Shown here: in pieces, positions 1-64,000 of the stretch
Layout of the letters: each line of letters starts with the position of its first letter
How positions within the stretch are numbered: position 1 is the stretch's first letter
Source of the DNA: an uncultured virus (IMG/VR IMGVR_UViG_3300012017_001157)
Lineage: Duplodnaviria > Heunggongvirae > Uroviricota > Caudoviricetes
DNA length: 64,000 nt
IMG/VR virus record: IMGVR_UViG_3300012017_001157
Location: 1-64,000 of that record
Strand: one strand, 5' to 3'
Notes under the pieces: model-generated
The model's input: only the letters and a program-made list of their open reading frames with translations
Databases searched by the model: none
Told to the model about the DNA's origin: nothing
Translations under genes and position numbers: made by a program

Positions 1-589
1 GCTCTGGCGTGGGCTCTGGCGTGGGCTCTGGCGTGGGCTCTGGAGTTGGTTCTGGGGTTGGCTCTGGGGTTGGCTCTGGGGTTGGGGTTGGCTCTGGGCT
101 TGATGGCGGACCAACGACCCAAGATGTGTTTGTGATTGTCAGCGTGCCAACGCCACAGCATGAATCAAGTGAAAGAACACGGAACCCAAAGGCCCCGCCA
201 GCCGTCACGTAGACCTCAACAGTCCCGCTGGCGCTTTTCGTATTGTTGGCAAGATCGGTCCAAATATCTGCAAGCAAAACCTGCGGGCGGTCAAAGTACG
301 CATTGTCGGTTGTGATAAAAGACCAAGAGAAAGACACCGTCTCGCCGAGGGATGAGTTCGTTGTGATTCCAGTCACGGTGTTTACCCACGGCTGGCCCGG
401 CAGCACGTTATTACTACCATCAATGACAATCGTTCCGTCGGTAAGGATTATGGTTCCGTTTGCGTCTACCTGCTGATCCCATTGATCGGTATCGTCAAGG
501 GCATAAACAGGAGATGTGACGTATCCAAAGAATAAAGCGCTTACAATCAGCCATATGATTGCAGCAGCTACAAACCGCTTCTGGGTCAT
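1..589 (-). CDS. Secreted/membrane protein with Pro-Glu-Pro-Thr repeat tract (3'-truncated by the window edge)
   Basis: Manual translation from ATG at 589: MTQKRFVAAAIIWLIVSALFFG (signal-like), a beta-rich domain, then PEPT repeats; ATGA overlap with the upstream gene; absent from the ORF track because it runs off the window. Confidence 0.8.
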   Translation of the reverse strand, partial: MTQKRFVAAAIIWLIVSALFFGYVTSPVYALDDTDQWDQQVDANGTIILTDGTIVIDGSNNVLPGQPWVNTVTGITTNSSLGETVSFSWSFITTDNAYFDRPQVLLADIWTDLANNTKSASGTVEVYVTAGGAFGFRVLSLDSCCGVGTLTITNTSWVVGPPSSPEPTPTPEPTPEPTPEPTPEPTPEPTPEPTPE

Positions 590-771
590 TTTCCCTGTCC
601 GGAAAGCCAGGCTACAATCCCACTGACGCCAGTAAGGCCAAGAATGCCAATGACAAATTTGGCAAGTCGATACGCGCCACGCGTTTCTGCCATTTCAACG
701 CGCATGGCAGAAAGCTCCTCCTCGATCTTGTCGAGGCGGTCAAGAATTTGCTGAACGTTGTTCGCAGTCAC
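586..771 (-). CDS. Small coiled-coil plus single-TM protein (holin-like)
   Basis: 61 aa, N-terminal coiled coil, C-terminal hydrophobic helix FVIGILGLTGVSGIVAWL. Confidence 0.55.
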   Translation of the reverse strand: MTANNVQQILDRLDKIEEELSAMRVEMAETRGAYRLAKFVIGILGLTGVSGIVAWLSGQGK

Positions 772-1014
772 ATCGGCACCTCATGTTGTGTGGATGCATT
801 GATGTGTTGCACTATATTATGCGCCTACTTCAAGCGCAAGTCATTTAACCTCTGCGCGCCCAGCCGTCGCCCTTATAAAAAATGTTTGACGCAGAAAAAA
901 CTTTATTCAGTTCTTTTCCGCACTCTTTATGTATTTTCTTGCTTTCGTCGGACATTGCGTGCATAATTTCTACTTTTTTTTCGCATTTGTCGCAAAAGTA
1001 CTCGTAGACTGGCA

Positions 1015-1176
1015 TTATTTCTTTTCTTGATCTTTAAACTTAGCCAACTCCGCCTCAAGTTCGGCAATCTTTGCCTGCAGCGCAGCGATCTGCGACTGAT
1101 AGATGTCGCCCTGAACGACCATCGCACCGATCTTCCTAAGGAGATCCTCTACTGTGATCTGAATGTTATCCGACAT
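1015..1176 (-). CDS. Small coiled-coil hypothetical protein (53 aa)
   Basis: GGAGGA RBS then MSDNIQITVEDLLRKIGAM...AELEAELAKFKDQEKK; below the track length cut-off. Confidence 0.65.
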   Translation of the reverse strand: MSDNIQITVEDLLRKIGAMVVQGDIYQSQIAALQAKIAELEAELAKFKDQEKK

Positions 1177-1945
1177 TTTGTCCTCCAAAATTTTGACCAG
1201 TGAGGCGACATGCCTCCCTTATTACCGAGTTTACATTACAGTCTAACCCTTCGTCAACATAGGTCAGTTTGATAATGTTTGGGTGTCTTTTGACAATCTC
1301 TGCCACCACCTCTGGGTTTTGATCTGTTTCAATTCTAGCAAGTGCGGCTGGCCCACCTGGCTCTAGGGCATCGGAATGCGGAACACTTAACCACAGGCTA
1401 GAAAACTCCGCATTACCTTCTAGGAGTTTAATAAACGTTTTGTCTATAAGAAAATAGTCATCGTCACCATGGGCGCCCAGATAGGACTGCATTGCGCTAA
1501 TCCAAATCAGTGGAATTCTTGACCCGCTTTTTGAGGCCATAAACCACCCGCACGCGCCAGATAGCCCAACTGGTTCGTGGGGGTGCCACCTGCCATCTAT
1601 CTTCATCCACCTTTGTCCTCGGTACATCCAGAAATCCCGCCCTAGGGGGAGCCATTCGTCCAGTGGTCGCAGGCACATAACGCTGGCATCAGTCCAGACG
1701 CCACCATAGGCATGCATTAGGTATAGCCGGATTAGATCCGAGCGCTTTTGCAGCGACAGGGACCTAGGAGCGATAGCTTCTGGAACATAATCCGTAATGT
1801 TTTTCTCTGTCAGAAGAACTATTTCCCAGTCTGGGTTTAGCCTTACCCATGAATCTAGGCATAGCCTTGCGACACGGGGCGCTTGATCCCATCCTTGAAA
1901 CCATAAAATCCAAATCCTTTTAATCAATTGGGTAAGCCCCCACAT
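1166..1945 (-). CDS. Capsular-polysaccharide-synthesis / DxD glycosyltransferase (GT32-like)
   Basis: IWILWFQG, SW..LNPDW, SDLIRL.L..YGGVWTDAS motifs. Confidence 0.8.
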   Translation of the reverse strand: MWGLTQLIKRIWILWFQGWDQAPRVARLCLDSWVRLNPDWEIVLLTEKNITDYVPEAIAPRSLSLQKRSDLIRLYLMHAYGGVWTDASVMCLRPLDEWLPLGRDFWMYRGQRWMKIDGRWHPHEPVGLSGACGWFMASKSGSRIPLIWISAMQSYLGAHGDDDYFLIDKTFIKLLEGNAEFSSLWLSVPHSDALEPGGPAALARIETDQNPEVVAEIVKRHPNIIKLTYVDEGLDCNVNSVIREACRLTGQNFGGQNVG

Positions 1946-3008
1946 TTACATATTCGTATTGATTCCTTCTGACAAGGTTGTTAAACTTAAAGTACATTTT
2001 TCTGTTGGCGTCTCCAAGGTACACCCCAGCATAAGCCTCATATGATTTAATTTTGTTTTCGTTATCTGGATCTGTAAAATATTTCTGCATATTTTTCTCA
2101 ATTTCGTCAAATATGTCCCCTGTAAATCCAGCGCCCCCAGCAAGGTCTCTAACGTTTTCCCTGTTTCCATACTCTTCCGTTTCTTCCTCGCAATACATAT
2201 GGAAAATTGGGCAAGGGACATACGGATAGACTAAGCTAAATCCATTGTTAATCAATTCAATTGACTGAACAATCTCCTCTTCCCAAAACAAAAATTCGGG
2301 GTGCAGCCCAACATGTTGCACGAGAATCCTTGTTGAGAACATAAATGCACCAGTAACCTTGATGGCTGGTGCGAAACCGGTTTCTTTCACAAGTTTTTCT
2401 AGATTCATTGTCACATGGCTTGGGTCTTTATGTCTCCACCTTGGAATCGCGTCCTTTACCCACCACCATCCCGTCATCCAATACGGATAACCGACAACAT
2501 CACTTTCGCTGTAGTCAAGTTCGTAGTTTTTTTGCGATGGATACCAATAGGGCTCGGGAACTCCGGTAACAACTGTTCTCTCATTTTTTGTTATTTTTAA
2601 AGCACGGCTATGTGTTTCAATCAGCTTACTGTCCCAGTCTTTTACGAAATAAGAATGCGCGTCAACCTGTAGAACGTAGTCTTCGTCCCCATACATGGAA
2701 TACGCTGCATTTCTCCCTTTGCCAATCCCATAATTTTCTGCAAGTGGAAAATGCCTAATTATTACATTTGGTATAGAGAATATGTCTGGAGATTCTTGCT
2801 GCTGGCTGGCAAATGCCTCGTCCGTAGATATGTAAGCAACACCTATGGAGACGTCGTTATTTCCTGATCTGTTTTGCAGGCAGGATAATATAGTGACTGG
2901 GAGCTCGGAGTCCCGCTCCAGCACGGATACCGACACATAAATACTTTTTTTTACGGCGTTGCTGGGCATGTGTGTACGGATTGCGTTTTTACTATAGATG
3001 AATGCCAT
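1920..3008 (-). CDS. Skp1-type hydroxyproline GlcNAc-transferase-like glycosyltransferase
   Basis: GIGKGRN..Y..EDYVLQVDAHSYFVKDWD and F.WEEEI.S motifs resemble the Gnt1/GT60 family. Confidence 0.65.
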   Translation of the reverse strand: MAFIYSKNAIRTHMPSNAVKKSIYVSVSVLERDSELPVTILSCLQNRSGNNDVSIGVAYISTDEAFASQQQESPDIFSIPNVIIRHFPLAENYGIGKGRNAAYSMYGDEDYVLQVDAHSYFVKDWDSKLIETHSRALKITKNERTVVTGVPEPYWYPSQKNYELDYSESDVVGYPYWMTGWWWVKDAIPRWRHKDPSHVTMNLEKLVKETGFAPAIKVTGAFMFSTRILVQHVGLHPEFLFWEEEIVQSIELINNGFSLVYPYVPCPIFHMYCEEETEEYGNRENVRDLAGGAGFTGDIFDEIEKNMQKYFTDPDNENKIKSYEAYAGVYLGDANRKMYFKFNNLVRRNQYEYVNVGAYPID

Positions 3009-3700
3009 GGTGGATTTACGCCAAGACTGTTGTTAAGGGATATCCCCGGTCGCGCAACGGCACCAGCCTGAACAAAATCTGGGCTCTTAAGGGCTGCAGC
3101 ACTTATCTTTTCATATTTCCCCATTGATTGAACCCTGTCCCCGTGGCACCTTAGCCTCAATGGGTTGTCGGAGTGATCATATCCAATCATGAGCGGGACA
3201 AATTCATCCGCTGGTATAATTGCTTTTGGCGTATTCGCCCTGATGAGAGCATCTGCCCCCTTGGGGGTGATAACGTACGAAGAAAGCCAGTAGGGATATC
3301 TTGGCATAATCAGATCGTCGTCAATTCGGGTAATTTTAGATGGAATATTTTCCATATATCCAAGATATAGGATGTCATATTTCTTTATGGCTCTTTCATA
3401 AAGATCAAACCGTGGCGCAGTTAGCGGTATTGCGTCGTCTTCCAGTATTAAAAGCGGCTCGTTTATTCTCTGGCAAACCCCCCAAGACTGAAAGTGGCTA
3501 ACAAAACACGCAACTTCTTCGTCTGTCGTAATCTTACCGGTGTGTGAATCCCTCCATTCACGGTCTGCGCTCCACCCGGCAGCCCTAGCCTCGTCAGCGT
3601 CTATGGAGGGCATTAGGTCAAACGGTATCCCCCGCATCGCCCAAGAGAAAGACTCAAGCCTGTCTGGTCTTGACTTAAGATTTATGACGCCTATCTTCAT
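2951..3700 (-). CDS. Glycosyltransferase family 25
   Basis: VINLKSRPDR, ACFVSH..W, LILEDDA, SYVITPKGA, PADEF motifs. Confidence 0.85.
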   Translation of the reverse strand: MKIGVINLKSRPDRLESFSWAMRGIPFDLMPSIDADEARAAGWSADREWRDSHTGKITTDEEVACFVSHFQSWGVCQRINEPLLILEDDAIPLTAPRFDLYERAIKKYDILYLGYMENIPSKITRIDDDLIMPRYPYWLSSYVITPKGADALIRANTPKAIIPADEFVPLMIGYDHSDNPLRLRCHGDRVQSMGKYEKISAAALKSPDFVQAGAVARPGISLNNSLGVNPPWHSSIVKTQSVHTCPATP

Positions 3701-4524
3701 TTAAATTCTTTCTTTGCCCAAAAGAATTTCTTGTACGGAGCCCTAAATACGCTATTGAGCCGTGCAAAGATTTTTAAACCGCCGCGCTCCAGTTCTGCTG
3801 CGTCTTCTTCTGAGTCAGAAATATATGACGACCAGGACTCCCTTTTAAAAGGAATCACCTGGGCTAAAGGTGTTCCCGCTGGAACAATCCCATCAAAATG
3901 AGGATCTTTGAACACCATCATAAAGTTGATTTGTGGCGCAAATTGGTCAGAATCAATTACCCCAGGGACTATTTCCCAATACTTGCTCGGGTTGTTTAGC
4001 GGCTCCGTAATAATTACAGAATATCCCGGAGGTGTCATAATTCTCCATGGGGTAAAAACTTTTCTTAAGCGCTGACCAGAATTCTGGCATAGCGGGTGGG
4101 TCATGGCCTGTCCGTAGTCATGATGGCTTATTTCTAGGGACGGGATTCTTTCTAGCCGTCTTGGGTGCGTTGCCTCAATCACCACCTCTTCTTGGGGGCA
4201 ATCTGGAACGTTAGTGTTTAAGTCGCCAGTGTATGGCTTTACATACATTTCGGCAGTAGTAACAAGACCGTATCCAAGCGTAAGCGAGTCAAGGATTGGA
4301 ATGCACCGCTTGATGGTGGGCATCTCGTTTCCGTTCAATATGTTAATGCTGTCGTCGTTGTCAGCTAAGCCGTTAAATCCGCCGTGGGACGGCATATCCT
4401 TCCACCAGTCGGCCAGCATCTTTGACATTGGTCGAGGGAGCGACTCTGGGTTTACGTCAACATTGCCCCAGTGACCGTAGTTTGAAAATATCGCTATGCG
4501 CTTATCTTTGGTCATATGGCGCAC
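3697..4524 (-). CDS. Conserved phage protein, paralog 1 of 3 (DUF6065-like)
   Basis: WWKDMP, TIKRC.P.LD..GY, W.I.TPPGYS, GTPLAQ.IPFKRE.W shared with 6235-7092 and 7092-7859. Confidence 0.6.
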   Translation of the reverse strand: MRHMTKDKRIAIFSNYGHWGNVDVNPESLPRPMSKMLADWWKDMPSHGGFNGLADNDDSINILNGNEMPTIKRCIPILDSLTLGYGLVTTAEMYVKPYTGDLNTNVPDCPQEEVVIEATHPRRLERIPSLEISHHDYGQAMTHPLCQNSGQRLRKVFTPWRIMTPPGYSVIITEPLNNPSKYWEIVPGVIDSDQFAPQINFMMVFKDPHFDGIVPAGTPLAQVIPFKRESWSSYISDSEEDAAELERGGLKIFARLNSVFRAPYKKFFWAKKEFK

Positions 4525-5135
4525 ACCGAATCATGGGCAATAACAGCTGCAATTCTTTGATTTCCCCATAAATCGGACAGGAAATTATTCCCTTTGTTGG
4601 CGTAGATCTGGCTTAATCCCCGCCTCTTATCTCCGGTGTGCCACATCGGCATTGTGTACCTGCGACCAGAAGTTACCATTTCAACCTCGTGCAAATACTC
4701 CCACCCGCCGCTTGGGAAGATCGCCGCGGATAGCGGCTCAGGATGGTACCGCATGTTGTGATTTGGAAACACTATGTCCCCACCAGTAAATTCTCCACCA
4801 AGATAAATAACGCTGCTAAAGATAATATGCTCAGAACCAGTGTGGGAGTCAGTGTGCCCGCCCGCCTCTGCCCCAGCGACCCAAAGGGAGGCGTGACATT
4901 GGGTTGTATAGAGCGGCGGCGCCCATCCAAACTCCTCTCGGTGGGCATCTAGTATTTTGTCAGAATACTTTTTAAGAATCATCTGCGATTCAGAATGATT
5001 TTCAGAAAGCACAGAGATGTTTGGATTGTGGTTGTCAATAAATGGTATGCTTGGACCAGCGTCAATAAGAGAAATCATTCTTGCAGCGTCTTCTGGCTCA
5101 ACAAAATTCTTGATTATTTTGATTCTATGACCCAT
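4512..5135 (-). CDS. 2OG-Fe(II) oxygenase, prolyl-4-hydroxylase-like
   Basis: HTD...SSVIYL...FTGG.I.FP...HEV..VTSG.RY gives the HxD...H...R signature. Confidence 0.85.
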   Translation of the reverse strand: MGHRIKIIKNFVEPEDAARMISLIDAGPSIPFIDNHNPNISVLSENHSESQMILKKYSDKILDAHREEFGWAPPLYTTQCHASLWVAGAEAGGHTDSHTGSEHIIFSSVIYLGGEFTGGDIVFPNHNMRYHPEPLSAAIFPSGGWEYLHEVEMVTSGRRYTMPMWHTGDKRRGLSQIYANKGNNFLSDLWGNQRIAAVIAHDSVCAI

Positions 5136-6057
5136 TTTGCTCCTCCGGTCCGCAGGTTTGGTGACGAATCTTTGTGTCTCTTTCGCATTTTATGATTGTC
5201 AAGATAAGGCTTCGGTAAAGGTCAACTTCTAGCTCTTCCTCGCGGTAGTCCATGTGCTTCCATGTCGTTATCATATCTGAGAATACCACATTTGCCCCAG
5301 ACTCTATGGCCAGCCTCCTGAGAAGGCTAGATGGAGTTGAGGAATGAAAAAGGTTTCCTGCAAGCATATCCTGAAGGTACTGTGACTCAGTTTTTGCAAA
5401 ACCCCAGTCTATGATTGCTAGGTAGGTTGTCCCTACCCTTGATAGTATGTTCCTAATGTAGTTTGATTTGGCGGGGGAGTAAGCAAAAACTCCGCTTGCT
5501 GGGTCAACATCGCCGCAGGAGTTATCGTCAAGTTGACAGTTTGGAATATTCTCATAATACGGTACCCCGTTATGCCCGACTGCTAGTTCTTGCAGCGCCC
5601 CCGAGGGGTAAAGCCTTCTCATCACCGTAAACGGGAGCGCGTCAAGGAACTGATTTGCAATGACCACTGCCGTCCCGCCGTCTTTTTCGGGAATTAACCC
5701 ATCATCAATTATTGAGTCACAATGCCCCTTGCGCCGAAGAATCGCCTGAAGCTTTGGGCTAAATTCTGAGCAGACCACCCTTGGAGTTGATTCCAAGTTC
5801 ATTAGATTTAGGACTCCAGAGGATAGCGTCCCAGCCCCGTCCCCGTCAAAACGAAGAGTATCTATTTCCCCAATAGAGGATATCCACCGCCCCAGTGCGC
5901 GCTGAAATACTGGACCGTTTGAGTTGGAGTAAAGCCCCTCAACGACCCAGTTTATATCCCCCTTATATTGACCAGATTCCCCGGTTAATCCATTCTGGGC
6001 AATAAACCTATATCTATGGGGTAGGTTTGGTGTCACTGCTTTGACCCCACTTTCCAA
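5125..6057 (-). CDS. SAM-dependent methyltransferase, MidA/NDUFAF7-like
   Basis: DGAGTLS glycine motif, IANQFLDALPF (cf. ANEFFDALP) and IDWG (cf. IDYG). Confidence 0.6.
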   Translation of the reverse strand: MESGVKAVTPNLPHRYRFIAQNGLTGESGQYKGDINWVVEGLYSNSNGPVFQRALGRWISSIGEIDTLRFDGDGAGTLSSGVLNLMNLESTPRVVCSEFSPKLQAILRRKGHCDSIIDDGLIPEKDGGTAVVIANQFLDALPFTVMRRLYPSGALQELAVGHNGVPYYENIPNCQLDDNSCGDVDPASGVFAYSPAKSNYIRNILSRVGTTYLAIIDWGFAKTESQYLQDMLAGNLFHSSTPSSLLRRLAIESGANVVFSDMITTWKHMDYREEELEVDLYRSLILTIIKCERDTKIRHQTCGPEEQNGS

Positions 6058-6238
6058 TTGGACATTCAGAATGCGGAAGTTGAGCCTTTAGCTTCATAAA
6101 GCATAGGCACTTCTTGCACTGACCAGAAAGGCGGATAAAGTGATCGCAAGACCTGCAAGCGCTGAGACGCTCTTCAAGCACCTCGTCTTTCACTCTTCCA
6201 ATATTTGGGTTGAGCATATCCCACGGCTTTGAACTCAT
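6014..6238 (-). CDS. Small Cys-rich protein (DUF6171-like)
   Basis: ERL..C.SC...CKKC.CFM.LK..L...CPIGKW pattern. Confidence 0.65.
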   Translation of the reverse strand: MSSKPWDMLNPNIGRVKDEVLEERLSACRSCDHFIRLSGQCKKCLCFMKLKAQLPHSECPIGKWGQSSDTKPTP

Positions 6239-7092
6239 TTTGAACCACCAACTTCTTTGACTGACTCTCCGTGCATAACTGGGCACCTTCCCTCCGCGGG
6301 GATGCCGCTGGCTGGCTGGTGTTCGGTAATATCGTTATATGTCTTTTTCTTCCAGAATAGTTTTCGGTATGCACCGCCAAATACATTTCTGGTAAGTTGT
6401 ACATATTTAGCTCGGTGGGATGGCTCAAACGGAAGCCTCTTGGCGCTCCACTCTTCTCTCTTTATTGGGATTATTTGGAATATCGGCGTTCCCTTTTCAA
6501 TGACCCCAGTAAATTTCTTGTCTAAATAAAATGTTATTTCTGATCGGAGCGGGAAATCATCAGCGTCCACAATGGCAGACATTGTTCTAAATGGAAGATC
6601 ATTTCGGTTTAGTGGATGAGTTATAAGAACCGACCACCCCTTAGGAACGCCAAACTCAAACGGCTGAATCCAGAGATATGGGTTTGGCTCGTACCCTTCT
6701 GGGGCCGGGAATCCAGACATAGAATTAGGGTTCCTTGGGCTCCTTGCTGGCTCCCAAAGGAATTGCTGGGGCCATGCGATCCTCGTTTCCCCACGCTCAT
6801 TCCTTGTTATCTGGAGGTCTGTTGAAAGCTCCTGGATGAATCCCGCAGTAAACGCATCAATCAGGGGGACGCACGCCTTAACGGTGTGGTTGTATTCACT
6901 ATTGTTCTGGTTAAATTTTTCCATTCCAGGAACGTATTGCGGAATGTTTTTATACCATTGGGGGATGTAGTCCTTTGCTGGCATTGGGTGAACAAAGCCG
7001 GTTCCTTCAAGCTGCAGTTCCTCCGGTCTCCACGTAACGGTCTTCCCTGCGGGGCGATTAAAAATAGAGGAGATTGCATTTTTTATATTCAT
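6235..7092 (-). CDS. Conserved phage protein, paralog 2 of 3 (DUF6065-like)
   Basis: IPQWYK, TVKACVP.ID..GF, KGTPIFQIIPIKREEW. Confidence 0.6.
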   Translation of the reverse strand: MNIKNAISSIFNRPAGKTVTWRPEELQLEGTGFVHPMPAKDYIPQWYKNIPQYVPGMEKFNQNNSEYNHTVKACVPLIDAFTAGFIQELSTDLQITRNERGETRIAWPQQFLWEPARSPRNPNSMSGFPAPEGYEPNPYLWIQPFEFGVPKGWSVLITHPLNRNDLPFRTMSAIVDADDFPLRSEITFYLDKKFTGVIEKGTPIFQIIPIKREEWSAKRLPFEPSHRAKYVQLTRNVFGGAYRKLFWKKKTYNDITEHQPASGIPAEGRCPVMHGESVKEVGGSK

Positions 7093-7859
7093 TACTTAAA
7101 TTCCTTTTTTTGCCAGAAAAACCTTTTATATACCGAAGAAATATATGTGCTGAACACTCTTTGCTGATGATTGATTTTATCTAGATCCTCTGGGGTAGCC
7201 TCTGTTTCCAGTTGCCATGACTCTCTTTTAAACGGGAAAACCTGGACGACTGGTGTTCCGGCTGGGATAATTCCCTGCCAGTCCTCTTTCTCAACAACAA
7301 ATGGAAAATTAACAACATTTGTATAGGTATCAGTATCTACAACCCCTGGCAGGGCGGTAAAGAAACCATTCGGATTATTCATTGGTGGAATAAATAGTGT
7401 TGAATAACCAGGGGGCGTTACGATATGCCATGGGCTGATGTATTTAAAAACGTCGCGGTTCTGGTATTTCTTTGCTATTGGGTGTTCTTTTGCCTGACCG
7501 AACGAGTGCCCCTCCAGTTGCTTTCCCCCACTGATTCCTGGTCTCCAGGCTGTCCTGAATTGCGTTCCGGTATTTTCATTAGCCTCATTTTTAATAGCAT
7601 TTATCTCTACATAGATGTCCTGATCGGTAACCAAGACATATCCAAGGCTCATGCTATCCAGTATCGGTACACACCTTTTTATGGTGGAGTTGTAATCGCC
7701 ATCATTGCTCATTGACTTCTCGTCTGGCTTGGCCCCTCCCCATCCGCCATATGCAGGCATGTCTTTCCACCACTGAGGAATGTTTTTTCCAATCGGGGTC
7801 GGCCAGAACTCCTTGAGCACTGGTCTTTCAGCAATGAACTTAATGGTTTTATCGCTCAT
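7092..7859 (-). CDS. Conserved phage protein, paralog 3 of 3 (DUF6065-like)
   Basis: IPQWWKDMP, TIKRCVPILD, TPPGYS, AGTPVVQVFPFKRESW. Confidence 0.6.
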   Translation of the reverse strand: MSDKTIKFIAERPVLKEFWPTPIGKNIPQWWKDMPAYGGWGGAKPDEKSMSNDGDYNSTIKRCVPILDSMSLGYVLVTDQDIYVEINAIKNEANENTGTQFRTAWRPGISGGKQLEGHSFGQAKEHPIAKKYQNRDVFKYISPWHIVTPPGYSTLFIPPMNNPNGFFTALPGVVDTDTYTNVVNFPFVVEKEDWQGIIPAGTPVVQVFPFKRESWQLETEATPEDLDKINHQQRVFSTYISSVYKRFFWQKKEFK

Positions 7860-8420
7860 TTAGCGATCTACCTTTTGGTTAAGGATTGCTTTTATTTTTT
7901 CAATTTCACTTCTTAGCTGCTCAATTTCATTAGAGATATTTACGGCAAGTTCGGCTACGGCTGGATTTTCTTCCTTGCCGCAACCTTCGCATGCCTGCTT
8001 TTCTCCAGCCGCTGCCGACGCAGTGCTGGGCTGGTCGCCGCGAAGACCGGGCGACTTGCCGTATAGATCAGTCAGGCCCAGATTTGACTCAATTTCCGTA
8101 TCCATATCATTAGCCCACCCGACTACTCGATTAATCGGGCTGCCGTCCTGCGTCATGATAAGGACTGGAACACCAGTTACACCAGCAGAACCAGCAATTG
8201 ACGGACTTCGGTTTATATCAACAGCAAGGATGCTAAGTCCAACATCCTTATATTTTTCTTGAATTGCATCAATAAATGGGCTTGCGTCGTTGCAGAATTT
8301 ACAGGATTCAGAAGAGAAATAGTACAAAACGGAACCTAGGCTCCTGTTCTCGGACAAGAGCTTTGTCCATGGTGTTTCTTGAATTTGTGAGACCTCTGGC
8401 CTGTCAATGTACTGTGGCAC
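7860..8420 (-). CDS. Thioredoxin-fold protein with C-terminal extension
   Basis: CKFC active site, GVP cis-Pro motif. Confidence 0.75.
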   Translation of the reverse strand: MPQYIDRPEVSQIQETPWTKLLSENRSLGSVLYYFSSESCKFCNDASPFIDAIQEKYKDVGLSILAVDINRSPSIAGSAGVTGVPVLIMTQDGSPINRVVGWANDMDTEIESNLGLTDLYGKSPGLRGDQPSTASAAAGEKQACEGCGKEENPAVAELAVNISNEIEQLRSEIEKIKAILNQKVDR

Positions 8421-8441
8421 TTTACCTCCCCTTAAATTTAC

Positions 8442-9941
8442 TTATCCGACTATAACACCGACGCTATCGCCGGATGAAACATAGGTAGTGTACCAGAAGT
8501 CTATCTGGTTTGTCTCCCCTGGGTTTTGGTCTCCAAGCGGGGCAACCCCCATCCCGTGACCAACCGAGGAGAGATAGTCTGTCTGACCAGAGGCCTGGGA
8601 CCCAGACGTCGCAGCGGATGTCGTCCACGCGGCATCGGTATATACCGTAGCGGTGTATGATCCACCAGCCGTCACCACCTTGATGGAGCCCCAGGTTTGA
8701 GTTGAGGATGTGCTGTCATAAAGGGCGGCTGAGGTGTGGTGGTTTGTTCTGGACCCAGAGGCAATCCTGTCCACCTTCAAGTAGTACCTGTACTGATAGG
8801 CTGGAACTGTTGACAGGCATGCGTCATAACAGTCAACGCCGCTTGTTGGCACACATGTGCTGCAAGCATTTGTATTCCCCCCAGACGCCGTGCAAGTGCA
8901 GGTAATGGTTGATTGAACCCCAGTTGTTCCACATGATGTGCAGACCGTGTTGGCAGATCCACAGGTAGTATTTCCGCACGAGTAGGAGCCCCCAGACACT
9001 GGGGTGCAGGCGTCAGTTGCGCATGTGCCAACATATGAATTGCTAGATCCGCAGCTATAGACAGTCTTGAGGTTTCCCCCACTTGCATAATTTCCACCAG
9101 AGATAGCGTTATAGGTAATTGCGTTGTAGTTTGTTTTATAGCCTGTGCACCCTCCTGGGCTGGTAATTGGGTTTCCAGCGTTTGTTCCAGCGGGAGAAAA
9201 TATTGAAGCTCCGTTTTTAGTTGTTCCATTTTTAACGAACTTCGGGTTTCCGGCGTTTGTTCCATTGGTTTTTGATGATGCATATGTGGTGCATGGAGTG
9301 CCAGCGACATTGCCACCTGCTTGATTTCCTCCGGTAATAGGATTATAGTTTGTAGCATTTTCAACAACATCTGATTGGCATGTTTCTGCATTATTCCCTG
9401 ATGGCTGGGCGCAATTCGCTGTTCCGCATACCCTCTGGGTTTCTGCAACCGTTCCAGATGCCCTAGAAGGCACGCCGCTCTCGCTACAGGAGCATGCTCC
9501 GTGGGTTGTGTCGGTGCATCCACACGCAACATTTGATACGAAAGAATTGCTCTGCCCCGTTGTATACACCGTAGGGTTTATGTTCCCGCCGCCGCACCCG
9601 GTGCACGACGTGCATGAGTAGTATCCACCAACACACGTTGTTCCACTTTGATATCTCTCACCATAAACGTAAGAAATCCAGTAGTTACTTGAATCTGCGA
9701 CCCAGAACGCTGCCCCGACGCCGTTTCCTAGCGTCGCGCCAACTCCAGTCTCAATTCCAACCTCTGCATCTGAGTTTGGGATAACACACCATGCAATATC
9801 TGATGACTGGGTGTTGTTTGCGGCATTTGTGGAAATATTCCACTGGGTGGCGTTTTGCCACGAAAGATTACCCGTGTCAGTTGACCCAAGAGTTCCTTGG
9901 CTTGTATCTGCCCTGTTAAATGTATCGGATACCGTTGCCAT
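8442..9941 (-). CDS. Cys/Gly/Thr-rich virion or fibre-tip protein
   Basis: Starts D.FNRAD; dozens of Cys in CxxC/CxC clusters; last gene of the fibre cluster. Confidence 0.55.
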   Translation of the reverse strand: MATVSDTFNRADTSQGTLGSTDTGNLSWQNATQWNISTNAANNTQSSDIAWCVIPNSDAEVGIETGVGATLGNGVGAAFWVADSSNYWISYVYGERYQSGTTCVGGYYSCTSCTGCGGGNINPTVYTTGQSNSFVSNVACGCTDTTHGACSCSESGVPSRASGTVAETQRVCGTANCAQPSGNNAETCQSDVVENATNYNPITGGNQAGGNVAGTPCTTYASSKTNGTNAGNPKFVKNGTTKNGASIFSPAGTNAGNPITSPGGCTGYKTNYNAITYNAISGGNYASGGNLKTVYSCGSSNSYVGTCATDACTPVSGGSYSCGNTTCGSANTVCTSCGTTGVQSTITCTCTASGGNTNACSTCVPTSGVDCYDACLSTVPAYQYRYYLKVDRIASGSRTNHHTSAALYDSTSSTQTWGSIKVVTAGGSYTATVYTDAAWTTSAATSGSQASGQTDYLSSVGHGMGVAPLGDQNPGETNQIDFWYTTYVSSGDSVGVIVG

Positions 9942-11341
9942 TAGAAGGTGGCCTCCACGGTGACTGAAAGATCTGCACCTGAAGTGCCAGCGCTTACAAT
10001 CTCAATCTGAAGCACGTCGCCAATGGCAAGAGATGTAACAGTGCTAAGGGATGTGGTGACGACAGCGGCCCCCACAGAAGCGCTTGTATTGCCGTTGGTG
10101 GAGCCGTTCTTCACGAGGCGATAGGTCACGCCAGAGCCGCCACCAGCGTAGGCTCGAGCATTGACAAGCGTGCATGCGATGGGGGAGATAAATCTTGGTT
10201 GCTTTACTCCAGTTGCCAAAGTGCCAGCGATGTGGAATGAAATCGGCATAGGGAGGGCATCAAGCTTTGTCTTGTCTGCTGCGCTCAAGTAGCCAGGGAC
10301 AGACTGTGTTGCCGCCACGACACTTAGTGTATTTCCAGATTTTGAGAGTGCGGCTCCCGCAATAATGGACGCTGCGCCGGTGAATTGCTGCCACGACATA
10401 GAATCAGTTCCTACTTTAATAATTCCGTCTACCCCGGTTCCGGTGTTTACTTGGATATATCCTTGGTTGCCATAATTTGTTCCATTTAAAATGTATACCG
10501 CATCACCGGAATGCACGTAGTCAGCGGGAATGCCTCCGTCAAAATTACTTGCTCTTGTGATTCGCCACGGAGTTCCTGCGCTTCCAGCGTTGCTTACAAC
10601 GTAGATTCCATTATGAGCCTGATTAGTCGCTCCGAAATATAGAAGCCGGTCATTTAGCACCATCTGGTACCCGTCAACCGTTCCGATGGCTCCGTTCGTG
10701 TTTGATTCAATGTAGGCCCCAACACCAGTCCCGCCGTCACCTCCTGCCGATCCAGCTGTGTAGGTTCCGTTGCCGATATTAGACGCCTGCGCTGCCTTTA
10801 CGGCTACGTGCCAGTTAACTCCGGAAGCTAATGCGTCCACATACGCTTTCGTAGCAGCATGCATGTCTTGAGTTGGGTCAACCCCAAGGGTGATTTGATT
10901 GACGGCAGTGTTTGCGCTTCCGTCTCTAAGAACAATTGTGTTGTTGTTGGCAGACGCAGTTGCAGTCGTCTGGGCATTAAGAACGGTCAGCGTATTGCTG
11001 TTTCCGTCAATGGTCTTATTGGTCAGGCTTTGCGTATCGCTTGTGCCAACAATGGCCCCAGACACGCCGTGGGTTGCGGTAAGACCAGCATGGGTGCTGA
11101 CCTTGGTCGTTGCATCTGAGGCCGCAGAAGAGATAGCGTCTGACTCTGCCGTATCAGCTTTTGCCTGTGCCCCGTCTGGGCTTTCGGTTGAGAAGGGCAG
11201 GGACGTCCACGCAGTGCTGCCAGTTCCAATCTTGAACTGCTTGTTGGTGCTGTCGTAGCCAATCTCGCCAGCCGCAAGGGTTGGGTTGACCGAGGCCCAG
11301 TTGGCCGCAGTGTCCCTTCTTGGCTTAATGATGTTTGGCAT
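9941..11341 (-). CDS. Tail fibre protein (Mtd/hyaluronidase-type N-terminus)
   Basis: RRDTAANW...NP.LAAGEIGY...FKIG.G..AW..LP N-terminal motif; HAATKAYVD repeat. Confidence 0.8.
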   Translation of the reverse strand: MPNIIKPRRDTAANWASVNPTLAAGEIGYDSTNKQFKIGTGSTAWTSLPFSTESPDGAQAKADTAESDAISSAASDATTKVSTHAGLTATHGVSGAIVGTSDTQSLTNKTIDGNSNTLTVLNAQTTATASANNNTIVLRDGSANTAVNQITLGVDPTQDMHAATKAYVDALASGVNWHVAVKAAQASNIGNGTYTAGSAGGDGGTGVGAYIESNTNGAIGTVDGYQMVLNDRLLYFGATNQAHNGIYVVSNAGSAGTPWRITRASNFDGGIPADYVHSGDAVYILNGTNYGNQGYIQVNTGTGVDGIIKVGTDSMSWQQFTGAASIIAGAALSKSGNTLSVVAATQSVPGYLSAADKTKLDALPMPISFHIAGTLATGVKQPRFISPIACTLVNARAYAGGGSGVTYRLVKNGSTNGNTSASVGAAVVTTSLSTVTSLAIGDVLQIEIVSAGTSGADLSVTVEATF

Positions 11342-13080
11342 TACGCGCTCCCGCCGTCAATTGTCTCGTTGGCTATGCTCAAAGTATACCAGGAGATATT
11401 TGTTCCGTCTGTTGTCAAAAGTTTTCCGCTGTTGCTTGCCTGAGAGGGTAGCAGGGCATTGACTGCCCCGGTTGCGGTGGTCTGACCCGTGCCGCCGTAA
11501 GCAATGCCCACCGCTGATCCCTGCCATGTGCCAGTCCCAATCGTTCCAACGCTTGTTAGAGAAGAGGAAATCACGTTTGACCCGAGGGTGGTTGAGGACA
11601 AAACCGATGTTCCGTTTATCTTGAATGAAGAGCCGGTTGGAATGTTTACCGCCGTATCGCTTACAGTCAAGCCAACGGCAAGAGAGGCTCCCGCGTTTGG
11701 GACAACAAGGATTTGTATGTTTCCACCATTTACTAGATCGGTAAAATTCTCTGTAGCAACGGCACGAATTGCACCAGTAGTAGATGTGGCAAAGCCCGTA
11801 GCGCCGTACCCATGGAACGCAATCTCTCCGATAATGTCGCTGCTCTGGGTTGCGGTTGGGGATGCCGCAGTCCCCCTTGTCGCCCTAGCAACGAAGTGCG
11901 GATAGAATCCAGTCCCGTGAGCGTCAAGGACAATGTTTGTGTCTGCCCCATCAACTGAAACCCCTTGAATGACTGTAGTTGAGTTGTATGTTCCAAGCTC
12001 GGCAGGCGATCCTGCGTTGTTATCAACAACAATTTTCCCCGTAACAACTGGATTAGCCGAGGTTGCGTAGGGTGAAGTAATCCACTGTAAACCAGATCCC
12101 TCTGCGGAGTTTGCAATAAGAATTTGATTGTTGCTACCAACAGAAAGCCCAGTTGGAGTTGCGGATGCGCTTGCGGTGAGAATGGAACCCTTGCCAACAA
12201 GAACGCTTTTTGCAACTGCGGCGTCTGCGGTGGTGTTGGCAGAAAAAGCTAGGTCGTATGCCTGCTTGACTGCCGATGCCGTAGCTGCCTTTGTTATTGA
12301 TGTGCTGCTGATCGTGGAGTCAAGATCAACTGCAACAGCATCGTTAACATCAATCTTAAGCCCGTCGCCGTAGTCTACATTTATTGTGTTTACTGATTTA
12401 GATAGACCGCTACCGGTTGTGATTCCGGAAAGACCAGTGAACTGACTCCATACAATGTTATCAGTCCCGATTACATGGGCAGACCAGTAGGCTGTGGATG
12501 TTCCAAACGATGAAAGTATAAAGCCCTGCGACTTATTGATACTTCCAGCTTCTGGATAAACATAAACGGCATCGCCACTGGCAAGCTGACCTGGGACACT
12601 GTTATTTGCATCTGGAGCCCGAGTCAAGAGCCATGTGGTCGCACCTGACCCTTGGCTTGTTACAATATAAATACCGTTTTGTTTGGCATCAGATTGGTTT
12701 TTGACAAGCATCCTATCGCCAGTTGTCGCAAGGGTTCCGTCAACTTCAAGCCTTCCGTTGGTGGTTCCAGATAGTGTTGCGCCAATCCCGTATCCATCTG
12801 ATGCATCGGCTGTTCCGGCAGTATAGGTTGGGCTATTTGGAAGCACTGCAGCCGTTGCGGAGTGCACGCCAGCGTGCCAGTTTAGCCCAGCGGCTATTTC
12901 GGCAACATATGCCCTCGTGGCAATGGTGGTGGTGTCAACGTTGAGCGTGGCTGACCCGCTTGATGCACCCCCGGTAAGCCCCGTCCCAGCAACAACCGCC
13001 GTTATGTCAGCATCAGACCCGCTGGGCGTGGTGACATCAACCCAGTTTCCCGCAGAGCGAACGTATATCCGTTTACCCAT
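11341..13080 (-). CDS. Tail fibre protein
   Basis: GDR.LVKNQ...QNGIY.V..W.LTRA domain, AATASAVKQAYDLA and GGTG repeats. Confidence 0.8.
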   Translation of the reverse strand: MGKRIYVRSAGNWVDVTTPSGSDADITAVVAGTGLTGGASSGSATLNVDTTTIATRAYVAEIAAGLNWHAGVHSATAAVLPNSPTYTAGTADASDGYGIGATLSGTTNGRLEVDGTLATTGDRMLVKNQSDAKQNGIYIVTSQGSGATTWLLTRAPDANNSVPGQLASGDAVYVYPEAGSINKSQGFILSSFGTSTAYWSAHVIGTDNIVWSQFTGLSGITTGSGLSKSVNTINVDYGDGLKIDVNDAVAVDLDSTISSTSITKAATASAVKQAYDLAFSANTTADAAVAKSVLVGKGSILTASASATPTGLSVGSNNQILIANSAEGSGLQWITSPYATSANPVVTGKIVVDNNAGSPAELGTYNSTTVIQGVSVDGADTNIVLDAHGTGFYPHFVARATRGTAASPTATQSSDIIGEIAFHGYGATGFATSTTGAIRAVATENFTDLVNGGNIQILVVPNAGASLAVGLTVSDTAVNIPTGSSFKINGTSVLSSTTLGSNVISSSLTSVGTIGTGTWQGSAVGIAYGGTGQTTATGAVNALLPSQASNSGKLLTTDGTNISWYTLSIANETIDGGSA

Positions 13081-13292
13081 TATGCGCCTACCAATGCGCT
13101 GATCTCTTCGTCAGTAAGACCAAGAGCAGCCAGTTTAGCGCGTGCGGATTCCTTTGCGGCAATCTTGGCGTCCTCCTCTAGCAATCGGATGTTGAAAGAC
13201 GCTTGCAATTGGGCGGCCTCTTCTGCAGAAATTTCCTCTATTCTTTGCTCGCCAGTTTCACTATCAATTACAACTCTTTTCAAAGACATCAT
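13080..13292 (-). CDS. Small fibre-associated protein
   Basis: 70 aa ending SARAKLAALGLTDEEISAL, coupled between two fibre genes. Confidence 0.6.
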   Translation of the reverse strand: MMSLKRVVIDSETGEQRIEEISAEEAAQLQASFNIRLLEEDAKIAAKESARAKLAALGLTDEEISALVGA

Positions 13293-14602
13293 AATGGACC
13301 CTCACCATAAACTTCTATCGTTAACCCTGCGGCCCATTCATTTGTAACCGCAAAATTAATAGCCGTAATTGCGGCCGTGTTATTCCAATGGAACGCTCCC
13401 GATGACCACTGAACCCTATCGGATGCAGACTGACCCCCTCCGAGATAGTGACCATGCTTTGGTAGGGTGGTTGAGGAATAATTAAAAATACTGATCTCGT
13501 AGTGCGCCGAGTTATCCCAGGTGTTGTCCTTCAGGGGCTGTATTCCTGGGCTAAGGTAAAAAGCCGTGCCGTACCATGGGTAGTACGAGCTCGCGTCTAG
13601 GGTCAAAGTTTGTGACACGAAGTTGCTATATGAGCCGTTAAACTGCACTTGAACGTATGAATCGGCTGAAGATGCACTCTTTCCGTTTCTAAGTATTATC
13701 CTAAGGTTCCTCCACCCCTGCACAAGACTTGTTACGCCAAAGCTAGAGGCAGCTGAGGACAGTGTCCCACCAGCCAACATCGTGCCCTCTACTCTCGCCC
13801 AAATCGGAGATCCACCATATGACGTTAACACCTCGCCTGCATTTCCAATACCAAGCCGAGCAGGCGTGTTGGCAGACGAGGCGTAGATGATGTCGCCAGT
13901 GGTCGTGGTCAGCGTCTTCGGGATTGCGCCGTTGGCGAGGTCGTATGCAGCCTTGACCGCTGTCGGTGTCGCCGCTAAGACGCTTGACGTCGTTGAGGTT
14001 GAGTCAGAGAGCTGCACTGCGCCGACGACGCTCGTGCTTGCCGCAGCGATGCTGATTGCTGGCGTCGCTCCGCCAGAGGAGGCGATAGGCGCCGTGCCGG
14101 TGACCGACGTCACCGTGCCTGTTGCGGGCGCGGCCCACTTCAATCCAGTCGCTTCTGCTGAGTCAGCCGTCAAGACGTAGGTATTCGTCCCAACAGGAAG
14201 CCGTGCGACGGTATCGGCAGCCGTCGCTGCGATGAGATCGCCCTTTACGTCAACCAGAGATTTAGGAACAGCTGCAGCGGCGAGGTCGTATGCAGACTTG
14301 ACTGCCGTAGCACTTGCCGCAACCGTGCTTGATGTGGTGCTGGTTGAATCGGTAATTGAGGTTACGGAGGCAACCTCATCGTCAGAGTCAATCCAGATGT
14401 CGCCGTCGCTTGGGCTTGATGGCTCTGATGACTGGTAGAAGACCCCAGAGCCACCAGCGCCAGATCCAACCTCTACCCATGCCGCCCCGGTGTACACGTA
14501 GATCTTGTCGTCTGACGTGTTGTAGTAGAGGTCGGCCTCTGACGGTGTTGAGGGCGCGCTGCTATAGCGCGGGAGATTTACCTTGTTAAGTAGCTTTGGC
14601 AT
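13289..14602 (-). CDS. Tail fibre protein with phage tail-fibre repeats
   Basis: GAVQLSDSTSTTSS.LAATPTAVKAAYDLA repeat; KGDLI.A..RL.VG repeats. Confidence 0.8.
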   Translation of the reverse strand: MPKLLNKVNLPRYSSAPSTPSEADLYYNTSDDKIYVYTGAAWVEVGSGAGGSGVFYQSSEPSSPSDGDIWIDSDDEVASVTSITDSTSTTSSTVAASATAVKSAYDLAAAAVPKSLVDVKGDLIAATAADTVARLPVGTNTYVLTADSAEATGLKWAAPATGTVTSVTGTAPIASSGGATPAISIAAASTSVVGAVQLSDSTSTTSSVLAATPTAVKAAYDLANGAIPKTLTTTTGDIIYASSANTPARLGIGNAGEVLTSYGGSPIWARVEGTMLAGGTLSSAASSFGVTSLVQGWRNLRIILRNGKSASSADSYVQVQFNGSYSNFVSQTLTLDASSYYPWYGTAFYLSPGIQPLKDNTWDNSAHYEISIFNYSSTTLPKHGHYLGGGQSASDRVQWSSGAFHWNNTAAITAINFAVTNEWAAGLTIEVYGEGPL

Positions 14603-14622
14603 CGGGCCCTCCTAGCGGGGGT

Positions 14623-16401
14623 TTACCCGATTATAACAACCCTGTACTGGTTGCTGCTTGGGGCAGAGGCAAAGTCCAGAACAACGGTGCCGTTCGGGGT
14701 TCCCGTGGTCAATCCGACGGTAATATCTGGGTAGACCTTCTCGCCGTTAGAGGTCTGGAACACTTCAGCGGATACCCAAATGTTTCCAAGACCATGCGAG
14801 ATGGTGTAGGTCGTTGCAGCACCGTCGCCAAGTTGCGCGGTGTACTTTGTCGTTCCACCAAGTGCCGTAAGGGCTGCGGCGGCAGTAATCTGACCAGTAC
14901 CGCCATTTGCGATTGGAAGCGCACCAGTGACGGCAGCAGACTGCGCAAGGTCAATAGCGCCAAATGCTGGCGATCCACCAGCGCCCGGAACCCGAAGAAC
15001 TTGATTGGCAGTTCCTGCTGAAGTTGCACCGATAGTGCTTGCCCCGTTGCCGAGCAGTACTCCACCAGATGTCAGGGTGCTTGCGCCAGTACCGCCGTTT
15101 GCGACTGGAAGCGTGCCAGAAACTTCTGTGGTGAGTGAAACTGTGCTTGCGGTCGTCAGCGCATCTGTGCCACCAGTTGACTTAACGATACCAGCGGTGA
15201 ATGTTGCGGCGCCAGTACCACCACGGGCAACGCCAAGCGTGCCGCTTGTCAGCTTATCAGTGCCGTGGTTTGGAATGTCTGAAGCAACAAGTGATCGGAA
15301 TGAAGGGGCAGAAGGCCCACCAGTTGCAGGACCAGCGAATACTGCGTTGTCTGCTGCAGTTGTGGCGCCAGTACCACCCTTGGCTACTGGAAGGGTTCCA
15401 GTTACTGTTGAAGTTGAAACATCAACAGCGCTGGTTGCGAGCTTCGCAGAGGTGATCCCAGCATCCTTAACACGAAGGATGTCAGAAGAAATCTCAATGG
15501 TTGAGTCGTCAACGTTGACCGCAAGGTCAGTTCCTGTGAGGGTAAGTCCAGCGCCGCCCGTAACTGCGCCAGAACCAGAGAACTGCGTAAAGACCAGTGC
15601 AGTAGTTCCAAGGGTAATCACTGCATCGGTCGTCAAGACCCAACCAGTGTTCCCGTTTGCTGTTCCTTCCTCAACGAAGGTGAACAGTCCTGGGGTTACC
15701 TCTGCGCTTGCATCGGCATCAGTTGCGCGAACTGCCGCGCCGGAAGACTGGACGACGTAGATACCGTTTTCGGAGCCGGTTGATTGATTCTTGACAAGGA
15801 CGCGGTCGCCAGTGGCAAGCGTGATCCCGTCAATTGCGTCGCCGTTTTCAAGGGCGGTGGCAAGTGCGACGTTTGCAGTTGTAGCAACTCGGACAGATGC
15901 CTTGACATCAAGCCCAGAGGCTACGCCATCAACATATGCCTTAGTGGCTGCGTCGGTTGCGTTGGCAACTGCACCGGAAATGCTTACGCTTGTTGCGCTA
16001 ACGGTCCCAGCGGTGAAGTTTCCTGACGCATCGCGCTTAACAATCGTGCTTGCGGTGTTGGCGTCGGTAGCATTGTTGACGAGCGTGTAGTGCGCTGCCG
16101 ACATTGAGCCCGCAGCGGCGCCATCTGCCGCCAAGATGCTGATTGTTGCAACGCCATTTGCAAGGGAGACCTGGATTGGAGCGGTTCCAGAAAGACTGTC
16201 AATAGACCCAACAGACTCCCACGCGGTGCCGTTGTAGACCATGAGGCCAACTGGGCCGTCATTGGAGTCTGAGTTGTAGTAGATCTGGCCCGTGACAGGC
16301 GAAGACGGCGGGGTGGCAAGAACCTGAATGGTTGCATTGCGAAGCTCATTCTTCTGTAGGTCTAGGAAGCTGCTAAGCGTTAGACTCGTCAGGACTTTCA
16401 C
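14623..16401 (-). CDS. Tail fibre protein
   Basis: DAATKAYVD...GLDVKASVRVATT...GDRVLVKNQ..ENGIY; several TLPVA.GGTG repeats. Confidence 0.8.
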   Translation of the reverse strand: MKVLTSLTLSSFLDLQKNELRNATIQVLATPPSSPVTGQIYYNSDSNDGPVGLMVYNGTAWESVGSIDSLSGTAPIQVSLANGVATISILAADGAAAGSMSAAHYTLVNNATDANTASTIVKRDASGNFTAGTVSATSVSISGAVANATDAATKAYVDGVASGLDVKASVRVATTANVALATALENGDAIDGITLATGDRVLVKNQSTGSENGIYVVQSSGAAVRATDADASAEVTPGLFTFVEEGTANGNTGWVLTTDAVITLGTTALVFTQFSGSGAVTGGAGLTLTGTDLAVNVDDSTIEISSDILRVKDAGITSAKLATSAVDVSTSTVTGTLPVAKGGTGATTAADNAVFAGPATGGPSAPSFRSLVASDIPNHGTDKLTSGTLGVARGGTGAATFTAGIVKSTGGTDALTTASTVSLTTEVSGTLPVANGGTGASTLTSGGVLLGNGASTIGATSAGTANQVLRVPGAGGSPAFGAIDLAQSAAVTGALPIANGGTGQITAAAALTALGGTTKYTAQLGDGAATTYTISHGLGNIWVSAEVFQTSNGEKVYPDITVGLTTGTPNGTVVLDFASAPSSNQYRVVIIG

Positions 16402-16411
16402 GGGCGTCTCC

Positions 16412-16711
16412 TCAGTTTAGGTAGGCATAGCCGCTAAAAGCCGCGGCAAAGGCTAGGGTAATCTGATTGTCGGAGTCATACAAGACTTCCCCTATCTGGA
16501 CGTTCCCGCCACTGTCAACAATTGTTACAGATGGCTTTCTGCCGAGGCTGTGAGATATCGTCCATGTGGAAGAGGCGGAAGATTGAATGTGAACATATGT
16601 TGATGGCTGAACAACGGATGTTCCAGTTGTTGCCGTAACTGTTGTCTGCGACTCCGAAACAGTGGCAGAGCCGTTAGTGTCGGTAATGATTACATTAAAG
16701 TCTTCGCTCAC
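16412..16711 (-). CDS. Small virion structural protein
   Basis: Y.H.Q..AS.TW.I.H.LG..PSV.IVD...F.G.AYLN pattern; tail cluster context. Confidence 0.6.
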   Translation of the reverse strand: MSEDFNVIITDTNGSATVSESQTTVTATTGTSVVQPSTYVHIQSSASSTWTISHSLGRKPSVTIVDSGGNVQIGEVLYDSDNQITLAFAAAFSGYAYLN

Positions 16712-17055
16712 CTAGTCACCTCCCCGGAAACCTTAAAATCCCCCTCGATGACCCTTATTGCCACCCCTGAAGTGGAAACAATTTCAAGGTCGTATTTGTA
16801 GTTTCCAGATGGAATTCTTGCCGACGTTGCGGCAGGGATTGTTATTTCTATTTCTCCGTTTGCCTGCAAAACAAGCCCGCCGCCGCCTGTCGTCAAGGAA
16901 AGATACTCATCGGGTGAGCTTTTTGACTTCCGAACCTTCATTCTCCCAGTATAAGAGCTAATGTTTATAGGCGTGTTGTTTGAGTCCGTGTATGTCACAA
17001 CCCGGACAAATGTGGTTCCCTGCTCAAAAATAATGTCATAGATGTTGGCTGGCAT
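16708..17055 (-). CDS. Virion structural protein
   Basis: QG.TF...PI.I..Y...M.VR...Y.YDLEI...R..EG.F.V..EVTR pattern. Confidence 0.6.
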   Translation of the reverse strand: MPANIYDIIFEQGTTFVRVVTYTDSNNTPINISSYTGRMKVRKSKSSPDEYLSLTTGGGGLVLQANGEIEITIPAATSARIPSGNYKYDLEIVSTSGVAIRVIEGDFKVSGEVTR

Positions 17056-17130
17056 GCTTGGATTGTGGCAGAAATAGTAAGAAAGTCAACATACGTTGGT
17101 TTTGCTGTGCCTTTACTGTATGATGTCGCC

Positions 17131-17664
17131 ATGGGAAAACCAGGAAGAAAGCCACAGGCCCAAATTGACGCTCTGCGGGAGAAGATCACGCAGTTGCTTC
17201 TTAATGGCGTCCCGACTGCCCAAATAGCCACCGCTACCGACCTTTCGGTACACACTGTTCGCGAGCACATTCGCAACATCCGAAAGAAGTGGGCCGAGGA
17301 TCAGCCCGATCAGATACTTACCAGGGCGGAACTCGTCCAGAGGGCAAGAATGATCGGCCAGCAGGCAGCAATCGGGGCCTCAAAGGCAAGGGGCTCAGCC
17401 ATGGAAGTTCAATACCTTAAGATACAAATTGAAATACTAGACAAGGTTGCTAAACTGACAGGAGCTTATGCTCCAGTAAGACAAGAGGTCACAGGAGCCG
17501 ATGGCTCTGCTATTGAGATCTCAAGGTCTCCTCATGAAATTGATAGCCTTACAGCAAATGAACTTTCGGCAAGACTGAAAGTTTGGGCAGAGGATTTGGA
17601 GAACAATGTCGGAAACGAAGAAGCGCAAGCAAAGCAAGTCGAAAGCAGCCAACCCGCCGAGTAA
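17131..17664 (+). CDS. terS: Terminase small subunit (HTH)
   Basis: N-terminal HTH, EVTGADG motif, directly upstream of and overlapping terL. Confidence 0.65.
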   Translation: MGKPGRKPQAQIDALREKITQLLLNGVPTAQIATATDLSVHTVREHIRNIRKKWAEDQPDQILTRAELVQRARMIGQQAAIGASKARGSAMEVQYLKIQIEILDKVAKLTGAYAPVRQEVTGADGSAIEISRSPHEIDSLTANELSARLKVWAEDLENNVGNEEAQAKQVESSQPAE

Positions 17665-19075
17665 TGAGCAGTATCGGGAATGGCTTCGCGGTCAAGCGAC
17701 TAAATCCGATGCGGCATTTGCGGAATATGTAAGCGGCCTTATTTTCCCTCGCCACCTAAGGGAAATGGAACAGTTCCTTAACGCCCGTGAGCGAGCTTTG
17801 GTTTTGATGCCACGAGGCCACGCAAAGACTACAATGCTTATTCACAGAACCGCAAGAATGATTGGGCTAACCGAAGGAAAGATTCGAATTGGCGTAGTCA
17901 CTTCAGTGCTCTCTGACGCCCTTGCTCGATCAAGGGCAATTAAAACAATTATTGAGTCTTCTGCTTTTGCGGAGATTTTTCCCTGGGCAAGAAGCGGGGT
18001 TGCTGGCGGAAAGTGGACAGACGAAGTTTGGAATATCAAGGGTGTAAATCTTGGAAAAGATGCAACCTGTTTTGCTGACGGCCTGACATCTATCAAGCCA
18101 GGACCGCGACTCGACCTGCTCATTGCGGACGACATCGTGGGCCTCCGGGAAAACGCGACTCCAACTCAACGCACTAAAGCAAGTGAGACCTACTGGCAGG
18201 TAATTGATCCAATGCTCGTGCCGGGTGCAACAAGGTGGTACATCGGAACAAGGTGGCATGAGGACGACTTTTACGCCGAGCTTGAAAGCAAGGGGATTCC
18301 AACCTATCTACGACGTTCGCTTGAAGAATCAGGGCCGCTATGGCCAGAGATGTACACCGTTGCTGACCTTGAGCAGAAAAGAGAAGAGCTAGGAACCCCA
18401 ATTTTTAACTTGCAATATCAAAACGACGTCACTTCGATGGGTGGAAACATCTTTAGGTATGAGTACTTCAAGTATGTTGATCAAATCCCTCCTGGGGCAA
18501 GAAGGGTTGGGGTCGACCTCGCAGCATCGGAACGGGAACGATCTGACTACACTGCCGCCGTTGAGGTTCTTGAGGACGAGGAGCACAATCTTTACGTTCT
18601 TGGCGCATATAGAACCAGAATCCAGCAAGGTCATCAAAAATGGCTAACTGGCATCGAGAAGGACGGGACACTTATCGACGACCCAAGCAGTCCGCGTCTT
18701 CTTTGGCCAGCCAGATATGTTGGGCTTAAGGGGCAGAAAGACGTGTGGGGCGAAGAGCCAAGAAGGATCACCGAAATCAACATTGAGGCAGTTCAGTACC
18801 AGTCAACGTTTGTCAGAGAAATGGTCACTGAGACCAGGCTTCCGGCCAGGGGTGTTCGCCCAGAACGAGACAAGGTATTTAGATCGAGATCTCTTGCGGC
18901 ACGATACGAGGCCGGAAAGGTGTTTCACCTAAAGGGCGGCCCCGGGATCAGGCAGCTTGAGTCCGAAATGATGTCGTTCCCAAACAGCGAGCACGATGAC
19001 CTTGTTGACGCCCTTGTGTACGCTGCTGACGTTGGGAACTCTGGCTTCTACTTTACCTCTGCAAAAAGAGGCTAA
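17606..19075 (+). CDS. terL: Terminase large subunit
   Basis: Walker A PRGHAKT, Walker B LLIADD, GTRWH.DD, nuclease GVDLA..SDYTA, FP..HDD.VDAL. Confidence 0.95.
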   Translation: MSETKKRKQSKSKAANPPSNEQYREWLRGQATKSDAAFAEYVSGLIFPRHLREMEQFLNARERALVLMPRGHAKTTMLIHRTARMIGLTEGKIRIGVVTSVLSDALARSRAIKTIIESSAFAEIFPWARSGVAGGKWTDEVWNIKGVNLGKDATCFADGLTSIKPGPRLDLLIADDIVGLRENATPTQRTKASETYWQVIDPMLVPGATRWYIGTRWHEDDFYAELESKGIPTYLRRSLEESGPLWPEMYTVADLEQKREELGTPIFNLQYQNDVTSMGGNIFRYEYFKYVDQIPPGARRVGVDLAASERERSDYTAAVEVLEDEEHNLYVLGAYRTRIQQGHQKWLTGIEKDGTLIDDPSSPRLLWPARYVGLKGQKDVWGEEPRRITEINIEAVQYQSTFVREMVTETRLPARGVRPERDKVFRSRSLAARYEAGKVFHLKGGPGIRQLESEMMSFPNSEHDDLVDALVYAADVGNSGFYFTSAKRG

Positions 19076-19704
19076 ATATTACGATCAAGAATGATATTTT
19101 CTTGATTCAGTAAAGCAACAGAAAATCCGTAAGGCTCGTAGTGGGCAACAATTTCAGGAACTCTACCGTCATGCTCAATGCACATCATTTCAGTCATAAA
19201 CTCATCTGGGTTTACCTGCATTGAAAGGTCGGAGGATGTGCCTTCAACGTCTATCGAGATAAACTCGATAACAGGCCTTTTTGATTTTGCAAGATCAAGG
19301 GCTTCCCTCATTGTAATAACAGGAACATATATTTCAGAAAATTCAGCCCTTACATTTGGTATGCTTTCTACATAGTCTTTCCACTTTTCGTAGTTTTCCG
19401 TTTCCATTGTTGAAACTCCGGAATTTGGAGATTCCCACATCAAGCGTACTCTTTCGGTGGCGTTTTTGTCGCCAGTAATCATCGCATTAACAAGGGTCAT
19501 ATTTGGGTCGCCCCTATAGAGGTCGAAAAGCCTTGAAAAAGAGAAGGAAGATCCGTCAACTAAGATACCTGACCATCCAAGCTCAGCCAGCCTTCTGGTG
19601 TTGCTGAGGTTCAATCCGTCGTAAGCCCCAACGTCTAAAAACGACCCCGTCCTGCCACTAAACTTGGCAATAATGATCTCTTCTTCATTGTTCTGCGAAT
19701 ACAT
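19072..19704 (-). CDS. FkbM-family methyltransferase
   Basis: MYSQ..E, FLDVGAYDG..SNT, GWSG.LVD, ISIDVEG motifs. Confidence 0.85.
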   Translation of the reverse strand: MYSQNNEEEIIIAKFSGRTGSFLDVGAYDGLNLSNTRRLAELGWSGILVDGSSFSFSRLFDLYRGDPNMTLVNAMITGDKNATERVRLMWESPNSGVSTMETENYEKWKDYVESIPNVRAEFSEIYVPVITMREALDLAKSKRPVIEFISIDVEGTSSDLSMQVNPDEFMTEMMCIEHDGRVPEIVAHYEPYGFSVALLNQENIILDRNI

Positions 19705-19705
19705 G

Positions 19706-20080
19706 TTACTCAGTGTATCTCCAAATAGTTTCCTTGCGGCACTTAAGGCATCCAAAAAAAACCATTTTCTCAGAAAGGCTCGACCTTGACTGCTCTTTTG
19801 GGATCTCCTTTGTTCTTTCTCCACACCTGGAGCAAGACCACATGCCGGGAAGCCTAAATTCGTTCCCAACAAGCCTGTACTGCCAGACGTCACGATCCTT
19901 GTTGGGGTGCCTTCTGTTCTCAATCTTGTGGCCCTCTTCGCGGAGCTCTCGAAGGCGCTTAAGACCCTCACTTCCCCCAACCTCAGGGCTGGCAATCCTT
20001 GGGCCGTCAATCCATACGTTAATGTTTTTCATAAGCAGATCAAGCACTGCGTCTTTTCTAGTCATTTTGTTCTTATTCAT
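19706..20080 (-). CDS. Winged-HTH plus Zn-ribbon protein
   Basis: RLRELR..G..I helix; CSRC...CLKC. Confidence 0.55.
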   Translation of the reverse strand: MNKNKMTRKDAVLDLLMKNINVWIDGPRIASPEVGGSEGLKRLRELREEGHKIENRRHPNKDRDVWQYRLVGNEFRLPGMWSCSRCGERTKEIPKEQSRSSLSEKMVFFGCLKCRKETIWRYTE

Positions 20081-20165
20081 GCCTCAATACCTCCCTGTAT
20101 GATACGCCAGTGTAGGCGCAAGGATGATACAAGCAACGCATAGGTTTTGTCAATGCCGGAGAAAC

Positions 20166-20828
20166 TCAACGATTTGCCCTTGATCCTGCTTCCAATATGC
20201 CTGGAATATCACCGAAAATCTCTGGGAAATGCGGCATCAATTGGGTCCAAATCATTTTGCCTATTTCTTGGGCTTCTGGCTGAGCGGATGAGTGCATCCT
20301 GAGCATGAGAATGTGCCTCCACTCCCTTAAATTTGATTTCATAATAAGCCTTGTTCTGGTTGCGTTTGGAAGCACATACCGGGCAAACTGACTTTTCACC
20401 CCCGCAGCCCGAAGGGTCCTGTATGCGGCCAGGGAGGCCTCAGTTGACTCCCGAAAGACCCCTGCAAGTTCTTCATTAGCTTCAACCTCGGGGGGCATGA
20501 AAAAGAGGGCTTCTGGGGTCTCTTCATCGTACTTTACGTACCTTTGACTTTCTTGCTGGAATGAAGCAAGTCGATGGCGGACAAGCTCGTGGCTAACCAC
20601 CCTAGAGCACTCAATTGCGAAGGTTGCGTCAACCATTTCAATCATTGACTGATGCCCGGACTCTATCCAGCGCCTAATGATATCCCTGTCACCCATCTTT
20701 TCAAGGGATTTTCTGCCGTAGTCAACTCTTCCGGCGTACTCAATCAGGTCAAGGGGGGACTCAAAGGCAAGATCCTGGTCACTGCTCCAGGGCTTCGTCA
20801 TTGAGATCAATTTTACCGACGGTTTCAT
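20166..20828 (-). CDS. thyX: FAD-dependent thymidylate synthase
   Basis: GH.S..E, SR.VSHELVRHR.ASF.QESQRY, ARYVLPNAT, NLREWRH, AQ.E. Confidence 0.95.
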   Translation of the reverse strand: MKPSVKLISMTKPWSSDQDLAFESPLDLIEYAGRVDYGRKSLEKMGDRDIIRRWIESGHQSMIEMVDATFAIECSRVVSHELVRHRLASFQQESQRYVKYDEETPEALFFMPPEVEANEELAGVFRESTEASLAAYRTLRAAGVKSQFARYVLPNATRTRLIMKSNLREWRHILMLRMHSSAQPEAQEIGKMIWTQLMPHFPEIFGDIPGILEAGSRANR

Positions 20829-20986
20829 GCTCCTCCTTTTTTATTTCCTCCATAATGATTTTTATTGACCTGTCAAGGCCTAGCAGATATGCCAGCCTGC
20901 TTACCGAGTCAACTTTTCCAGGGATCTCTTTAGACTCTTCGGTCAGGGCTGCAACAATCAGCCTAGTGATTCTTCTTACGGATTTT

Positions 20987-21388
20987 CTAGCTGCGCTCAA
21001 TTTCCATACCCCTCACAAAGGCCTTGAGCTCCTTGTTCACTCGGTCCGTTGCGTCTGGAAGGGTCATCGCCGCCGCAAGGACCTGATTGCTTTCACCCCT
21101 GACTGAAAACCTAATATCAAACGTCCACACACCATACCCATCAGACGGGGAAAAGTACTTTATTGTCACTTTTTCTTTGTCCTCTTCTACGCCGTAAATT
21201 CCAATGATATTGGCAACCGACTGATAGATTTGTTGAACTGCAAAGTCGGTTTGATCTTCAGCGTTTTTCTTTTTTACGCTGCGGACCGTTGCAAAAAACG
21301 CGGCCTCATAAAAACTCTTGGATTCCTGACTGCTTGTCTCTGCCCAAACAAGAGGGATCTCTTCGTGCTCCATATCTGGATCATACAT
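20987..21388 (-). CDS. Hypothetical protein
   Basis: 133-aa ORF in a tightly coupled minus-strand operon. Confidence 0.55.
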   Translation of the reverse strand: MYDPDMEHEEIPLVWAETSSQESKSFYEAAFFATVRSVKKKNAEDQTDFAVQQIYQSVANIIGIYGVEEDKEKVTIKYFSPSDGYGVWTFDIRFSVRGESNQVLAAAMTLPDATDRVNKELKAFVRGMEIERS

Positions 21389-21409
21389 CCGATATGGGAA
21401 TTTTCTAGA

Positions 21410-21589
21410 TTATTGAAGGCTGCTTATGACTTCGCGGCAAGTTTCGATGACCCTGTCAAGGTCTTTTCCGTTTGCGCTGCCTGCAATCCTTTTTTCTCGC
21501 TTGTCCCAAATGACGGCAATCCACTCTTGGCCGTGCTTGCCAAGGTGGATAATTTCATGTCTTGACTTTGGGTCATTTGCATCTGCCAT
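21410..21589 (-). CDS. Hypothetical protein (59 aa)
   Basis: GAGGAG RBS then MADANDPKSRHEIIHLGKHGQEWIAVIWD...; not in the track. Confidence 0.55.
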   Translation of the reverse strand: MADANDPKSRHEIIHLGKHGQEWIAVIWDKREKRIAGSANGKDLDRVIETCREVISSLQ

Positions 21590-21924
21590 TTTGTCTTCTC
21601 CTCAAGTGGGCCGCCCCAGCAGCCCCGCTTTACCGCAATTGCGATTAGGGCATAGTTTGCAATATCAAAAAGAGCGTCCTCAAACGCCTCGTCTCGATGT
21701 TTATCGTCAATTGCGTCTAAGCGGACCTTGCCGTCGACAATGGTGCCATTCAAACTTTTCATGACTCGAGACATCTTGTCGTTGGCGACCCTGCTCAGAA
21801 CGCCATATAAGCCTAACTGTTGAATGTTTGCATTTCCATACTTGGCCTGTCTGTCAATCATAACGTTCCAGGACTCATTAAATATCTCCGCAAAGACCTC
21901 CTGGAAGGTTTTCCTGTCCCCCAT
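21424..21924 (-). CDS. DUF1599 / nucleotide-modification-associated domain protein
   Basis: KYG..N...G...R..DK..R...EDAL.DIANYALI. Confidence 0.7.
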   Translation of the reverse strand: MGDRKTFQEVFAEIFNESWNVMIDRQAKYGNANIQQLGLYGVLSRVANDKMSRVMKSLNGTIVDGKVRLDAIDDKHRDEAFEDALFDIANYALIAIAVKRGCWGGPLEEKTKWQMQMTQSQDMKLSTLASTAKSGLPSFGTSEKKGLQAAQTEKTLTGSSKLAAKS

Positions 21925-22121
21925 TAGGCAATACCTGATGCTGCGGCAATCCACATAATTGCCGCCACATTGGCAACAAATATGGTTATTGCCACAAAAA
22001 GCGCAACGTTTCTATTTGTATCTGACTCTCTGTTGACAATTGACATGATCAGGCTTGTGTGCCAAAGCGTTGAAAATCCTAACGCTACAATGATTGGTAG
22101 CGCGAAGTCTACGATCGCCAT
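21924..22121 (-). CDS. Small two-TM membrane protein
   Basis: Two hydrophobic segments in 65 aa; AAGGAG RBS. Confidence 0.55.
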   Translation of the reverse strand: MAIVDFALPIIVALGFSTLWHTSLIMSIVNRESDTNRNVALFVAITIFVANVAAIMWIAAASGIA

Positions 22122-22625
22122 TTTAAATCTCCTTTTTTTGTTTCATTACCATTGGGAGGCATTCCTTGCAGACGCTTCTGTTTTGGAACCCATTACCCCT
22201 GTCCATACCAAGGCTAATAATCTCAAGCTTCCTCATCTTGCAAATATCGCAAAGACGAAGACGCTCTTTATCCACCCTATGCCCTCTTAGCATGTTGCTT
22301 GCAAGTATAGCGCCTCACATCGGTTTTTGCAAACCCGTGAAAGGTAATCTCTCGGTACGCCCAGATATCGTTGGACATAAGGGATCGACCGCACTCGTAG
22401 CAAGTCTTGCTCGTAAGCAAAACTCTTGGGGGCGGTCCCGATTGCTTCTTTACTGCTGTTTTTGCTGCCATCTCAATAGGTTATCACATGCAAAAACAAA
22501 AAAGCTTGTTCAGAAATTCTGATGGTGTAGAGTCTTTTGTGCGGCGGCTTCCATGCCCCGCCGCTGGGGCTTGTGCCCCTTGGCCGCTCTGGTGGTTTCC
22601 TCCTTTTCCACCAGGGCGGCCCTTT

Positions 22626-23294
22626 TCACTCCGGAACGTCTTTCCCCTCAATCAACCAGAGGAAGAATCCAGTAGCGGTTCCTTTCTTTTCGACATACCT
22701 CCTGTAGGCATTCACCAACGGCTCCGCCTCTTGTCGCTCAAGCCTCAACTCAATGCCACCAATCTTTACAATCATCGACATATTTGGGTCCAGCTGCGGC
22801 GCGACCCTCTGGGCGATGGTGCCGTCAACCGAGTCCGTGTACTGCGTTGTGATTGCATTTGGGTCTGAAGGGATTGCAATGGTTGACGGGCGCAACATTT
22901 CGTTTTCTGGAATATCCATGTCGTCTGCATAGCCGCTTGCGATAAGGAGGTCCTGTTCGTCAAGGCTTGCAATCAACTCTTCCAAAGCTTCTTCGTCGTA
23001 GTACCCAAGGTCTTGCGTGCGGTTGTCCGCCAACGCAAACGCGGTTGCGGTTTTTTCATCGTCATCCACCCAGACAACGGCAATTTGCTTCCAGCCAAGT
23101 CGCTTAGCGGCTTCAAACGTGTGGTTTCCGGCGATGACCTCTCGCGTTGACCTGTTTGCAACAATCGGCTTTCGCTGGCCGAACTTTGCAAGCGATCGCA
23201 TTACGGCGTCAACGTTGCCCTTTCTTGGATTTTTTCCCCACGGCTTAAGTTCTTCGATTTTTGCGGCCAGCGGAATAAGGTCGTCAATGATCAC
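22626..23294 (-). CDS. ParB/Srx-like domain protein
   Basis: NPRKG.V..V.RSL..FGQ.KPIV...AGNH...AA..LGW...ALADNRT. Confidence 0.8.
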   Translation of the reverse strand: MIIDDLIPLAAKIEELKPWGKNPRKGNVDAVMRSLAKFGQRKPIVANRSTREVIAGNHTFEAAKRLGWKQIAVVWVDDDEKTATAFALADNRTQDLGYYDEEALEELIASLDEQDLLIASGYADDMDIPENEMLRPSTIAIPSDPNAITTQYTDSVDGTIAQRVAPQLDPNMSMIVKIGGIELRLERQEAEPLVNAYRRYVEKKGTATGFFLWLIEGKDVPE

Positions 23295-23664
23295 TGCTTA
23301 CTTCCTCTCTTCTTTGGACGGCAAGGCGAAGTGCGCGCATTGACTCTGCCGCGATCTCAAACGTCTTTGCCATGTTTTCTATTGACTGCAATAGATTGCT
23401 TTCTGCGTCTCTGATTTCTTTTGCGATGCGCGAGTCCCGTGAATCAATGTCATAAAAATCTCTGATAATCATTTTTCTGATTTTTGATCTTGCCGGAACG
23501 CCGAGCGACGCATAGCACCTAAGAGTTTCTGGCGTAACGCCGTATTCTTTCGCAAGCACCTTGCATGCGCTGGTGATGTCGGAAATTTCTCTTGGCGCCT
23601 TGGAAAGCAAAACCTTTTGCACCATCCACGCGTCAACTTTTGTGTTTTCCCTAATGAACTTCAT
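23284..23664 (-). CDS. Hypothetical HTH/coiled-coil protein
   Basis: AAGGAG RBS; LAKEYGVTPETLR HTH-like segment. Confidence 0.5.
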   Translation of the reverse strand: MKFIRENTKVDAWMVQKVLLSKAPREISDITSACKVLAKEYGVTPETLRCYASLGVPARSKIRKMIIRDFYDIDSRDSRIAKEIRDAESNLLQSIENMAKTFEIAAESMRALRLAVQRREEVSSDH

Positions 23665-23964
23665 GCTGCTCCTTTCGGGCCGAAATCAACGGCCAGGGCG
23701 GAAGTATACACGAATCACAGGTAGTCGGAGCAGGAAGCGTAATAACCGCACCTGCAAACCAACTTACACTTGTTATCAATCAGTCTTTCGCCGCAATTTG
23801 GGCATGTTCGTATAATATCTTCCGGATCTGCCTCTTGTGTTTTTTCTTGCTCAGAGTTGTGATTTGGTCTTGACATGGAAGGTTTCCTGTATACAATAAA
23901 ACCAGTATCTCAGGTACTAGATGGTTCTTATGGATACCAGTATACCTGGTAACAGTATTTCTTA

Positions 23965-24107
23965 GAATAACCTTGAACTTTCGGGTACAGCTATCCATAT
24001 GGTTCCTTCGGTACTACGTACCTCAGGACCCATATGGATACTGTACCCGGTTATTCCTTGTTCTTAAGAACCTTCGGTATTTCATACCTCAGGTTCTTAA
24101 GAACAAG
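23965..24107. repeat. Two adjacent long inverted repeats; candidate replication origin
   Basis: cgggtacag-c-tatccatatgg...ccatatggata-ctgtacccg and cttgttcttaagaacct...aggttcttaagaacaag; both enclose CCTTCGGTA-N5-TACCTCAGG; intergenic between divergent genes. Confidence 0.6.
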
Positions 24108-24258
24108 TCATAACCCTTTTACCCCCTTTATCCCTACCCTTTTTCCCCCGTTGACCGATTTTAAGTGCTTTTCACAATGAGGAGGATTTGACAGGGGCTA
24201 ACATATCGGCTAACTTGGCAATGGGCATGGAAGACCCCAAGCAGAAAAGGAGTACGTC

Positions 24259-24612
24259 ATGGAAAAGGAAAAAACGGTCTCTATCGCCGAAGCGGCAGAG
24301 ATTCTCGGAGTCAGCTACTCTGCAGCGGTGCAGGCATCTAGGCGCTACGGATGGGCAAAAGTTAGCGCAGGTCGTGGCCCAAAGGGTGGTCGCCCAAGGA
24401 TCATGTACAACCGATCTGAGGTTGAGAAGTATGGCGCAAATAGAAACCGCCAAACTTTCAAGTCCAAGAAGTTGGACGTAACGCTTCTTGACGCTGTTCG
24501 GGCAGCGGCTGAGACGCGAAAGCCAATCGGCAGAATTGCCAAGGAGCTGGGGGTGAGTCACTTCCTTGTTGGCAGCGCAGCATACGAGCTTGTTGCTCGC
24601 GGAAAGAAGTAA
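24259..24612 (+). CDS. HTH DNA-binding protein
   Basis: SIAEAAEILGVS and IGRIAKELGVS, two HTH-like motifs; AAGGAG RBS. Confidence 0.7.
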   Translation: MEKEKTVSIAEAAEILGVSYSAAVQASRRYGWAKVSAGRGPKGGRPRIMYNRSEVEKYGANRNRQTFKSKKLDVTLLDAVRAAAETRKPIGRIAKELGVSHFLVGSAAYELVARGKK

Positions 24613-24627
24613 GGAAAAACATTGCGC

Positions 24628-24703
24628 GCCGTCGTAGCTCAGTGGATAGAGCAAGGGACTTCTAAGCCTTTGGTCGCAGGTTCGATTCCTGTCGACGGCG
24701 CCA
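24628..24703 (+). tRNA. tRNA-Arg(UCU)
   Basis: Acceptor GCCGTCG/CGACGGC, D-arm TAGCTCAGTGGATAGAGC, anticodon loop CT-TCT-AA, GGTTCGATTCC, encoded CCA. Confidence 0.93.
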
Positions 24704-24724
24704 TTTTTCTGGTATAATGCGAAT

Positions 24725-25066
24725 ATGAACAGGTCAATGGCCCTGGCTATTTTGCAGGGCAAGAAGGCTCAACTGACCGTTGGTGACAACTGGCGGGAAA
24801 TTGTTGACCCGAATTTCTACGTTAACTCTGGCTGGCCAAGCGATTGGGTTAACGAGTTTCACAGGAGCCATCAAGCAGAAGGTGGCGCGGTGCATGGAGT
24901 CTGGCATCTCGAGTTCCTTCGCGGTCTGTGCAAGGCTCTTGAGATAAAAACAAACCCAGAAGTTGGCGCATACTCTGAGGCGAGACACATGGCATTAAAA
25001 ATTTGGGAGAAGATATACGAAATGAAGGAGACGCAAAATGAAGCATCGAAAAAGGAAGCCAGTTAG
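24725..25066 (+). CDS. Hypothetical protein
   Basis: 113-aa ORF a few nt after a TATAAT (possibly leaderless). Confidence 0.5.
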   Translation: MNRSMALAILQGKKAQLTVGDNWREIVDPNFYVNSGWPSDWVNEFHRSHQAEGGAVHGVWHLEFLRGLCKALEIKTNPEVGAYSEARHMALKIWEKIYEMKETQNEASKKEAS

Positions 25067-25240
25067 CCAGATGGGAAATGCAGAACTTAGCAATCTGCAC
25101 AAGACAAGAAGCCTTACTTTTAGTTGGGTTGCTTTTCTTGACGGAGAGAGCGACAGGACGGTTGAAGAGTATCTTCGCAATGCAATGCGTGGAATCTCTG
25201 AGATCGACAAGGAGATGGATCGTAGGGAGATGAAGATTCG

Positions 25241-25738
25241 ATGTCACTAGTGATGGCTGTCAGGACGGTGCTTTTTTCAGCGGCGATAATTTTCTCCGCC
25301 CCAGCACTTCCGACATCTGTCACTTATGCATTATCCCCTGACCAGCGAGACAGTTGGTACGACGAGGAGCCGTCGGAGTCACACGACGGCAAAGCAATTC
25401 TTGGTCTTGCAACGTGGTACGACGCAACAAAAAATAACGCGTGGTACACACTTCCAAACAAGTGGGGCGATGCCATAAAGCTTTATGGTGCTGCTGGCCC
25501 AAAATTAAGAAAAATCATGGGCCACAAGTACATGGGCAAGCCGTACGCAATCAGAATCACCTCTCTTGTAAGCGGCGAGAGCGCAAAGGTTTGGGTGGCT
25601 GACTATTGCGGTTGCCAAGGGAGAAAGAAAGACCCAGACGACACGCGACTTATTGACCTGGCACCAGAGGTCTGGGAGCGCCTTGGCGTGGATCTTGGGC
25701 GAGGGGTAATGAAGGTCTCAATAGAGATTTTAGATTAA
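25241..25738 (+). CDS. RlpA-like double-psi beta-barrel protein (possible lytic transglycosylase) with signal peptide
   Basis: Hydrophobic N-terminus; G.ATWY, V.V.D.C, LIDL...WERLG...GV.KV. Confidence 0.65.
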   Translation: MSLVMAVRTVLFSAAIIFSAPALPTSVTYALSPDQRDSWYDEEPSESHDGKAILGLATWYDATKNNAWYTLPNKWGDAIKLYGAAGPKLRKIMGHKYMGKPYAIRITSLVSGESAKVWVADYCGCQGRKKDPDDTRLIDLAPEVWERLGVDLGRGVMKVSIEILD

Positions 25739-25780
25739 CTAAAGCTAGACCGTCAAATAACTTATACACACTTGTGTATA

Positions 25781-26791
25781 ATGCCGCCCATGAAGAGAAT
25801 TGTTGTGACCGGGGCTGGCGGATTTATCGGCGGCTGGCTTACTGCGCGCCTTGCGGCAAACCCAATGAACCACGTTGTAGCCGTGGACAAGAAGCCGCTA
25901 AAGGAATGGGAGCAGGAAAGCACCTCTGAAGTTGTTCCGGCTGCCGATCTTTCTAACCCAAATGTATGCAAACTGATTACCCGAGATGCCGACGAGGTTT
26001 ATAATCTTGCGGCAGACATGGGCGGGATGGGCTTTATCGAGCACCACAAGGCGGACTGCATGCTCTCAGTTCTTGTAAGCACGAACATGCTTGTTGCCGC
26101 CAAGGAGAACAACGTCAAGAGATTCTTCTATTCCTCAAGCGCGTGTGTGTACGCCGCAGACAAGCAGACCGACACAGATGTCACCGCGCTTAAAGAGGAA
26201 GACGCGTATCCTGCAATGGCTGAAGACGGATACGGCTGGGAAAAGCTTTTCTCGGAAAGAATGGCGCGACACTTCCGCGAAGACTATGGTCTCGAGACAA
26301 GGGTTGCGAGATACCACAATGTTTACGGTCCAAAGGGAACGTGGACTGGAGGCCGAGAAAAAGCGCCAGCAGCAATCTGCCGAAAGGTTGCCACCGCTGT
26401 AATCACCGGAAAAAACGAAATTGAAATTTGGGGCGATGGAGAGCAGACGCGTTCGTTTATGTACATTGATGATTGCGTTGACGGGACGATTAAAATTGCT
26501 CAGTCCGACATTGTAGAACCACTGAATCTTGGCTCATCAGAGCTTGTTTCCATAAACCAGTTAGTTTCTATCGTAGAAGACATCGCTGGTGTAAAACTGA
26601 AAAGAAGTTACAACCTTGACGCGCCAAAGGGAGTGCGCGGAAGAAACAGCGATAACACGAAAATTCAAGAACTGCTTGGCTGGCAACCATCAATATCTTT
26701 GCGTGACGGGCTGAAAAAGACATACGCGTGGGTTTATGACCAGGTTGCTGAATCGATTGCCAGCGCGAAAGAAAAGGAGTGTGGCTCATAA
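25781..26791 (+). CDS. NAD-dependent epimerase, GDP-mannose 3,5-epimerase-like
   Basis: VTGAGGFIG, NLAADMGGMGFI, SSSACVY, YGWEK, GGREKAPAA.CRK, GVRGRNSDN. Confidence 0.88.
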   Translation: MPPMKRIVVTGAGGFIGGWLTARLAANPMNHVVAVDKKPLKEWEQESTSEVVPAADLSNPNVCKLITRDADEVYNLAADMGGMGFIEHHKADCMLSVLVSTNMLVAAKENNVKRFFYSSSACVYAADKQTDTDVTALKEEDAYPAMAEDGYGWEKLFSERMARHFREDYGLETRVARYHNVYGPKGTWTGGREKAPAAICRKVATAVITGKNEIEIWGDGEQTRSFMYIDDCVDGTIKIAQSDIVEPLNLGSSELVSINQLVSIVEDIAGVKLKRSYNLDAPKGVRGRNSDNTKIQELLGWQPSISLRDGLKKTYAWVYDQVAESIASAKEKECGS

Positions 26792-27345
26792 TGGGAGAGA
26801 AGAGGCTTTCAATACTTATCCCGACGCTTCAAAAAAGAAGCAAGCTTTGCCAGGAGTTGACCGACGAGCTGACAAGGCAGTTGACCACCGAAGTCGAGTT
26901 TATGCTTCTCCCGGACGCTGGACAACGAACAATCGGAGAAAAAAGAAACGCACTTCTTGAGGCGGCCCAGGGCGACTATGTTGCATTTATTGATGACGAC
27001 GACATGATTAGCCCAGACTACATTGATAAGGTCATGAAGGCGCTTGAGGAGGACCCAGACTGCGCGTCCCTTACTGGCCTTATTTACCAGGGGAATTCTT
27101 CCCCGAGAACCTTTGTTCACTCCATCGACTACGAGGGTTGGTACACGAAGGATGGTATTGACTATCGATACCCAAATCACCTAAACGCCGTCAAGAAAAA
27201 GTATGCTCTGAAAGTTGGGTTCCCGGAAATTAACCACGGAGAAGACCGAGCCTACTCCGACAGAATTCAGCAGTATCTGAAGAAAGAATCAAAGATCGAG
27301 GGAGTGATTTATCACTACTACCCCGGCGGATCTAGGGAAAAGTGA
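26779..27345 (+). CDS. Glycosyltransferase family 2
   Basis: LSILIPT, IGEKRN.L...A.GDYVAFIDDDD, GED. Confidence 0.85.
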   Translation: MWLIMGEKRLSILIPTLQKRSKLCQELTDELTRQLTTEVEFMLLPDAGQRTIGEKRNALLEAAQGDYVAFIDDDDMISPDYIDKVMKALEEDPDCASLTGLIYQGNSSPRTFVHSIDYEGWYTKDGIDYRYPNHLNAVKKKYALKVGFPEINHGEDRAYSDRIQQYLKKESKIEGVIYHYYPGGSREK

Positions 27346-28034
27346 AACTTCTTATAAAGTTCCCAACCAGGCAAAGGCCAGCTCTTTTCTTTGAAACTCT
27401 TTCAAAATATATTTCGATGTCCTCTGGTCTTCACCAGATCGAATATGTCATTTCAATGGACGAGGATGATGTCAGCATGAACAATGAACAGGTAAGAGAT
27501 CGGCTAAACGGACTTATAGACGGCGGCGTTGACATTAAGTATTTTTACGGAAACTCAAAAACCAAAATTGAGGCGATTAACGCAGACATGGACAAGGCCA
27601 GCGATGATTGGGACATGGTGTTTAACGGACAGGACGACATGATCCCCACCGCGGAGGGGTACGACGACGTCATGCTCACGCGGCTCTTTGAACTGTTCCC
27701 CGACACCGATGGCGCAGTCTGGCTAAACGACCAGTACATGGGCTATGACGAAAACTGCACAATCGTTGCTGCTGGCCGAAAGTACTACGAGCGATTTGGG
27801 TATCTCTACTACCCGGGATATGACTCAGTCTTTGCTGACAACGAGTACACAGAGGTTGGGAAAGCGCTTGGAAAACTGGTTTATGTTTCTGACCGAGTTG
27901 TCAAACACGACTGGATTGGCAAGGACCAGTCTCTCGACCCGCTTCTCCGAAGAAACGAAGAGCCAACAAAGTACGCGGCTGACAGACTGATCTTTGAAGA
28001 CAGGAAATCAAAGGCCTTTCCTAAGGATCGCTAA
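27342..28034 (+). CDS. GT-A fold glycosyltransferase
   Basis: KFPTR.RP, K..AIN, DDM.P, G..YY.RFGY.Y.P.Y.S..ADNE. Confidence 0.75.
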   Translation: MKLLIKFPTRQRPALFFETLSKYISMSSGLHQIEYVISMDEDDVSMNNEQVRDRLNGLIDGGVDIKYFYGNSKTKIEAINADMDKASDDWDMVFNGQDDMIPTAEGYDDVMLTRLFELFPDTDGAVWLNDQYMGYDENCTIVAAGRKYYERFGYLYYPGYDSVFADNEYTEVGKALGKLVYVSDRVVKHDWIGKDQSLDPLLRRNEEPTKYAADRLIFEDRKSKAFPKDR

Positions 28035-28552
28035 TGCGAATCACGGAAGAAAGTCCGGTAACGCTAAATCCGCATCCAGACAACCCTCGGGCCGGAGATG
28101 TTGGCGCGATTGTTGAATCCATCAAGAAAAACGGTTGGCACGGCGTTGTGGTCTGCCAACAAAGCACAAGAAGAATATTGGTTGGAAACCACCGAGTAAA
28201 AGCCGCGCTTATCTTGGGTTTGGAAAAAATTCCCGTTCAGTGGGCAGATGTTGACGATAACAGGGCAAAGGCGATACTCCTTGCGGACAACCGCGCCTCT
28301 GACCTTGGCGGATACGACGACGAGGTTCTGGCAAGGCTGGTTTACGAAACTGCTGTCGACGGTCTCCTTGATTCTACTGGCTACGACCTTGAAGACATGG
28401 ACAGGCTGGTGCGTCAGGCAATGGAGCCTGGGCCCATGGACCTAGACGAAAAAAAGACAGAGTGCCCAATGTGCGGGCACAAGTTTTACGCGGTTGCGCT
28501 TGGCGGTAGGCGGGGGAGACGGTCTGCCCACCCAGGCGGGTCAAAGTCTTGA
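28034..28552 (+). CDS. ParB/Srx-like domain protein with C-terminal CPxC
   Basis: HPDNPR.GDV.AI.ESI..NGW, GNHR..AA, LADNR. Confidence 0.8.
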   Translation: MRITEESPVTLNPHPDNPRAGDVGAIVESIKKNGWHGVVVCQQSTRRILVGNHRVKAALILGLEKIPVQWADVDDNRAKAILLADNRASDLGGYDDEVLARLVYETAVDGLLDSTGYDLEDMDRLVRQAMEPGPMDLDEKKTECPMCGHKFYAVALGGRRGRRSAHPGGSKS

Positions 28553-28712
28553 GGAACGTTTTTCCAGCAAATAGAAATTGAGCTTTTCTCTGATATGAAC
28601 ATCACCGCATCTAGTGCCTCACCCGGGGTGAGTGCGACGTGGGTTTGACCGTTTAATTCAACGCTCCAAACCTCGACATGCCCCTCGACCCGGGTGATCG
28701 TTGCAATGCTGC

Positions 28713-29015
28713 TCAAAGGGCAAACTTTCTGATCATCTCTTCCGCTCGGGTCATTCCCGTGATTGCCGTTGGGGCAGCGGCTTCCTTAAAAATCAAAACC
28801 ATTGGAATGCTCTTGATGTGGTATTCGGCTACCAGTGCCGGGTTGCTGTCGACATTGACTTTGATGATTTTCACGTTTGGACGCATTTCGCTTAGCCGCT
28901 TCAGTTCTGCGTCGATGGCCTTGCATGGCTGGCACCAGGGCGCCCAGAAGTCTACGATGGTCACCTCGGGCCCGATAAGGCCCTTGAGGGTTGGCTGGGT
29001 AAGGTCTACGATCAT
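28713..29015 (-). CDS. Thioredoxin
   Basis: VDFWAPWCQPCK, KVNVD, SIP. Confidence 0.9.
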   Translation of the reverse strand: MIVDLTQPTLKGLIGPEVTIVDFWAPWCQPCKAIDAELKRLSEMRPNVKIIKVNVDSNPALVAEYHIKSIPMVLIFKEAAAPTAITGMTRAEEMIRKFAL

Positions 29016-29094
29016 GGTCTCCTCCGCTCTATAATTTATGAGAGTAGATTATCGCACACCAGAAGTCTGATTTCATCTCTGGTATGCTCTGAAA

Positions 29095-29547
29095 ATGTCA
29101 AAATCAAAGCCCTCCAGGGAGTTCTCGTTTACGCTCGTGGTCCCATCAGAGATGCCGACGTTGATCCGCACCTCGTGGGACCCGACGCTTAACTTGATTC
29201 AGGATGTGATAGACAGATATCACATACCCCTTAAGAGGGTAAAGCTTCACTACCACAAGAAGACGCGTAAGGTGTGGGGCTCAAAGCATCCGTACGGGAC
29301 GAGCATCTATTCACATCACGAGATCACGCTCTGCTCCCAAGATTTCGACACGGCGTTGCACGAGGTTGCGCACGTCTGGGCAAGAAACCCCCACACCGAC
29401 AAGTGGGCAAGATGTTATCTAAACTTGCTAGAGAAGTATCTTCCACCAGAGGATTTTCAGTTGAAGTTAAAGAGGGCAAGAAAACTTTACAAGCCGTGTG
29501 AGCGCATGGCGCACCTGTTTGAGTTTGATGAAGATGATACCGATTAG
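29095..29547 (+). CDS. Putative Zn metallopeptidase (HExxH)
   Basis: ALHEVAH...H...W motif. Confidence 0.55.
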   Translation: MSKSKPSREFSFTLVVPSEMPTLIRTSWDPTLNLIQDVIDRYHIPLKRVKLHYHKKTRKVWGSKHPYGTSIYSHHEITLCSQDFDTALHEVAHVWARNPHTDKWARCYLNLLEKYLPPEDFQLKLKRARKLYKPCERMAHLFEFDEDDTD

Positions 29548-29953
29548 GATTGTCTACAGCGCACCCATTAGCGAAATCTGGAACAATGTTATCACCTTCG
29601 CGCAAAAGGTTGCCGAACTTGAGAGCATCGACATCGTGGAGATAGAGACCGGGGAGTCCGACGAGGAATGCGCTTTTGCCTCGGTTCACGAAAAAAAGAT
29701 TTATCTTTTTTCGACATCTCGTGCTGTTGTCCTGCATGAACTTGCGCACATAGAAACCAATCAGGGTCACACGTACGATTGGATTGTTTGCTTTGCCTAC
29801 CTGTGCAAGAAATATCTTACTGAGCAAGAATACCTGGGGGAAATGTACAAGGCGGAAAAGAGATACAAGTCCGCCCATGGTCTTGTGCAGTTTCTTGCCT
29901 CCCGAGATTCCCTTGACGAAAAGACACGCTGGGCGTGGGGTAAGACCAAGTGA
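29498..29953 (+). CDS. Putative Zn metallopeptidase (HExxH), tandem paralog
   Basis: VLHELAH...GH..W; similar C-terminal helices to the upstream gene. Confidence 0.55.
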   Translation: MSAWRTCLSLMKMIPIRIVYSAPISEIWNNVITFAQKVAELESIDIVEIETGESDEECAFASVHEKKIYLFSTSRAVVLHELAHIETNQGHTYDWIVCFAYLCKKYLTEQEYLGEMYKAEKRYKSAHGLVQFLASRDSLDEKTRWAWGKTK

Positions 29954-30247
29954 GCAAGAACTGGGAGCAGCGACAGCGCAAGGTAGAGAAGCGCAGCAAG
30001 GGGATGCGGATGAACGGGAAGGGTACCGTGAGACAACAGAACGAACTCCGCGAGCGCGAGAATCGCCGTCGAAGCGAAGACGACACTGACCGCACGTGAG
30101 GGATCGAAGCCCGTAGGGGCGAGACTCGCCGCAGCGAGGCTCGACCGTGAGGCGAGAGCCCGACCCGAGCGCAGCGAGGGGCACGCCCAAAGGAGCATTT
30201 GACAATAGAAGCCGATAGGACTTATACTCAAACCCCAGGAGGTACGT

Positions 30248-30511
30248 ATGGCCTTAGGAATGCTAGAGAACGAACGAGAACGAGCAGAGATCGCCAAGAT
30301 GGATCTGCAATCAGTCTACGGGCTGTGGAAGGAAGGGAAGCTCAGGCTCGCCCTTGCACGCCATGCAGCACAGGTGTGTGAATGCGATTGTGGAAATCGT
30401 GTGCAGTTGATGTGTGGGCAGAGCAACCACTGGGAGATGCGCCAATCCCTCGCATACGGTATGAAAGCCGATGGAGAAACGGTGCATGAGGGGATTATTT
30501 CTCAGGGGTAA
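30248..30511 (+). CDS. Hypothetical protein
   Basis: TTGACA-18-TATACT promoter and AGGAGG RBS upstream. Confidence 0.65.
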   Translation: MALGMLENERERAEIAKMDLQSVYGLWKEGKLRLALARHAAQVCECDCGNRVQLMCGQSNHWEMRQSLAYGMKADGETVHEGIISQG

Positions 30512-30995
30512 GCGATTGCTGTTTATGCACAGCGTTGTGGATATCTGATCGTGAATGTGCATAATGATGGGGTTGATGAATATAAAAGAGATGATAGTTT
30601 TGGTAGAGGGCGTGGCGGGTCGAAAACACTGCGACACCCCCCGCCCGAATCCCTCCCTCAACGCCCCTAGCGCATTCGTTGCGTTTTCCCTCGCAAACGT
30701 GAGTTATTGCAGCGCCTAATAGGGGGTTATTATAAAAACAGCAAACGGCAGCGAGCCTACTCCCAGACCACTAGGGATTTGCAACTTCTGCAACGAGGTT
30801 GCCCTGGTCTACGAGCAAGAAGATGAATCAAAAACGTTATTCGTCGTGTGCATGCGATGCATTAAGGACATCACTGCGGCACGGGACCCATACGGTTTCT
30901 ACCGGGAGCCAGAAGACTGAGTTATTTCGCCTCCTATTAAGGCTTCAGTTATTCGGCAGCCTATAATGCATAGAAGTTATTCACGATGCATATAC

Positions 30996-31071
30996 GGGGA
31001 CGTAGCTCAACGGTTAGAGCACCGAGCTTATATCTCGGCGGTTCCTGGTTCGAGTCCAGGCGTCCCTACCA
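30996..31071 (+). tRNA. tRNA-Ile(UAU)
   Basis: Acceptor GGGGACG/CGTCCCT, anticodon arm CCGAG-CT-TAT-AT-CTCGG, GGTTCGAGTCC, encoded CCA. Confidence 0.92.
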
Positions 31072-31267
31072 CACACCAGTTATTCACATCGCATATAGCG
31101 GGAGTTATTTCGCTTGCTATTAGGAGGGGGTCCGCAGGGCACGCTCAGACGTCGACGTAGGTGCCGATTTGCGCCACGGAGAGACGCGTTTATGTCGGGG
31201 GTAGTAGTTAGATACCCTTTGAGTTATTCAGGGGCTTATTATGCGAAGTTCCGCCGCCGCCCCCTGG

Positions 31268-31666
31268 CTAGAAAATTTGGCGAGGGTCGTCAGCCTGGTC
31301 GGGAACGAATCCCTTCTTCTCCAGTCCCTTGAAACAGAACTGGCACAAGAATGCTCCATATTCCTGCACGGTCGATGGGATCATGGTATAAAACGGCAGG
31401 CCTGGGTATCTGTCCTCACAGTCATAGCATTGATACTGTTCAATATCTTGGATGCGATCCTTCCCCTGGTCTGCGTCGATCTTCTCTCGCAGCCATTCGA
31501 GATCTTCTTCTGTCGGAGTGATCACGCCTCGGTCGCGAACGTCCATCCAATATCCAGATCGACCGTAGTGGGTCGACATGAAGCGGTATAACTCTTTCTT
31601 GGTCATGTTCCGAGCATCGGCCCACGACTCAACGATTTGGCGGAACTCTTTTGTTGATTGATTCAT
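31268..31666 (-). CDS. Hypothetical protein with CxxC motifs
   Basis: CYDC...CQFC. Confidence 0.5.
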   Translation of the reverse strand: MNQSTKEFRQIVESWADARNMTKKELYRFMSTHYGRSGYWMDVRDRGVITPTEEDLEWLREKIDADQGKDRIQDIEQYQCYDCEDRYPGLPFYTMIPSTVQEYGAFLCQFCFKGLEKKGFVPDQADDPRQIF

Positions 31667-31817
31667 CTTCGGATCGCCGTCATCGCGACGTAGCCAAGGG
31701 TTATTCCCACAATGCCTAGAATCCCGGCAACGTTGGGTGGTGCTGGTACTGCGGCTCCAACAAATCCAAATACTGCTCCAACACCTAGTCCAGTGGCCAA
31801 CGAGATTATTTCCTGCA

Positions 31818-33175
31818 TCATACGAGGATCTCCTTGATTGCTTCGGAAATCAGGTTCCGTGCCTCTGCCACAGTCATCAGTGGCGTGATGTCATAGTCCA
31901 CGATTACTTCGCTACAGTCAAGGCATTCCAACGCAAGGTTGTGTATGCCGCTGTGGTCGAATAGTAACTGATCGTTCTTCTCGAGGTCGGGGCCGTACAC
32001 CCCGACCTCAATGTGATGACCCTTGTGTTCGCTCATACTTCCACCAAGTCGTAGTCTTCTGCGCGCTCGTCCAGAATGCGCTCCAACTTATAGGACTCAA
32101 TGTCGCCGACAAACTCGCTGACCGACTTGCCACAGTCGTAGCACTCAATCGACGAGATGTAGCCACCGCCTTCTCCCATTGAGTAATCATTGGCGATGCC
32201 CAGTTGTACACCACCCATCCCCGATGGGGTATTGAACGCCTCAAACGATACGGAGATGTTGCCGAGGAAGTAGATCCCCTTTCGATCTCCATCGACGTGT
32301 CCAAGGTCACATGATTTATGAACCAACATACCTACCTCCTAAATGATTGTGTGGATTCCGTCTTCGTCAATCCACTCAGTTTCGAATACCTCTGGGAGCG
32401 CATACGCGTCCCACTCGCTAATGGGCGTAGCCTCGGCAATCCGCATCGCCTCACCACGCGCCTCTGGAACGTCCTTCGCCTCAATCTCAACGTCGAGATA
32501 GAGCGGGTACTGTACCTTCACCGTGAACTTCATGCTTCGACTCCTTCCTTGCCGTAGCGAGCGCAGGACTCACAGCCCTCGCACTCCTCATTACCCAAGA
32601 CCACCTGCGCTGCGTGGAAGATCTCCTCGCAGGAGAAGTCATGATCACATGAGATCGTGGACTTGATGTTGTCGTCCATGCTGACCCGCGTAAGGAACGC
32701 GTCCTTCTCGCGGTTCTCGACTTGGAGAACATCCCACCCATAGCAGATCTCTGCCGCGGCGAATCGACCATCAAGCGCGTCAAACGCATTGTGGTAGTAC
32801 GCCACGGTGAGCCCCTGCTTGTTCATCTCAAACAGGATGAACTTATCGAGGTTTTCCGTTTCGCGGTACCAGATCGACAGGTTCTCATTTGCGGTGATGC
32901 TTTCGTCATGAATCAACTCCCACATGCTACAACTCCTCGTTGATCAGGAACGGCTCGCCTTCGGTGCCGTCTTCATTGACCTCGACGATCGACGTGGCAA
33001 TCGAGTTGCCTTCCAAGAACGTCCACTCGCCAAGGCCTTGATCCGCGGCATCTGCCGCAATCGCGGTAAGCAACTGCTCACCTTCCAAGCCAAGCAAGTC
33101 GCCGTCCTCATAAGACAACTCTGCCAAGAAGTCATCGACCTTCTGGATGAATACGCGGTATCGCTTCATGGTCAT
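31818..33175 (-). CDS. Operon of five small acidic hypothetical proteins (31818-32036, 32033-32329, 32339-32533, 32530-32925, 32927-33175)
   Basis: Coupled starts and stops, AGGAG RBSs, Asp/Glu-rich, several CxxC. Confidence 0.65.
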
Positions 33176-33514
33176 ACCTCCTTACAGCCCGATAAACCAA
33201 AGCAGGAACCAACCCGCTCGCTTTGACCTTCGCCCCATGCGCCTTCGTGCCATTGCGTACCTCCTTGTTATTGCGCGCCGTCATTTGTGCGGCGTGAGCG
33301 GAGTATGGCACAGAAGTTATAAGGCGGTCAAGTTGGCCTACCGAAGTTCAGTTATTATTCGGGGGTCGTTTTGGGGGAGGACTTGACAAGATGTTTTTTT
33401 TGGGGTAGCCGAGCTTCCGCAGAAGCGAGGGTCGAACCCGAGGGCTTGACACAAGTTATAGCGATCGCTTACAATCCCCCTACGGCAGTTAGCCGTAGGC
33501 ATAAGGAGGAAGTT

Positions 33515-33847
33515 ATGGCAGTGGAAACAATCGCTCAGTTATTGAGCAGCAGAGATCAGTTGGTCAAGGAGCGACTCGGTTTGAGCCGCGACCAGATTGA
33601 ACGGCACTACCTTCGGACAGAAATGGTTGAACCGCTTATTGGCGCAACGATTATTGGGGGCACGGTGTTAGGCGATGGCGGTGCTGACCCCTACATGCCA
33701 GTGTTATTTGTAGAGCAGGGCGGCAAGCGTTATTCCCTTGTTATTTCATCTGATGATGAGGCGAACGATGGTGGTCGAATCTTCGTAGAGGGTGGACATG
33801 TTGTTATGACCCCTGATGGAGTTAGCGCAATGTCCTTCGATCGCTAA
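33515..33847 (+). CDS. Hypothetical protein, first plus-strand cassette
   Basis: TTGACA-18-TACAAT, 5' hairpin, AAGGAGG RBS. Confidence 0.75.
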   Translation: MAVETIAQLLSSRDQLVKERLGLSRDQIERHYLRTEMVEPLIGATIIGGTVLGDGGADPYMPVLFVEQGGKRYSLVISSDDEANDGGRIFVEGGHVVMTPDGVSAMSFDR

Positions 33848-33989
33848 AAACGCAAAATTTTAGTTCGCCCTCAACTGGCCGCGGCCAGTTGAGATAGAAC
33901 TCTGGCTGGCAACTTGACCGATGGCTAGAAGTTGCCTTACAATCTAGGGGCAGGGGCTTCCCTGTCTGTGATACAAGGAGGAAAGAAAG

Positions 33990-34802
33990 ATGCCTAACTG
34001 GTGTGTGAACCAAGTAGACATTAGCGGCGACGAAGCAGAGGTCGCAAGGTTGGTTGAGTTTGTGAAGGGCAGCGAGGGCGACTTCGACTTTGCGAAGATT
34101 GTGCCGCCACCCGATAGCAAGTTCTACGCAATCAACGAGGGTCAGAACGATTTCCAATGCGGCTGTAAGCAGGTGTGGGTTGAGCGAGATGACCTACCAG
34201 AAATCGTTTCGTACACCGATAACGACGGCAAAGATGTAATGCGAAAGCAGGGCGAGTGGTGCGTTGATGGTATTCCAGTTGTGAAGGAAGAATCAAGCAA
34301 CGGCACAATCCAAGATGATACCGCCCTGATGTTTGGCGGTACGCCAGTGTGTCCGATTCACAAGGTCAAGCAGAACTCATCGCACCCAGACTGGTGGTAC
34401 AACTGGAATGTTTCTAACTGGGGCTCCAAGTGGAACTGCGGTGAAGTATGGAGCGACCGCGGCGATGACGATAGCAAGATTGACGGAATCGTTTCGTACA
34501 ACTTTGATACGGCTTGGGCTCCTGCGGAGCCTGTGATTGCCGCGCTCGCCAAGCAGTTTCCAACGCTCGCAATCGCTCACCGATACTGCGAAGGCGGTAT
34601 GGGTTTCGCGGGTGAGATTGTGTACGAGAACGGAGAGGTTGTAAGCGTAAGTGATTACAACGCAGATGATTTGCCAGACGAAGCATGGCACAAGGGCGAG
34701 GACGACGAGATTGAGTACGGCGAGCGTGATTATGATGCCGTACCAATGAACGAGTTTGAGAAGTTCTGTGATAAACACTTCGGCGGCGTTGTCGGGGGCT
34801 GA
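33990..34802 (+). CDS. YubB/DUF1281-like ferredoxin-fold protein
   Basis: MPNWC.N, FDF.KIVP.P, WY.WN..NWG.KWN, FDTAW.P, Y.E.G..FAG. Confidence 0.8.
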   Translation: MPNWCVNQVDISGDEAEVARLVEFVKGSEGDFDFAKIVPPPDSKFYAINEGQNDFQCGCKQVWVERDDLPEIVSYTDNDGKDVMRKQGEWCVDGIPVVKEESSNGTIQDDTALMFGGTPVCPIHKVKQNSSHPDWWYNWNVSNWGSKWNCGEVWSDRGDDDSKIDGIVSYNFDTAWAPAEPVIAALAKQFPTLAIAHRYCEGGMGFAGEIVYENGEVVSVSDYNADDLPDEAWHKGEDDEIEYGERDYDAVPMNEFEKFCDKHFGGVVGG

Positions 34803-34994
34803 TTAGATACAGGGCTGATGAAATCACAGCGTTAGCCCGAGTGTGAATAAGCCTCGCCAGAAATGGCGGGGCTTATTTATTATTGTTCGCGCCCAGACAC
34901 CGGCGGGTGTCTGGGGTAGACCATTTGACAGGTCGCTATGACCCGTGAGAAAATCAAGTGGTCGGGGATTCCCGATAGAAAGTAAGGAGGCTGT

Positions 34995-35540
34995 ATGCCG
35001 CTCAACTGGTCAGTAAAAAATGTAAAGAACGCGGACGATGTTTGCTACCGAACGGCAACAAGGAGCAGCGCCCATGACGGCACGACTCGCGGTGAGGAGT
35101 ACCTTCATCCGATCACCAACTCGATTATCTGGCACACGATGAGCATTGGGCTCAACGAGATCACGCCAGAGAATCTTGACGAGTGGGAGAAGCGCATGGC
35201 GCTCGCTTACTCGGTCGCATGGATCGACAAGAGCGTTGTGTTTGCTGGGTATGAAGACGACGGAAACATCAAGTGTGCACCGCGCATGATTACCAGAGCA
35301 GACTTGGAGCAGCACATCGGACTGGAAACCAACGCTTCATACGAAACCGCTGGCGCTTGGCGCAAGCGCGTTATGGAGCGCATGGAGCATGAGGGTCTGA
35401 AAGAACTGAAATACGCAGAGGAGCACAACCCTGATCTCGACGCAATCACGCACAAGGAGAGCATCGAACTGCGCGACGCAATCCGAGCGGGAAAGATTAC
35501 AAAGGAAGAGGCTGCGCTGCCAGAGAATCAGCCAGTCTGA
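34995..35540 (+). CDS. Hypothetical protein
   Basis: Own promoter, AAGGAGG RBS and terminator (35561-35593). Confidence 0.8.
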   Translation: MPLNWSVKNVKNADDVCYRTATRSSAHDGTTRGEEYLHPITNSIIWHTMSIGLNEITPENLDEWEKRMALAYSVAWIDKSVVFAGYEDDGNIKCAPRMITRADLEQHIGLETNASYETAGAWRKRVMERMEHEGLKELKYAEEHNPDLDAITHKESIELRDAIRAGKITKEEAALPENQPV

Positions 35541-35702
35541 TCTTCGAGATCAAGTAATCAAGCGGGCCGCCTTCGGGCGGCTCGTTTGTTTTTGTTCTCG
35601 CCCAAGGAGCTGCGGCTCCTTGGGGTAGAACGCTTGACGGCTGGGCTTTGGGTATGCGACAATCCACTAGGCGGCACTTGCCGTTGTAGTAAGGAGGCTA
35701 AA

Positions 35703-36463
35703 ATGGCAGTAAGTTGGGACAAGGTTGAGGAGATGGTGGGAATCGCAAAGGGTATCGGCTTTGACGATTGCCACAAAATCTATGTTCTGCTTGACGACGC
35801 GCAGGTGGAGCAGATGAAGGAGTATGGCTACACGACGCTCATTGAGGCAAAAGATTCCGACCCTAACGAAATGTTGAGTACGATTATGGAGTGGTACGAG
35901 AACTCTTGCTCGCTGCGATTCGTTCAGGCGATTGCGACCGTACACCCAGACAAGAATCCTAACGATGGATTCTTCTCGTTGATTGAGCAGGGCGCAGAGT
36001 GGGAGGGCGACAATGAGTAAGTGGATCGTTGTCCTACAACACACTGGCTATCGCGAGTTTGAGGTGGAAGCCTTGGATCAGGGCGAGGCAGAGGGCAAGG
36101 CGTTTGAGTTGGCAGAGGAGCCAGCACCTTGGGACACTACGCCAGAGATTATTGTTTGGAGCGCGGAGGAGATTACCGATGAGCGGTGAACTTCACGCGT
36201 GTACGCGCTGCTCGGCTCCGCTTGTTTACTCCGATGAGAAAGTCATCGGTGCGTGGAACGGCGAGCCGAACACGCGCTTTGATGTTCTGGACTTTGATCA
36301 GTATGAGAGCGGTGTGCCAGAGGGTTATCTGGTTTACTGCTTGGACTGCGCTCCCTGCGAGTGTGAGTTTCACCCGCCATTTATGTCGGACGCGGAAGCG
36401 CGAGATGAAGGCTGGTGCTTTATCCCGAACTGCGACTTTGTAGAAGCGCACCGACACGCATAA
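35703..36463 (+). CDS. Three-gene cassette of small acidic hypotheticals (35703-36020, 36013-36189, 36179-36463)
   Basis: Overlapping starts and stops behind one promoter. Confidence 0.75.
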
Positions 36464-36581
36464 AGATAATAGTTCGGCTCCAAAGGGCCGCGGCCCTTTG
36501 GACTAGAACTTGACGCAATCTCGGGAAGTATGCGACAATCCACCTAGCGGCAGTTGCCGTTGAGAAAAAAGGAGGACGCAA

Positions 36582-37547
36582 ATGGCACACGAAGTAGAAA
36601 CGATGGCATACAACGCGGAAAGGGGCGCGCCGTGGCACAAACTCGGCGTTGCCAATAATGGACTCACAACGAGCGCGGAGATGATCGTTGCGGCTGGTCT
36701 TGATTGGGCAGTAAAGCAGCAACCGATCTTCACAACGCTTGACGGCAAGCAGATTGCGATCAACGGCAAGCGCGCAAATGTTCGCAGCACCGATGGTTCG
36801 GTCTTGGGCGTTGTCGGTGATCGCTACACGCCAATCCAGAACGACGAGATGATGTCGTTCGCGGACGCGTTGCTTGACGAGGGCGCACGCTACGAGTCGG
36901 CGGGTTCGCTCAAAGGTGGGCAGATCGTCTTCTCCGCGTTGGAGATTCCAGAGAAGATCAAGATCAAGGGCGACAATGGTGATACCAACACCTACCTTGT
37001 GATTGCCAATGGGCACAACGGCTTGTTCCCACTCAAAGCGATGATTACGCCAATCCGCGTTGTTTGTATGAACACGCTCAACGCAGCGTTGGGCAGCGCG
37101 AAGATGTCGTTCACACTTCGCCACACCGCGAAGATTGAGGAGAAAGTCGCAGAGGCGAAGCGCGCACTCGGACTTGCCGCAAGCGCGGTTGAGGAGTTTT
37201 CGGTCATCGGCTCGCGTATGATCGCGGAGAAGATGGATCGCGACGAAGCGTTCCGCGTGATTACGCGCATCTTCCCGCTGTCGGAGTCGGAGAAGCGTGA
37301 GAAGGAAGTAATGTCGGAGCGAGCGAAGGCAACAATCGCGATTCTCAATAACGCGGAGAATCTAGAAGGTTTGCGCGATACGAAGTGGGGCGTATACAAC
37401 GCCATCGCCGAGTATCTGGACTATGGCGTTTCGTATCGCGGCGGGGTACGCTCTTCTGCTTCGGACGCTCGTGCTTCTAGCGTAATGCTAGACACAGGTT
37501 TCGCAGCGAAGACAAAGCGCGAGGCAGTCCTCGCGCTTTCCCGATGA
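36582..37547 (+). CDS. DUF932 / TIGR03299-type phage-plasmid protein
   Basis: PWH.LG, AGLDW.V, Y.P.QN, AGSLKGG, TPIRVVC.NTL, T.WG.YNA..EY.D. Confidence 0.85.
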   Translation: MAHEVETMAYNAERGAPWHKLGVANNGLTTSAEMIVAAGLDWAVKQQPIFTTLDGKQIAINGKRANVRSTDGSVLGVVGDRYTPIQNDEMMSFADALLDEGARYESAGSLKGGQIVFSALEIPEKIKIKGDNGDTNTYLVIANGHNGLFPLKAMITPIRVVCMNTLNAALGSAKMSFTLRHTAKIEEKVAEAKRALGLAASAVEEFSVIGSRMIAEKMDRDEAFRVITRIFPLSESEKREKEVMSERAKATIAILNNAENLEGLRDTKWGVYNAIAEYLDYGVSYRGGVRSSASDARASSVMLDTGFAAKTKREAVLALSR

Positions 37548-37772
37548 TTGAGTTGTTTTGGGGCTTTCTTCTTCTGCTCGCTTCGTTTACATACGCAATC
37601 GTTAGCGAAGTAAGAAAGTAGCCCAAGAAAAACAAGCCCCCTTCGGGGGGCTTGTTTTTTGTTCAGCCCCAAATGGCCGCGGCCATTTGGGTTAGAACCC
37701 CTTGACGGCTGACGGCAAATCTGCTTACAATGGTGTTGCCCCGCTTGGGGTTTGTAATAAAGGAGGCTGGAA

Positions 37773-38419
37773 ATGGGATACGACATCTACTCGCTGCTAC
37801 CAGACCGAAAGGCTGCGGCTGAACACGCAAAGAAGCACCGCTCAATGTGGGTAAACGAGGACGGCTCGTATGACGAGAAGGCTCCCGATACGCTCTACTT
37901 CCGTCTGAACATCTGGGGTATGCCGATGTTGCGTGAGTTCCACGATGCGATTGGCTTTGACGAGGTGAACGAGAATCTACTTGATAATAGCGGCGAGGTC
38001 ATCAAGGACTATGAGTGCCGCGCACTCTCCGAGAAAATCGCGTCTATGAGCGATGAGCAAATCAAAAACGAAATGATTGCCATAATCGCAAACAATCCGT
38101 TTATGGACGACCACACGAAGGCGTTCCCAAGCGAGGAGGCGACTTCGTGGGTTGGTCTTATCCGAGAGTGGCAGGCGTTCTTGGAGAAGTGCGCTGACCT
38201 GAAAGGGTGTGAGGTATTGTGAGCCGCCTATTCCCCACATCTAAACGAAAGCCCTGCGACTGCCCGATGGATAGGCGGGAAGAGCATTGGCTTTGGTCTG
38301 ACTGCGACAAGCATTTAGAGGACTGCTATGTGGTGTGGTGTCAAGAGTGCGACATCTACTCGGCAGACTGCGATAACGGAGGATTGACTTGGCGTGAAAT
38401 CCCAAGCGACTGGAAGTAA
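37773..38419 (+). CDS. Two-gene cassette of hypotheticals (37773-38222, 38219-38419)
   Basis: MGYDIY...YFRLNIW family-type start; second ORF Cys-rich. Confidence 0.75.
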
Positions 38420-38538
38420 ATAAATAGTTCGCCCCCAGATGGCGGCGGCCATCTGGGATAGAACCTCTTGACGGATAGAAGCAAGTGGATTTACAATAGG
38501 GCTACCCCGCTTGGGGTGCTGCGAACAAGGAGGCAACA

Positions 38539-39032
38539 ATGGCGTACCTACAAGGCTCAATGACGATGTGTGGCAACGGAGATTGCTACTACGACCAATG
38601 CGAGTGCGAAACGCACGACCACCCGCTCGTTCAGGAGTGCGAGGGCGAGGAAGTGCTGCGACTTGATAAGCGTTGCCCATTTGAGGGCAAGGAGCGAAAG
38701 TTCCCCTATGGCTGGAACGGCGCAGAATACGCCTATGATGAAGTTCGTAATCTCTGCGATGACTGCTATGGTGCGCTTTAATGAGCGACCACTTTGAGAT
38801 TCCTGTTGGCGACCAGCAAGAAGCCGACGAGCGGACGCACCCCTGCGGCGATTGCGGTGAGGTCGTTGAGGATTGGTATCTTGCCGACAACAACTCCTCT
38901 GGGACGCTGCGAGTCTACTGCGGAAAGTGCGAGGAACACCGATCAGACAAGTACGGCTGCGCGATGATTCTTTCCGAAGGCGTGATGTGCCAAGACGGAG
39001 CGTGCGGCTGCGGCGGGACTGGCGTGTATTGA
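38539..39032 (+). CDS. Two small Cys-rich (Zn-binding) hypotheticals (38539-38781, 38781-39032)
   Basis: Multiple CxxC motifs; TAATG coupling. Confidence 0.7.
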
Positions 39033-39153
39033 GCAATAAATAGTTCGCCCCCAAGCACCCGCGGGTGCTTGGGCTGGAACATTTGACGGACAGCCCGAGG
39101 TATGGGACAATCCGATTGTCGGAAGTACCGACGCTGCGAATAAGGAGGAATGT

Positions 39154-39420
39154 ATGTCAACACCGATCGCTTGGCAGTTTGACGCTTCCGTTCATTGCCT
39201 AGCCTGCGCGAAGGCACGCTTCGGCGATACGCTTGACAGCGAAGACACGAAGGATAACGAGGGCAATAATCTTCACCCTGTCTTTGACTGGGACGAAGTA
39301 AACTGGTGCGGTGAATCTTGTGGGACTTGCCTTGAGTGGGCGATTGATCCCGTTGATCACGAGCCGTTCAGTTGCCTGCTAGGATACGACTGCCGCAAGC
39401 CACAAGCCGCGGCACTATGA
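39154..39420 (+). CDS. Small Cys-rich hypothetical
   Basis: HC..CA...D.EGN..HPVF...C..C; own promoter and RBS. Confidence 0.75.
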   Translation: MSTPIAWQFDASVHCLACAKARFGDTLDSEDTKDNEGNNLHPVFDWDEVNWCGESCGTCLEWAIDPVDHEPFSCLLGYDCRKPQAAAL

Positions 39421-39612
39421 CTACGGCGTAGGATAGAGCCTCCCCTACGCCCCAACAGAGGGATCAAGTTGATCGCAGCCAACTTGATCCCTCTTTTTTG
39501 TTCGCCTCAAACGGGCCGCGGCCCGTTTGACTAGAACCTCTTGACGACCTAGTGGTCGCTGTTGTACCCTTGTCTTGCGGCGAAGTAGTGCCGCAGAAAG
39601 AGGAGGCAAGAA

Positions 39613-40175
39613 ATGGGAAAGGGAGATAAGTCCGACTTCGCGGACTTCTCGTTCGTAAGCGAGGGAAGGATTGCCCTCATCACCCCACTCACAGCAGAGG
39701 CTCGCTCGTGGCTGCGCGATAGGGTGGACTCGGAGGCGACCTATTGGGGTCAGGCTCTTGTCGTTGAGCCGCGCTATGCCGAACCGATTCTGGAAGGAAT
39801 CGCGGCAGACGGATTCTCCGTTCTGGGTTGCGTATGAGCAGGGAAGACGCAGCCTTCTACACCTATCACGAGGACGACGAGGCGATCAAAGACCTCGGCG
39901 ACTATCTGGTGTTCAGGTGTGGCGTGATGAACATTAGGTACAAACGAGATAATGGGCAGTTTGTCCATCTTCGCACGACGAGGGACTTGGAAGATGTCGG
40001 CATAGACTCCGACGAGAAACTCGCAGAGGCGGAGAAAGACATTGAGCGATTTGAGTGGATAAATAACTCGTGGTTTGAGTTGATCCACAAATCCGAACTA
40101 GGCGAAGGATACGAACACCCTGTCTTCTATTCGTTGAGCGACGCAATCGCTTCCGCAGAAGCACCAGCAAACTAA
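39613..40175 (+). CDS. Two hypotheticals (39613-39837, 39834-40175)
   Basis: AGGAGG RBS; ATGA coupling. Confidence 0.75.
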
Positions 40176-40268
40176 ATAAATAGTTCGGCTCCAATCACCC
40201 GCCGGTGATTGGAATGGAACTGAAATAGGTGCTTGACAGGTCTGGCGAGGGTGTGGGAGAATCCCCTT

Positions 40269-40497
40269 GTCGGAAGCGATTCTAGATGAAGCGACACCGA
40301 CTAGGTGAGACTCTGGACGAGCGAGCAGATGCCGCAGCCAAAAAATGCGGGTATAGAGACGCAAAGGACGATGACCGCTAGGTGCCAATGGATCGGCGGA
40401 GCGGAAGGAAAAGGAGTCGGGGGAAGTGATTAGCCCCCGATGAATAATCCGAAACGAGACCCCCAGAGCGACGGCTCTGGGGGTTTCGTGCTTTATT
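40269..40497 (+). ncRNA. Putative non-coding RNA cassette (about 230 nt)
   Basis: Type-A element, TTGACA-18-GAGAAT promoter and terminator, but no AAGGAGG-ATG; only a 31-codon ORF (40286-40381) lacking a clear RBS. Confidence 0.5.
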
Positions 40498-40609
40498 AGG
40501 TTCAGCTGGAACAGGCGGCGGCCTGTTCCAATAGAACCTCTTGACACCTTGCAAGAAGTTTGATTACAATGGGTTCACCCCACTTGGGGCGGTAGCAGAG
40601 GAGGCTAAA

Positions 40610-40948
40610 ATGTTCAAGGCTCTGGCAGTTTCACTCAAGGCAAGCGACTTCACGAAGTTCCAGTGCTCGCAGGGCACTTGCGAGGGCGATTGGCTCGTTG
40701 AGCCAAATGTCGCTTCTCGTCTTGACGGATACGATCTGAAGTTCGCTGAAATCTACGGCGATATGTTGGATGGGTTCGCTCAGCCAGACGAGATGATCTC
40801 AACTGAACTTGATGGGACTTACGACAGGTTCGGCAACATCGTCGTCCACTGGCGCAACGATGGATTCATTGACTTCGTTGCCTTCTCAGAGGCGTGGGCA
40901 GCCGAGCGCGAGATGGCTGACATCATCGCGCTCCACCAAGCCGAGTAG
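40610..40948 (+). CDS. Acidic hypothetical protein
   Basis: Own promoter, RBS and cUUCGg terminator. Confidence 0.75.
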   Translation: MFKALAVSLKASDFTKFQCSQGTCEGDWLVEPNVASRLDGYDLKFAEIYGDMLDGFAQPDEMISTELDGTYDRFGNIVVHWRNDGFIDFVAFSEAWAAEREMADIIALHQAE

Positions 40949-41096
40949 TCCAGAAAGCAAAGATGCCGCCTTCGGGCGGCATTTTTGTTCGGCTCCAAGT
41001 GGCCGCCGCCACTTGGAATAGAACCCTTGACGGCTGGCTAGGTGTTCGCTTAGAATCGGAGTACCCCGATTGGGGCAGAGTAGCAAGGAGGCAGAA

Positions 41097-41378
41097 ATGA
41101 GCAAGGCAATCAAGTTGGCAGAGGCAGCCGAAATGATTCGCAGCAGCAACGGCGCAATCTTCGGCGTGGACTTCGTGAAGCGCACGACGGGCGAGGTTCG
41201 CAAGATGACGGCGCGGCTCGGAGTCAAGAAGCACCTCAAAGGTGGCGAGGCTGCGTATGACGCGGCGGCGAAAGACCTCATCTTCGTCTACGACATCACC
41301 AAGAAGGCGTATCGTTCGGTTGCGCTTGACGCAATCACGGCGGTTCGCTTTGGCGGCGAGGTCTACGAAGTCAAGTAA
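41097..41378 (+). CDS. SH3/WYL-like beta-barrel protein (DUF2693-like)
   Basis: F.V.FVK..GE.R.M.ARLGV...VYD....YRS..L..I pattern. Confidence 0.6.
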   Translation: MSKAIKLAEAAEMIRSSNGAIFGVDFVKRTTGEVRKMTARLGVKKHLKGGEAAYDAAAKDLIFVYDITKKAYRSVALDAITAVRFGGEVYEVK

Positions 41379-41502
41379 TCCGACGGAGGTCTGGGCAAGA
41401 AGGGCGAGGGCAACCTCGCCTTTTTTGTTCACCTCACACGGGCCGCGGCCCGTGTGATTAGAACTCTTGACGACAGAATAGAAGTCTGCTTATAATCAAG
41501 TA

Positions 41503-41715
41503 TCGGGTCGTGAGGAGACGACTAGTTGGTGGTAAGAATAACCACCCGAGACGATAAGACTGGCGGGCTTTGGCATTGACCAGCAGGGGTGCCGCCAGTA
41601 GTGGACTAGCGAAAGCGAAAGTCCACCTTCGCAAGAGGATAAGCGTCAATGCCGCGAAAGGGTTGGGGGGGTCGCAACTTGGGGGTGGTTCCCCTAGGCG
41701 ACTCCCCTTCATTTT
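41503..41715 (+). ncRNA. Putative structured non-coding RNA with pseudoknot (about 210 nt)
   Basis: TTGACG-18-TATAAT promoter, no RBS-linked ORF, consecutive hairpins with GNRA loops, loop GGCATTGAC complementary to downstream GTCAATGCC, terminal stem plus T-tract. Confidence 0.7.
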
Positions 41716-41828
41716 GTTCTGCTCCAAGTTGCCGCGGCAACTTGGATTTGAACCCTTGACAGGTCTGGAACTTATCGCGTAAGATTCTGGTGTCGGGGCT
41801 TCCCGATGAGTAGCAAGGAGGCAAGAAA

Positions 41829-42236
41829 ATGGGCAAGGCAATCAAGTTCGGAGTCGGGGCGTTTGAGGCTGGTGCGCCAACTCCCGCGCTGTTCAACTGG
41901 GTTGAGGTCGTGGACTTCAACGATGACGGCAACACGCTCACCGAACTCTACCGCGTGGGCGAGTGGGACATGACGGAGGTTGCGGTTTCTGGTAAGTATG
42001 GCGCAACGAGCGTCGTGCTCTGGTGCGATGAGGAGGGTCTCTACAACGAGCCAGTCCTCCGCAATCATGCGGCGACATCACTCCGCAACGAAATCCTGCG
42101 CGGATACGCTGACCCGATCTACGGCAACTGCGTACTCACCGCAGAGGACGAGGACGGCAAGACGCTCGCGCTCACCGATGAACAGGCTGCGGAAATCAAG
42201 ACGCTGCTAGAACTGGGCAACTACCCAATCAAGTAG
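41829..42236 (+). CDS. DUF3846-like protein
   Basis: LWCDEEGL...N..AT...I.GN.VL...D.DG...LT.EQ. Confidence 0.7.
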   Translation: MGKAIKFGVGAFEAGAPTPALFNWVEVVDFNDDGNTLTELYRVGEWDMTEVAVSGKYGATSVVLWCDEEGLYNEPVLRNHAATSLRNEILRGYADPIYGNCVLTAEDEDGKTLALTDEQAAEIKTLLELGNYPIK

Positions 42237-42403
42237 CGCGCACAAAATCGGGAACGACAACGGCGGGGAGAAATCCCCGCCGTTGTTTCTTTGTGGAGCT
42301 CCAACCTGCCGCGGCAGGTTGGAATAGAACACTTGACGAGCGGCTAGGAGTTCGCTTAGTATTCAGGGGCGGGGACTTCCCGCTAGGTAGCAAGGAGGCA
42401 AAA

Positions 42404-42733
42404 ATGAGCGAAGGCTACAATGGCTGGACGAACTGGGAAACTTGGGTCACCAATCTTTGGATTGAGGAGGGGCTGCTTGACCTCTTTGAGGTTGGCGAGC
42501 AGGCGCGCCACTTTGCAGAAACCAACGATAGCGACGGAAACTTCGCAGCCTATGAAATGGGGAGGTGGATTCGCGAGCAGGTTGAGGAGTTCATCGGCGA
42601 GCAGCCCGCGGGACTCGTTGCGGACTTCGTGGGCGGTTGTCTCTCGTCGGTGAACTGGACGGAAATCGCGAGCCATCACACGGACGAAGCGATTCGCAAC
42701 GAGCAGGAGCAGACGGCGAACGCGGAAGCGTAA
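42404..42733 (+). CDS. Conserved phage hypothetical (YNGWTNWETW family)
   Basis: YNGW.N.ETW..NLW...VNW.EIA. Confidence 0.75.
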   Translation: MSEGYNGWTNWETWVTNLWIEEGLLDLFEVGEQARHFAETNDSDGNFAAYEMGRWIREQVEEFIGEQPAGLVADFVGGCLSSVNWTEIASHHTDEAIRNEQEQTANAEA

Positions 42734-42865
42734 ACGAAAGCGGCAGGATTTTAGGTCGGCTCCACCCTGCCGCGGCAGGGTGGAATAGAACGCTTGACAA
42801 CCAAGCGGGAGTTCGCGTAGTATTGCCTTGCGGCACCTGCCGTAGAGGTAGCATAAGGAGGCAAG

Positions 42866-43150
42866 ATGTTTGGAGGGGACTTCGGTATCCAGGCAACCTA
42901 TGTGACGCGGTTCGTATCCACACCAGGGCACGGATACCTCGTAGCGGAGAAGGCAATGCTTCGCACGCTTGGTATCGCGGACAAGGTGAGCAACTGCTCG
43001 TATGAGCGCAATGGTAGCGTCTACCTAGAAGAAGATTGCGATGCGCCTCTCTTCATCGCGGCGATGGAGAAGAAGGGATTCTCGGTTTCATACAACTCGG
43101 TCAATGTTGATGATGAGTTCATTGACAAGATGGACTACTATCGCGGATAG
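42866..43150 (+). CDS. Conserved phage hypothetical (PGHG...YLEEDCD family)
   Basis: Motif pattern; own promoter, RBS and terminator. Confidence 0.75.
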   Translation: MFGGDFGIQATYVTRFVSTPGHGYLVAEKAMLRTLGIADKVSNCSYERNGSVYLEEDCDAPLFIAAMEKKGFSVSYNSVNVDDEFIDKMDYYRG

Positions 43151-43329
43151 CGCGCACAATCGTTAGCAACACACCAGCGGGATGCTACCCCCGCTGGTGT
43201 TTTCTTTTGTTCGGCTCTCGTGCGCCGCGGCGCACGAGACTCTCCCGAAACTAGGGGCTTGACGGATTGGAAATGGCGACTCTATGATGGGGCTACCCCG
43301 CTTGGGGTGGTAGCAATAAGGAGGCAGAA

Positions 43330-43539
43330 ATGTTCAGGTGCGATTGGTGCAGCGAAACAATCACCAGCGAGGACGGCAAGTGGACGGACGAGTTCAGCGG
43401 AGTCTGGTACCACGACTATTGCGGTAAGGAGTTCCGCGACGAACTCCGCGCTGAGGCAGCCGCGCTGCTTGGCGACAAGGACGCGATGATGTACGAGGAC
43501 GATTGGGACGGCTCGCAGTACCTCTGGGATAGGCGATAA
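43330..43539 (+). CDS. Small hypothetical, last plus-strand cassette
   Basis: CDWC...H..C; own promoter and RBS. Confidence 0.7.
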   Translation: MFRCDWCSETITSEDGKWTDEFSGVWYHDYCGKEFRDELRAEAAALLGDKDAMMYEDDWDGSQYLWDRR

Positions 43540-43760
43540 CTAACTAGCCCCCGCAGGTCTGGGACTTGCGGGGGCATAACATTTGTGGGGGCATTACGGG
43601 CCGCGGCCCGTAATGTTGGAACTTATATTATTCCCCGTTTATATTATTTATGTTATTTACTTATCACTTGTGTGTTAGACATCTAACAACAGCACCCAGG
43701 GTGCTGCGATAGAGCCTCCCCCCGACCACCGCGCCTGCGGCGATCGGGGGGAGGACTCCG

Positions 43761-44940
43761 TTAGCGCCAGCCGTCCTCGTGCTGCGTCAACGGATCGGTT
43801 TCATCTTCGCGCTTCGACGCGTAATCCAGGTTGCGCTCCTTTCGATCTTCCTCGTCGCGCTGCCACTCTTCTTCGCGCTCCTCGACGCACTCCTCGCAAA
43901 GAATCGCGTCGAAGTCGCTGTGCGGCTCAACGCTCGACAAAGCGCTTGTTCCGCAATCCTCACACTCGACGCAATCGTCGCAAAGCATTTGCTCGATCGT
44001 TTCGCGGAAAGAAACTTTCGCCGCGTGCGGAGTGCCTTCATCGATTCCGCAATCCTCACATCGCTGCTCGTCAATGCAGCATTGTTTGCAATCTCCTTTC
44101 TTCGTCATCTCGCATTGTCCGTGTGCTTCACACTCAAACATCGTGAACCTCCAATGCTGTTGCGAGGTGCGAGCGCCGCGCGCCCGCACCCCGCTGTGAT
44201 TACGCGTTAGCAGCGTCGCGCTGCTTCGCTGTTGCTTTCGCAACCGACTTCATCGCGCTTGCAAGTTTCGCTTGCAGCGCGCTCGTGTTCTCCTCGAAGT
44301 ATGCGAGCGTTGCCGTTGCCGTTGCGAGTGCCGCTTCCGACTTCGCAACCAACTTCTTGTTTGGCTTCGACTCGATCGCAAGTTCCACGAGTGTTGCGCG
44401 CTCAAACTCGACAACATCGGCAGCAAGCGCGCGCTGCTCAATGCTGCGTGCAAGCAACTTGTTGATCACGCCGATCGACTCCGTTGCTGTGCGCTTTGTT
44501 TGCTTTGCTTTCTTGCTCATTGTGCTGTCCTCCAAACTTGTGGAGTGTGGAAGCGCCGCGCGCTTCCACACTCCTTTGCTTCACTCAACGACGCAGGTTT
44601 CTGCTTGGTCGATGTAGATGTCCATACGCGTTGCAACCGCGTCGCAATCCGCGCACTCCCATCGACCGAGAGCAGCAATCTCCTCGTCGTGCTCGTCGCG
44701 ATGCTGCGACAACCACGCGGCAATCTCTCCCGCGTAGTCGTGCGGCGATTCGATTGCGTCGACCGCGTGGTCGGCGGTGTCGAGCGTTCGCGCAAACTCG
44801 ACAACATACTCGTTGAGAAGTTGCGCGTACGCCACACGCGCTTGCAGCGAGTTGCTGCGATTCTCAACAAACTTCCAATGGTGCGTGGTGAGTTGAGCAC
44901 CACGCTCCAACAAGATTGCGATGCGCTTCATCGCTCCCAT
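43761..44940 (-). CDS. Three-gene minus-strand cassette (43761-44141 Cys-rich acidic, 44200-44520 Ala/Lys-rich helical, 44581-44940)
   Basis: Each has a GGAGG RBS and a preceding hairpin. Confidence 0.75.
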
Positions 44941-45201
44941 CGTGAACCTCCAATGCTACCTGCGACGCTTCACCATCACATCGGCTCCTTCGCCGTAGTG
45001 CCGCCGCTGCACCCATCATCAGGCTTCTACTCCGTGAGATTTTTTTTCTCGGGTCGTACGCGCCGGAGGCGCGCCCATGGAACTTATTCCTCTTATTTAT
45101 TTATTTATATTGTGAGGGGGTTAGAGATATAACAGCAGCACAGGGTGCCGCGGTATAACTAACCCCCCTCCCACCGCGCTGGGTGGAAGGGGGGCTAGAC
45201 T

Positions 45202-46358
45202 TTAGGAGATCGTGAAGCAGCGTGCCACGACGTATCCAGAAGCGTAGTCCTCATGCTGACCACACTCCTTGATGATCTCCTGAACGCTCCGATTGTGAGC
45301 GATCTCAAGATTCTCTGACCACTCCTTCAGGTAGAAGTGACCCGTTGGAAGAATCTTCTCAGTGTTCACCGAGAGCGCGCACAGCAGTTCATCTTCAGTC
45401 CACAACGTAACGGCAGTGTTGCCGTTGTGATACAGGACGATCTGAACTTCTGCGTCGTATTCCGTTTCAAATGCGCGAACCTTGATCTTCTTTCCTTCAG
45501 ACTTGAACATGATTCCCTCCTTCACTAATGGTGAAGTGCGAGCGTCGCATTCGCTCGCACTTCGTTTGACTACTTGGCCGCTACCTTTTCGTACGCGCCA
45601 GAAGCGACTTTGTACGAAACGACGCTCAGCACCTTGTCGCCGCATGAAACGCAAAACGGAACATGCTCGTACGTTTCCCTTACGTCCATCTCGCCGACAA
45701 TGTCCTTCGCCGTGAGTGCGCGGATTGGAAACTCAATCTTCGCCCTGATGATCTCATCAAGATCAAATCCAAGTGTTCCGCATCCAAAGCAAACGTAAAA
45801 CTCGCCAATGTCAAACGCTTCAACTTCAATAGTTTCGTCAACGCGTCCGACTGCGCTCAAACTAACTTTCGTCCTCATGATCATCTCCTTCAATGCTTGT
45901 GAGGTGCGAGCGTCGCATTCGCTCGCACCTCGTTTGATTGAACTGCGACGAGATTCCTACTCGCAGGGTTCCTCGTCGCCGCTCTCAATAGAATGCGCTT
46001 CAGCGTCGCACTCTATACAGTGCCAATAACCAAACTTGCGAGTCATGTACTCCTTCTCTGAAGTTGCGACGTCCATGTTCTCAATGAACTCCGCAACGCC
46101 ATCAAGAAACTTGTGAGGCTTCTCAAGGACGTACATCGCTTCCGCGCCAGTGCTCTTTGTTGCTGCGTACTGCTCAATGATTTCTCGTGAACCATTGTGG
46201 AGCGACCACGCAACATCATCGTAATCATCGTCAGCATCTCTGGCGATGAACTCCCATTCGTGCGTGCGCTCCTCTTGAGCCACGATTGGATTCACGACTT
46301 CACTGACGACTTCAGCGAAGAGGTTTGCGCGCTGTTGCGAGCGTTCCTTCTCGGACAT
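45202..46358 (-). CDS. Three-gene cassette (45202-45510 DUF4313-like, 45570-45878, 45957-46358)
   Basis: Y.NG.TAV.L...LSVN motif in the first; AGGAG RBSs. Confidence 0.7.
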
Positions 46359-46613
46359 CTCTGTCCTCCTTTTTGCTACCGCGCACTTCGGTGTCGCAAC
46401 GGCTCATGCCGCACCGCGTCCGCTGACCCCATCATCGCGTTTCTGTTGATTGAGATTTTTAGGCCGAGGTCGTACACGCCGGAGGCGTGGCCATGGAACT
46501 TATTGCTCTTATTTATATTCATATTGTGTGTTAGATATAGAACTACAGGCCCCAGGGGGCCGCGATAGAGCAATCCCCCCAACCGCGGGACCTCGCGGCT
46601 GGGGGGATGTCTG

Positions 46614-46955
46614 CTAGACGTAGATCGTTTCGCGTTCCTTGAATCCGTAGATCGCACGCTGACGATTCGCCTTCGCAGTGCCTAGCGCAGCGCGCCTGCT
46701 GCTGATGATCGTGGTGGGGTCAACGTGAATCATCCCATCCTCTACCCACGCGCCTGCGTGACGCGTGTTGTACCGTACTGCGCATTCCAACAGTGCAGTG
46801 CGCAGTGCACGCTCAGTAGTATCAAGCGGCAGCAGTACTGCAGTCCGATCAGTGGAACCCACTGCGTACCCGCGTGCAGGATTCACTGCGCGCATTCCGC
46901 GCGCGCGTACCGTCACGCCGCCTAGCGTGGCGATCAGTGCCAATAGCGATTCCAT
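46614..46955 (-). CDS. Conserved phage hypothetical (GG.T...GY.V...G.W...Q.AIY)
   Basis: Motif pattern; GGGAGG RBS. Confidence 0.7.
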   Translation of the reverse strand: MESLLALIATLGGVTVRARGMRAVNPARGYAVGSTDRTAVLLPLDTTERALRTALLECAVRYNTRHAGAWVEDGMIHVDPTTIISSRRAALGTAKANRQRAIYGFKERETIYV

Positions 46956-47228
46956 ACCGTTCCCTCCCGTACTGATGCGACGCCACAGCAGCGCCGCTGA
47001 CCCCATCATCGCCGAGTCATACGGAGAGATTCTTTTTCTGGTGCTGTACGCGCCGGAGGCGTGTCTATCGAACTTATTACTTATATTTAGTTACTTATAT
47101 TCCACAAGAGAGTGCGACCGCCACCTGGGCGCTAGATAAAAAAAGAGAAAAAAATAAAGGAGCGAGCAGGGGGCTCTCTCGTCCCCCTGCTCCCTTGCCT
47201 CGCCCGCCTTTATACGCGGGCCGATCCG

Positions 47229-47459
47229 TTAGGCGATCGCGCGGCGCACGATGCCTTGATGGCGCGATGTGGTCACGCTCCATCGCGTGGGGTCAATGCT
47301 CCACACGCCATTGGTAAAATCCGCGATGCATACGCGGTACGAATACACCATGTATTGCGTACCGATCAATTCGCCGCGGAAATTTCCCGTGTGCGAAACA
47401 AACGGTAGCCGCTCCTTGATGCGGTCTATCGCTTGCTTGCGGTTGATCCGCTTGCCCAT
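47229..47459 (-). CDS. Conserved phage hypothetical (YSY...TTSRHQ family)
   Basis: Motif pattern; AGGAGG RBS. Confidence 0.75.
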   Translation of the reverse strand: MGKRINRKQAIDRIKERLPFVSHTGNFRGELIGTQYMVYSYRVCIADFTNGVWSIDPTRWSVTTSRHQGIVRRAIA

Positions 47460-47694
47460 TTGCGTATCCTCCTATTGCTGCAGCGCCCTTGCTATCGGGG
47501 CTAGGCACATCATCCCCTATTGATACGGCGCGGTATTTCTTCTCAGCTAGTACGCGCCGGAGGCGTGTCTATCGAACTTATTACTTATATATTGTTACTT
47601 ATATATCTCTTGTGAGTTACACATCTAACAGCAGCACGGGGGGCCGCGACAGAACTTTCCCCCCCACCGCGCGTCCGCGGTGAGGGGGAAGTCC

Positions 47695-48006
47695 TTACTG
47701 AATCGACTGGATTTGGATTCCCTTGTTGCCTTCCCAGTCGGTACCCTTCTCGGCTGCTACCTTCTCCAATTGCGAAAGGTAGAATCGCTGCTTCTCCAAT
47801 TCGAGACGAGCGCGAAGGTACGCCATTCGGCTGGCGCCAACATTCTCGCTTGCCTTGATCGCATCACCAGCGCTTCCCGTGATCGTTGCGAGCGAAAGAA
47901 TCGCTTCTGCTTTCGCGACAAGATTCTCCGTTTCCGCGAAGATGTCTTGCGCTTCTGCTACCACCTTGCGAAGCGCTTCGATCGCTTCGCCGATTGTCTT
48001 GATCAT
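47695..48006 (-). CDS. Helical hypothetical protein
   Basis: Behind a type-B promoter; AAGGTGG RBS. Confidence 0.65.
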   Translation of the reverse strand: MIKTIGEAIEALRKVVAEAQDIFAETENLVAKAEAILSLATITGSAGDAIKASENVGASRMAYLRARLELEKQRFYLSQLEKVAAEKGTDWEGNKGIQIQSIQ

Positions 48007-48262
48007 TCCAAGCCACCTTTCTGCTAGACCATTGTGATGTCGCATTCATCACACCGCGCGTCCGCGGCTGCTCCATCATCTCCTAGATGTTGATTCGCGT
48101 TCTTTTAGCGGCGTCGTACTCGCCGGAGGCGAGCCTGTCGAACTTATGTTGTTATGTTACTTACTTATAGTCAGTCAGTTAGAGATAGAACAGCAGCACC
48201 CGGGGGGTTGCGAGAGAACTTCCCCCCGCCCACCGCGCCTGCGGTGAACGGGGGGAGGCCGA

Positions 48263-48929
48263 TCAGACGATGACCAGTCGTGCGTTCCAGTCCGTTCCAG
48301 TATTCCATCGTTCGCGTACGATCCACGCGCCGTCCTCATCCTGACGCAACACTTCGTATCCGATCGGATCGAGCGCGTCCTTCAGAATGAAGAATGCGCG
48401 GGTATCGAGTTCGTCGATCCACGACGATGGACGATCCTTCCGAATCGCTTCGATAGCCTTCACGATCCTATCCGATACACGATCGGATTCTGCTTCCATC
48501 CTAGTGCGATTCTCGCGCTCCGTCAGCGTCGAGCGATGCTCATACACGAGCCTCCATTCGATCGGGTTCACGTGCTTCACCATTGTGATTCTCCCTTCAG
48601 TGAAGTGATGCGCGGCGTCGCATTCGCCGCGCATCACCATCACGCTATTGCCAGACGATTCTATTGCGGAAGAATGCTGGTAGTTCGTACCAGACTTCGT
48701 CTTCCACTAGCACTCGCTTCGCTTCAGCGTCGCTGAAGTAGTGAATGCCGCCATAGCCGTCCGCTTCCATCACCATCAGCGCGTTCGCATTCGCGCTAAG
48801 TGCGACGTGGTAGCGGTGCGGCTTCGGACTCATCACGCCTTCCGTATTCACGCAAGTGATCGTGATGACGTCATCAGCATCACCGCGTACGGTGACGTCG
48901 CAACCTTCATCAGGTCGATGCCAAGTCAT
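48263..48929 (-). CDS. Two-gene cassette (48263-48583, 48645-48929)
   Basis: AAGGGAG RBSs; intercistronic hairpin. Confidence 0.65.
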
Positions 48930-49193
48930 ACCATTGTCTCCCTTCCGAGCCTTCGGTGGCTCGGACTCATCATCGCGCACTCATACAATAGCGTTTTCAT
49001 ACTCGGTCTGTACTCGCCGGAGGCGAGTCCATCGAACTTATTATGTTATTTGTTATTTATATTCATACTGTGAGTTACATATAGAACAGCAGCCCCAGGG
49101 GGCGCGACCGCCACCGAAGTCACATAGGTACAAAGAAGCCCCCGCCCTCCGCGCGCTCGCGGAGGACGGGGGCGGTTGCGTTCCGTGTGTGTG

Positions 49194-49577
49194 CTATCGC
49201 TTGCCGTAGCGGCGGCGCATCTTCTCATCGGCAACGATCACCGCGAAGATTGCGAGCCACGCCGCGCCCACGCTCGCCACACCCAGAAGGAGCGACATCG
49301 CATCGCCCGCACCCAGGAGCCACGAGATCGCCGTCCCAGCGATTCCAGACACCGCGCAGACCAGACCGAACGCGACAACCTCGCCGTCTGCTTCGCGTGG
49401 ATTCTTCGCGTAGCGGTGTTCCATTGCGAGATCGCCGATCTCGTAAACGAAACCCGCGAACGATACAACGCCGAGAGCCGCGAAACCGAAGAGAACCGAC
49501 AGCACCGCATCGCCGCGGAGAACGAAAGAAAGAGCCGCCGCCGCCATCGGCGAAAGAAGAAGTAGCATCGCGTACAT
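49194..49577 (-). CDS. Four-TM membrane protein, first gene of the type-B array
   Basis: Four hydrophobic segments; AGGAGG RBS. Confidence 0.7.
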   Translation of the reverse strand: MYAMLLLLSPMAAAALSFVLRGDAVLSVLFGFAALGVVSFAGFVYEIGDLAMEHRYAKNPREADGEVVAFGLVCAVSGIAGTAISWLLGAGDAMSLLLGVASVGAAWLAIFAVIVADEKMRRRYGKR

Positions 49578-49820
49578 TGTGTGTGCCTCCTAACTACTAC
49601 CGCGGCGGCAACGCCACCGCTGACCCCATCATCGCCTATGGTCTTGATCGTGCTTTCTTTGGGGGCGTGTAGCATCCGGAGGATGCTCCCAACCCCCAGA
49701 ATGCGTCCTCGACCCCCCTCCCCCACCGTGCGACTAGGGACGCGGCGGATTTTTTTACAGACGAGGGGTTGGCGGTTCTATAATCGCTTGCGGAGGGCCT
49801 TCCAGAAGCCCCGGAAATGC

Positions 49821-50319
49821 CTATTTGCGGCCCGTAGAGCCCTGTTGATTCGCCTGGCGTATCGTGAGCTCCCACGCGAGCCTACAGACCGCCTCGTGAG
49901 GATTTCTTCCTCGTGCCGATACGACCGCCCCTTTTCGGCTGTGCGCGACTGCCATCCAGTCGTTGTCGACCATTGCGCGGTGAACGCCGTGAATGGTGAA
50001 TCCGAATCCAGAAACGGCTGCGTCTGCCTCCTCAAAGGAGAGCATTGCAAAGTCAACCCACTTAGACATTCTCTTCTCCGGATACAAGTTTCTGGACTGC
50101 AATCTCTGGGGTCTCGCCGACAGCGCGACGCTTAACGATCCAGTTTCCCTTCGGCGACTCGGTGCCGCGAAGGTAGTCAAGTGCTGTATCGACATTCTCT
50201 GCCTTTGGGTCCCACGCACTAGTGCATACGGCCCATTCCTTTGTCTCGTGCAAATACTCCATGATCGAAAGCACCTCTCCTTCTGGGAGCTGCGCCGCGA
50301 GTCGTTCAATCCTGCTCAT
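49821..50319 (-). CDS. Two small hypotheticals (49821-50069, 50062-50319)
   Basis: Coupled ORFs ending the 50-58 kb operon; similar A.G..P..AV..L C-termini. Confidence 0.6.
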
Positions 50320-51103
50320 TGTCTGTCTCCTTCATATAGTTTGACGCAAGCTTTGCGAAATCTGTTTCGTACCCAAACCCACCGTGGTGAACCGTTCGTG
50401 CGTCCACAAGCACGTTGATGTCGTACCCAATTGCGCGCATGTCCATGCAGAATCCAAAGTCTTCGCCCCAGTGCTCCTTGGTTTCTGGATGCACCATAAA
50501 GCGGAAGAATTCGGTGAGACGCTGATTTGTTAGCGTGTTCTGATACCAGCGGTCTGGATACTTTTCCTGGAAGTCTAGCAGTGCCTCTCGACGAATAATC
50601 ATCGCGCCGGTCCCTGCTCGCTGCGACTTGAGAAGCATTCTTCCGTCAGGGCGTTCTTCGTCAATAGGGAGGAAGTTCATTCCGCCGATGTATGCTGGCA
50701 AATTTTTTGCTGGAATTTCAGGATACTTGCGCAGCACCTCAACCGCTAGTTCGAAATTCGCAATCCTCTTAGCGCACGGAAGGGCCACGATCGACTCGCC
50801 AGACGCAACCGCCCGAAGGACATCCTTTCCCGAAAACTCGATATCCGAGTCAACCATGAAAAGGTGCGAGTAGCCGCTCTCAAGGAATGAGTGCAACAAG
50901 ACATTCCTTGCATCGGTGAGGATCGATGATCCGTGCACCATCTTCCACTTGAACTGAATGCCGTTGTGCATGCAGTCCCGCTGAAGCTCCAGCAACCCCA
51001 TTGTGTTTCCTGGGTGCATCTCGTGGGCGATCGGTCCGCCGGAATAAATCGACGGCAAGTTCTGTTTTGCCTGATTGCGCATTTGCTTTGCCTTCTTACC
51101 CAT
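50306..51103 (-). CDS. GT-A fold glycosyltransferase
   Basis: S.L..ARN.L..FL...HLF.VDSDI, GTG.M.I.R, GEDF.FC. Confidence 0.75.
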   Translation of the reverse strand: MGKKAKQMRNQAKQNLPSIYSGGPIAHEMHPGNTMGLLELQRDCMHNGIQFKWKMVHGSSILTDARNVLLHSFLESGYSHLFMVDSDIEFSGKDVLRAVASGESIVALPCAKRIANFELAVEVLRKYPEIPAKNLPAYIGGMNFLPIDEERPDGRMLLKSQRAGTGAMIIRREALLDFQEKYPDRWYQNTLTNQRLTEFFRFMVHPETKEHWGEDFGFCMDMRAIGYDINVLVDARTVHHGGFGYETDFAKLASNYMKETDNEQD

Positions 51104-51749
51104 TGACAACCTTCTCCTTCTTTGAGTAGTTCCACGAATCTTCATCGCCGAGAGCGGCCCACCGTTCGCCCTCTGCAGAGAACAGTTGCGTGCTGACCTT
51201 GAAGTCCGGCATCTTCGGATTCTTAAACACCGCCGCCTCATCCATCCAGATGACACGGTTGTTCGGCTGCGCGGCAAACTGCCCGTTGTCTAGTCTAATG
51301 AAGTTGTAGGACTTGTGCTCTGCCGGAATGGCAGCCCAGTCGGTGTCCACTTCGTTCGGCTCGGGCTGCACCTGGTCCACCGTAAATAAGTATGAGCCCT
51401 TGTGCCATGCGCCTGCCTTGTCAAGGTACTTGCATGGCATCCCCTTGAGCAGGGTCTTCTCGATGACGGCAATTCCCGAGGAGTTGACATCCCACATCTG
51501 CAAGAGACCCAGCGGAAGATCGGGTGTTGGCGTCTCTGGGTTCTGGACGTACGCGCTAATGGGAAGTTTGTCATACAACGCCCCGTATTCCGGCAGGAAT
51601 GCCTCGATATACAGCGCGCGGTGCCGTGGCGCCTTGACGGTCACCCAGTAGGCTGGCGTGAACTCTCCGTGGCCATCCTGAAGGTCTCGCAAGTATTCCT
51701 TGCGGACGTAGCACGACACGGTTGGGATGTTTGCAATGACGTGCGGCAT
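51096..51749 (-). CDS. Conserved phage hypothetical protein
   Basis: VRKEYL, YGALYDKLPISA, G.YLFTVD, EHKS.N.I.LDNGQFAAQPNNR. Confidence 0.7.
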   Translation of the reverse strand: MPHVIANIPTVSCYVRKEYLRDLQDGHGEFTPAYWVTVKAPRHRALYIEAFLPEYGALYDKLPISAYVQNPETPTPDLPLGLLQMWDVNSSGIAVIEKTLLKGMPCKYLDKAGAWHKGSYLFTVDQVQPEPNEVDTDWAAIPAEHKSYNFIRLDNGQFAAQPNNRVIWMDEAAVFKNPKMPDFKVSTQLFSAEGERWAALGDEDSWNYSKKEKVVNG

Positions 51750-52045
51750 TATGAGCTCGCCTTGATTTTATCTCGATACTTCTTGGCGGCCTGGCGCATG
51801 TATTCTCTCCGCCTTTCAAAATCTTCAATTTCCACATTGCACGCGATGCACATTGGGTGCTTCCTTGAGTAGTAGAATTCGCCGTCGTTTGGCCACCACT
51901 CTAGACATCTCGTGCACTTGCGTATCATTAGCTAACAATCTCCGCAACGACCCAGATGATTGCGAATGCAACAAGCGCGTAGAAAAATGATTCTACGGGC
52001 GTCGTCACATAGATTTCGTTGTGTTCATACTTGTAGCGCTGATCA

Positions 52046-52480
52046 TCAACCTTGCGAATCTTTTTCATGCTCACTCCTGTTGACGCTGCGATCTACGGAA
52101 AATCCTTTCGGGTATCTGAGGCGGAGCTTCTTCTCGTTCTGAACCGCAACCTCCGAAAGGTCGATCCGAGCAACTGAGGCAATCTCAGCCACATACCAAA
52201 GGATATCACCAAGCTCCTTGGTGATGTAGTCGCGATCGACAGCGTGTCCGTGTCCAATCCACTTCTTGAGGTGATCGATCAGCTCACCAGACTCCCCAGC
52301 AAGGCCCATCGCTGCAATCGCAACGCGCCCCTGTTCTGGGTCGAGGTAGATGTCGCCACGAGCGGTCATGGCAGCGCCTCGCTGGTAATCGTCAAATCCG
52401 CTGGCCCACGCCTTGTGGTCGCAGCAGTTGCCTTCGCTGCACCCAGTACAGCCGCAAGTACACGCGGTTTCGGTAATCAT
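52046..52480 (-). CDS. MazG-like nucleotide pyrophosphohydrolase
   Basis: GLAGESGE..D..KK, KELGDILWY, N..KL..RYP.GF. Confidence 0.85.
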   Translation of the reverse strand: MITETACTCGCTGCSEGNCCDHKAWASGFDDYQRGAAMTARGDIYLDPEQGRVAIAAMGLAGESGELIDHLKKWIGHGHAVDRDYITKELGDILWYVAEIASVARIDLSEVAVQNEKKLRLRYPKGFSVDRSVNRSEHEKDSQG

Positions 52481-52488
52481 ATTTCCTC

Positions 52489-53061
52489 CTAAAGCAAAAT
52501 TACGGGGATTGTTAACATAAGCGCAACTCCAGTCACCCAGAGGGTTGCGGCAAACGCCACGAGGTAGGAAGCGTTCTTCCTGCTCTTCATTGGTGAGGTT
52601 ACGCCAAGGGCAAACAGGGCAACAGCAAAGATGCCCGTGAGCACCTGCAGGCGGTTGCTGTAGTTCCCCTCAAGCCATGATTCGGCGAGTGGGCCTTCAC
52701 CGCTGTCGTACATCTCGTTGTATGGTCCGTACACGGCGTCCATATACTCGGTGCAGTCTGGCAGTTGGCCTTCCGGGTTTTCCTGCTGGCATGGCACCGC
52801 ATAGACGCTGAACTCATAGGAGCCGCCAAGGTCGGTGTCCCAAGTCAGCAGGTCGGCTCGGTACTTCACCTCTGCCGTGATCCACAGGTTATTTGCGTCC
52901 GCAATAATTAGCTGATAGTCGCCATAGGCGGCAGACGATGCGTTGTTATGGAATGACGCTTGGATTGCCGTCCAGGCGGTGGTTGTCGACACAAGGCCAA
53001 TCAGCAGTACCACTGCAAGTTCCCCTGATATCTTGCTTAAAAACGTCAACACTCTGTTCAT
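52489..53061 (-). CDS. Membrane protein
   Basis: One N-terminal and two C-terminal TM segments. Confidence 0.6.
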   Translation of the reverse strand: MNRVLTFLSKISGELAVVLLIGLVSTTTAWTAIQASFHNNASSAAYGDYQLIIADANNLWITAEVKYRADLLTWDTDLGGSYEFSVYAVPCQQENPEGQLPDCTEYMDAVYGPYNEMYDSGEGPLAESWLEGNYSNRLQVLTGIFAVALFALGVTSPMKSRKNASYLVAFAATLWVTGVALMLTIPVILL

Positions 53062-53558
53062 TAAAATTGCACCGACTCGTTGATGACAATTGGCTGTGCC
53101 TCGAACGAGGCGAACACAGGCATGCCGGGCTTGATAAATCCACCCTCGATATTGAAGGAAATGTATTCGTCCGCTTCCTCAATGTGGAAGCAGCCCTCAT
53201 GAGTGTCCCCTGGGTTGTTCGCCTCGCAGGTCGACACAAAGTCGTCAAACAAGCGCTGTAGGATCTTGTTGCGGTCGTAGATAGCGACAATCATCTGTCC
53301 GTCAGACCCGTGAAAGATTGTCCCGTGTCCTACGAGGCAATCTTCCCACCCATCGGCGTACAGGACGTCTTCACGCTGTTCAATTGCTGGTCGCGTAATC
53401 GTTGTTTGCTCTTCCATGCCCTCAATCCTCCATAGTCCATACTCTTGTCCATGCTCGGTGAACCCGATCACTCGTGCTGTTCCGTCGTCTAGTGTATCTC
53501 GATAAAGTTTGACGTGCACGCCGTTTACTGTGGCGGTGCAGATCGCTCTGCTGTTCAT
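53061..53558 (-). CDS. Hypothetical protein
   Basis: ADG...C.VG...YD..KI...EA.EYI.FN..G pattern. Confidence 0.6.
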   Translation of the reverse strand: MNSRAICTATVNGVHVKLYRDTLDDGTARVIGFTEHGQEYGLWRIEGMEEQTTITRPAIEQREDVLYADGWEDCLVGHGTIFHGSDGQMIVAIYDRNKILQRLFDDFVSTCEANNPGDTHEGCFHIEEADEYISFNIEGGFIKPGMPVFASFEAQPIVINESVQF

Positions 53559-54043
53559 CTGTAATTCTTGATTCTTTCTAGTGAGTTTTCATGTATCGGT
53601 TCGCTTACGTGCCATGCGTCTAGCATCCAGGCCGCCCAAAACCGTGGGCGAACAGCGGGGACTACCCGTGTGGCAATCAGTTGCCTGTAGCGGCGGTCGG
53701 GAAGCAGGCGAATGATGGTAGTAGCGAGACTAGCCGCTACCTCAGTTTTTCCCAAAAAAAATTTCGAGAGGCCATCGTAACGAAGTTGGTTATAGGGGAT
53801 CACAATGATCGATCCGTCTACATTGGCGATAACCATTCGACCCTGCTTCATCTTGAGCCGCGCGCGAGGATAACTAGTTCTCGTACCCAAGAGCCAATGA
53901 TGTAACCCTTGGGTACGAGTCTCCGAAGGAGAAGCAACACAATTATCTATTGACGATTCTGAACCAAAGGGTCCAGAGGGCCAACGTGAGCGTGGAGCCG
54001 ACAACGACTGCCGCCACGTAACTAAAGAACGTTCCGAGATCCA

Positions 54044-54421
54044 TCAGAACGGAACCTCGGAAAAGTCTTCTTCAGGCGCGGCCTGCTTGACTGCGCCAGC
54101 GGCACCCTTGCCCTTGGCAAGAAGATCAAATGTGCGCGCCGTGATCTGAATGGAAGACTTGGACTCGCCGCTGCGGGTCTGAAAAGTCTTCACGGACGGA
54201 ACGCCTTCAACGCACACAAGATCACCCTTGTCGAGCAGCTGTACAGCAAGTTCTGCCTGCTTCTCCCAAATGGATACGTCGTACCAATTGGTGGTCTCTT
54301 CACCGCCGCGCTTGTTCTTTACCGCAACGCTGAACGATGAAACGTTCTTTCCTGTCTTGGTGTTGCGAAGTTCTGGCTTGCTTCCAAGCCTGCCAGTTAC
54401 TTCAATCCTTTCCTTTGCCAT
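54044..54421 (-). CDS. ssb: Single-stranded DNA-binding protein
   Basis: GRLG..PELR.T..G..V..FSVAV, W..V..W...AE, KGD.V.VEG, acidic tail ending VPF. Confidence 0.92.
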   Translation of the reverse strand: MAKERIEVTGRLGSKPELRNTKTGKNVSSFSVAVKNKRGGEETTNWYDVSIWEKQAELAVQLLDKGDLVCVEGVPSVKTFQTRSGESKSSIQITARTFDLLAKGKGAAGAVKQAAPEEDFSEVPF

Positions 54422-54422
54422 T

Positions 54423-54818
54423 TCACTTCTCCTGACTTAGGACCAGTCGGACATATTCTTCCGCTGCTCCAAATTCCATTTCCCAAACTCGTGGGATAAA
54501 CCATCGGTCATTGACGACCAATCCAGCCGCTACCGCATCTAGCGTTAGCTTCAATAGATTATCAGCATCCATCGGTCTTTTCAAATGCGCCCAGATGTCG
54601 ATGACAATCCTCTTCCCGTCTACCGGCAGGAAGTCCGGCCTTGTGACTAACGCTTTCTGTGTCGCATATGTCACGATCTCCTTCCATGCTTTTGCTTCTC
54701 GTGTCATGTAGATAATTTTGCCCGCAACGCGATACGCGCGGTTCCATGATGGCGGTCTTCCTACAAGGACAATCTCAAGCCCTTCCGTCCAGCCTTCCAA
54801 GCCTGATACGCTGGTCAT
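54423..54818 (-). CDS. rusA: RusA-like Holliday junction resolvase
   Basis: PPS.N..YR, D.DN.LK..LDA...NDR. Confidence 0.8.
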   Translation of the reverse strand: MTSVSGLEGWTEGLEIVLVGRPPSWNRAYRVAGKIIYMTREAKAWKEIVTYATQKALVTRPDFLPVDGKRIVIDIWAHLKRPMDADNLLKLTLDAVAAGLVVNDRWFIPRVWEMEFGAAEEYVRLVLSQEK

Positions 54819-55431
54819 CCCCGCCCACCTTGATGGCGCGACAGGTCTGCTGTAGTCGGGAGATGAGAGCCCCATATCCAAGGGCATCGAGTTCGTCAAG
54901 GCCGCGGTTCGTCGTGGCGATCGTCGCGAGACAGGCACTATATCGGCTCTCAACAAGGACGTAGAGTCGCTCTGCCGCCCAGTCGGTTGCCTTCTCCTTC
55001 CCAAGATCATCAAGGACCACGACGCTTGCGCGTGTCAAACAAAAGTCAAACAAGTTCATGACTTCTGGATCATTGTACTTCATTGACTGGCGAATCCGAT
55101 CTAAAAAGATCGGCACATTGATAAAGCGAACTCCACCAAGACCAGCGGCAACTTTCTCTCGGACTGACGCCACGGCAAGGTGGGTCTTTCCCGTACCTGG
55201 CGGCCCAACAAAAAGAAGGCCCCGCTCCCCAATCGGTGCCTTTGCCCACTCCATTGAGGCCTCAAGGGCCGTCTTAGAGCCACCCTGCGCCTCGAAATTT
55301 GCGAAGGTGCTGTCTAAGTACCTTTTTGGGATTCCAACGCCTAGAAGCGCTTTTTCGAGGTCCTGTGGCGGCTTGCTCTCGCCCCACATGATGTCCTCCA
55401 GGTATACAACTTCGGTGCTACTTGTTGTCAT
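54775..55431 (-). CDS. DnaC/IstB-like ATPase (helicase loader)
   Basis: GPPGTGKTHLA, VLDDLG.E, R.....T..TTN, SRL. Confidence 0.88.
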   Translation of the reverse strand: MTTSSTEVVYLEDIMWGESKPPQDLEKALLGVGIPKRYLDSTFANFEAQGGSKTALEASMEWAKAPIGERGLLFVGPPGTGKTHLAVASVREKVAAGLGGVRFINVPIFLDRIRQSMKYNDPEVMNLFDFCLTRASVVVLDDLGKEKATDWAAERLYVLVESRYSACLATIATTNRGLDELDALGYGALISRLQQTCRAIKVGGDDQRIRLGRLDGRA

Positions 55432-55504
55432 TATCGCGCTCCACCGCAGCGGCGACCAAGAGGATCACCGCGACGAGCAACATAAACAGTGCTGGCTGTA
55501 ACAT

Positions 55505-56191
55505 CTACTCCTCCAACTGTGCATCACGAACAGATGATGTTGTGTGCACCCTCTTCTTACTGCCTTTTCCGATCGCTGTCAAATATGCAATTGGGTCGCC
55601 CTTGAGGTCGCGCAGTGCCGCGTCGCAGATGGCAGACATTAGCGCGGGAATTCCACCTGGATATTCGCGCATCAACTTTGCAATGCGAGCGTAGTCGGTT
55701 CTCTGTGGAACGATGCCATTCATCTGCCCCATGAATTCAACAAGTCTTCCCTGTCGGTTCGGCCCTGCCACAATGTATTCCATCCACTCTTTCATGCTCC
55801 GAACCTTGACTTGTGCATCGTGTTCGTCGCGAAGACCGAGACGGTTCAGTCGGTCGCGAGCGGCCGCTGCAAGCGCCTCCCTTGCCTCACGCATTCCATC
55901 AGATGGAACCTGCCACTCGTCCCAATCGTGCACCACGAGTCCGTCGAGAAGCCCAACGCGTCGGAAGTGCGGAAGGAACTTTGTGTTTTGCGATCCGACC
56001 ATTGCTTCAATGTGCTGATCGGACTCAAACACTCCGTCGGTTTCTGATGCCGCGCACAGCAGAACAATCCATGCCCATCGCGCGTTGTTATCTGGCAGCC
56101 GCCAAAGTTTCTTGTGTCGCGGAAGATCGCTGTAGCATCTCCAGTAGACGCGAGCGTCTCCCATCTCCTCAAGAGGAATAATCGGTGTCAT
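55505..56191 (-). CDS. Putative replication initiator
   Basis: H.K...L...W..LLC, VHDW.EWQ motif; directly upstream of the DnaC-like gene. Confidence 0.55.
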   Translation of the reverse strand: MTPIIPLEEMGDARVYWRCYSDLPRHKKLWRLPDNNARWAWIVLLCAASETDGVFESDQHIEAMVGSQNTKFLPHFRRVGLLDGLVVHDWDEWQVPSDGMREAREALAAAARDRLNRLGLRDEHDAQVKVRSMKEWMEYIVAGPNRQGRLVEFMGQMNGIVPQRTDYARIAKLMREYPGGIPALMSAICDAALRDLKGDPIAYLTAIGKGSKKRVHTTSSVRDAQLEE

Positions 56192-56294
56192 GCCCACCGC
56201 TAATCTCCTTCTGGATCGCAATCCATGCAGTAGCTGTTTTCTTCTCCGAACTCACCAATGAATTCCGCACCACAGTTTTTGCACGTGCAGATCA

Positions 56295-57167
56295 TTATTT
56301 TTCCCAGTCAGGCCAAAGGTCTTTCTTCAGTGCCGGGACCAGATTGTACAGCTCTTTTCTCTTTTCGGGAATCTGCTGCGGGTGGCTCTCCCACTTATCG
56401 CACAGTTCCTTGAATTCGCAGTTTGCATGCGCAAACGCCGTTGGGTTCGGATAGATCGCGCCCTTCTCGATTGCGTCAAGGAACGCGCGAGCCCCGATGT
56501 ACATCTTGTCAATATCTTCCTGAGTGCGGGTAGTGGTTCTTCGATCAACATTCACGCCCTTAGCCGAGTTGCTAATGATATTGAATGTCACCGATGGGTC
56601 GTGGTCATAGTTTTGGCGAACAGCATTCACATAGGCGGTTGCCTGAATGTCTCCGCGCTCTCGATCCTTCTCCCACCTTCTCTGTGCGGTCTTGTGCTCG
56701 ACTACGCGGAGATCTGTGGTGAGCATGTCGAGATTTGTCTTCAACTTCATCGGAAGCTTCCCAAGTTTAGAGTGGGAAATCTCCGACATCATTGAGTGCT
56801 CAACATACTTTGCAGTCCAGTCGTCGCCCTCAAGAACAGCAGCCCGAAGCATCTCTTCGCCACTAAAGCCCTCGCTAAGGATATCGCGCTCTTTTTCTGC
56901 GCCCCAGTCCACCTGCGCCGACTCTATTGACCAAACTTTTCGATAGTGATCGAACACCGGCGTAAGGTCGCCATTTCGCTTGCCGCCCGTAATGGGCTCG
57001 TACCATCGCTGAAGTCCGGCGTGGACCGAGGTGCCCAGGGCGAAGTACGCCGTCGTCCTGTTGGTCCACATACCGAGCCGATACTTGTACCACCAGCGAA
57101 GTGGGCACGAAAGGAATTCGCGCAACTCACTTACACTGATGTGCTGCGGGTTTCTCTCCTCAATCAT
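56295..57167 (-). CDS. PD-(D/E)XK exonuclease (RecB-like)
   Basis: S.S....CP..W...Y, G..VH, D....V.EHKT, Q..AY, C-terminal C....C. Confidence 0.8.
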   Translation of the reverse strand: MIEERNPQHISVSELREFLSCPLRWWYKYRLGMWTNRTTAYFALGTSVHAGLQRWYEPITGGKRNGDLTPVFDHYRKVWSIESAQVDWGAEKERDILSEGFSGEEMLRAAVLEGDDWTAKYVEHSMMSEISHSKLGKLPMKLKTNLDMLTTDLRVVEHKTAQRRWEKDRERGDIQATAYVNAVRQNYDHDPSVTFNIISNSAKGVNVDRRTTTRTQEDIDKMYIGARAFLDAIEKGAIYPNPTAFAHANCEFKELCDKWESHPQQIPEKRKELYNLVPALKKDLWPDWEK

Positions 57168-57763
57168 CCGACGAGCTCAGCTCGGCGAGCGCGGAATCTC
57201 TTGATCAAGAACTCACGGGAAAGTTCGTCAATATCAACACCGTCGGCGTTCGACTCATTGATCGACTTTCCAATCTCAGTAAGTTCATCAATCGTCTTCG
57301 CCTTGGCGAATGCATCGACAAACTTCTGGATGTGTGGCGGGAGTGCGACGTCTTCGTCAAAAACCTCAGCGGCGGCCTTTGCTGCTGACTTTCCGCCCTT
57401 TGACTTGATCTCGTCGTCAGACGCGATTCTCTTTGACGGAAGGCCAGCCATTACCAACGCGCGACCAACTGCCGATGTCTCGCAATTCTCAATCTCTGAG
57501 CCGCGGGTGTACGGCGTTGCGCCAGGAATCTGCATTGCGCTGTGTCCAATTCCCGCTGGGCGATCATCCATAAAGCCAAGTGCATCGTCAGGTCCGTTGT
57601 CGCCCTTAACGCCGCGATATGCTCGCGCCTCTACGACTACACGCTTTTCGGTGTGCTCAACAATTCTGGTTTCAATGCGTGCGTTGGGGTACGCCTCGTA
57701 CCATGCGCGGATTCGCTCTGCGACATCCACGTAATCCTTAAGTGCGCTCTTATCGAATGCCAT
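57164..57763 (-). CDS. Putative ssDNA-annealing protein (Sak/Rad52-like)
   Basis: YVDVAERI, ENCETSAVGRAL..G, AS.DE; adjacent to the exonuclease. Confidence 0.6.
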   Translation of the reverse strand: MAFDKSALKDYVDVAERIRAWYEAYPNARIETRIVEHTEKRVVVEARAYRGVKGDNGPDDALGFMDDRPAGIGHSAMQIPGATPYTRGSEIENCETSAVGRALVMAGLPSKRIASDDEIKSKGGKSAAKAAAEVFDEDVALPPHIQKFVDAFAKAKTIDELTEIGKSINESNADGVDIDELSREFLIKRFRARRAELVG

Positions 57764-58031
57764 TTGCTTCCTCCTTATTCAAATACTCATCGAGGTCCTC
57801 GAAGAGTCTTCCTTCTTCAATCCCGAGAAATTCAGAGATCTTCTTGCGCATCGGGCCACTGATAGGCGCCTGACCATACTGCACCTGATTTAGGTAGCCG
57901 TACGATACGCCAAGATGCTTGGCGATGTATCGCCTCTTGATCCCAGTTTCTTCTAGGAGTTTCCACACCCGAGCAGTTTTCTTCCTCTGAATAATGCGCT
58001 GCTCCGCAAAATTCGGACCAGTTTGCTTCAT
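57750..58031 (-). CDS. XRE-family HTH regulator
   Basis: IAKHLGVSYGYLNQV..G...KISEFLG. Confidence 0.75.
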   Translation of the reverse strand: MKQTGPNFAEQRIIQRKKTARVWKLLEETGIKRRYIAKHLGVSYGYLNQVQYGQAPISGPMRKKISEFLGIEEGRLFEDLDEYLNKEEANGIR

Positions 58032-58657
58032 TACCCTTCCTTGCTTTCTAGCACTGGATTTGCAACCCAGTCCTCCATCGCTATCGAGATGCCCCTACGA
58101 TACGCCAAAATGTCATCGTATGCAACTAGCGTATCAAGGTCGTTGGATGCGGCGTTGGCCGCCTCAAACGCAATCATCTCCTTCGGCTTAATATGAGCGC
58201 TCTCGTCAAGAGATTGCTGGAGATACTCCCTGAACTTGCTCCGACCGAGCAGCATCAGTTCCATTTCCTGCATTTTCGTCCCTTCCCCTGCCGTGCACAG
58301 TGCACCTATCTAGAACACACTTTGAGGTGTTTGAGCCGGGGGCCTCAATGGCCTCCGCTAAACCCATCACCCTGCCGCCAGGATTACAGTGCGCGTTCGC
58401 ACAAAAATACACCTTCAGCCGTAGCTGAAAGAGCGTCCCGCCACATGCGTAGCAAGACAATCCGAGGGCACCCTTATTGGACATATGCCCCTCCTTTCAG
58501 GATATCATCTTACTTGATGATATCACCCTTGGTCAAGCCTGCGTTGGGTAGGCACCCAATGTGATATTTGCGATTGCCTCTTTTCACAATAGGACCTAGG
58601 CCCCTGCCGATGATCCCCGCCGACTTCGCCATGCACTGGCGATTGTCGCATCTTGGT

Positions 58658-58972
58658 CTAGGAAAGCTCTCCACTTCGATCATATTCAAATCCCTCTAAG
58701 TATTCATACAGTGCCTCTCGCCACTTGCGAGAGGATTCTGTTTTCATTTTATGATGCCACCCGCACAGCGTCACCAGATTCCACATCTCCGAGGGGCCAC
58801 GCTTGCCAAAGCCAGAGTTAAAGACGTGGTCAAGCTCAAGGACGATCTGCCCGCCGGACCCGAACTGGCTGCCGCACTCATCGTGCATTCCGACTCGAGG
58901 ACCAATGCAACCCCTGTCCCTCTGCAGGACATCTTTCCTCATCCCTGGAGTAACCGGATCTTTATGCCCCAT
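58658..58972 (-). CDS. HNH endonuclease
   Basis: RD.GC, ELDHV, NLVTLC..HH..KT. Confidence 0.8.
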   Translation of the reverse strand: MGHKDPVTPGMRKDVLQRDRGCIGPRVGMHDECGSQFGSGGQIVLELDHVFNSGFGKRGPSEMWNLVTLCGWHHKMKTESSRKWREALYEYLEGFEYDRSGELS

Positions 58973-59118
58973 TAGACCTTCTTAGATCGCTTGGCTTTCT
59001 TCTTTGGGCGATCCTGCTCTTGCGCAACCGGTCGCGGCTTTACCCCGTCCGCCTTCATGACTCGACAGGGGATACAGAAGCATGGCTGCTGGTGGTAAAA
59101 CTTATCTGCCATAGAGAC

Positions 59119-61272
59119 CTATCGCTTTCGCTCTTTGGCCTCAACTGACCTCATCACCTTATTCGACCAGGCCTTTCCCGGATCACCGCCCCAAAGAGCC
59201 CAGGCAATTCTTCCAGCAGATGGGAATCCCTTTTGGCCAGGAGCCCAGCCTTCGCCCTTCTTGTCGACTTCGTGACGTGCAAGGTATGCGCGCATCTTTC
59301 TCACTCTTGCAATTGTCATCTTGTTTCCCGTGAGCATTCTTGCGGTTACTTGACCAGGTCCAATTCCGCCTCTGCCAAACTCTTTTCGCCAATCAAGCCC
59401 ACGTCGCGCTTCTGCCTTTACTCCGGCAGGAACATTAAGGTTGATTGTGTCGGCCTTTTCAACTTCAATATCTCCAAGGTTTGGAATTGCTGCGCCAGCA
59501 GCCTTGTAGGATGAATCGGCTGATGGGTCGTAATAGGAAACGATTGCTGCGCCAGCCCGAATGATCTCGCTGACCTTCTGTCTCTTGAAGTAATCAATTG
59601 CACTTGTCGGGAAGCTGCTTTCATAAACCTCGGCGTCAAATCCCGCTTCGGCAAGCTGACTTCTAACAAAATCAACTTGTCCCTTTGTCGAGGTGATTGC
59701 AACCACCGAAGAACCGCCCTCAACAAATCCATCTATTGCGTCAATGATGTGTGAAGGGCACTCGTCACTGAGCAACGCCTCTGCGTCAACGAGAACAACG
59801 CTCTTCTTAGACGGTTGCTGATTTGGATTCATTTCAGGATTCGGCTTAGACTCAAGTTGGTCTTTGCCCTGATCTGGCTCTTGGCTCCCTGCCCCGTTGT
59901 TTCCGGCCCCGCCATCCGGGACGTCTCCACCAGGTGTTGGCTCCTGTTCTGGCGCGTCGGGATCGCCAACCTTACCCTTAAGGTAGAGCTCGTAATATCT
60001 CATTGGCATATACCCAAGCGGGCTTGGCATCCATACTTCATCGCCCATCAGCCCAACGCCTTCCTGCCCGCGCTCCTTGAGCGCGTCATTGAGTCGAAGC
60101 CATGGAAGTCCGGCAAGTGCTGCCTTGTAGTAGTCAGCAACTGTCTGCGCAGACTCGCGACCAACATCAGTGTAGACAAATCGCAAGCCCTTGTCATAAA
60201 GCCAAACAACTTCTCTAGTGATGTAGTCCGCAATAAGTTCGCAAAGCGGAGCAATGCCGTTGTCGGCAGTGAACGCCGCGCCGTACTCTGACGAACTCTT
60301 GTTCACGTCAAAGTTTAGCCCGATGTCTTGCGCCTGAACGCCGAAGACTGCGCAGATCTTGCGTGCAAGATAGATCTGCCACTCCATGAACTGCATGTCT
60401 CGGTTTGACTGCGCCATAGGAATCCACTTGACCCCCTTGCCGCCACCGGTGATCGCGGTCTGGCTCTTGCCTGCGATTTCGCCTTCCCAATAGTTCTTGA
60501 AGGCATCAACCTGATCAGGGCGAACGCCTTCGCCAAGATCAATAATTCCCGGTGGGGTCGCCTGCTCAACAATGTTGTTGTTGTACTTAGCCGCCCGAAG
60601 GTCCGCCTCAATGGTCTCAGCAAGAACCTCTAGCGGTGAGAGGCCGAGCGGGGAATACGTCACTCGGTTTCCCACAATGACAATCATCTCTTCGTTCAGG
60701 TACTCGGCAATGATCTTTCCGGTCTCGTCGTATTCAAAGTATCGCGGCTTCTTTAGGTTTGTTCCGTCCCAGTCCGGGTCGAAAGCGATTCTTGCACCAT
60801 CTTTTGGCCAAAGGTTCTTAACCGGTCTTCCGCTTCTTCCCGCCCGCGCCCCGACAGTATGTTCTTTCTCAATGCAGCCCTGATCCAGGACAAGAATATC
60901 CTCAACGATTGGCTCGATGAATGACCTCCACGAATCAAGACGCGTATTTGGATCTCGCAAAAGATCCTTAATCGTCTTTACGTTTGCTTCGTTGACTTCA
61001 CCGTTGCCATCAATGCTGACAATGTCCCACTTTGCGCGGCTGATCTGCTGCCTGCGAAGATTAATTGCAGATCTAATCCATGGGTTTGTTCGGGACCACT
61101 TGCGAAGCTGATTAACTGAACGCTTCTGCACAGTACCCTTGCCAGCGCCTCGCGCGTAAGGCTGCGAGTCGTAATTTGGAATAAGGATTGCATCCTTTAT
61201 TGCTTGAACATCAGCTTCTGCTTGCGTGCTTTCAACTTGGCGCTTTACGCGCTCCCACGGCATCATTACCAC
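59119..61272 (-). CDS. Portal protein with long C-terminal extension
   Basis: HK97-like portal motifs GLSPLE, P.GII, DMQF.E...R.ICAVFGV...IG, LND...G. Confidence 0.88.
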   Translation of the reverse strand: MVMMPWERVKRQVESTQAEADVQAIKDAILIPNYDSQPYARGAGKGTVQKRSVNQLRKWSRTNPWIRSAINLRRQQISRAKWDIVSIDGNGEVNEANVKTIKDLLRDPNTRLDSWRSFIEPIVEDILVLDQGCIEKEHTVGARAGRSGRPVKNLWPKDGARIAFDPDWDGTNLKKPRYFEYDETGKIIAEYLNEEMIVIVGNRVTYSPLGLSPLEVLAETIEADLRAAKYNNNIVEQATPPGIIDLGEGVRPDQVDAFKNYWEGEIAGKSQTAITGGGKGVKWIPMAQSNRDMQFMEWQIYLARKICAVFGVQAQDIGLNFDVNKSSSEYGAAFTADNGIAPLCELIADYITREVVWLYDKGLRFVYTDVGRESAQTVADYYKAALAGLPWLRLNDALKERGQEGVGLMGDEVWMPSPLGYMPMRYYELYLKGKVGDPDAPEQEPTPGGDVPDGGAGNNGAGSQEPDQGKDQLESKPNPEMNPNQQPSKKSVVLVDAEALLSDECPSHIIDAIDGFVEGGSSVVAITSTKGQVDFVRSQLAEAGFDAEVYESSFPTSAIDYFKRQKVSEIIRAGAAIVSYYDPSADSSYKAAGAAIPNLGDIEVEKADTINLNVPAGVKAEARRGLDWRKEFGRGGIGPGQVTARMLTGNKMTIARVRKMRAYLARHEVDKKGEGWAPGQKGFPSAGRIAWALWGGDPGKAWSNKVMRSVEAKERKR

Positions 61273-61504
61273 GAGTCTTGCTCCTTCGGCTTTCTTGTTC
61301 TCCAGGACCTTATCGCATTAGAAACAGCCATGCCATCAAGGTCCTTGTTGACAATCTGTCTAGCTTCTGTGTAATTAAAAGGTATAAGTCGCACTCCGTC
61401 AACTATACCAACTCCTTTAAATGAAGGAAGCCTTCCCCACCATTTTGGCACAACGAACTTGCCGTCTTCAAACTGCAGCTCGATGCTCTCGCTAATGTCA
61501 AGCA

Positions 61505-62026
61505 CTACTTTTCGCCTTCCTCGTCGCCTTCGGACTCATTGTTTGAGCCAATCGCAACCATGGCCATCTCGAGCCCTGCATAATCTTCCATATCAAATGG
61601 GTTTTCCTTTCGGAAAGTTTCCCAGAAGCCATCGTACTCCTTGTCGTTAACATGTTCCAGCCTTGTGAGTTCTTCTTCGACATGGCGCTGGTATTTGATC
61701 TGCTGGGGAACGCTTCGTTTAACCCTTGAAAGCACCTTGTGGCACTGCTTACAAACGGAGTATCTTTTTTGACCCTTTGCTCTGGGGACCATTGGCTCTG
61801 GAATAAGGTCTTGCTCCATATGGTCCTCACCGACCATTATTGTGCATAGGGCGCACCTTGGATGCGCCCGATGTATCTCCTCGTATCTTCTCATGACTGG
61901 CGCCAGGGTCTTCTGGATGCGCCGTATAGCCAGCACGATATCGAGAATACCGCCCTCAGCGTCGTTTAGCTCTAAGCACAACCGGCACTTGACTGCCGTA
62001 TCTTCACACATGCGGCAATTATACAT
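61505..62026 (-). CDS. Cys-rich hypothetical protein
   Basis: Several CxxC pairs. Confidence 0.55.
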   Translation of the reverse strand: MYNCRMCEDTAVKCRLCLELNDAEGGILDIVLAIRRIQKTLAPVMRRYEEIHRAHPRCALCTIMVGEDHMEQDLIPEPMVPRAKGQKRYSVCKQCHKVLSRVKRSVPQQIKYQRHVEEELTRLEHVNDKEYDGFWETFRKENPFDMEDYAGLEMAMVAIGSNNESEGDEEGEK

Positions 62027-62207
62027 AGACCGTAAATACTAGTCATTGACACGCTATGGTAGATTCATGTAGGAAGCAAAGGTCTTGCAATAATGAATAT
62101 AAGAGGGGATGATTCGGTGGTGCTTATACGGGACTATCTGCTGACACCGATGTCTAACAGGGGTTCCGATCGGCCTGTCGACGGCCATAAGAATTGGGGG
62201 TCTGATC

Positions 62208-63809
62208 TTGGACTTTAAAATTTACACCAACGCCCTGAAGGCCTATGAGTCTGAAAATGGCGAGCGATATGTAACCGGAACAACTTCTTCAACAATTCGG
62301 GACCTGCATGGCGATGAGATGTCGCTGGATGCCCTGAAGACAATGGCTGAAACAGCCAGACAGAATATGACGGTGTTCCTCAATCATAATTACAATGTCC
62401 CAGAGGACCTTTTTGGCTCCGCCACGGATGCCCAGATTGTTAGACGATATGACAGCGAAACAAACGAAGAGGTTTATGACCTCGATCTCAATATTCGGGT
62501 GGTAAACGAAGACGAAAACCCAGAGGCGCTTCGCGCTTATCGCGCAATCAAGCGCGGGGTTAAGCTTGGTCTCTCCATTGGAGCCCGCGTTGAAAAGGCG
62601 CGTCGCAAGGCTGCCGAAGGAGACAGGCCCGAGTCAATCCTTATTGAGAAGGTTCGCCTACTTGAGGCGAGCGTTGTTGGCATTCCTGCCAACCAGAGAT
62701 CCTACCTGCAGAACGCAGTAAAGAGCCTCCGCTCTGGTAGCGTCGATATTAACGAGCTTGAGGGCGTGATCGAAGAAGAGAAGCCAGAGACAGAAGTAAC
62801 CTCTAAGGCAGAGGCTGGCTCCGTCATTGCTGGGGACTGGGTTCTCTGGTCAAATGAGGACGGCGAGACAATGTGCGGCGCTGTTGAGTACGTTATGACC
62901 GAAGGCACCCTTGGTGCTGAAGGTTCAGAGTATTCAATTGAAGCCACACCAGAAGATCCAGCAGCTCTTGTTCGCATTTATGAGGGCGAAGAGGGGAACT
63001 GGGAAGCAACCGAGATGCTCGTTGGCCAAAAGGTCAGCGCTCTCACCAAAATTAATCCGCTCCCTATGGCGGAAGAAGACGAGGAGACAGAAATGTCAGA
63101 GACCGAGAAGGATCTCTTCGCTGGGGAGGTCGTTGAGACCGCCGCTGGGGACGAGACCAATGATCTAGAGAAGAAGACCCGCGTGACCGTTACGGTCAGC
63201 ACGGATTCTGAAGAGAAGCAGCCAGCTGCCGCATCTGTTGCTCCCTCCGCTCCGGATGCGGCAGCCGCGGACTCAGAGGAGAAGCTTGATGAAATCAAGG
63301 CTTCTGCCGAAGATGTGGCCGATGGCGAAGTTACTGAGAAGGTAGAGGACGAGAAGGAAGTCGTTGAGGAGGAGCCTGTCGACGCCAATGTCGAGGCCCT
63401 GCAAGAGCTCGGCGCTGAGCTCGTTACCGGCGACGCTGAAAAGTCCATTGCCGATGAATCATCCGTACAGCCCGAAGTGGCCGAGGCGGTTGTTATTAGT
63501 GTCGAGACCGAGGCCTCTTCCTTTGAGGAAGTGGAGTCGATCGCGAAGTCAGCTCTCGATGCAGCCAATGCTGCTCAGGAGGAGGTTACCGCCCTCGCGG
63601 CAAAAGTGACCGAGCTCCTTGAGTCGAAGGCCAAGGTCGAAGAAGATCTTGCGAAAGCGCTCGATCTTATTGATCGCATTAGCGATCTTGGGATCGGTCG
63701 AAAGTTCGTCGACAGGAATTCACAGAAGGTCAACGTCAAGGCCGCAGAGCGCGCGCCTTGGTTGAGCCCATATGTTCAGCGCGTCCTTGAGGCGCAAGAC
63801 GAGGAGTAA
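62208..63809 (+). CDS. Prohead protease with acidic scaffold-like extension
   Basis: RDL.GD, F.NH, GLSIG, LLEASVV.IPAN; long Glu-rich C-terminal half. Confidence 0.85.
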   Translation: MDFKIYTNALKAYESENGERYVTGTTSSTIRDLHGDEMSLDALKTMAETARQNMTVFLNHNYNVPEDLFGSATDAQIVRRYDSETNEEVYDLDLNIRVVNEDENPEALRAYRAIKRGVKLGLSIGARVEKARRKAAEGDRPESILIEKVRLLEASVVGIPANQRSYLQNAVKSLRSGSVDINELEGVIEEEKPETEVTSKAEAGSVIAGDWVLWSNEDGETMCGAVEYVMTEGTLGAEGSEYSIEATPEDPAALVRIYEGEEGNWEATEMLVGQKVSALTKINPLPMAEEDEETEMSETEKDLFAGEVVETAAGDETNDLEKKTRVTVTVSTDSEEKQPAAASVAPSAPDAAAADSEEKLDEIKASAEDVADGEVTEKVEDEKEVVEEEPVDANVEALQELGAELVTGDAEKSIADESSVQPEVAEAVVISVETEASSFEEVESIAKSALDAANAAQEEVTALAAKVTELLESKAKVEEDLAKALDLIDRISDLGIGRKFVDRNSQKVNVKAAERAPWLSPYVQRVLEAQDEE

Positions 63810-63811
63810 AA

Positions 63812-64000
63812 ATGTCTGAAGTACGAGAGAAGTTGGATGACGTCGCGAAGGGCCTAGAGTCCCTCAACGGCGCTCCGATCGGCCGAGATCTCGATGTCGA
63901 GAAGAAGTCCGATTTTGATCCTGCTGAGGCCTATGCCGTTCAGCGCGAACTTCGCAAGAAGTTCTCGAAGATGAGCGCATCGGAACTCAACGAGATGCTT
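63812..64000 (+). CDS. Probable major capsid protein (5' part only)
   Basis: GAGGAG RBS, open to the window end, directly after the protease; position-based call. Confidence 0.55.
   Translation, partial: MSEVREKLDDVAKGLESLNGAPIGRDLDVEKKSDFDPAEAYAVQRELRKKFSKMSASELNEML

Follow-up and report, generated by a model that had tools for sequence, protein, structure and literature searches.

A 38-bp element with a perfect 24-bp palindrome at the cassette ends of a phage early-gene array, tentatively a DNA-level boundary module

Integron attC sites are hairpins, conserved in structure and imperfectly in sequence, that stand at the 3′ end of each cassette, with an unpaired spacer and with short conserved core motifs at the stem base. 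The early promoters of phage N4 are DNA hairpins that are extruded by supercoiling in dependence on host gyrase and are read by the virion RNA polymerase, and they provide a precedent for the extrusion of such small hairpins in vivo. The REP/BIME sequences of enterobacteria are extragenic palindromes of about 35–40 bp, capable of forming hairpins and located after genes in co-directional intergenic regions. These sequences have been tied to DNA topology through gyrase binding (PMC6379681). The promoter-early stem-loops (PeSLs) described from the T4-type phages RB49/phi1, PST/T4 and nt-1/KVP40 (Arbiol et al. 2010, PMC2839356; Comeau et al. 2014, PMC4122927) are small composite intergenic modules in which a strong sigma-70-like early promoter is combined with a stem-loop. 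The modules also take in A/T-rich sequence on the upstream side, the stop codon that closes the preceding gene and the SD that serves the following one. In these accounts the stem-loops are found at five different positions with respect to the promoter, many of them being polyG/polyC, the insertions, deletions and replacements between relatives join at the modules, and terminator activity and mini-circles were demonstrated.

The window analysed here is a stretch of 64,000 nt from the 73,042-bp genome of an uncultured lake phage (IMG/VR record IMGVR_UViG_3300012017_001157). An array of 17 units occupies positions 33446..43622 of its plus strand. Each unit opens with a promoter and a 5′UTR hairpin, which lead into one or more SD-led genes or a non-coding transcript; an intrinsic terminator may follow, and a 38-bp element closes the unit. 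All 17 hairpins of the original prediction were found at their positions with the arms it had listed, every one a perfectly paired 10-bp stem with a 4-nt loop, and its statements that no two elements of the genome are identical and that the loop is always NGCS (17/17) also hold. When the entire 73,042-bp genome was scanned for 10-bp arms with a 4-nt loop, no further such hairpins were found outside the array.

Element 1 (33863..33900) reads GTTC gcc CTCAACTGGC cgcg GCCAGTTGAG ata GAAC and has a −35 box 13 nt downstream; its loop base 33883 is C in runs X3, X10 and X15. Element 2 (34885..34922; arms CCCAGACACC, loop ggcg) carries GACC at its 3′ end and lies 2 nt from the −35 box. Element 4 (36472..36509; arms TCCAAAGGGC, loop cgcg), upstream of a DUF932 gene, directly abuts the −35 box (0 nt), and element 5 (37661..37698; arms CCCAAATGGC) is right behind a terminator at 37628–37659 and its T-run. 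The −35 box is 12 nt downstream of both element 9 (40183..40220; arms TCCAATCACC, loop cgcc) and element 16 (43209..43246; arms TCTCGTGCGC, 3′ TCCC); the cassette headed by the former contains short ORFs without an SD. Pattern and hairpin searches together gave elements 3 (35594..35631; arms CCCAAGGAGC, loop tgcg), 6 (38427..38464; arms CCCAGATGGC, loop ggcg), 7 (39043..39080; arms CCCAAGCACC), 8 (39500..39537; arms TCAAACGGGC), 10 (40500..40537; arms TGGAACAGGC, loop ggcg), 11 (40987..41024; arms TCCAAGTGGC, loop cgcc), 12 (41427..41464; arms TCACACGGGC) and 13 (41716..41753; arms TCCAAGTTGC), while elements 14 (42293..42330; arms TCCAACCTGC) and 15 (42754..42791; arms TCCACCCTGC), with 5′ GTGG and GGTC, respectively, came from the hairpin search. 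The terminal orphan, element 17 (43585..43622; arms CATTACGGGC), has 5′ GTGG and 3′ GAAC, is followed by an A/T-rich tract and has arms identical to those in relative D.

The central 24 bp of the element form a perfect inverted repeat inside a conserved frame, which runs from an A/T tract through GTTC-RSC, the arm YCCAA-NNN-GC, the 4-nt centre and the mirror arm to NTA-GAAC. Only about five arm positions vary freely and some 24 of the 38 positions are conserved, so that the label "sequence-variable" originally given to the hairpins does not fit. The GTTC and GAAC ends are present in most elements as predicted, but the outer tetranucleotide is degenerate in the five (2 and 14–17) for which other letters are given above. 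The exact pattern GTTC-N30-GAAC has 13 matches in the window, compared with an expectation of 1.2, and none of 100 shuffles reached 13; twelve of these matches are elements and the remaining one, at 60237, is not a hairpin.

The original prediction placed an element before every cassette. Instead, every one of the 17 transcription units, the last included, ends in one. The first promoter of the array (33446..33475, TTGACA-N18-TACAAT, followed by a 5′UTR hairpin and an SD) has no 38-bp element upstream, as is also the case in relatives A, E, L054 and L056, and element 17 has no promoter downstream, with similar promoter-less terminal orphans in A, B, C, D, E and L056. The predicted position after a stop or terminator and before the −35 box is otherwise borne out: judged by eye, about 11 of the 17 elements are directly behind an intrinsic-terminator hairpin and T-run and the other six follow a stop codon with a brief A/T tract, and 16 are followed by consensus sigma-70 promoters, with a TTGAC −35 box at a gap of 0–3 nt (13 elements) or 12–13 nt (three). 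Across copies the linker to the −35 box measures 0–4 nt in 65 and 12–14 nt in 10; of 75 promoters scored, 67 have a −35/−10 spacer of 18 bp.

The same element was found in seven IMG/VR contigs and 12 lake metagenome contigs, all of one phage clade, giving 104 distinct copies. A strict sub-pattern search of the genomes of 185,579 species returned no matches, and no Rfam family reached its gathering score. In a more distant relative, G001, the corresponding early region has plain hairpins between its cistrons, and these carry GCAA loops. In the 94 distinct copies that have GC at the centre, Watson-Crick pairing holds for 938 of the 940 arm pairs and a single pair is G·T, whereas the 3+3 flanking positions are Watson-Crick in only 17, 7 and 4 copies. 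Set against shuffles and slid controls, double changes occur at all ten arm pairs, with 278 compensated cells compared with 69 in shuffles. In a collection of 151 sites, picked by GAAC plus promoter with no requirement for pairing, 144 have at least 9 of 10 arm pairs, and the other seven are the first promoter or chance matches within genes. None of the four outer GTTC/GAAC pairs covaries, and GAAC is kept when GTTC changes, which leaves an outer helix and a "3x3 internal loop" unsupported as structure.

The loops provide a second line of comparison. Loop positions 18 and 21 diverge by 24–29% between phages whose cassettes diverge by 3%. Full ggcg/cgcc flips are seen at three elements between relatives: element 2 is inverted to cgcc and element 9 to ggcg in E, L056 and L054, and element 11 is ggcg in E, C, L056 and L054. 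Flips are seen again in independent runs, at element 11 in X1, X3 and X15 (41004 and 41007) and at element 6 in X1 and X3, where 38444 and 38447 are both altered to give cgcc. GGCG and CGCC loops are near parity (30 and 25), whereas the intrinsic terminators of the same arrays have UUCG eight times and CGAA never, and the true terminators neighbouring the elements retain UUCG/GAAA loops. Compensated arm changes are seen as well, from AAGGGC to AATGGC in element 4 (L056, L054) and from TTGC to TCGC in element 13 (E, C). Inverting loop ends and compensated arms with hardly any G·T intermediates are the signature of replication template switching in a hairpin-forming inverted repeat. Together with the loops kept by the terminators, they point to a palindrome maintained as DNA and homogenised by replication template switching rather than to an RNA stem, in line with the DNA level favoured in the original prediction. 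That prediction read the compensatory change as selection on structure; pairing is indeed kept through changes on both sides, but template switching can compensate mechanically, and the perfect arms may come from it alone, without selection on structure.

An action at the RNA level, in read-through transcripts, as a fail-safe terminator or pause, a 3′-end protector or a target of a processing nuclease, is in our view quite unlikely. The hairpins between T7 early genes are a precedent for it. There is one element per transcription-unit end, always in sense orientation, the predicted RNA fold is stable (−19 to −27 kcal/mol), and a canonical terminator is missing from 40 of the 94 distinct upstream flanks; the GCAA-loop hairpins of G001 could be counted in its favour, as could relative L019, in which the loop is TCCG seven times and the inverted CGGA never, so that loop orientation is not always neutral. 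On the other hand, the other 54 flanks hold a terminator whose U-tract stops at the element, the 3′ flank of the element itself is NTAGAAC with no U-tract, and the near-absence of G·U pairs differs from the arrays' own RNA hairpins, where they make up about 10–17% (74 of 774 predicted pairs in intrinsic terminators and 152 of 895 in 5′UTR hairpins). The flipping loops match no RNA tetraloop type, a stem of RNase III length would need the outer helix that does not covary, and the Rfam result likewise speaks against this reading.

With about 24 of 38 positions conserved and flanks that do not covary, the element has more the appearance of a protein-binding site than of something kept for structure alone. 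A dimeric or tetrameric protein might read the dyad blocks GTTC, YCCAA, central GC, TTGGR and GAAC on double-stranded DNA upstream of the −35 box, the symmetry of the uncontacted NNN being a mechanical by-product of template switching; candidates for such a role would be a repressor with which the phage shuts off its early genes, a global regulator of the KorB/ParB kind, or an activator supplied by the host. The two linker classes are one helical turn apart, flips are saturated between close relatives, so that arm homogenisation may be fast, the G+C-rich centre extrudes poorly, and the phage encodes two ParB_N proteins and one HTH_3 protein. We nevertheless consider a duplex operator unlikely. 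The arm is exactly 10 bp and does not spread into the 3+3 flanks, which are asymmetric (RSC versus NTA), the conserved blocks are about 7–8 bp apart, which is not the helical repeat, and promoter-less terminal orphans retain the full frame; the long-linker class is limited to about three cassette families, and no candidate protein is linked to the site.

A further protein reader to be considered is DNA gyrase, for which the element would be a strong site of the REP/BIME-2 or phage Mu SGS kind, clearing positive supercoils after each strong unit and recharging the next promoter. Size, placement after genes and hairpin capability are as in REP/BIME; the element differs in having neither GTAG head nor RAYT transposase, in arms that change from copy to copy, in lying flush with a promoter and in its lack of strict sub-pattern matches in cellular genomes. 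Its 38 bp, two-fold symmetry and 4-bp centre match the 36-bp central gyrase motif and 4-bp staggered cut, and gyrase sites occur in excess behind highly transcribed operons and within REPs able to form hairpins (PMC6379681). The 18-bp promoter spacers would also suit this reading. When the central 36 columns of the E. coli matrix are used, 10 of the 17 elements exceed the 90th genome percentile, but the average over all 17 is the 75th percentile with this part alone and the 47th with the full 130-column matrix (supplement sheet DS10), which amounts to no clear signal; the host is probably not E. coli. Perfect arms are moreover unnecessary for gyrase, and we hold this reading to be highly improbable.

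As the original prediction suggested comparing, cassette order and content differ among relatives: order is not the same among the source phage (W), A, B, D and L019, cassettes are reordered, gained and lost, and homology blocks have their edges at the element: relative to an element start, 54 of 148 HSPs begin at −15..+9 and 26 of 148 end at +38..+50. Since BLAST extends through any conserved repeat, these edges do not prove an exchange site. Linkage of arm sequence to the neighbouring cassettes is weak and equal on both sides (mean differences 2.9 upstream and 3.2 downstream, baseline 4.1), so the crossover point cannot be placed. In the contigs of runs X10 and X15, element 12 and its 251-nt cassette are absent; the joint, 41422 to 41712, skips 289 nt and has eight shared letters (T-run plus GTTC), which fits microhomology exchange.

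Such precise loss of one cassette with one element, the changing cassette positions, the constant-shape hairpin framed by conserved tetranucleotides and the placing of one site at the 3′ end of every cassette, the last included, with nothing ahead of the first, which is the arrangement of integron arrays, would also be expected of an attC-like site, at which the folded single strand would be bound, and whole cassettes excised or inserted, by a host enzyme or by a recombinase whose family is not recognised. Unlike in integrons, the cassettes have their own promoters, no integrase was found, extrahelical bases are missing from the stems, the outer pairs show no covariation and the core order is GTTC...GAAC, the reverse of the attC order ...AAC...GTT...; to our knowledge the 38-bp element is also shorter than any attC. 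No tyrosine or serine recombinase, HUH enzyme or transposase was detected among 59 proteins compared with PHROGs and 80 with Pfam, in agreement with the original prediction, and no circle-type joint of the kind it suggested looking for appeared in the contigs of four runs. The lack of strict sub-pattern matches in the genomes of 185,579 species counts against this reading as well, and the joints are explained equally by exchange through homology or microhomology at any conserved repeat, so that structure-read site-specific recombination appears very unlikely.

The explanation we favour, at a probability of roughly 0.4 and hence tentatively, is a PeSL-like "stop, joint, start" junction, a DNA-level boundary module of self-contained early-gene cassettes. 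The likeness to PeSLs lies in the composite intergenic build with a strong early promoter, in the A/T-rich stretch, stop codon and SD around it, and in the joining of rearrangements at the modules. The element differs in its single geometry (10 bp plus 4 nt) and single place upstream of the −35 box, in being separate from and additional to canonical terminators, in its perfect palindrome with flipping loops and conserved GTTC/GAAC frame, and in that the source phage is not T4-like. As a boundary module, the palindrome would be read as DNA, either as a hairpin or cruciform extruded under the negative supercoiling that accumulates behind each strong promoter, or by a protein recognising hairpin shape plus the GAAC flank. 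Conversion of the 24-bp duplex to two hairpins was computed to cost about 15 kcal/mol, which by our own estimate is reachable only at high negative superhelicity, and the very G+C-rich centre (GC-NGCS-GC) disfavours cruciform nucleation. Short G+C-rich DNA hairpins in an early region are shared with N4, although the N4 stems are 5–7 bp with 3-nt loops and are themselves the promoter, whereas here the element is upstream of an ordinary sigma-70 promoter and no phage RNA polymerase was found in the PHROGs and Pfam scans.

In the phage, the boundary module would serve as a topological and transcriptional insulator that separates tandem strong units beside supercoil-sensitive sigma-70 promoters, a context into which the prevailing 18-bp −35/−10 spacer fits. 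Its conserved frame would also give short homology for cassette swaps, which might be carried out by host machinery or by an exonuclease of the phage itself, probably working together with an annealase; a PD-(D/E)XK exonuclease gene (56295–57167) and an SSB are encoded by the genome.

A conserved DNA palindrome capable of forming a hairpin closes every early transcription unit of the window's phage, abuts the sigma-70 promoter of the next unit and coincides with the joints at which gene cassettes are exchanged between relatives. A scan for perfect hairpins returned arms of exactly 10 bp around a 4-nt loop at 17 plus-strand sites, with first bases at positions 33863, 34885, 35594, 36472, 37661, 38427, 39043, 39500, 40183, 40500, 40987, 41427, 41716, 42293, 42754, 43209 and 43585. 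This confirms the number of hairpins and the arms listed in the original prediction, and no two arm pairs are alike within the genome. No extra copy of the element is present anywhere in the 73,042-bp record, whose first 64 kb make up the window. The pattern GTTC-N30-GAAC has 13 matches where 1.2 are expected, a count attained in none of 100 shuffles; 12 of these matches are elements, the outer tetranucleotide being degenerate in the other five elements.

All units of the array (33446–43622, plus strand) share one layout. The preceding unit ends in a stop codon or in an intrinsic terminator with a T-run (about 11 of 17, judged by eye), followed by at least five A/T bases, positions −5 to −1 being at least 95% A/T over 100 contexts. 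Then comes the element itself, comprising GTTC-RSC, a 10-bp arm with the consensus YCCAA-NNN-GC, a 4-nt centre, the mirror arm and NTA-GAAC. The linker from element to −35 box measures 0–3 nt in 13 and 12–13 nt in 3 of 16 cases in the window's phage, and 0–4 nt in 65 copies and 12–14 nt in 10 among its relatives. It leads into TTGAC(G/A), a spacer, a −10 box, a small 5'UTR hairpin, AAGGAGG and ATG. A sigma-70-like promoter of the form TTGAC(G/A)-N18-TAnnnT or GAnAAT lies behind 16 of the 17 elements, and 67 of the 75 promoters scored from the array and the relatives have an 18-bp spacer, the usual optimum being 17. Long spacers between −35 and −10 boxes make promoters favour negative supercoiling. 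The 5'UTR hairpin is found a few bases past the −10 box at every array promoter (33476–43330; for example 33946–33967, 36551–36562 and 37738–37749) and is variable in sequence, with loops that are mostly GCUU, ACUU or GACUU, frequent G·U pairs and a strong AAGGAGG after it; it probably stabilises the 5' end of the mRNA.

The original prediction placed an element before every cassette, and this placement does not hold. There are 17 units and 17 elements. The first array promoter (33446) has the same promoter, UTR and Shine-Dalgarno (SD) design without an element, and behind the last element (43585) comes an A/T-rich tract instead of a promoter. A first promoter lacking the element is also seen in the element-bearing relatives A, E, L054 and L056, and terminal orphan elements are present in A, B, C, D, E and L056. 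The element therefore follows every transcription unit rather than preceding each cassette and, since the terminal orphans retain GAAC, this flank belongs to the element and not to the promoter. The A/T-rich tract behind the last element (43623–43700) contains repeated TTATATTATT-like words, and a hairpin with a 15-bp stem lies at 44542–44574, where the plus-strand array meets minus-strand genes; these features may represent an origin or else a bidirectional stop.

In total 163 copies with a central GC were collected, at least 8 of 10 pairs being required, and these represent 94 distinct copies with 59 distinct arms. The 940 arm pairs of the distinct copies are Watson-Crick in 938 cases, with one G·T and one A·C. 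All 10 inner pairs changed on both sides in the covariation test, with 99.9% of cells paired and 278 compensated cells, as compared with 69 ± 8 in shuffles, none of 500 of which attained the observed value; in slid controls the paired fraction dropped to 27–48%. Because the first collection had demanded pairing, it was repeated on GAAC plus promoter alone, and at least 9 of 10 pairs were then present in 144 of 151 copies; the other seven are first-cassette promoters or chance matches within genes. Dropping the loop requirement added 10 copies from the more distant relative L019, with loops TCCG (7), CGAG (2) and CTCG (1), for a total of 104 distinct real copies, 102 of which are perfect. The 4-bp outer stem and 3×3 internal loop of the original prediction are not borne out as structure: none of the four GTTC/GAAC pairs covaries, 29 of their cells are unpaired, and GTTC varies (kept in 77 of 94 distinct copies) while GAAC stays (93 of 94). 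GTTC and GAAC are thus conserved, asymmetric sequence flanks. Read as plain duplex, dyad and flanks would be an operator for a dyad-reading regulator, an alternative that we regard as doubtful.

The central NGCS tetranucleotides across all relatives are chiefly CGCG (32), GGCG (30) and CGCC (25). GGCC is found in none of the 94 distinct copies, with about 8 expected from the marginals, so that nearly every centre has CCGC or GCGG on one strand. Avoidance of a restriction site was rejected as the cause, CGGCCG being only mildly depleted (5 versus 13.6). In the whole genome GGATCC, GCCGGC and GCTAGC are absent against about 7–8 expected each, and CCGG, CTAG and AGCT occur at about half of expectation, which suggests restriction avoidance.

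The level at which the palindrome is maintained was addressed by comparing the window with four near-identical relatives whose cassettes are 3–5% different. Each comparison shows a single compensated change in the arms (0.6% per site), and loop positions 18 and 21 differ at 24–29% in the three comparisons covering 16–17 elements. At 34885, 40183 and 40987 the loops are exact reverse complements (ggcg versus cgcc), paired loop changes recur in contigs of independent sequencing runs (38444 with 38447, 41004 with 41007), and over all distinct copies the two orientations GGCG and CGCC are near equal. When a polymerase switches templates within short inverted repeats, an inverted spacer with homogenised arms is the mark described for it (PMC8604942, PMC8794818). 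With flips saturated between close relatives, compensation by itself is no proof of selection on structure, since perfect arms might be kept up by template switching alone. The original prediction had taken compensatory change to mean a selected DNA structure; the DNA level is upheld by the loop flips and the scarcity of G·T pairs, but selection as the sole source of the compensation is not. The RNA hairpins adjoining the elements show another pattern. Array terminators carry UUCG (8), GAAA and GACG loops that never flip and have 74 G·U among 774 predicted pairs, and the 5'UTR hairpins have 152 among 895. On balance, these sequence patterns argue for a palindrome that is maintained as DNA and probably read as DNA too.

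A fail-safe or processing hairpin acting at the RNA level would draw on two observations, namely the TCCG loop of L019, which is biased in orientation by 7 to 0, and the 40 of 94 distinct upstream flanks in which a canonical terminator is missing; set beside the flipping loops and near-absence of G·T pairs, we consider such a hairpin unlikely. In the other 54 of 94 flanks a terminator is present and its U-tract ends at the element. The 38-mer as RNA folds at −19 to −27 kcal/mol. As an intrinsic terminator the element was rejected, the 3' flank being NTAGAAC in 93 of 94 distinct copies with no U-tract, and the true terminators with their T-runs lying just upstream. An RNase III site, which takes about two turns of double-stranded RNA, was likewise rejected, only the 10-bp helix being supported and the outer 4-bp helix having 0 of 4 pairs covarying. 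A search of Rfam gave seven weak matches, every one under its gathering score.

The order of cassette families differs among the window's phage, A, B, D and L019. A fixed gene order, which the original prediction had named as part of what would count against it, is not what is found, as both order and content vary with block edges at the element. Six pairwise blastn comparisons gave 148 HSPs, of which 54 start within −15 to +9 of the first base of an element and 26 end at +38 to +50, just past GAAC-NN-TTGAC; we estimate that a few per cent of edges would fall in such windows by chance. One element together with a 251-nt cassette is precisely missing in contigs of two runs, the joint leading from 41422 to 41712 with 8 shared letters, and in this slot the window's phage and E carry unrelated cassettes. 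No circle-type joint was listed in the contigs of four runs, all of DNA, and the similar promoter and UTR of two cassettes account for a go-back record in sequencing run X10 (36562 to 35703). Orthologous arms differ at a mean of 3.0 positions where both flanks are matched (n = 7), 2.9 where only the upstream flank is (n = 42) and 3.2 where only the downstream flank is (n = 57), compared with 4.1 for non-orthologous arm pairs (n = 1737). The arms are nearly saturated and tied clearly to neither neighbour, so they do not fix the precise point of crossover. As far as the sequences go, the rearrangements are consistent with exchange at a conserved repeat, of the kind seen in the promoter-early stem-loop modules (PeSLs) known from T4-type phages, and would not require a dedicated recombinase. 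Two cassettes, 40221–40499 and 41465–41715, possess promoter and terminator but lack an SD sequence ahead of their short ORFs and are candidate small RNAs. The former is conserved in relatives (fold z = −5.4), and the slot of the latter is occupied in E, C, A, B and D by another non-coding cassette, about 280 nt long.

A dedicated recombination site read as structure is quite unlikely. Like an integron attC site, the element stands once at the 3' end of each cassette, 17 for 17 units. However, no IntI tyrosine recombinase accompanies the array and, as originally stated, recombinase families are absent among 59 proteins compared with PHROGs and 80 with Pfam; HUH enzyme, transposase and RNA polymerase families were not found in these searches either. 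Whereas attC has cores in the order R''(RYYYAAC)...R'(GTTRRRY), extrahelical bases and an unpaired central spacer, the order here is GTTC...GAAC and the stems are free of bulges, so that the resemblance in core structure is confined to the unpaired 3+3 spacer of the element.

The likeness to PeSLs is closer. These are described, in passages of PMC2839356, as modules of promoter and stem-loop before small variable genes, with exchanges occurring at the modules. PeSLs lie in hyperplastic regions and include a strong sigma-70-like early promoter; in the array, too, such a promoter belongs to the module, and the cassette proteins are mostly without family or of DUF families and differ in order and content with block edges at the element. 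The stem-loop of a PeSL can also stop transcription from upstream. The array's stem-loop stands at a fixed place with no U-tract behind it, and 54 of 94 upstream flanks already have a canonical terminator. The element differs from PeSLs in its fixed geometry and place and its separateness from terminators, in the perfection of the palindrome, whose loops flip and whose frame is conserved, and in belonging to a clade (best TerL match among isolated phages 28% identical, SU10-type capsid protein) unrelated to the T4-type myoviruses. An N4-type hairpin promoter, with its 5–7-bp stem, 3-nt loop and virion or phage single-subunit RNA polymerase, was rejected given an element of 10 bp plus 4 nt and no polymerase family. 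REP/BIME elements, high-copy palindromes of host chromosomes mobilised by RAYT, were rejected for want of a GTAG head and a transposase; a strict sub-pattern of the element also had no match across 185,579 prokaryote species, one genome each. The literature searches, whose scope did not extend to bioRxiv supplements, returned no description of the element.

As a DNA hairpin the 24-nt core has a predicted energy of about −10.8 kcal/mol, as compared with about −37 kcal/mol for the 24-bp duplex, and extrusion would cost about +15 kcal/mol before any junction penalty. By our own estimate, extrusion would be reachable only at high negative superhelicity, and the G+C-rich centre would slow nucleation further. 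A strong gyrase site is a reading to which we attach very low probability. On a cleavage-site matrix from E. coli (sheet DS10 of PMC6379681), which may not suit the host, the elements have a mean percentile of 47 over all 130 columns and of 75 over the central 36, which is no clear signal. The reading that we prefer, with a probability of roughly 0.4, is that the element forms a boundary insulating the units topologically or transcriptionally, recognised either through its extruded structure or by a protein that senses shape, and that the same element would double as a homology joint for cassette exchange. A bolder proposal, which we regard as doubtful, is a structure-read DNA signal of a new sort, in which a hairpin extruded by supercoiling from gyrase or transcription, as in N4 promoters, would be read in one of two ways. 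A phage or host protein might use it to gate ordinary sigma-70 early promoters and to insulate tandem units, or an unrecognised recombinase might use it to move promoter-bearing cassettes, as integrons do, in a virulent phage.

The phage that carries the array is a tailed phage with a terminase, portal, SU10-type capsid protein and tail fibres, and it also encodes ThyX, MazG, an SSB, a DnaC-like loader, a PD-(D/E)XK exonuclease, two ParB_N proteins, an HTH_3 protein and a glycosyltransferase cluster. Its longest ORFs encode a tail fibre of 1099 aa and the portal of 717 aa. Most array genes have no family or only a DUF, those with names being Api92-like DUF1281_C, DUF932, DUF3846 and DUF7249. 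Genes for tRNA-Arg(TCT) and tRNA-Ile(TAT) are located at 24628–24703 and 30996–31071. Two glycosyltransferase clusters (1166–8420 and 25772–28034) include a 2OG-Fe(II) oxygenase, methyltransferases, a thioredoxin and a sugar epimerase; with MazG and ThyX they give the gene set a cyanophage-like flavour. The first of these clusters is mostly missing from the element-bearing genomes G004 and G005 and from G001, a more distant relative. The record starts within a tandem repeat of about 12 bases with GCTCTGGCGTGG-like units (1–100). Complete relatives are 83–85 kb with terminal repeats, so the 73-kb record may be incomplete.

No close relative emerged among isolated phages: megablast returned nothing, distant blastn hits were limited to short pieces of tail fibre, and the best TerL match had 28% identity. 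A pattern scan of IMG/VR yielded five contigs with 4–11 matches each and one further relative among 27 single-match loci, the remaining 26 being chance matches with no hairpin; a protein-led scan added a seventh contig. The strict sub-pattern matched 12 lake metagenome contigs, and the stretch itself is present in 20 DNA runs, all of freshwater or lake origin and belonging to 12 studies, with no RNA run listed among the carriers. In two complete relatives, each about 85 kb long, the elements form one array, of 16 and 19 sites. A search with the DUF932 protein gave 79 loci, the element being confined to the five with at least 84% identity; the relatives so found at 64–65% and 40% identity have neither the element nor consensus promoters. 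The same is true of G001, with a TerL 72% identical and a genome 80% complete. Its corresponding early genes are parted by plain polyG/polyC hairpins (1531–1558, 7138–7161, 7530–7553 and 13247–13269) with 10–11-bp stems and GCAA-type loops, immediately before the SD sequence and without promoters, an operon-style layout instead of the cassette layout. Gene presence and absence in the window's phage, G004 and G005 versus the 80% complete G001 gave dozens of candidates and no clear reader of the element.

With 104 distinct palindromes of fixed geometry, and adjoining terminators and 5'UTR stems as internal controls, the array is an unusually clean natural test case. It illustrates that near-perfect 'compensatory' pairing and loop inversion can be DNA-level phenomena that do not necessarily imply an RNA structure. 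If the element is read as structure, it would link the topology of the DNA to the expression of early phage genes by the host RNA polymerase, and mobile regulatory joints of the PeSL type would then be known from a new phage clade, one widespread in lakes (12 studies). If it is only a conserved joint, it would still account for the reshuffling, within this clade, of genes that probably act in host takeover and anti-defence.

Follow-up and report, generated by a model that had tools for sequence, protein, structure and literature searches.

RNA classes of about 170 nt that combine a complex fold with strong covariation are rare, and most of those described earlier are riboswitches, ribozymes or parts of ribonucleoproteins. 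Many riboswitch aptamers share an architecture in which a four-way junction is joined by a pseudoknot between a loop and the junction, as in the SAM-I type. The phi29-type packaging RNA, represented by an Rfam family, is essential for packaging in a phage devoid of a TerL-type terminase; phages that possess such a terminase are not expected to carry a packaging RNA. Type III antitoxin RNAs (ToxI-like) are made of tandem direct repeats of ~35 nt located beside an endoribonuclease toxin gene, and the RNAs of phage counter-defence include phage tRNAs, antitoxin-RNA mimics and CRISPR-repeat-like RNAs. ROOL RNAs, like those of GOLLD, are far larger than ~170 nt. RNA-based phage counter-defence is the subject of a preprint (bioRxiv 10.1101/2023.03.15.532788). 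GOLLD was first seen in lake metagenomes. Another preprint describes GOLLD and ROOL as phage-borne, ornate and covariation-supported RNAs, with neither a known function nor a protein partner, which often lie near tRNA islands, many GOLLD members exceeding 800 nt, and reports that phage-borne ornate RNAs multimerise via kissing loops (bioRxiv 10.1101/2024.12.08.627333). Lastly, the PeSL of T4-type phages comprise strong early promoters and stem-loop terminators and mediate modular shuffling (PMC2839356).

The locus studied here belongs to an uncultured tailed phage, of which 64,000 nucleotides (IMG/VR record IMGVR_UViG_3300012017_001157, positions 1 to 64,000; hereafter the window) were analysed. 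A first-pass annotation, made from the letters of the sequence, had proposed that a cassette at 41503-41715 encodes a novel, pseudoknotted non-coding RNA in an early-type region. Our results provide good support for this cassette being the gene of a compactly folded, stand-alone non-coding RNA and not a protein gene, as indicated by a covarying family, the absence of a match in Rfam, the absence of a conserved ORF, a promoter of its own and its presence in RNA libraries. The RNA family is real and new, and the 9-bp pseudoknot proposed at first pass is not part of it.

The closest resemblance in setting is to PeSL, as the units of the window are bounded by a repeated stem-loop with a strong sigma-70-like promoter motif (13 copies), and close relatives differ by swaps, gains and losses of such units. 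Nevertheless, the motif probably has another sequence, the phage does not resemble T4 (portal protein at most 25% identical to those of cultured phages), and one unit bears a structured RNA instead of an ORF; the likeness is an analogy concerning the vehicle, not the RNA. In architecture, the RNA resembles SAM-I-type aptamers in its four-way junction with conserved strands and, as a candidate, in a pseudoknot formed by a hairpin loop and a joining strand, and it displays the conserved, covarying, pocket-like fold of riboswitches. In contrast to these, it matches no model, is followed by no coherent set of genes and is found free-standing or in 3' UTRs. Its gene context is not that of a riboswitch, since the neighbours differ, 22/46 copies lie behind a stop codon and the flanks also occur without the RNA; inspection by eye revealed no alternative antiterminator. 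Like GOLLD and ROOL, it is ornate, phage-borne and supported by covariation without a known function or protein partner, but it is far smaller, lies ~10 kb from the nearest tRNA gene and is matched by neither of their Rfam models. Its size, early promoter, phage origin and a loop complementarity able to link molecules recall the phi29-type packaging RNA, although it has no Rfam match and its phage encodes a TerL-type terminase and a portal; it is absent from a close relative (in a record ~80% complete), which argues that it is not essential for packaging. As in RNA-based counter-defence, the RNA is encoded by a phage, within an accessory stretch of the genome in which close relatives differ, but it is not a tRNA and has no tandem repeats. 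More specifically, no tandem repeat of the ToxI kind was found in 41300-41900, whose flanking genes match only phrog_2267 and DUF3846, a scan of 57 of the 95 candidate ORFs revealed no reverse transcriptase domain that would suggest a retron, and the RNA is neither a tRNA nor a tmRNA according to ARAGORN and Rfam.

Rfam 15 (4227 models) includes every class of riboswitch and self-cleaving ribozyme so far described, as well as pRNA, GOLLD, ROOL, C4 and 6S, and its search over the whole window at gathering score retrieved two tRNAs only. Allowing E up to 10 in 41300-41900, four noise matches to lncRNA fragments were obtained (E 1.5-4.2; 10.6-13.8 bits against thresholds of 40-55). The first-pass statement that the sequence resembles no known ribozyme or riboswitch thus agrees with Rfam, no family reaching its threshold. 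Text searches of the available literature on the core motifs returned unrelated primer matches only, and those on phage structured RNAs and RNA counter-defence returned no description of this RNA.

The phage and its cassette array

The run labels of the phage point to freshwater and lake samples. Pfam searches, covering 57 of the 95 candidate ORFs of the window, identified a TerL-type terminase (Terminase_6C), a portal protein (Phage_portal), a prohead protease and tail-fibre repeats, together with ThyX, MazG, SSB, a DnaC-like ATPase, a PD-(D/E)XK nuclease and many glycosyltransferases. The best match of the portal protein among 50,697 cultured-phage records has 25% identity. No match was obtained by blastn of 41380-41830 against the 50,697 phage records, nor by an exact 28-mer scan of IMG/VR. 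Inside the cassette array, Pfam recognised DUF932, DUF3846, DUF7249 and DUF1281_C (Api92-like) genes and PHROGs retrieved families of unknown function only, the ORFs flanking the RNA being matched by nothing other than phrog_2267 (unknown function) and DUF3846.

The array is punctuated by a 45-nt stem-loop element (family D1), present in 13 copies from 36465 to 43622. The element consists of TTTTGTTC, a GC-rich hairpin around GCCGCGGC and TAGAAC, and is located ahead of the cassette promoters. Most copies are followed by a sigma-70-like promoter, and 12 promoter-like sites occur in 39000-44000, against 2.0 expected. The repeated element reported at first pass in front of the RNA (its "type A") is one of these 13 copies, and the near-consensus promoter reported with it is indeed present directly behind (Table 1), its -10 box ending 3 nt ahead of where the covariance model of the RNA begins. 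The downstream cassette has its own promoter at 41756-41785. The two tRNAs of the window, the only ones found by ARAGORN and Rfam, lie at 24628-24703 and 30996-31071.

Regarding coding potential, two ORFs are found in 41500-41717, a 70-codon TTG frame (41570-41782) and a 36-codon ATG frame (41649-41759), the latter with GAGGA nine bases upstream and passing through the terminator into the next D1 element. These frames are what could be invoked in favour of a small protein gene, the other trivial option being a chance structure in a spacer. Nevertheless, the ATG at 41649 is kept in 7/46 distinct homologs, the longest plus-strand stop-free run among them varies from 28 to 88 codons, and the length of the core differs by steps of 1-2 nt, from 168 to 173. 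Substitutions in the helices are compensatory, against both options, and the minimum free energy (MFE) fold of the plus strand (-91.4 kcal/mol, compared with -76.8 for the minus strand) has a z of -3.94 and was equalled in 0/200 shuffles, against a chance structure. A protein gene or a chance structure is therefore hardly credible, and the first-pass view that the cassette contains no gene for a protein holds insofar as no ORF is conserved.

A single search retrieved five runs recorded as RNA and containing part of 41380-41830, four of which, from four studies, were compared over 40400-42900. The contigs of these libraries (41515-41775, 41520-41655, 41444-41637 and 41513-41664) cover the core; the second carries adaptor letters at both ends, one begins upstream of the promoter (41444) and another passes the terminator (41775). 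They demonstrate its presence in RNA libraries and are mute on strand, ends and level, DNA carry-over being possible; the contig-free parts of 40400-42900 carry no weight, because the runs were chosen by this stretch and contigs drop rare sequence.

Fold and family of the RNA

The core of ~170 nt (~215 nt with the terminator hairpin) occurs only once in the window, and likewise in the record of 73 kb, according to the covariance model R1. It has nine helices, each covarying or invariant (Table 1): P1, P2, a four-way junction of P3/P4/P5/P6 with the additional stems P4b and P5b and with an invariant AUAAG on either side, and P7. In order, P1 is followed by J1/2, by P2, by P3, which closes the junction of P4, P5 and P6, and by P7. 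All the stems listed at first pass exist and are recovered by the single-sequence MFE fold, P3 and P7 being additional to them. P4 is a long irregular hairpin whose loop has 7-8 nt across the family, and P6 is mostly capped by GCAA. P7 is weak in the window (2-3 pairs); its loop in the family is (G/A)CGANA, in which C, G, A and A are invariant. The terminator claimed earlier corresponds to a strong hairpin with a U-rich tail; a strong hairpin is found 3' of the core in 45/45 homologs with enough flank, and the U-rich tail, as judged by eye, in only part of them.

Table 1. Features of the RNA cassette in the window. Percentages of paired cells and double-sided changes refer to the family alignment.
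Feature	Position	Strand	Evidence or remarks
D1 stem-loop element copy	41420..41464	+	91% identity to reference copy
Sigma-70-like promoter TTGACG-18 nt-TATAAT	41467..41496	+	11/12 matches; -35 at 41467-41472, -10 at 41491-41496
Conserved RNA core, P1 to P7	41500..41668	+	R1 151.2 bits, E 4e-50
P1 hairpin GUCGU/ACGAC, loop GAGGAG	41507..41522	+	99.6% paired; double-sided change in 4/5 pairs
J1/2 UAGUU, almost invariant; candidate 5' strand of PK1	41523..41527	+	Family alignment
P2 hairpin GGUGG/CCACC	41528..41546	+	100% paired; double-sided change in 4/5 pairs
P3 5' strand GACG (41550-41553) and junction strand AUAAG (41554-41558)	41550..41558	+	Invariant in 48/48
P4 long hairpin ACUGGCGG/CCGCCAGU	41559..41599	+	97.3% paired; double-sided change in 7/7 pairs
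5' arm GGCATTGAC of the proposed 9-bp pseudoknot	41572..41580	+	Exact complement to GTCAATGCC, 41645-41653
P4b apical stem GC/GC	41573-41574 with 41583-41584	+	94.7% paired; double-sided change in 2/2
P4 loop AUUGACCA	41575-41582	+	Apical loop on P4b
P5 GUGGAC/GUCCAC with internal loop	41601..41626	+	98.6% paired; double-sided change in 5/6
P5b GC-GAAA-GC, inner stem of P5, GNRA cap	within 41601..41626	+	100% paired; double-sided change in 2/2
P6 CUUC-GCAA-GAGG	41627..41638	+	100% paired; double-sided change in 2/4
Junction strand AUAAG, P3 3' strand CGUC (41644-41647), A	41639..41648	+	Invariant in 48/48
P7 short hairpin, loop GCGAAA(G)	41651..41663	+	77.2% paired; double-sided change in 4/4
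Strong 3' hairpin (41665-41708) and U-rich tail UUCAUUUUGUU, likely terminator	41665..41717	+	MFE fold, homolog flanks

This previously undescribed RNA family is common to many uncultured freshwater tailed phages. Its starting point was a set of related IMG/VR contigs reached through homologs of the two flanking genes. Local BLAST against these related loci revealed just two short conserved blocks in the spacer, and the spacers compared side by side displayed equal helices in different letters. An exact two-anchor pattern (GACGATAAG, a gap of 60-90 and GGATAAGCGTCA) was found at 28 IMG/VR loci and 52 metagenome loci, 7 of the latter being chance matches without an R1 match (L055, L064, L073, L090, L094 and L098, dropped by eye before alignment, and L072, which failed R1); L132, L138 and L142 were also chance pattern matches according to R1. 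Over the genomes of 185,579 prokaryote species, the same pattern, which is strict enough that absence is not implied, gave four matches, all of them by chance under R1 (L047, 17.1 bits; L048, 10.7 bits; L049 and L050, no match).

An alignment of 46 distinct sequences (A2) was obtained, and R1 comprises a hand-drawn structure of 170 positions and 39 pairs. R1 recovered 81 true matches (54-188 bits) in 100 sources from IMG/VR and lake-metagenome contigs, corresponding to 48 distinct sequences in a fitted alignment (A4), and the stems other than the unvarying P3 covary among these copies. In one-anchor scans, the 5' anchor was present in 16/16 loci gathered by the 3' side and the 3' anchor in 29/29 true loci gathered by the 5' side; therefore, the invariance of the core is not solely an artefact of the collection. 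Nevertheless, as all members were gathered via exact core patterns, they form a narrow clade and the core invariance is partly due to this collection.

In A4, standard pairs are formed in 94.8% of 2081 cells, against 26-46% with slid partners, and double-sided changes are observed in 31/44 pairs; the observed pairing or covariation score was reached in 0/500 shuffles. Because a fitted alignment leans towards its model, the result of RNAalifold on a plain MAFFT alignment, with no model fitting, is of importance: 29 pairs were predicted, 19 with double-sided changes. The conserved fold is therefore real. P3 and both AUAAG strands show no variation at all, so that P3 is without covariation support, its basis being complementarity and the MFE fold of the window. 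One P6 pair is U.G in 44/48 sequences, and together with the further G.U pairs this establishes the plus strand as the RNA strand. In a mutual-information scan, the non-nested column pairs 116/146, 128/236 and 77/162 stood out; as each stems from one clade or from the poorly aligned internal loop of P4, we do not claim them as tertiary pairs.

The 9-bp pseudoknot of the first-pass annotation stands as a complementarity and falls as an element of the family. The match is exact in the window, where GGCATTGAC/GTCAATGCC is the only exactly complementary 9-mer pair in 41500-41715, most of the nine pairs are retained in three close variants (L053 8/9, L074 7/9 and L077 7/9 by our own count), and P7, with which it competes, is weak in this lineage. 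In contrast, an exact 9-bp complement arose in 298/5000 dinucleotide shuffles (6%), 61.8% of the cells pair across the 48 homologs, and the position in the middle of the shared match (126/227) pairs in 5/47. What remains family-wide is a 3-of-4 match of the P4 loop with GUCA of the P3 3' strand, the GGCA/UGCC extension being restricted to the window and these three variants. No compensatory change was found among the homologs, and the single change of L053 breaks a pair. Furthermore, the 9-bp pairing shares bases with the P3 3' strand, P4b and P7 and would unzip all three, of which P4b and P7 are supported by covariation. Therefore, a fold organised by this pseudoknot, even as an alternative conformer in the lineage of the window, seems very unlikely, and we consider the complementarity to be due to chance or, at best, to reflect an alternative conformer specific to the lineage.

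A different candidate, PK1, would pair J1/2 (UAGUU) with positions 3-7 of the P4 loop (5 bp). Pairs are formed in 80% of the cells, compared with at most 54% with slid partners, and the loop variants are all transitions, each of which preserves either a pair or a wobble. The second position is G-C in 5 sequences, A-U in 4 and A.C in 38, and 309/500 shuffles reached the observed value; as one strand hardly varies, such shuffles are unable to test PK1. The candidate fits the family and is compatible with pairing within one molecule or between molecules.

Carriage and exchange between phages

The RNA is present as one copy in 5/5 phage records, four of which are at least 90% complete and three of which, spanning 83-85 kb, have terminal repeats. 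A sigma-70-like promoter of its own precedes 18/46 distinct sequences, with the -10 box ending 2-4 nt before the extracted segment, which itself extends in the 5' direction beyond the conserved end by a few bases. In 22/46, the start of the RNA lies no more than a few bases from the stop codon that ends an upstream ORF of 50 codons or longer; by these crude criteria, 2 of the 46 have both and 8 have neither. The neighbour genes differ among loci, with at least five unrelated upstream families, and one upstream family is found downstream in three loci. No protein family was found at every locus when the ORFs within 1.5 kb of the 48 loci were clustered; shadow ORFs and translations of repeat elements were among the contaminants of these clusters.

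Two comparisons between close relatives are informative. With respect to L003, DNA identity reaches 98% in the upstream gene, 89% in the promoter element, 97% in the next element and 94% in the downstream gene; in the RNA core, only blocks of 32 nt and 42 nt align, and nothing in the 3' hairpin. L003 thus has a divergent variant of the same RNA family at the equivalent place. In the second case, a phage without the RNA has an upstream gene 97% identical to that of L060, followed by the stop codon, a plain terminator and the same downstream gene; R1 with filters off gave at most 4.5 bits at the locus and no match in the 69.7-kb record, which is ~80% complete. As shown by the allele swap of L003 and the RNA-less relative of L060, the RNA is an optional, exchangeable module in an accessory early-type region, and these same comparisons make a cis-regulatory role for either neighbour unlikely.

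Possible functions of the RNA

The reading that we favour, with a probability of about 0.4, is that of a trans-acting RNA that would bind, or act as a decoy of, a macromolecule early in infection. The promoter and terminator of its own, the unrelated neighbours and the occurrence of the same neighbours without the RNA suggest that it acts in trans and not on its neighbours. As the peripheral stems vary freely while still pairing, a specific partner would be bound through the invariant junction core and the conserved loops, and P1, P4 and P5 would serve as a scaffold only. The partner would most likely be a host protein or another macromolecule, titrated or redirected early as by a decoy or sponge; no protein gene being consistently adjacent, we purely infer its binding. 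A role in host takeover or counter-defence may fit, by analogy, the position in the array, the presence/absence pattern and the allele swaps. On the other hand, an invariant junction, GNRA-type loops and a possible pseudoknot are equally typical of ribozymes and small-molecule aptamers. Among the functions suggested at first pass (an anti-defence factor, a sponge or a ribozyme), our results favour none over the others, although they make a role in cis unlikely.

Indeed, the complex fold, the invariant junction nucleotides and the conserved loops could also belong to a new self-cleaving or otherwise catalytic RNA, cutting itself from an early transcript. The 22/46 copies that begin just behind a stop codon would need processing to become free RNAs, and the RNA-library contigs starting at 41513, 41515 and 41520, ~10-17 nt inside the predicted transcript, give a weak hint in the same direction. 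However, contig ends are not RNA ends, those of the X17 library being adaptor junctions at a depth of ~3.6 and perhaps copies of one fragment, no known ribozyme family is matched, 170 nt is large for a self-cleaver and no cleavage site can be named, so that we regard catalysis as unlikely. A cis element appears rather improbable, whether as a riboswitch or attenuator gating read-through or as a 3'-UTR structure protecting the upstream mRNA from exonucleases. The terminator-like hairpin behind 45/45 homologs, the 22/46 copies that belong to the 3' UTR of the gene preceding them and the one RNA-library contig that crosses the terminator to 41775 are in its favour; nevertheless, upstream and downstream genes both differ, the downstream gene of the window has its own promoter, the promoter of 18/46 copies transcribes the RNA alone, identical flanking genes occur with and without it, and P7 lies between the junction and the terminator with no antiterminator pairing by inspection.

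The four-way junction, the invariant single-stranded junction strands and the candidate pairing of a loop with the junction, in an RNA that is free-standing, strongly promoted and placed among accessory genes, would also suit a trans-acting aptamer with a small-molecule ligand, such as a nucleotide second messenger used in host immunity, for which the RNA would act as a sponge. To our knowledge, no such RNA sponge has been described; there is no clue to a ligand and sequestering in stoichiometric amounts would require very high expression, making this option distinctly improbable. Even further down we place self-assembly, in which J1/2 and the P4 loop would pair between molecules to give multimers comparable to the phi29 packaging RNA or to ROOL/GOLLD cages, a highly improbable outcome. 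The preference of PK1 over slid partners and its pair- or wobble-keeping variants are compatible with it, as are the kissing-loop multimers of phage-borne ornate RNAs described in the preprint cited above (bioRxiv 10.1101/2024.12.08.627333). In contrast, a middle position of PK1 is A.C in 38/47, shuffles do not separate PK1 from chance, the pairing is equally possible within one molecule and the phage has a TerL-type terminase.

A more far-reaching version, which remains speculative and which we consider unlikely, would see in this RNA a protein-free effector new to phages, either an aptamer soaking up a host immune signalling molecule or a new class of ribozyme, carried in a swappable cassette and selected by an arms race. 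Such selection is suggested by phages that are otherwise almost identical and in which one divergent variant has taken the place of another. Being phage-borne, free-standing, optional and exchanged between close relatives, the RNA follows a pattern like that of accessory and counter-defence genes, and it represents a concrete candidate, small and simple to synthesise, for a phage function carried out by RNA alone. The alignment and R1 offer a basis for structure probing, for screens of ligands or partners and for the annotation of lake viromes, in which this RNA is currently invisible. As a separate observation on the variable stems, L052 and L086 have P1-P4 in common and different P5 sequences, so that the variants look modular.

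Structural variants of the RNA and the tandem units downstream

Among the loci of the structured RNA family collected from phage and metagenome contigs (L-numbers), L123, L126 and L133 have the tetraloop of helix P6 exchanged for a 14-nt longer insert, showing that P6 tolerates extension; the identical sequences L131, L141, L146 and L147 were grouped with these variants. A clade formed by L002, L004, L005, L012, L085 and L089 carries a longer branched element (~50 nt) in place of helix P1. The strand joining P1 and P2 (J1/2) of this clade is UGGUU rather than UAGUU and, therefore, displays a full Watson-Crick match with the P4 loop, its partner in the candidate pseudoknot PK1.

At L033, L042, L052, L060 and L150, imperfect tandem units of ~8–10 nt form a run 3' of the terminator of the RNA. 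The run is found in these relatives both with and without the RNA.

Repeated elements of the window

The small cassettes of the window are arrayed and bounded by 13 promoter-plus-stem-loop elements, and their ribosome-binding region (GTAGCAAGGAGGCA..ATG) is near-identical from one cassette to the next. By analogy with the promoter-early stem-loop (PeSL) cassettes of T4-type phages, we interpret this array as a shuffling architecture of the PeSL-like kind, carried here by a non-T4-like phage. In several cassettes, a short, conserved hairpin of repeat families D6 and D7 (CCCCGCTTGGGG or CCCCACTTGGGG) follows the promoter and precedes the ribosome-binding site; this hairpin may be a common 5'-UTR element of these cassettes.

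Another, distinct set of repeated intergenic modules corresponds to families D2 and D8–D10, with three to four copies per family spaced by 1.1–1.4 kb. Among their contents are an AT-rich stretch, an inverted repeat (GTTAGA..TCTAAC) and a hairpin rich in C, and these modules may serve the adjacent block as its regulatory cassette.

Coordinates of repeated elements and genes (window positions unless a locus is named)
Feature	Position	Description
Cassette array	36465-43622	
D6/D7 hairpin	37701-37775, 38467-38541, 40541-40590, 43258-43332	
D2, D8–D10 modules	43651-47688	
Tandem-unit run (example)	L150 2790-2860	GTTATGG / GTTACGA-like units
tRNA-Arg (TCT), tRNA-Ile (TAT)	24628-24703, 30996-31071	tRNA genes of the phage (Rfam 15 scan, ARAGORN)
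DUF1281_C (Api92-like), DUF932, DUF3846, DUF7249	33990-34799, 36582-37544, 41829-42233, 42401-42730	Accessory genes (Pfam)
Glycosyltransferase regions	1166-7089 and 25772-27342	Pfam

Other genes of the phage

The combination of domains encoded by the accessory genes is typical of the leading regions of plasmids and ICEs. Glycosyltransferases are unusually numerous in this phage, and the two regions containing them also encode an epimerase/dehydratase, a 2OG-Fe(II) oxygenase and methyltransferases.

What the first reader, a model, noticed from the sequence alone, without database searches (positions are those of the whole stretch)
45014..49687. Second promoter class: template-strand C-GGA-G hairpin at an invariant 44 nt from a GATGATG box, with no -35
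Seen: seven minus-strand cassettes share plus-strand CATCATC ending at 45020, 46436, 47010, 47514, 48080, 48974 and 49633, with a GGA loop starting exactly 45 positions later in all seven. Stems co-vary (cgcgcc/ggcgcg, cacgcc/ggcgtg, ctcgcc/ggcgag, agcatcc/ggatgct). Where a -35 should lie there is an A-rich hexamer instead of TTGAC. Established: C-GNA-G triloops form unusually stable DNA mini-hairpins, and coliphage N4 virion RNA polymerase recognises template-strand hairpins with a 5-7 bp stem and such a 3-nt loop. Inference: these are hairpin-dependent immediate-early promoters. The hairpin is much further from the presumed start than in N4, so a hairpin-binding activator working with host RNA polymerase is more likely than a direct N4 mechanism.
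Basis: partly seen in the sequence, partly recalled or inferred. Interest (0 to 1): 0.87.

Follow-up and report, generated by a model that had tools for sequence, protein, structure and literature searches.

The report
Hairpin-marked promoters in a freshwater phage
A freshwater phage places the same rigid unit (a small DNA hairpin like the one phage N4 uses, then a GATGAT box 44 bases later) in front of seven small gene cassettes, which looks like a new promoter type read by the host's RNA polymerase.

Summary
All seven minus-strand cassettes carry CATCATC, 44 nt, then a GGA triloop on the plus strand. That is 7 matches against 0 in 100 shuffles, and the 73-kb record holds no others. Three related phage records bring the total to 25 elements with identical spacing. 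The 6-bp stem covaries strongly (0 of 500 shuffles reach the observed score).

My best reading is a phage-specific promoter class used by host RNA polymerase. GATGAT is the -10 element (A-11 and T-7 always kept). It is followed by a G-rich discriminator and a Y-R start 7 nt downstream, then a 5'-terminal leader hairpin, as in the phage's own TTGACR-N18-TAnAAT promoters. An A-tract sits where -35 should be. The hairpin centre falls at about -58.

In the N4 register (loop centre = -11), +1 lands on a conserved TAC|RR. However, I found no virion or T7-like RNA polymerase and no sigma factor in a 94%-complete sister genome. "Immediate-early" timing is unsupported. No RNA data exist, so the start site remains inferred.

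The parts
49621..49696 (-). Promoter unit c7, the first of the array. Hairpin 49671-49687 (7 bp, plus-strand loop GGA 49678-49680). TAC is GTA on the plus strand at 49669-49671, and its T also closes the 7th stem pair. A-tract 49653-49659. GATGATG 49627-49633. Predicted start under the best explanation is 49621; under the N4 register it is 49668. This unit has no GTTC box and no AT-rich block upstream.
48962..49037 (-). Promoter unit c6. GTTC box 49034-49037 (GAAC on the plus strand). Hairpin 49012-49028 (7 bp). GATGATG 48968-48974. Predicted starts 48962 (best explanation) or 49009 (N4 register).
48068..48143 (-). Promoter unit c5. Hairpin 48119-48133 (6 bp). GATGATG 48074-48080. Predicted starts 48068 or 48115.
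47502..47577 (-). Promoter unit c4. Hairpin 47553-47567, with one G.T on the plus (template) strand, which is A.C on the sense strand. GATGATG 47508-47514. Predicted starts 47502 or 47549.
46998..47073 (-). Promoter unit c3. Hairpin 47049-47063, with the same G.T on the template strand as c4. GATGATG 47004-47010. Predicted starts 46998 or 47045.
46424..46499 (-). Promoter unit c2. Hairpin 46475-46489 (6 bp). GATGATG 46430-46436. Predicted starts 46424 or 46471.
45008..45083 (-). Promoter unit c1, the last of the array. Hairpin 45059-45073 (6 bp). GATGATG 45014-45020. Predicted starts 45008 or 45055.
43648..43754 (-). Terminator module after the last cassette: G/C-run hairpins, the GCAGCACC..GGTGCTG-TTGTT terminator and part of the AT-rich block, with no promoter unit behind it. 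Copies follow every cassette (45096-45192, 46504-46610, 47080-47200, 47592-47688, 48152-48258, 49050-49175). This assigns the AT-rich block to the terminator module, not to the promoter.
   Evidence: (families D7, D8, D12)
43761..49577 (-). Cassette genes, 12 small ORFs with Shine-Dalgarno sites: 49194-49577 (c7, hydrophobic sequence by eye, possibly membrane; not predicted with any tool); 48645-48929 and 48263-48583 (c6); 47695-48006 (c5); 47229-47459 (c4); 46614-46955 (c3); 45957-46358, 45570-45878 and 45202-45510 (c2); 44581-44940, 44200-44520 and 43761-44141 (c1). None has a Pfam family; 2 of 12 hit PHROGs of unknown function.

Best explanation
Each unit is a promoter of a phage-specific class read by the host's sigma70-type RNA polymerase. 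It is not an N4-type polymerase promoter.

Proposed anatomy:
- GATGAT is the -10 hexamer.
- The G-rich stretch after it is the discriminator.
- Transcription starts at the conserved pyrimidine-purine step 7 nt downstream. On the minus strand this is window 45008, 46424, 46998, 47502, 48068, 48962 and 49621.
- The mRNA begins with a protective stem-loop.
- There is no -35 hexamer. An A-tract (AAARAY) sits there at the same 18-nt spacing that the phage's consensus promoters use.
- About 20 nt further upstream, centred near -58, lies a 6-7 bp hairpin followed by TAC.

Proposed mechanism: the hairpin is extruded from supercoiled DNA, and its template-strand form is a stable C-GGA-G mini-hairpin. 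A trans-acting factor recognises it and holds the polymerase on a promoter that cannot bind sigma region 4. The factor is most likely a small phage protein made from the early sigma70-type array, possibly helped by the phage's own SSB. The rigid 44-nt spacing reflects one protein complex touching both the hairpin and the -10 element. These cassettes would then be delayed-early or middle genes.

Shown here: the unit, its spacing, the covariation, the -10-like features and the absence of a phage polymerase gene.
Inferred: the start site, DNA extrusion of the hairpin, the existence and origin of the factor, and the timing.
For: 1. One unit lies between the terminator and the ribosome-binding site of every cassette. 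The array has 7 in G000, 8 in G001, 7 in G002 and 3 in G003. All 25 have loop-to-box spacing of 44 nt. Of 27 CCTCCGG hairpins found without reference to the box, only 2 weak ones inside genes lack it.

2. The spacing is under selection. The segment at sense positions 32-46 has only 37% mean pairwise identity yet no indel. The flanks do shift: the terminator tail lies at -65 to -77 and the start codon at +82 to +125.

3. GATGAT behaves as a -10 element.
   - A-11 and T-7 are kept in 25 of 25 elements; the only substitution in the hexamer is at -8 (GATGCT).
   - G at -14 occurs in 16 of 21.
   - The five positions after the box are mostly G, in 12-18 of 21.
   - The step before the start is a pyrimidine in 19 of 21 and the start a purine in 21 of 21.
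   - The phage's own sigma70-type promoters include GACAAT, GAGAAT, GAAAAT and TATGAT hexamers and use an 18-nt spacer.

4. A stable leader hairpin begins 4-9 nt after GATGAT in 13 of 21 class-2 elements and 4-10 nt after the -10 hexamer in 7 of 16 class-1 promoters. In the others the minimum-free-energy fold adds outer pairs that start at 1-3.

5. Orthologous promoters of G000 and G002 are conserved from GATGATG into the leader but diverge in the 35 nt before it. A metagenome variant of c2 differs mainly at positions 30-46.

6. With that start, the hairpin centre is at -58. The sigma70-type class carries its own covarying palindrome centred at -55.5 to -58.5 in 10 of 16 promoters and one helical turn further (-67.5 or -68.5) in 3 of 16.

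7. The hairpin is structural, and the evidence leans to the template strand.
   - Covariation is strong.
   - All 3 non-Watson-Crick cells in the 6-bp core (2 independent events) are G.T on the template strand and A.C on the sense strand.
   - Template-strand DNA folds are uniform at -5.8 to -8.2 kcal/mol; sense-strand folds range from -3.8 to -9.5.
   - Only G-N-A triloops closed by C:G form mini-hairpins (PMC13037366, passages).
   - The loop's 5'G and 3'A and the closing C:G pair are the bases N4 needs for extrusion at physiological supercoiling (PMC4496689, passages).

8. I found no phage polymerase or sigma factor.
   - PF00940 gave no match in G000-G003.
   - N4 mini-vRNAP and N4 RNAPII gp16 gave no match at E<=10 in G000-G002.
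   - Sigma70_r2 gave no match, although the control rang in 11 of 14 reference genomes.
   - The only giant ORF (2794 aa, present in G001 only) matches tape-measure families and nothing in the PDB.

9. The phage encodes an SSB at 54044-54421.
Against: - No transcript data exist. No RNA run holds the phage, so the start site is inferred only.
- The N4 register fits remarkably well. The loop and closing pair are identical, 9 nt separate the loop from a conserved purine pair (19 of 21 and 20 of 21), and the template -1 is an invariant purine. The contiguous conserved block GTTC..hairpin..TAC-RR also looks like a single-subunit-polymerase promoter.
- GATGATG is invariant, unlike the variable -10 hexamers of the sigma70-type class. 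That suggests recognition by something more specific than sigma region 2, or a function in RNA.
- No activator candidate was identified. No MotA, AsiA, Mor or Ogr-type family turned up among about 120 ORF translations scanned. Only generic HTH proteins were found (57750-58031, 24259-24612).
- The strand evidence rests on 2 independent events. One G.T at the 8th position of a G002 stem points the other way.
- The sigma70-type promoters do not need activation yet also have a palindrome at about -58. The upstream structure may therefore serve something other than activation.
- The 21 'distinct' elements include close G000/G001 pairs, so the independent sample is nearer 14-15.
- G001 is rated 94% complete and the sequence searches are insensitive to very divergent polymerases. 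A novel enzyme cannot be excluded.
Confidence: 0.45

Rival explanations
1. True N4-style hairpin promoter. An unrecognised phage polymerase (injected or made early) binds the extruded template-strand C-GGA-G hairpin and starts 11 nt from the loop centre, at the purine right after TAC (window 45055, 46471, 47045, 47549, 48115, 49009, 49668). The A-tract and GATGATG would then lie in the 5' leader.
For: - The template loop is 5'-GGA-3' closed by C:G in 25 of 25 elements. That matches N4 P2 (GAAGC-GGA-GCTTC; PMC13492108), and all N4 extrusion determinants are present (PMC4496689).
- In the N4 genome, P1 reads GTTGC-TTC-GCAAC-TTAT-GG and P2 reads AGAAGC-TCC-GCTTCT-TTT-GG on the sense strand. That is 9 nt from loop to +1, the same as stem(6)+TAC here.
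- Sense positions 12 and 13 are purines in 19 of 21 and 20 of 21. The template -1 is G in 21 of 21, as in T7-like promoters (PMC4496689).
- Conservation is contiguous from GTTC to TAC-RR.
- The layout of promoter, small gene and terminator resembles the N4 early region.
- LUZ7 uses GC-rich hairpins for a small second polymerase as well (PMC9163698).
Against: - No T7-like, N4 vRNAP-like or N4 RNAPII-like gene was found in G000-G002.
- The giant ORF is tape-measure-like.
- The base N4 recognises as -8G is C here in every element.
- This model does not explain why GATGATG stays exactly 35 nt after the start, with a -10-like pattern, a Y-R step and a hairpin behind it.
- It also does not explain why the intervening 35 nt evolve faster than the leader.
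Confidence: 0.17
2. Host-polymerase promoter as in the best explanation, but the hairpin is not an activator site. It would be a protein-independent or host-factor element shared with the sigma70-type class. Possible roles are a cruciform that senses or buffers supercoiling, insulates neighbouring cassettes, or serves as a homology and structure point for cassette shuffling.
For: - Both promoter classes carry a covarying GC-rich palindrome preceded by GTTC at about -58. The consensus class should not need an activator.
- G001 has one extra cassette inserted exactly between two units, relative to G000. This is the pattern reported for PeSL promoter-terminator cassettes of T4-like phages (PMC4122927, abstract).
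Against: - The palindrome-to-promoter distance varies in the sigma70-type class: palindrome centres at -55.5 to -58.5 in 10 of 16 and at -67.5/-68.5 in 3 of 16. It is invariant in the hairpin class (25 of 25).
- The invariant asymmetric loop and TAC argue for sequence-specific recognition.
- A promoter with no -35, no TG extension and a G at -12 should be weak without help.
Confidence: 0.17
3. RNA-level element. The hairpin and GAUGAUG would be transcribed (by read-through or from a start in the AT-rich block) and act in the mRNA as a processing, stability, antitermination or translational-control site. For example, the CCUCC apex could act as an anti-Shine-Dalgarno sequence, or AUGAUG as a leaderless mini-ORF.
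For: - The sense-strand apex CCUCC is complementary to the GGAGG ribosome-binding sites used throughout.
- ATGATG opens short frames of 2 to 51 codons.
- c7 has no obvious terminator upstream, so its hairpin could be transcribed.
Against: - The two mismatch events within the core stem give A.C in the sense RNA.
- C-UCC-G is not a known stable RNA loop.
- The mini-ORFs are not conserved as peptides; one is ATG ATG TGA.
- One copy per cassette behind a terminator is what a promoter needs, not an antiterminator.
- No minus-strand sigma70-like promoter was found in the AT-rich blocks.
- c7 lacks the AT-rich block.
- No Rfam family reached threshold.
Confidence: 0.08
4. A DNA-transaction signal rather than a promoter. 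The mini-hairpin would act as a priming site on single-stranded DNA (as in RSF1010 ssiA or the phage G4 origin) or as a recombination site.
For: CCGAAGG-type mini-hairpins occur at primase recognition sites (PMC13037366, passages). All copies lie on one strand. The phage has an initiator, a DnaC-like loader, RusA and SSB.
Against: - No primase gene was found.
- The elements sit exactly where each cassette needs a promoter.
- They are coupled to a -10-like box, a start step and a leader.
- Seven copies within 4.7 kb and none elsewhere in 73 kb.
Confidence: 0.04

Closest known systems
Coliphage N4 early promoters (P1-P3) for the virion RNA polymerase, and early promoters of other Schitoviridae such as LUZ7
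   Same: Both have a template-strand hairpin with a 5-7 bp covarying stem and a 3-nt G-R-A loop closed by C:G (GGA in N4 P2 and here). Both have 9 nt between the loop and a conserved purine on the sense strand, and a purine at template -1. In both, arrays of promoter, small gene and terminator units are used (PMC4496689, PMC13492108, PMC9163698, passages).
   Different: No vRNAP or any T7-like polymerase gene was found. The phage has a tape-measure gene, so it is long-tailed rather than a podovirus. The N4 -8G is C here. An invariant -10-like box lies 44 nt from the loop, together with an A-tract, and neither has a counterpart in N4. The array sits in the middle of the contig.
T4 middle promoters (MotA/AsiA sigma appropriation)
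   Same: Both have a host-type -10 element plus a phage-specific upstream element at fixed distance that replaces -35. In both, the class is expressed after an early class with strong sigma70 promoters (PMC2988021, passages).
   Different: The T4 element is a duplex 9-bp MotA box centred at -30. Here the elements are an A-tract at the -35 place and a structured hairpin at about -58. No MotA or AsiA homologue was found.
P2/P4 late promoters activated by Ogr/Delta (TGT-N12-ACA)
   Same: Both are -35-poor promoters with a dyad element upstream that is read by a small phage activator (PMC3931495, passages). The position near -55 is recalled, not taken from a call.
   Different: The P2 dyad has conserved half-sites and a free centre. 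Here the centre is invariant and the arms are free but complementary, which indicates intrastrand pairing. No Ogr-type protein was found.
PeSL promoter-terminator cassettes of T4-like phages
   Same: Both have composite terminator-plus-promoter repeats flanking small variable ORFs. In both, cassette gain or loss between close relatives occurs at the repeats (PMC4122927, abstract; PMC2839356, search listing only).
   Different: PeSL promoters are ordinary early sigma70 promoters, and the stem-loop there is the terminator. Here the hairpin is separate from the terminator and rigidly coupled to a -35-less promoter.
Mini-hairpin priming signals (RSF1010 ssiA, phage G4 origin)
   Same: Both have a CC-GNA-GG type DNA mini-hairpin as a recognition aid on single-stranded DNA (PMC13037366, passages).
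   Different: Those are one or two per replicon at origins. Here there is one per gene cassette, coupled to promoter-like features.

Membership tests
N4-type vRNAP hairpin promoter | 3-nt loop 5'-G-R-A-3' on the template strand closed by a C:G pair | tested here: met
   GGA closed by C:G in 25 of 25 elements of four records. The criterion comes from PMC4496689 and PMC13037366.
N4-type vRNAP hairpin promoter | 5-7 bp stem whose variable positions only need to pair | tested here: met
   6-7 bp stems. Four of the 6 core pairs show changes on both sides, and 0 of 500 shuffles reach the observed score.
N4-type vRNAP hairpin promoter | Conserved stem base -8G contacted by the specificity loop | tested here: not met
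   The template base at -8 is C in all 21 distinct elements. The apex is CC-GGA-GG, against GC-GGA-GC in N4 (PMC13492108).
N4-type vRNAP hairpin promoter | Transcription start 11 nt from the loop centre (template +1 C) | not testable with these tools
   No RNA run holds the phage. The sequence shows a purine on the sense strand at that position in 19 of 21; the template base is C in 9 and T in 10.
N4-type vRNAP hairpin promoter | A virion-packaged T7-like RNA polymerase encoded by the phage | tested here: not met
   PF00940 gave no match in G000-G003. N4 mini-vRNAP and RNAPII gp16 gave no match at E<=10 in G000-G002. The 2794-aa ORF hits only tape-measure families and no PDB chain. These sequence searches could miss a very divergent enzyme.
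Sigma70-type promoter | -10 hexamer with A at -11 and T at -7, and a purine start about 7 nt downstream | tested here: met
   GATGAT (once GATGCT) in 25 of 25 elements. Among the 21 distinct elements, position +1 is a purine in 21 of 21 and -1 a pyrimidine in 19 of 21. That this is the actual start is not shown.
Sigma70-type promoter | -35 hexamer resembling TTGACA 16-18 nt upstream | tested here: not met
   AAARAY lies at that place. The consensus scan found no minus-strand hit at any of the seven units.
Activator-dependent -35-less phage promoters (T4 MotA/AsiA, P2 Ogr, Mu Mor) | A homologous activator gene in the phage | tested here: not met
   Pfam, PHROGs and NCBIfam scans of about 120 ORF translations returned no such family. 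Small ORFs without any family remain as candidates.
PeSL-type shuffling cassette boundary | Repeated terminator-plus-promoter composite between small ORFs, with indels at the repeats between close relatives | tested here: met
   Seven repeats are present (families D3, D4, D7, D8). G001 has about 450 bp and one extra unit between the homologues of c3 and c2.
Any Rfam RNA family | Match at the gathering score | tested here: not met
   Only two sub-threshold matches, at 26.9 and 23.1 bits against gathering scores of 92.6 and 71.

The most novel reading that the evidence does not exclude
A long-tailed phage with no polymerase gene of its own uses the N4-type, supercoil-extruded template-strand C-GGA-G mini-hairpin as the upstream recognition element of bacterial RNA polymerase promoters that lack -35. 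Recognition would be through a hairpin-binding factor, perhaps with the phage SSB. This would be structure-specific activation of the multisubunit host enzyme. It would mean the DNA mini-hairpin promoter signal is older and more widespread than the Schitoviridae polymerase that made it famous. The bolder alternative is that an unrecognised injected or early polymerase starts at TAC|R.
Probability: 0.35. Interest if true: 0.85.

Novelty: new variant of a known kind. Interest (0 to 1): 0.7.

Why it matters
Promoter recognition through an extruded DNA hairpin is known only from N4-like phages and their own polymerases. Here the same apex is rigidly coupled to a host-type -10 box, in an unrelated phage without a detectable polymerase. 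This is either a second, independent use of the signal with bacterial RNA polymerase, or a pointer to an unknown polymerase or hairpin-binding transcription factor.

Either outcome is directly testable. The two models predict different 5' ends 47 nt apart at seven sites. The unit is compact (76 nt), and natural stem variants already provide the compensatory-mutation series.

It also gives a clean example of two promoter classes arranged as converging arrays of shufflable cassettes.

Tried and rejected
- **RNA evidence.** The run search listed no RNA holder for window 44000-50000.
- **Known phages.** blastn of 44900-49800 against 50,697 phage records gave no match. The terminase has only hits below 30% identity.
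- **More relatives.**
  - The IMG/VR pattern scan gave 31 loci with 39 matches and 24 distinct sequences. Six of these (L009, L015, L020, L022, L032, L033) are stemless chance hits in coding-like DNA.
  - The metagenome scan added only 3 new variants.
  - Distant homologues (32-55% identity) of the c4 protein in other phages lack the element. The element therefore seems confined to this phage group.
- **A second -10 candidate.** In G002, AATAAT or TATAAT lies 9 nt before GATGAT. I rejected it because G000 has AATCAA, TCCGTA or ATCAAG there, without T at the last position.
- **AT-rich block as promoter or UP element.** Rejected. It follows the last cassette without a promoter and is absent before c7.
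- **Other regulators.** NtcA (GTA-N8-TAC), sigma54 (GG-N10-GC), an IHF site and sigma-E-like GAACTT were checked by eye against the position table. None fits.
- **Giant ORF as a polymerase.** No support from PHROGs, Pfam, PDB, NCBIfam or the ESM Atlas.
- **Host identification.** The scan with the phage's sugar epimerase gave 593 relatives across many phyla and was uninformative.
- **Earlier notes of this scan.** None for this genome.
- **Supplementary files of papers.** Not consulted. The LUZ7 promoter tables may hold motif details that bear on the N4-family comparison.

Full report
**What the window is.** The window is the first 64 kb of a 73,042-bp IMG/VR virus record (G000, rated 85% complete).
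- Gene content is that of a tailed phage that relies on the host for replication and transcription.
  - Present: terminase, portal, prohead protease, major head protein, tail fibres, DnaC-like loader, initiator, RusA, PD-(D/E)XK exonuclease, SSB and MazG.
  - No cultured phage is close. blastn gave no match, and the terminase is below 30% identical to any of 221 matching records.
- DNA runs that hold the region are labelled freshwater, lake water and, for three, fungus metagenome.
- Three related records were fetched.
  - G001 is 79,109 bp, rated 94% complete, and 94-99% identical over the shared blocks. It lies in reverse orientation, and its block order fits a circular permutation of G000.
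  - G002 and G003 are about 75-80% identical.
  - G001 holds about 13 kb that G000 lacks. This includes a 2794-aa ORF that matches only tape-measure families.

**The observation.** I confirm it in full.
- CATCATC ends at the seven stated positions, and GGA starts 45 positions later in each.
- The composite pattern occurs 7 times against 0 in 100 shuffles, and nowhere else in the 73-kb record.
- Five stems are perfect (6-7 bp). Two (c3, c4) have one G.T on the plus strand.
- I then searched the four records for CCTCCGG hairpins without reference to the box. This returned 27 hairpins. 25 lie in the cassette arrays, and every one has GATGAT (one GATGCT; three are followed by T instead of G) at the same distance. 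The other 2 are weak and lie inside genes.
- New stems appear in the relatives: ggcccc, gacgcc, ggcacc, ggctcc and gtgcaccc.
- On 18 distinct elements, 92% of cells pair against 67% in shuffles. Four of the six core pairs change on both sides, no shuffle of 500 reaches the score, and slid registers pair 31-44%.

**Anatomy of the unit.** Positions are on the gene-sense strand with the T of the TCC loop as 0, from 21 distinct elements.

| Sense position | Feature | Conservation |
|---|---|---|
| -16 to -13 | GTTC | 19 of 21; the two c7-type elements lack it |
| -6 to -1 and 3 to 8 | Stem | top two pairs CC/GG invariant |
| 0 to 2 | TCC loop | invariant |
| 9 to 11 | TAC | T 19, A 20, C 21 of 21 |
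| 12, 13 | Purines | 19 and 20 of 21 |
| 14 to 17 | C-rich run | |
| 21 to 27 | A-tract, then a pyrimidine at 28 | |
| 32 to 46 | Poorly conserved segment | 37% mean pairwise identity |
| 47 to 52 | GATGAT | |
| 53 to 57 | G-rich | |
| 58 | Pyrimidine | 19 of 21 |
| 59 | Purine | 21 of 21 |

- The block from -16 to about 61 has no indel in any element. The flanks shift: the terminator tail lies at -65 to -77 and the start codon at +82 to +125. The spacing is therefore selected, not merely inherited.
- The AT-rich block and the CTGCTGTT motif upstream belong to the preceding cassette's terminator module. A copy follows the last cassette (43648-43754) with no promoter behind it, and the first unit (c7) has none before it.

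**Where transcription probably starts.** Six lines of evidence point to GATGAT as a -10 hexamer with the start at position 59.
1. A-11 and T-7 are never changed. The single substitution is at -8.
2. The phage's other promoter class consists of about 16 near-consensus TTGACR-N18-TAnAAT sites on the plus strand between 33.4 and 43.3 kb. The scan found 26 sigma70-like hits there against 9.7 +/- 3.0 in shuffles. This class tolerates G at -12 (GACAAT, GAGAAT, GAAAAT), includes one TATGAT-GGGG, and uses an 18-nt spacer. That is exactly the distance from the A-tract hexamer to GATGAT.
3. In both classes a stable leader hairpin begins a few nucleotides after the hexamer, at 4-10 nt in class 1 and 4-9 nt in class 2. 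In some sequences the MFE fold adds outer pairs. The RNA would therefore start with a stem-loop.
4. Between orthologous units of G000 and G002, conservation resumes at GATGATG and runs into the leader, while the 35 nt before it diverge. A metagenome variant of c2 differs mostly at positions 30-46.
5. With this start, the hairpin centre is at -58. The sigma70-type promoters carry their own covarying palindrome, GTTC-N4-CCAnnnnnGCCGCGGCnnnnnTGG-N4-GAAC. It is centred at -55.5 to -58.5 in 10 of 16 and one helical turn further in 3 of 16.
6. I found no phage polymerase or sigma factor.

**The N4 connection.**
- The review of N4 polymerases (PMC4496689, passages read) states that the template loop is -10G, -11G, -12A with a sheared G:A pair. 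It also states that the loop's 5'G and 3'A and the closing C:G pair are needed for extrusion at physiological supercoiling, and that the polymerase reads -11, -10G, -8G and +1C.
- The P2 oligonucleotide in PMC13492108 has GAAGC-GGA-GCTTC.
- In the N4 genome itself, the sense strand reads stem-T(T/C)C-stem, then T-rich bases that complete 9 nt, then GG.
- The elements here read stem(6)-TCC-stem(6)-TAC-RR. The loop and closing pair are identical, the 9-nt distance is the same, and the template -1 is a purine.
- It keeps a true N4-type mechanism alive at about 17%. Against it stand the missing polymerase, the C at -8, and the unexplained -10-like box 35 nt downstream.
- Mini-hairpin chemistry (only G-N-A loops closed by C:G; PMC13037366) favours the template strand as the structured one. 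So do the two G.T events and the uniform template-strand energies. The strand evidence is thin, however, and one G.T at an eighth stem position in G002 points the other way.

**Mechanism proposed.**
- The sigma70-type array is the early class.
- The hairpin class is a dependent, probably delayed class. The polymerase's -35 contact is replaced by a factor that recognises the extruded mini-hairpin plus TAC, and perhaps the A-tract.
- The logic resembles T4 middle promoters, which have a host -10 plus a phage box in place of -35 (PMC2988021). It also resembles P2 late promoters, which have an upstream dyad read by Ogr (PMC3931495). The difference is a structural rather than duplex signal.
- No homologue of those activators was found. 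Candidates are the many family-less small ORFs, an XRE-type HTH protein (57750-58031) and the phage SSB.
- Because the consensus class also has a palindrome at about -58, I give 17% to the variant in which the structure is not an activator site. It would instead be a supercoiling or insulation device, or a recombination point. G001 has gained or G000 has lost one whole cassette exactly at the repeats, as described for PeSL elements (PMC4122927, abstract).

**What is not shown.**
- No transcript 5' end has been seen.
- Extrusion is inferred from N4.
- The factor is hypothetical.
- Timing is inferred from promoter quality.
- The host is unknown (one search was uninformative).
- The independent sample of elements is about 14-15, not 25.

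**Verdict.** This is a real, selected and compact cis-element, and most likely a new promoter class. It is a new variant of the hairpin-promoter idea rather than a member of the N4 family, because two defining N4 features were tested and not met.

Noticed in passing
window 33446-43290 (+), e.g. 40987-41056: A converging array of about 16 near-consensus TTGACR-N18-TAnAAT promoters, each before a small gene. Each is preceded by a 38-40 nt covarying palindrome, GTTC-N4-CCAnnnnnGCCGCGGCnnnnnTGG-N4-GAAC (15 copies). The palindrome centre lies at -55.5 to -58.5 in 10 of 16 promoters and at -67.5 or -68.5 in 3 of 16, which suggests dependence on the helix face. Its genes include DUF932, DUF3846, DUF7249 and DUF1281_C families.
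   Followed up: partly
window 45539-45563, 45907-45931, 48041-48053, 48611-48638 (-): Four RNA-type hairpins have an identical 7-nt loop AAUGCGA and unrelated, complementary stems of 7-14 bp. Each lies 12-25 nt before the Shine-Dalgarno site of a gene inside or at the head of a cassette. They may be a processing or translational-control site. Related loops occur in G001 and G002.
   Followed up: partly
window 45135-45192, 46555-46610, 47639-47688, 48200-48258: The terminator modules contain two overlapping alternative hairpins: a C-run...G-run hairpin, and a G-run-(A)AGTTCTnTCGC-C-run hairpin. They lie ahead of the GCRGCACC..GTGCTGC-TGTT terminator, an attenuator-like arrangement. On the plus strand the module carries a GCCGCG-ATAGAAC motif like the one beside the sigma70-type promoters.
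   Followed up: no
L036 (G001) about 7200-7680; window 46477-46571: G001 has one extra cassette between the homologues of c3 and c2. Its unit deviates at both boxes (CAC for TAC, GATGCT for GATGAT). This shows cassette gain or loss at the repeated units.
   Followed up: partly
L034:10333-18717 (+), G001 only: A 2794-aa ORF whose only recognisable part is a tape-measure domain (residues about 1264-1378). The first ~1200 residues have no match in Pfam, PHROGs, NCBIfam, the PDB sequences or the ESM Atlas. The contig break in G000 removes it.
   Followed up: partly
window 49700-49822 and 49822-50070 (-): A conserved 83-aa ORF (MSKWVDFAML...) ends at about 49822. The 130-nt spacer before unit c7 is strongly conserved between G000 and G002 (GGACGCATTCTGGGGGTTGGG next to the hairpin, plus TTATAGAACC). 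On the plus strand, 49753-49785 reads TTTACA-N19-TATAAT, pointing away from the array.
   Followed up: partly
window 1166-8420, 20166-20828, 22626-23294, 25772-28552: A large set of possible DNA- or sugar-modification genes: several glycosyltransferases, 2OG-Fe(II) oxygenase domains, a thymidylate-synthase-like protein, two ParB-like proteins, a sugar epimerase/dehydratase and methyltransferases. If the DNA is hypermodified, this could affect promoter recognition and hairpin stability.
   Followed up: no
window 1-102: About eight tandem copies of a 12-nt unit (GCTCTGGCGTGG and variants) lie at the contig start, inside an open frame on the minus strand. G000's contig start lies here, and beyond position 1179 G000 and G001 diverge.
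   Followed up: no
L096 (genome contigs): The best genome hit to the phage's sugar epimerase (70% identity, E 7e-159) lies at the end of a 75-kb contig binned as a Patescibacteria MAG from a lake sample. The contig may be a mis-binned relative of this phage.
   Followed up: no
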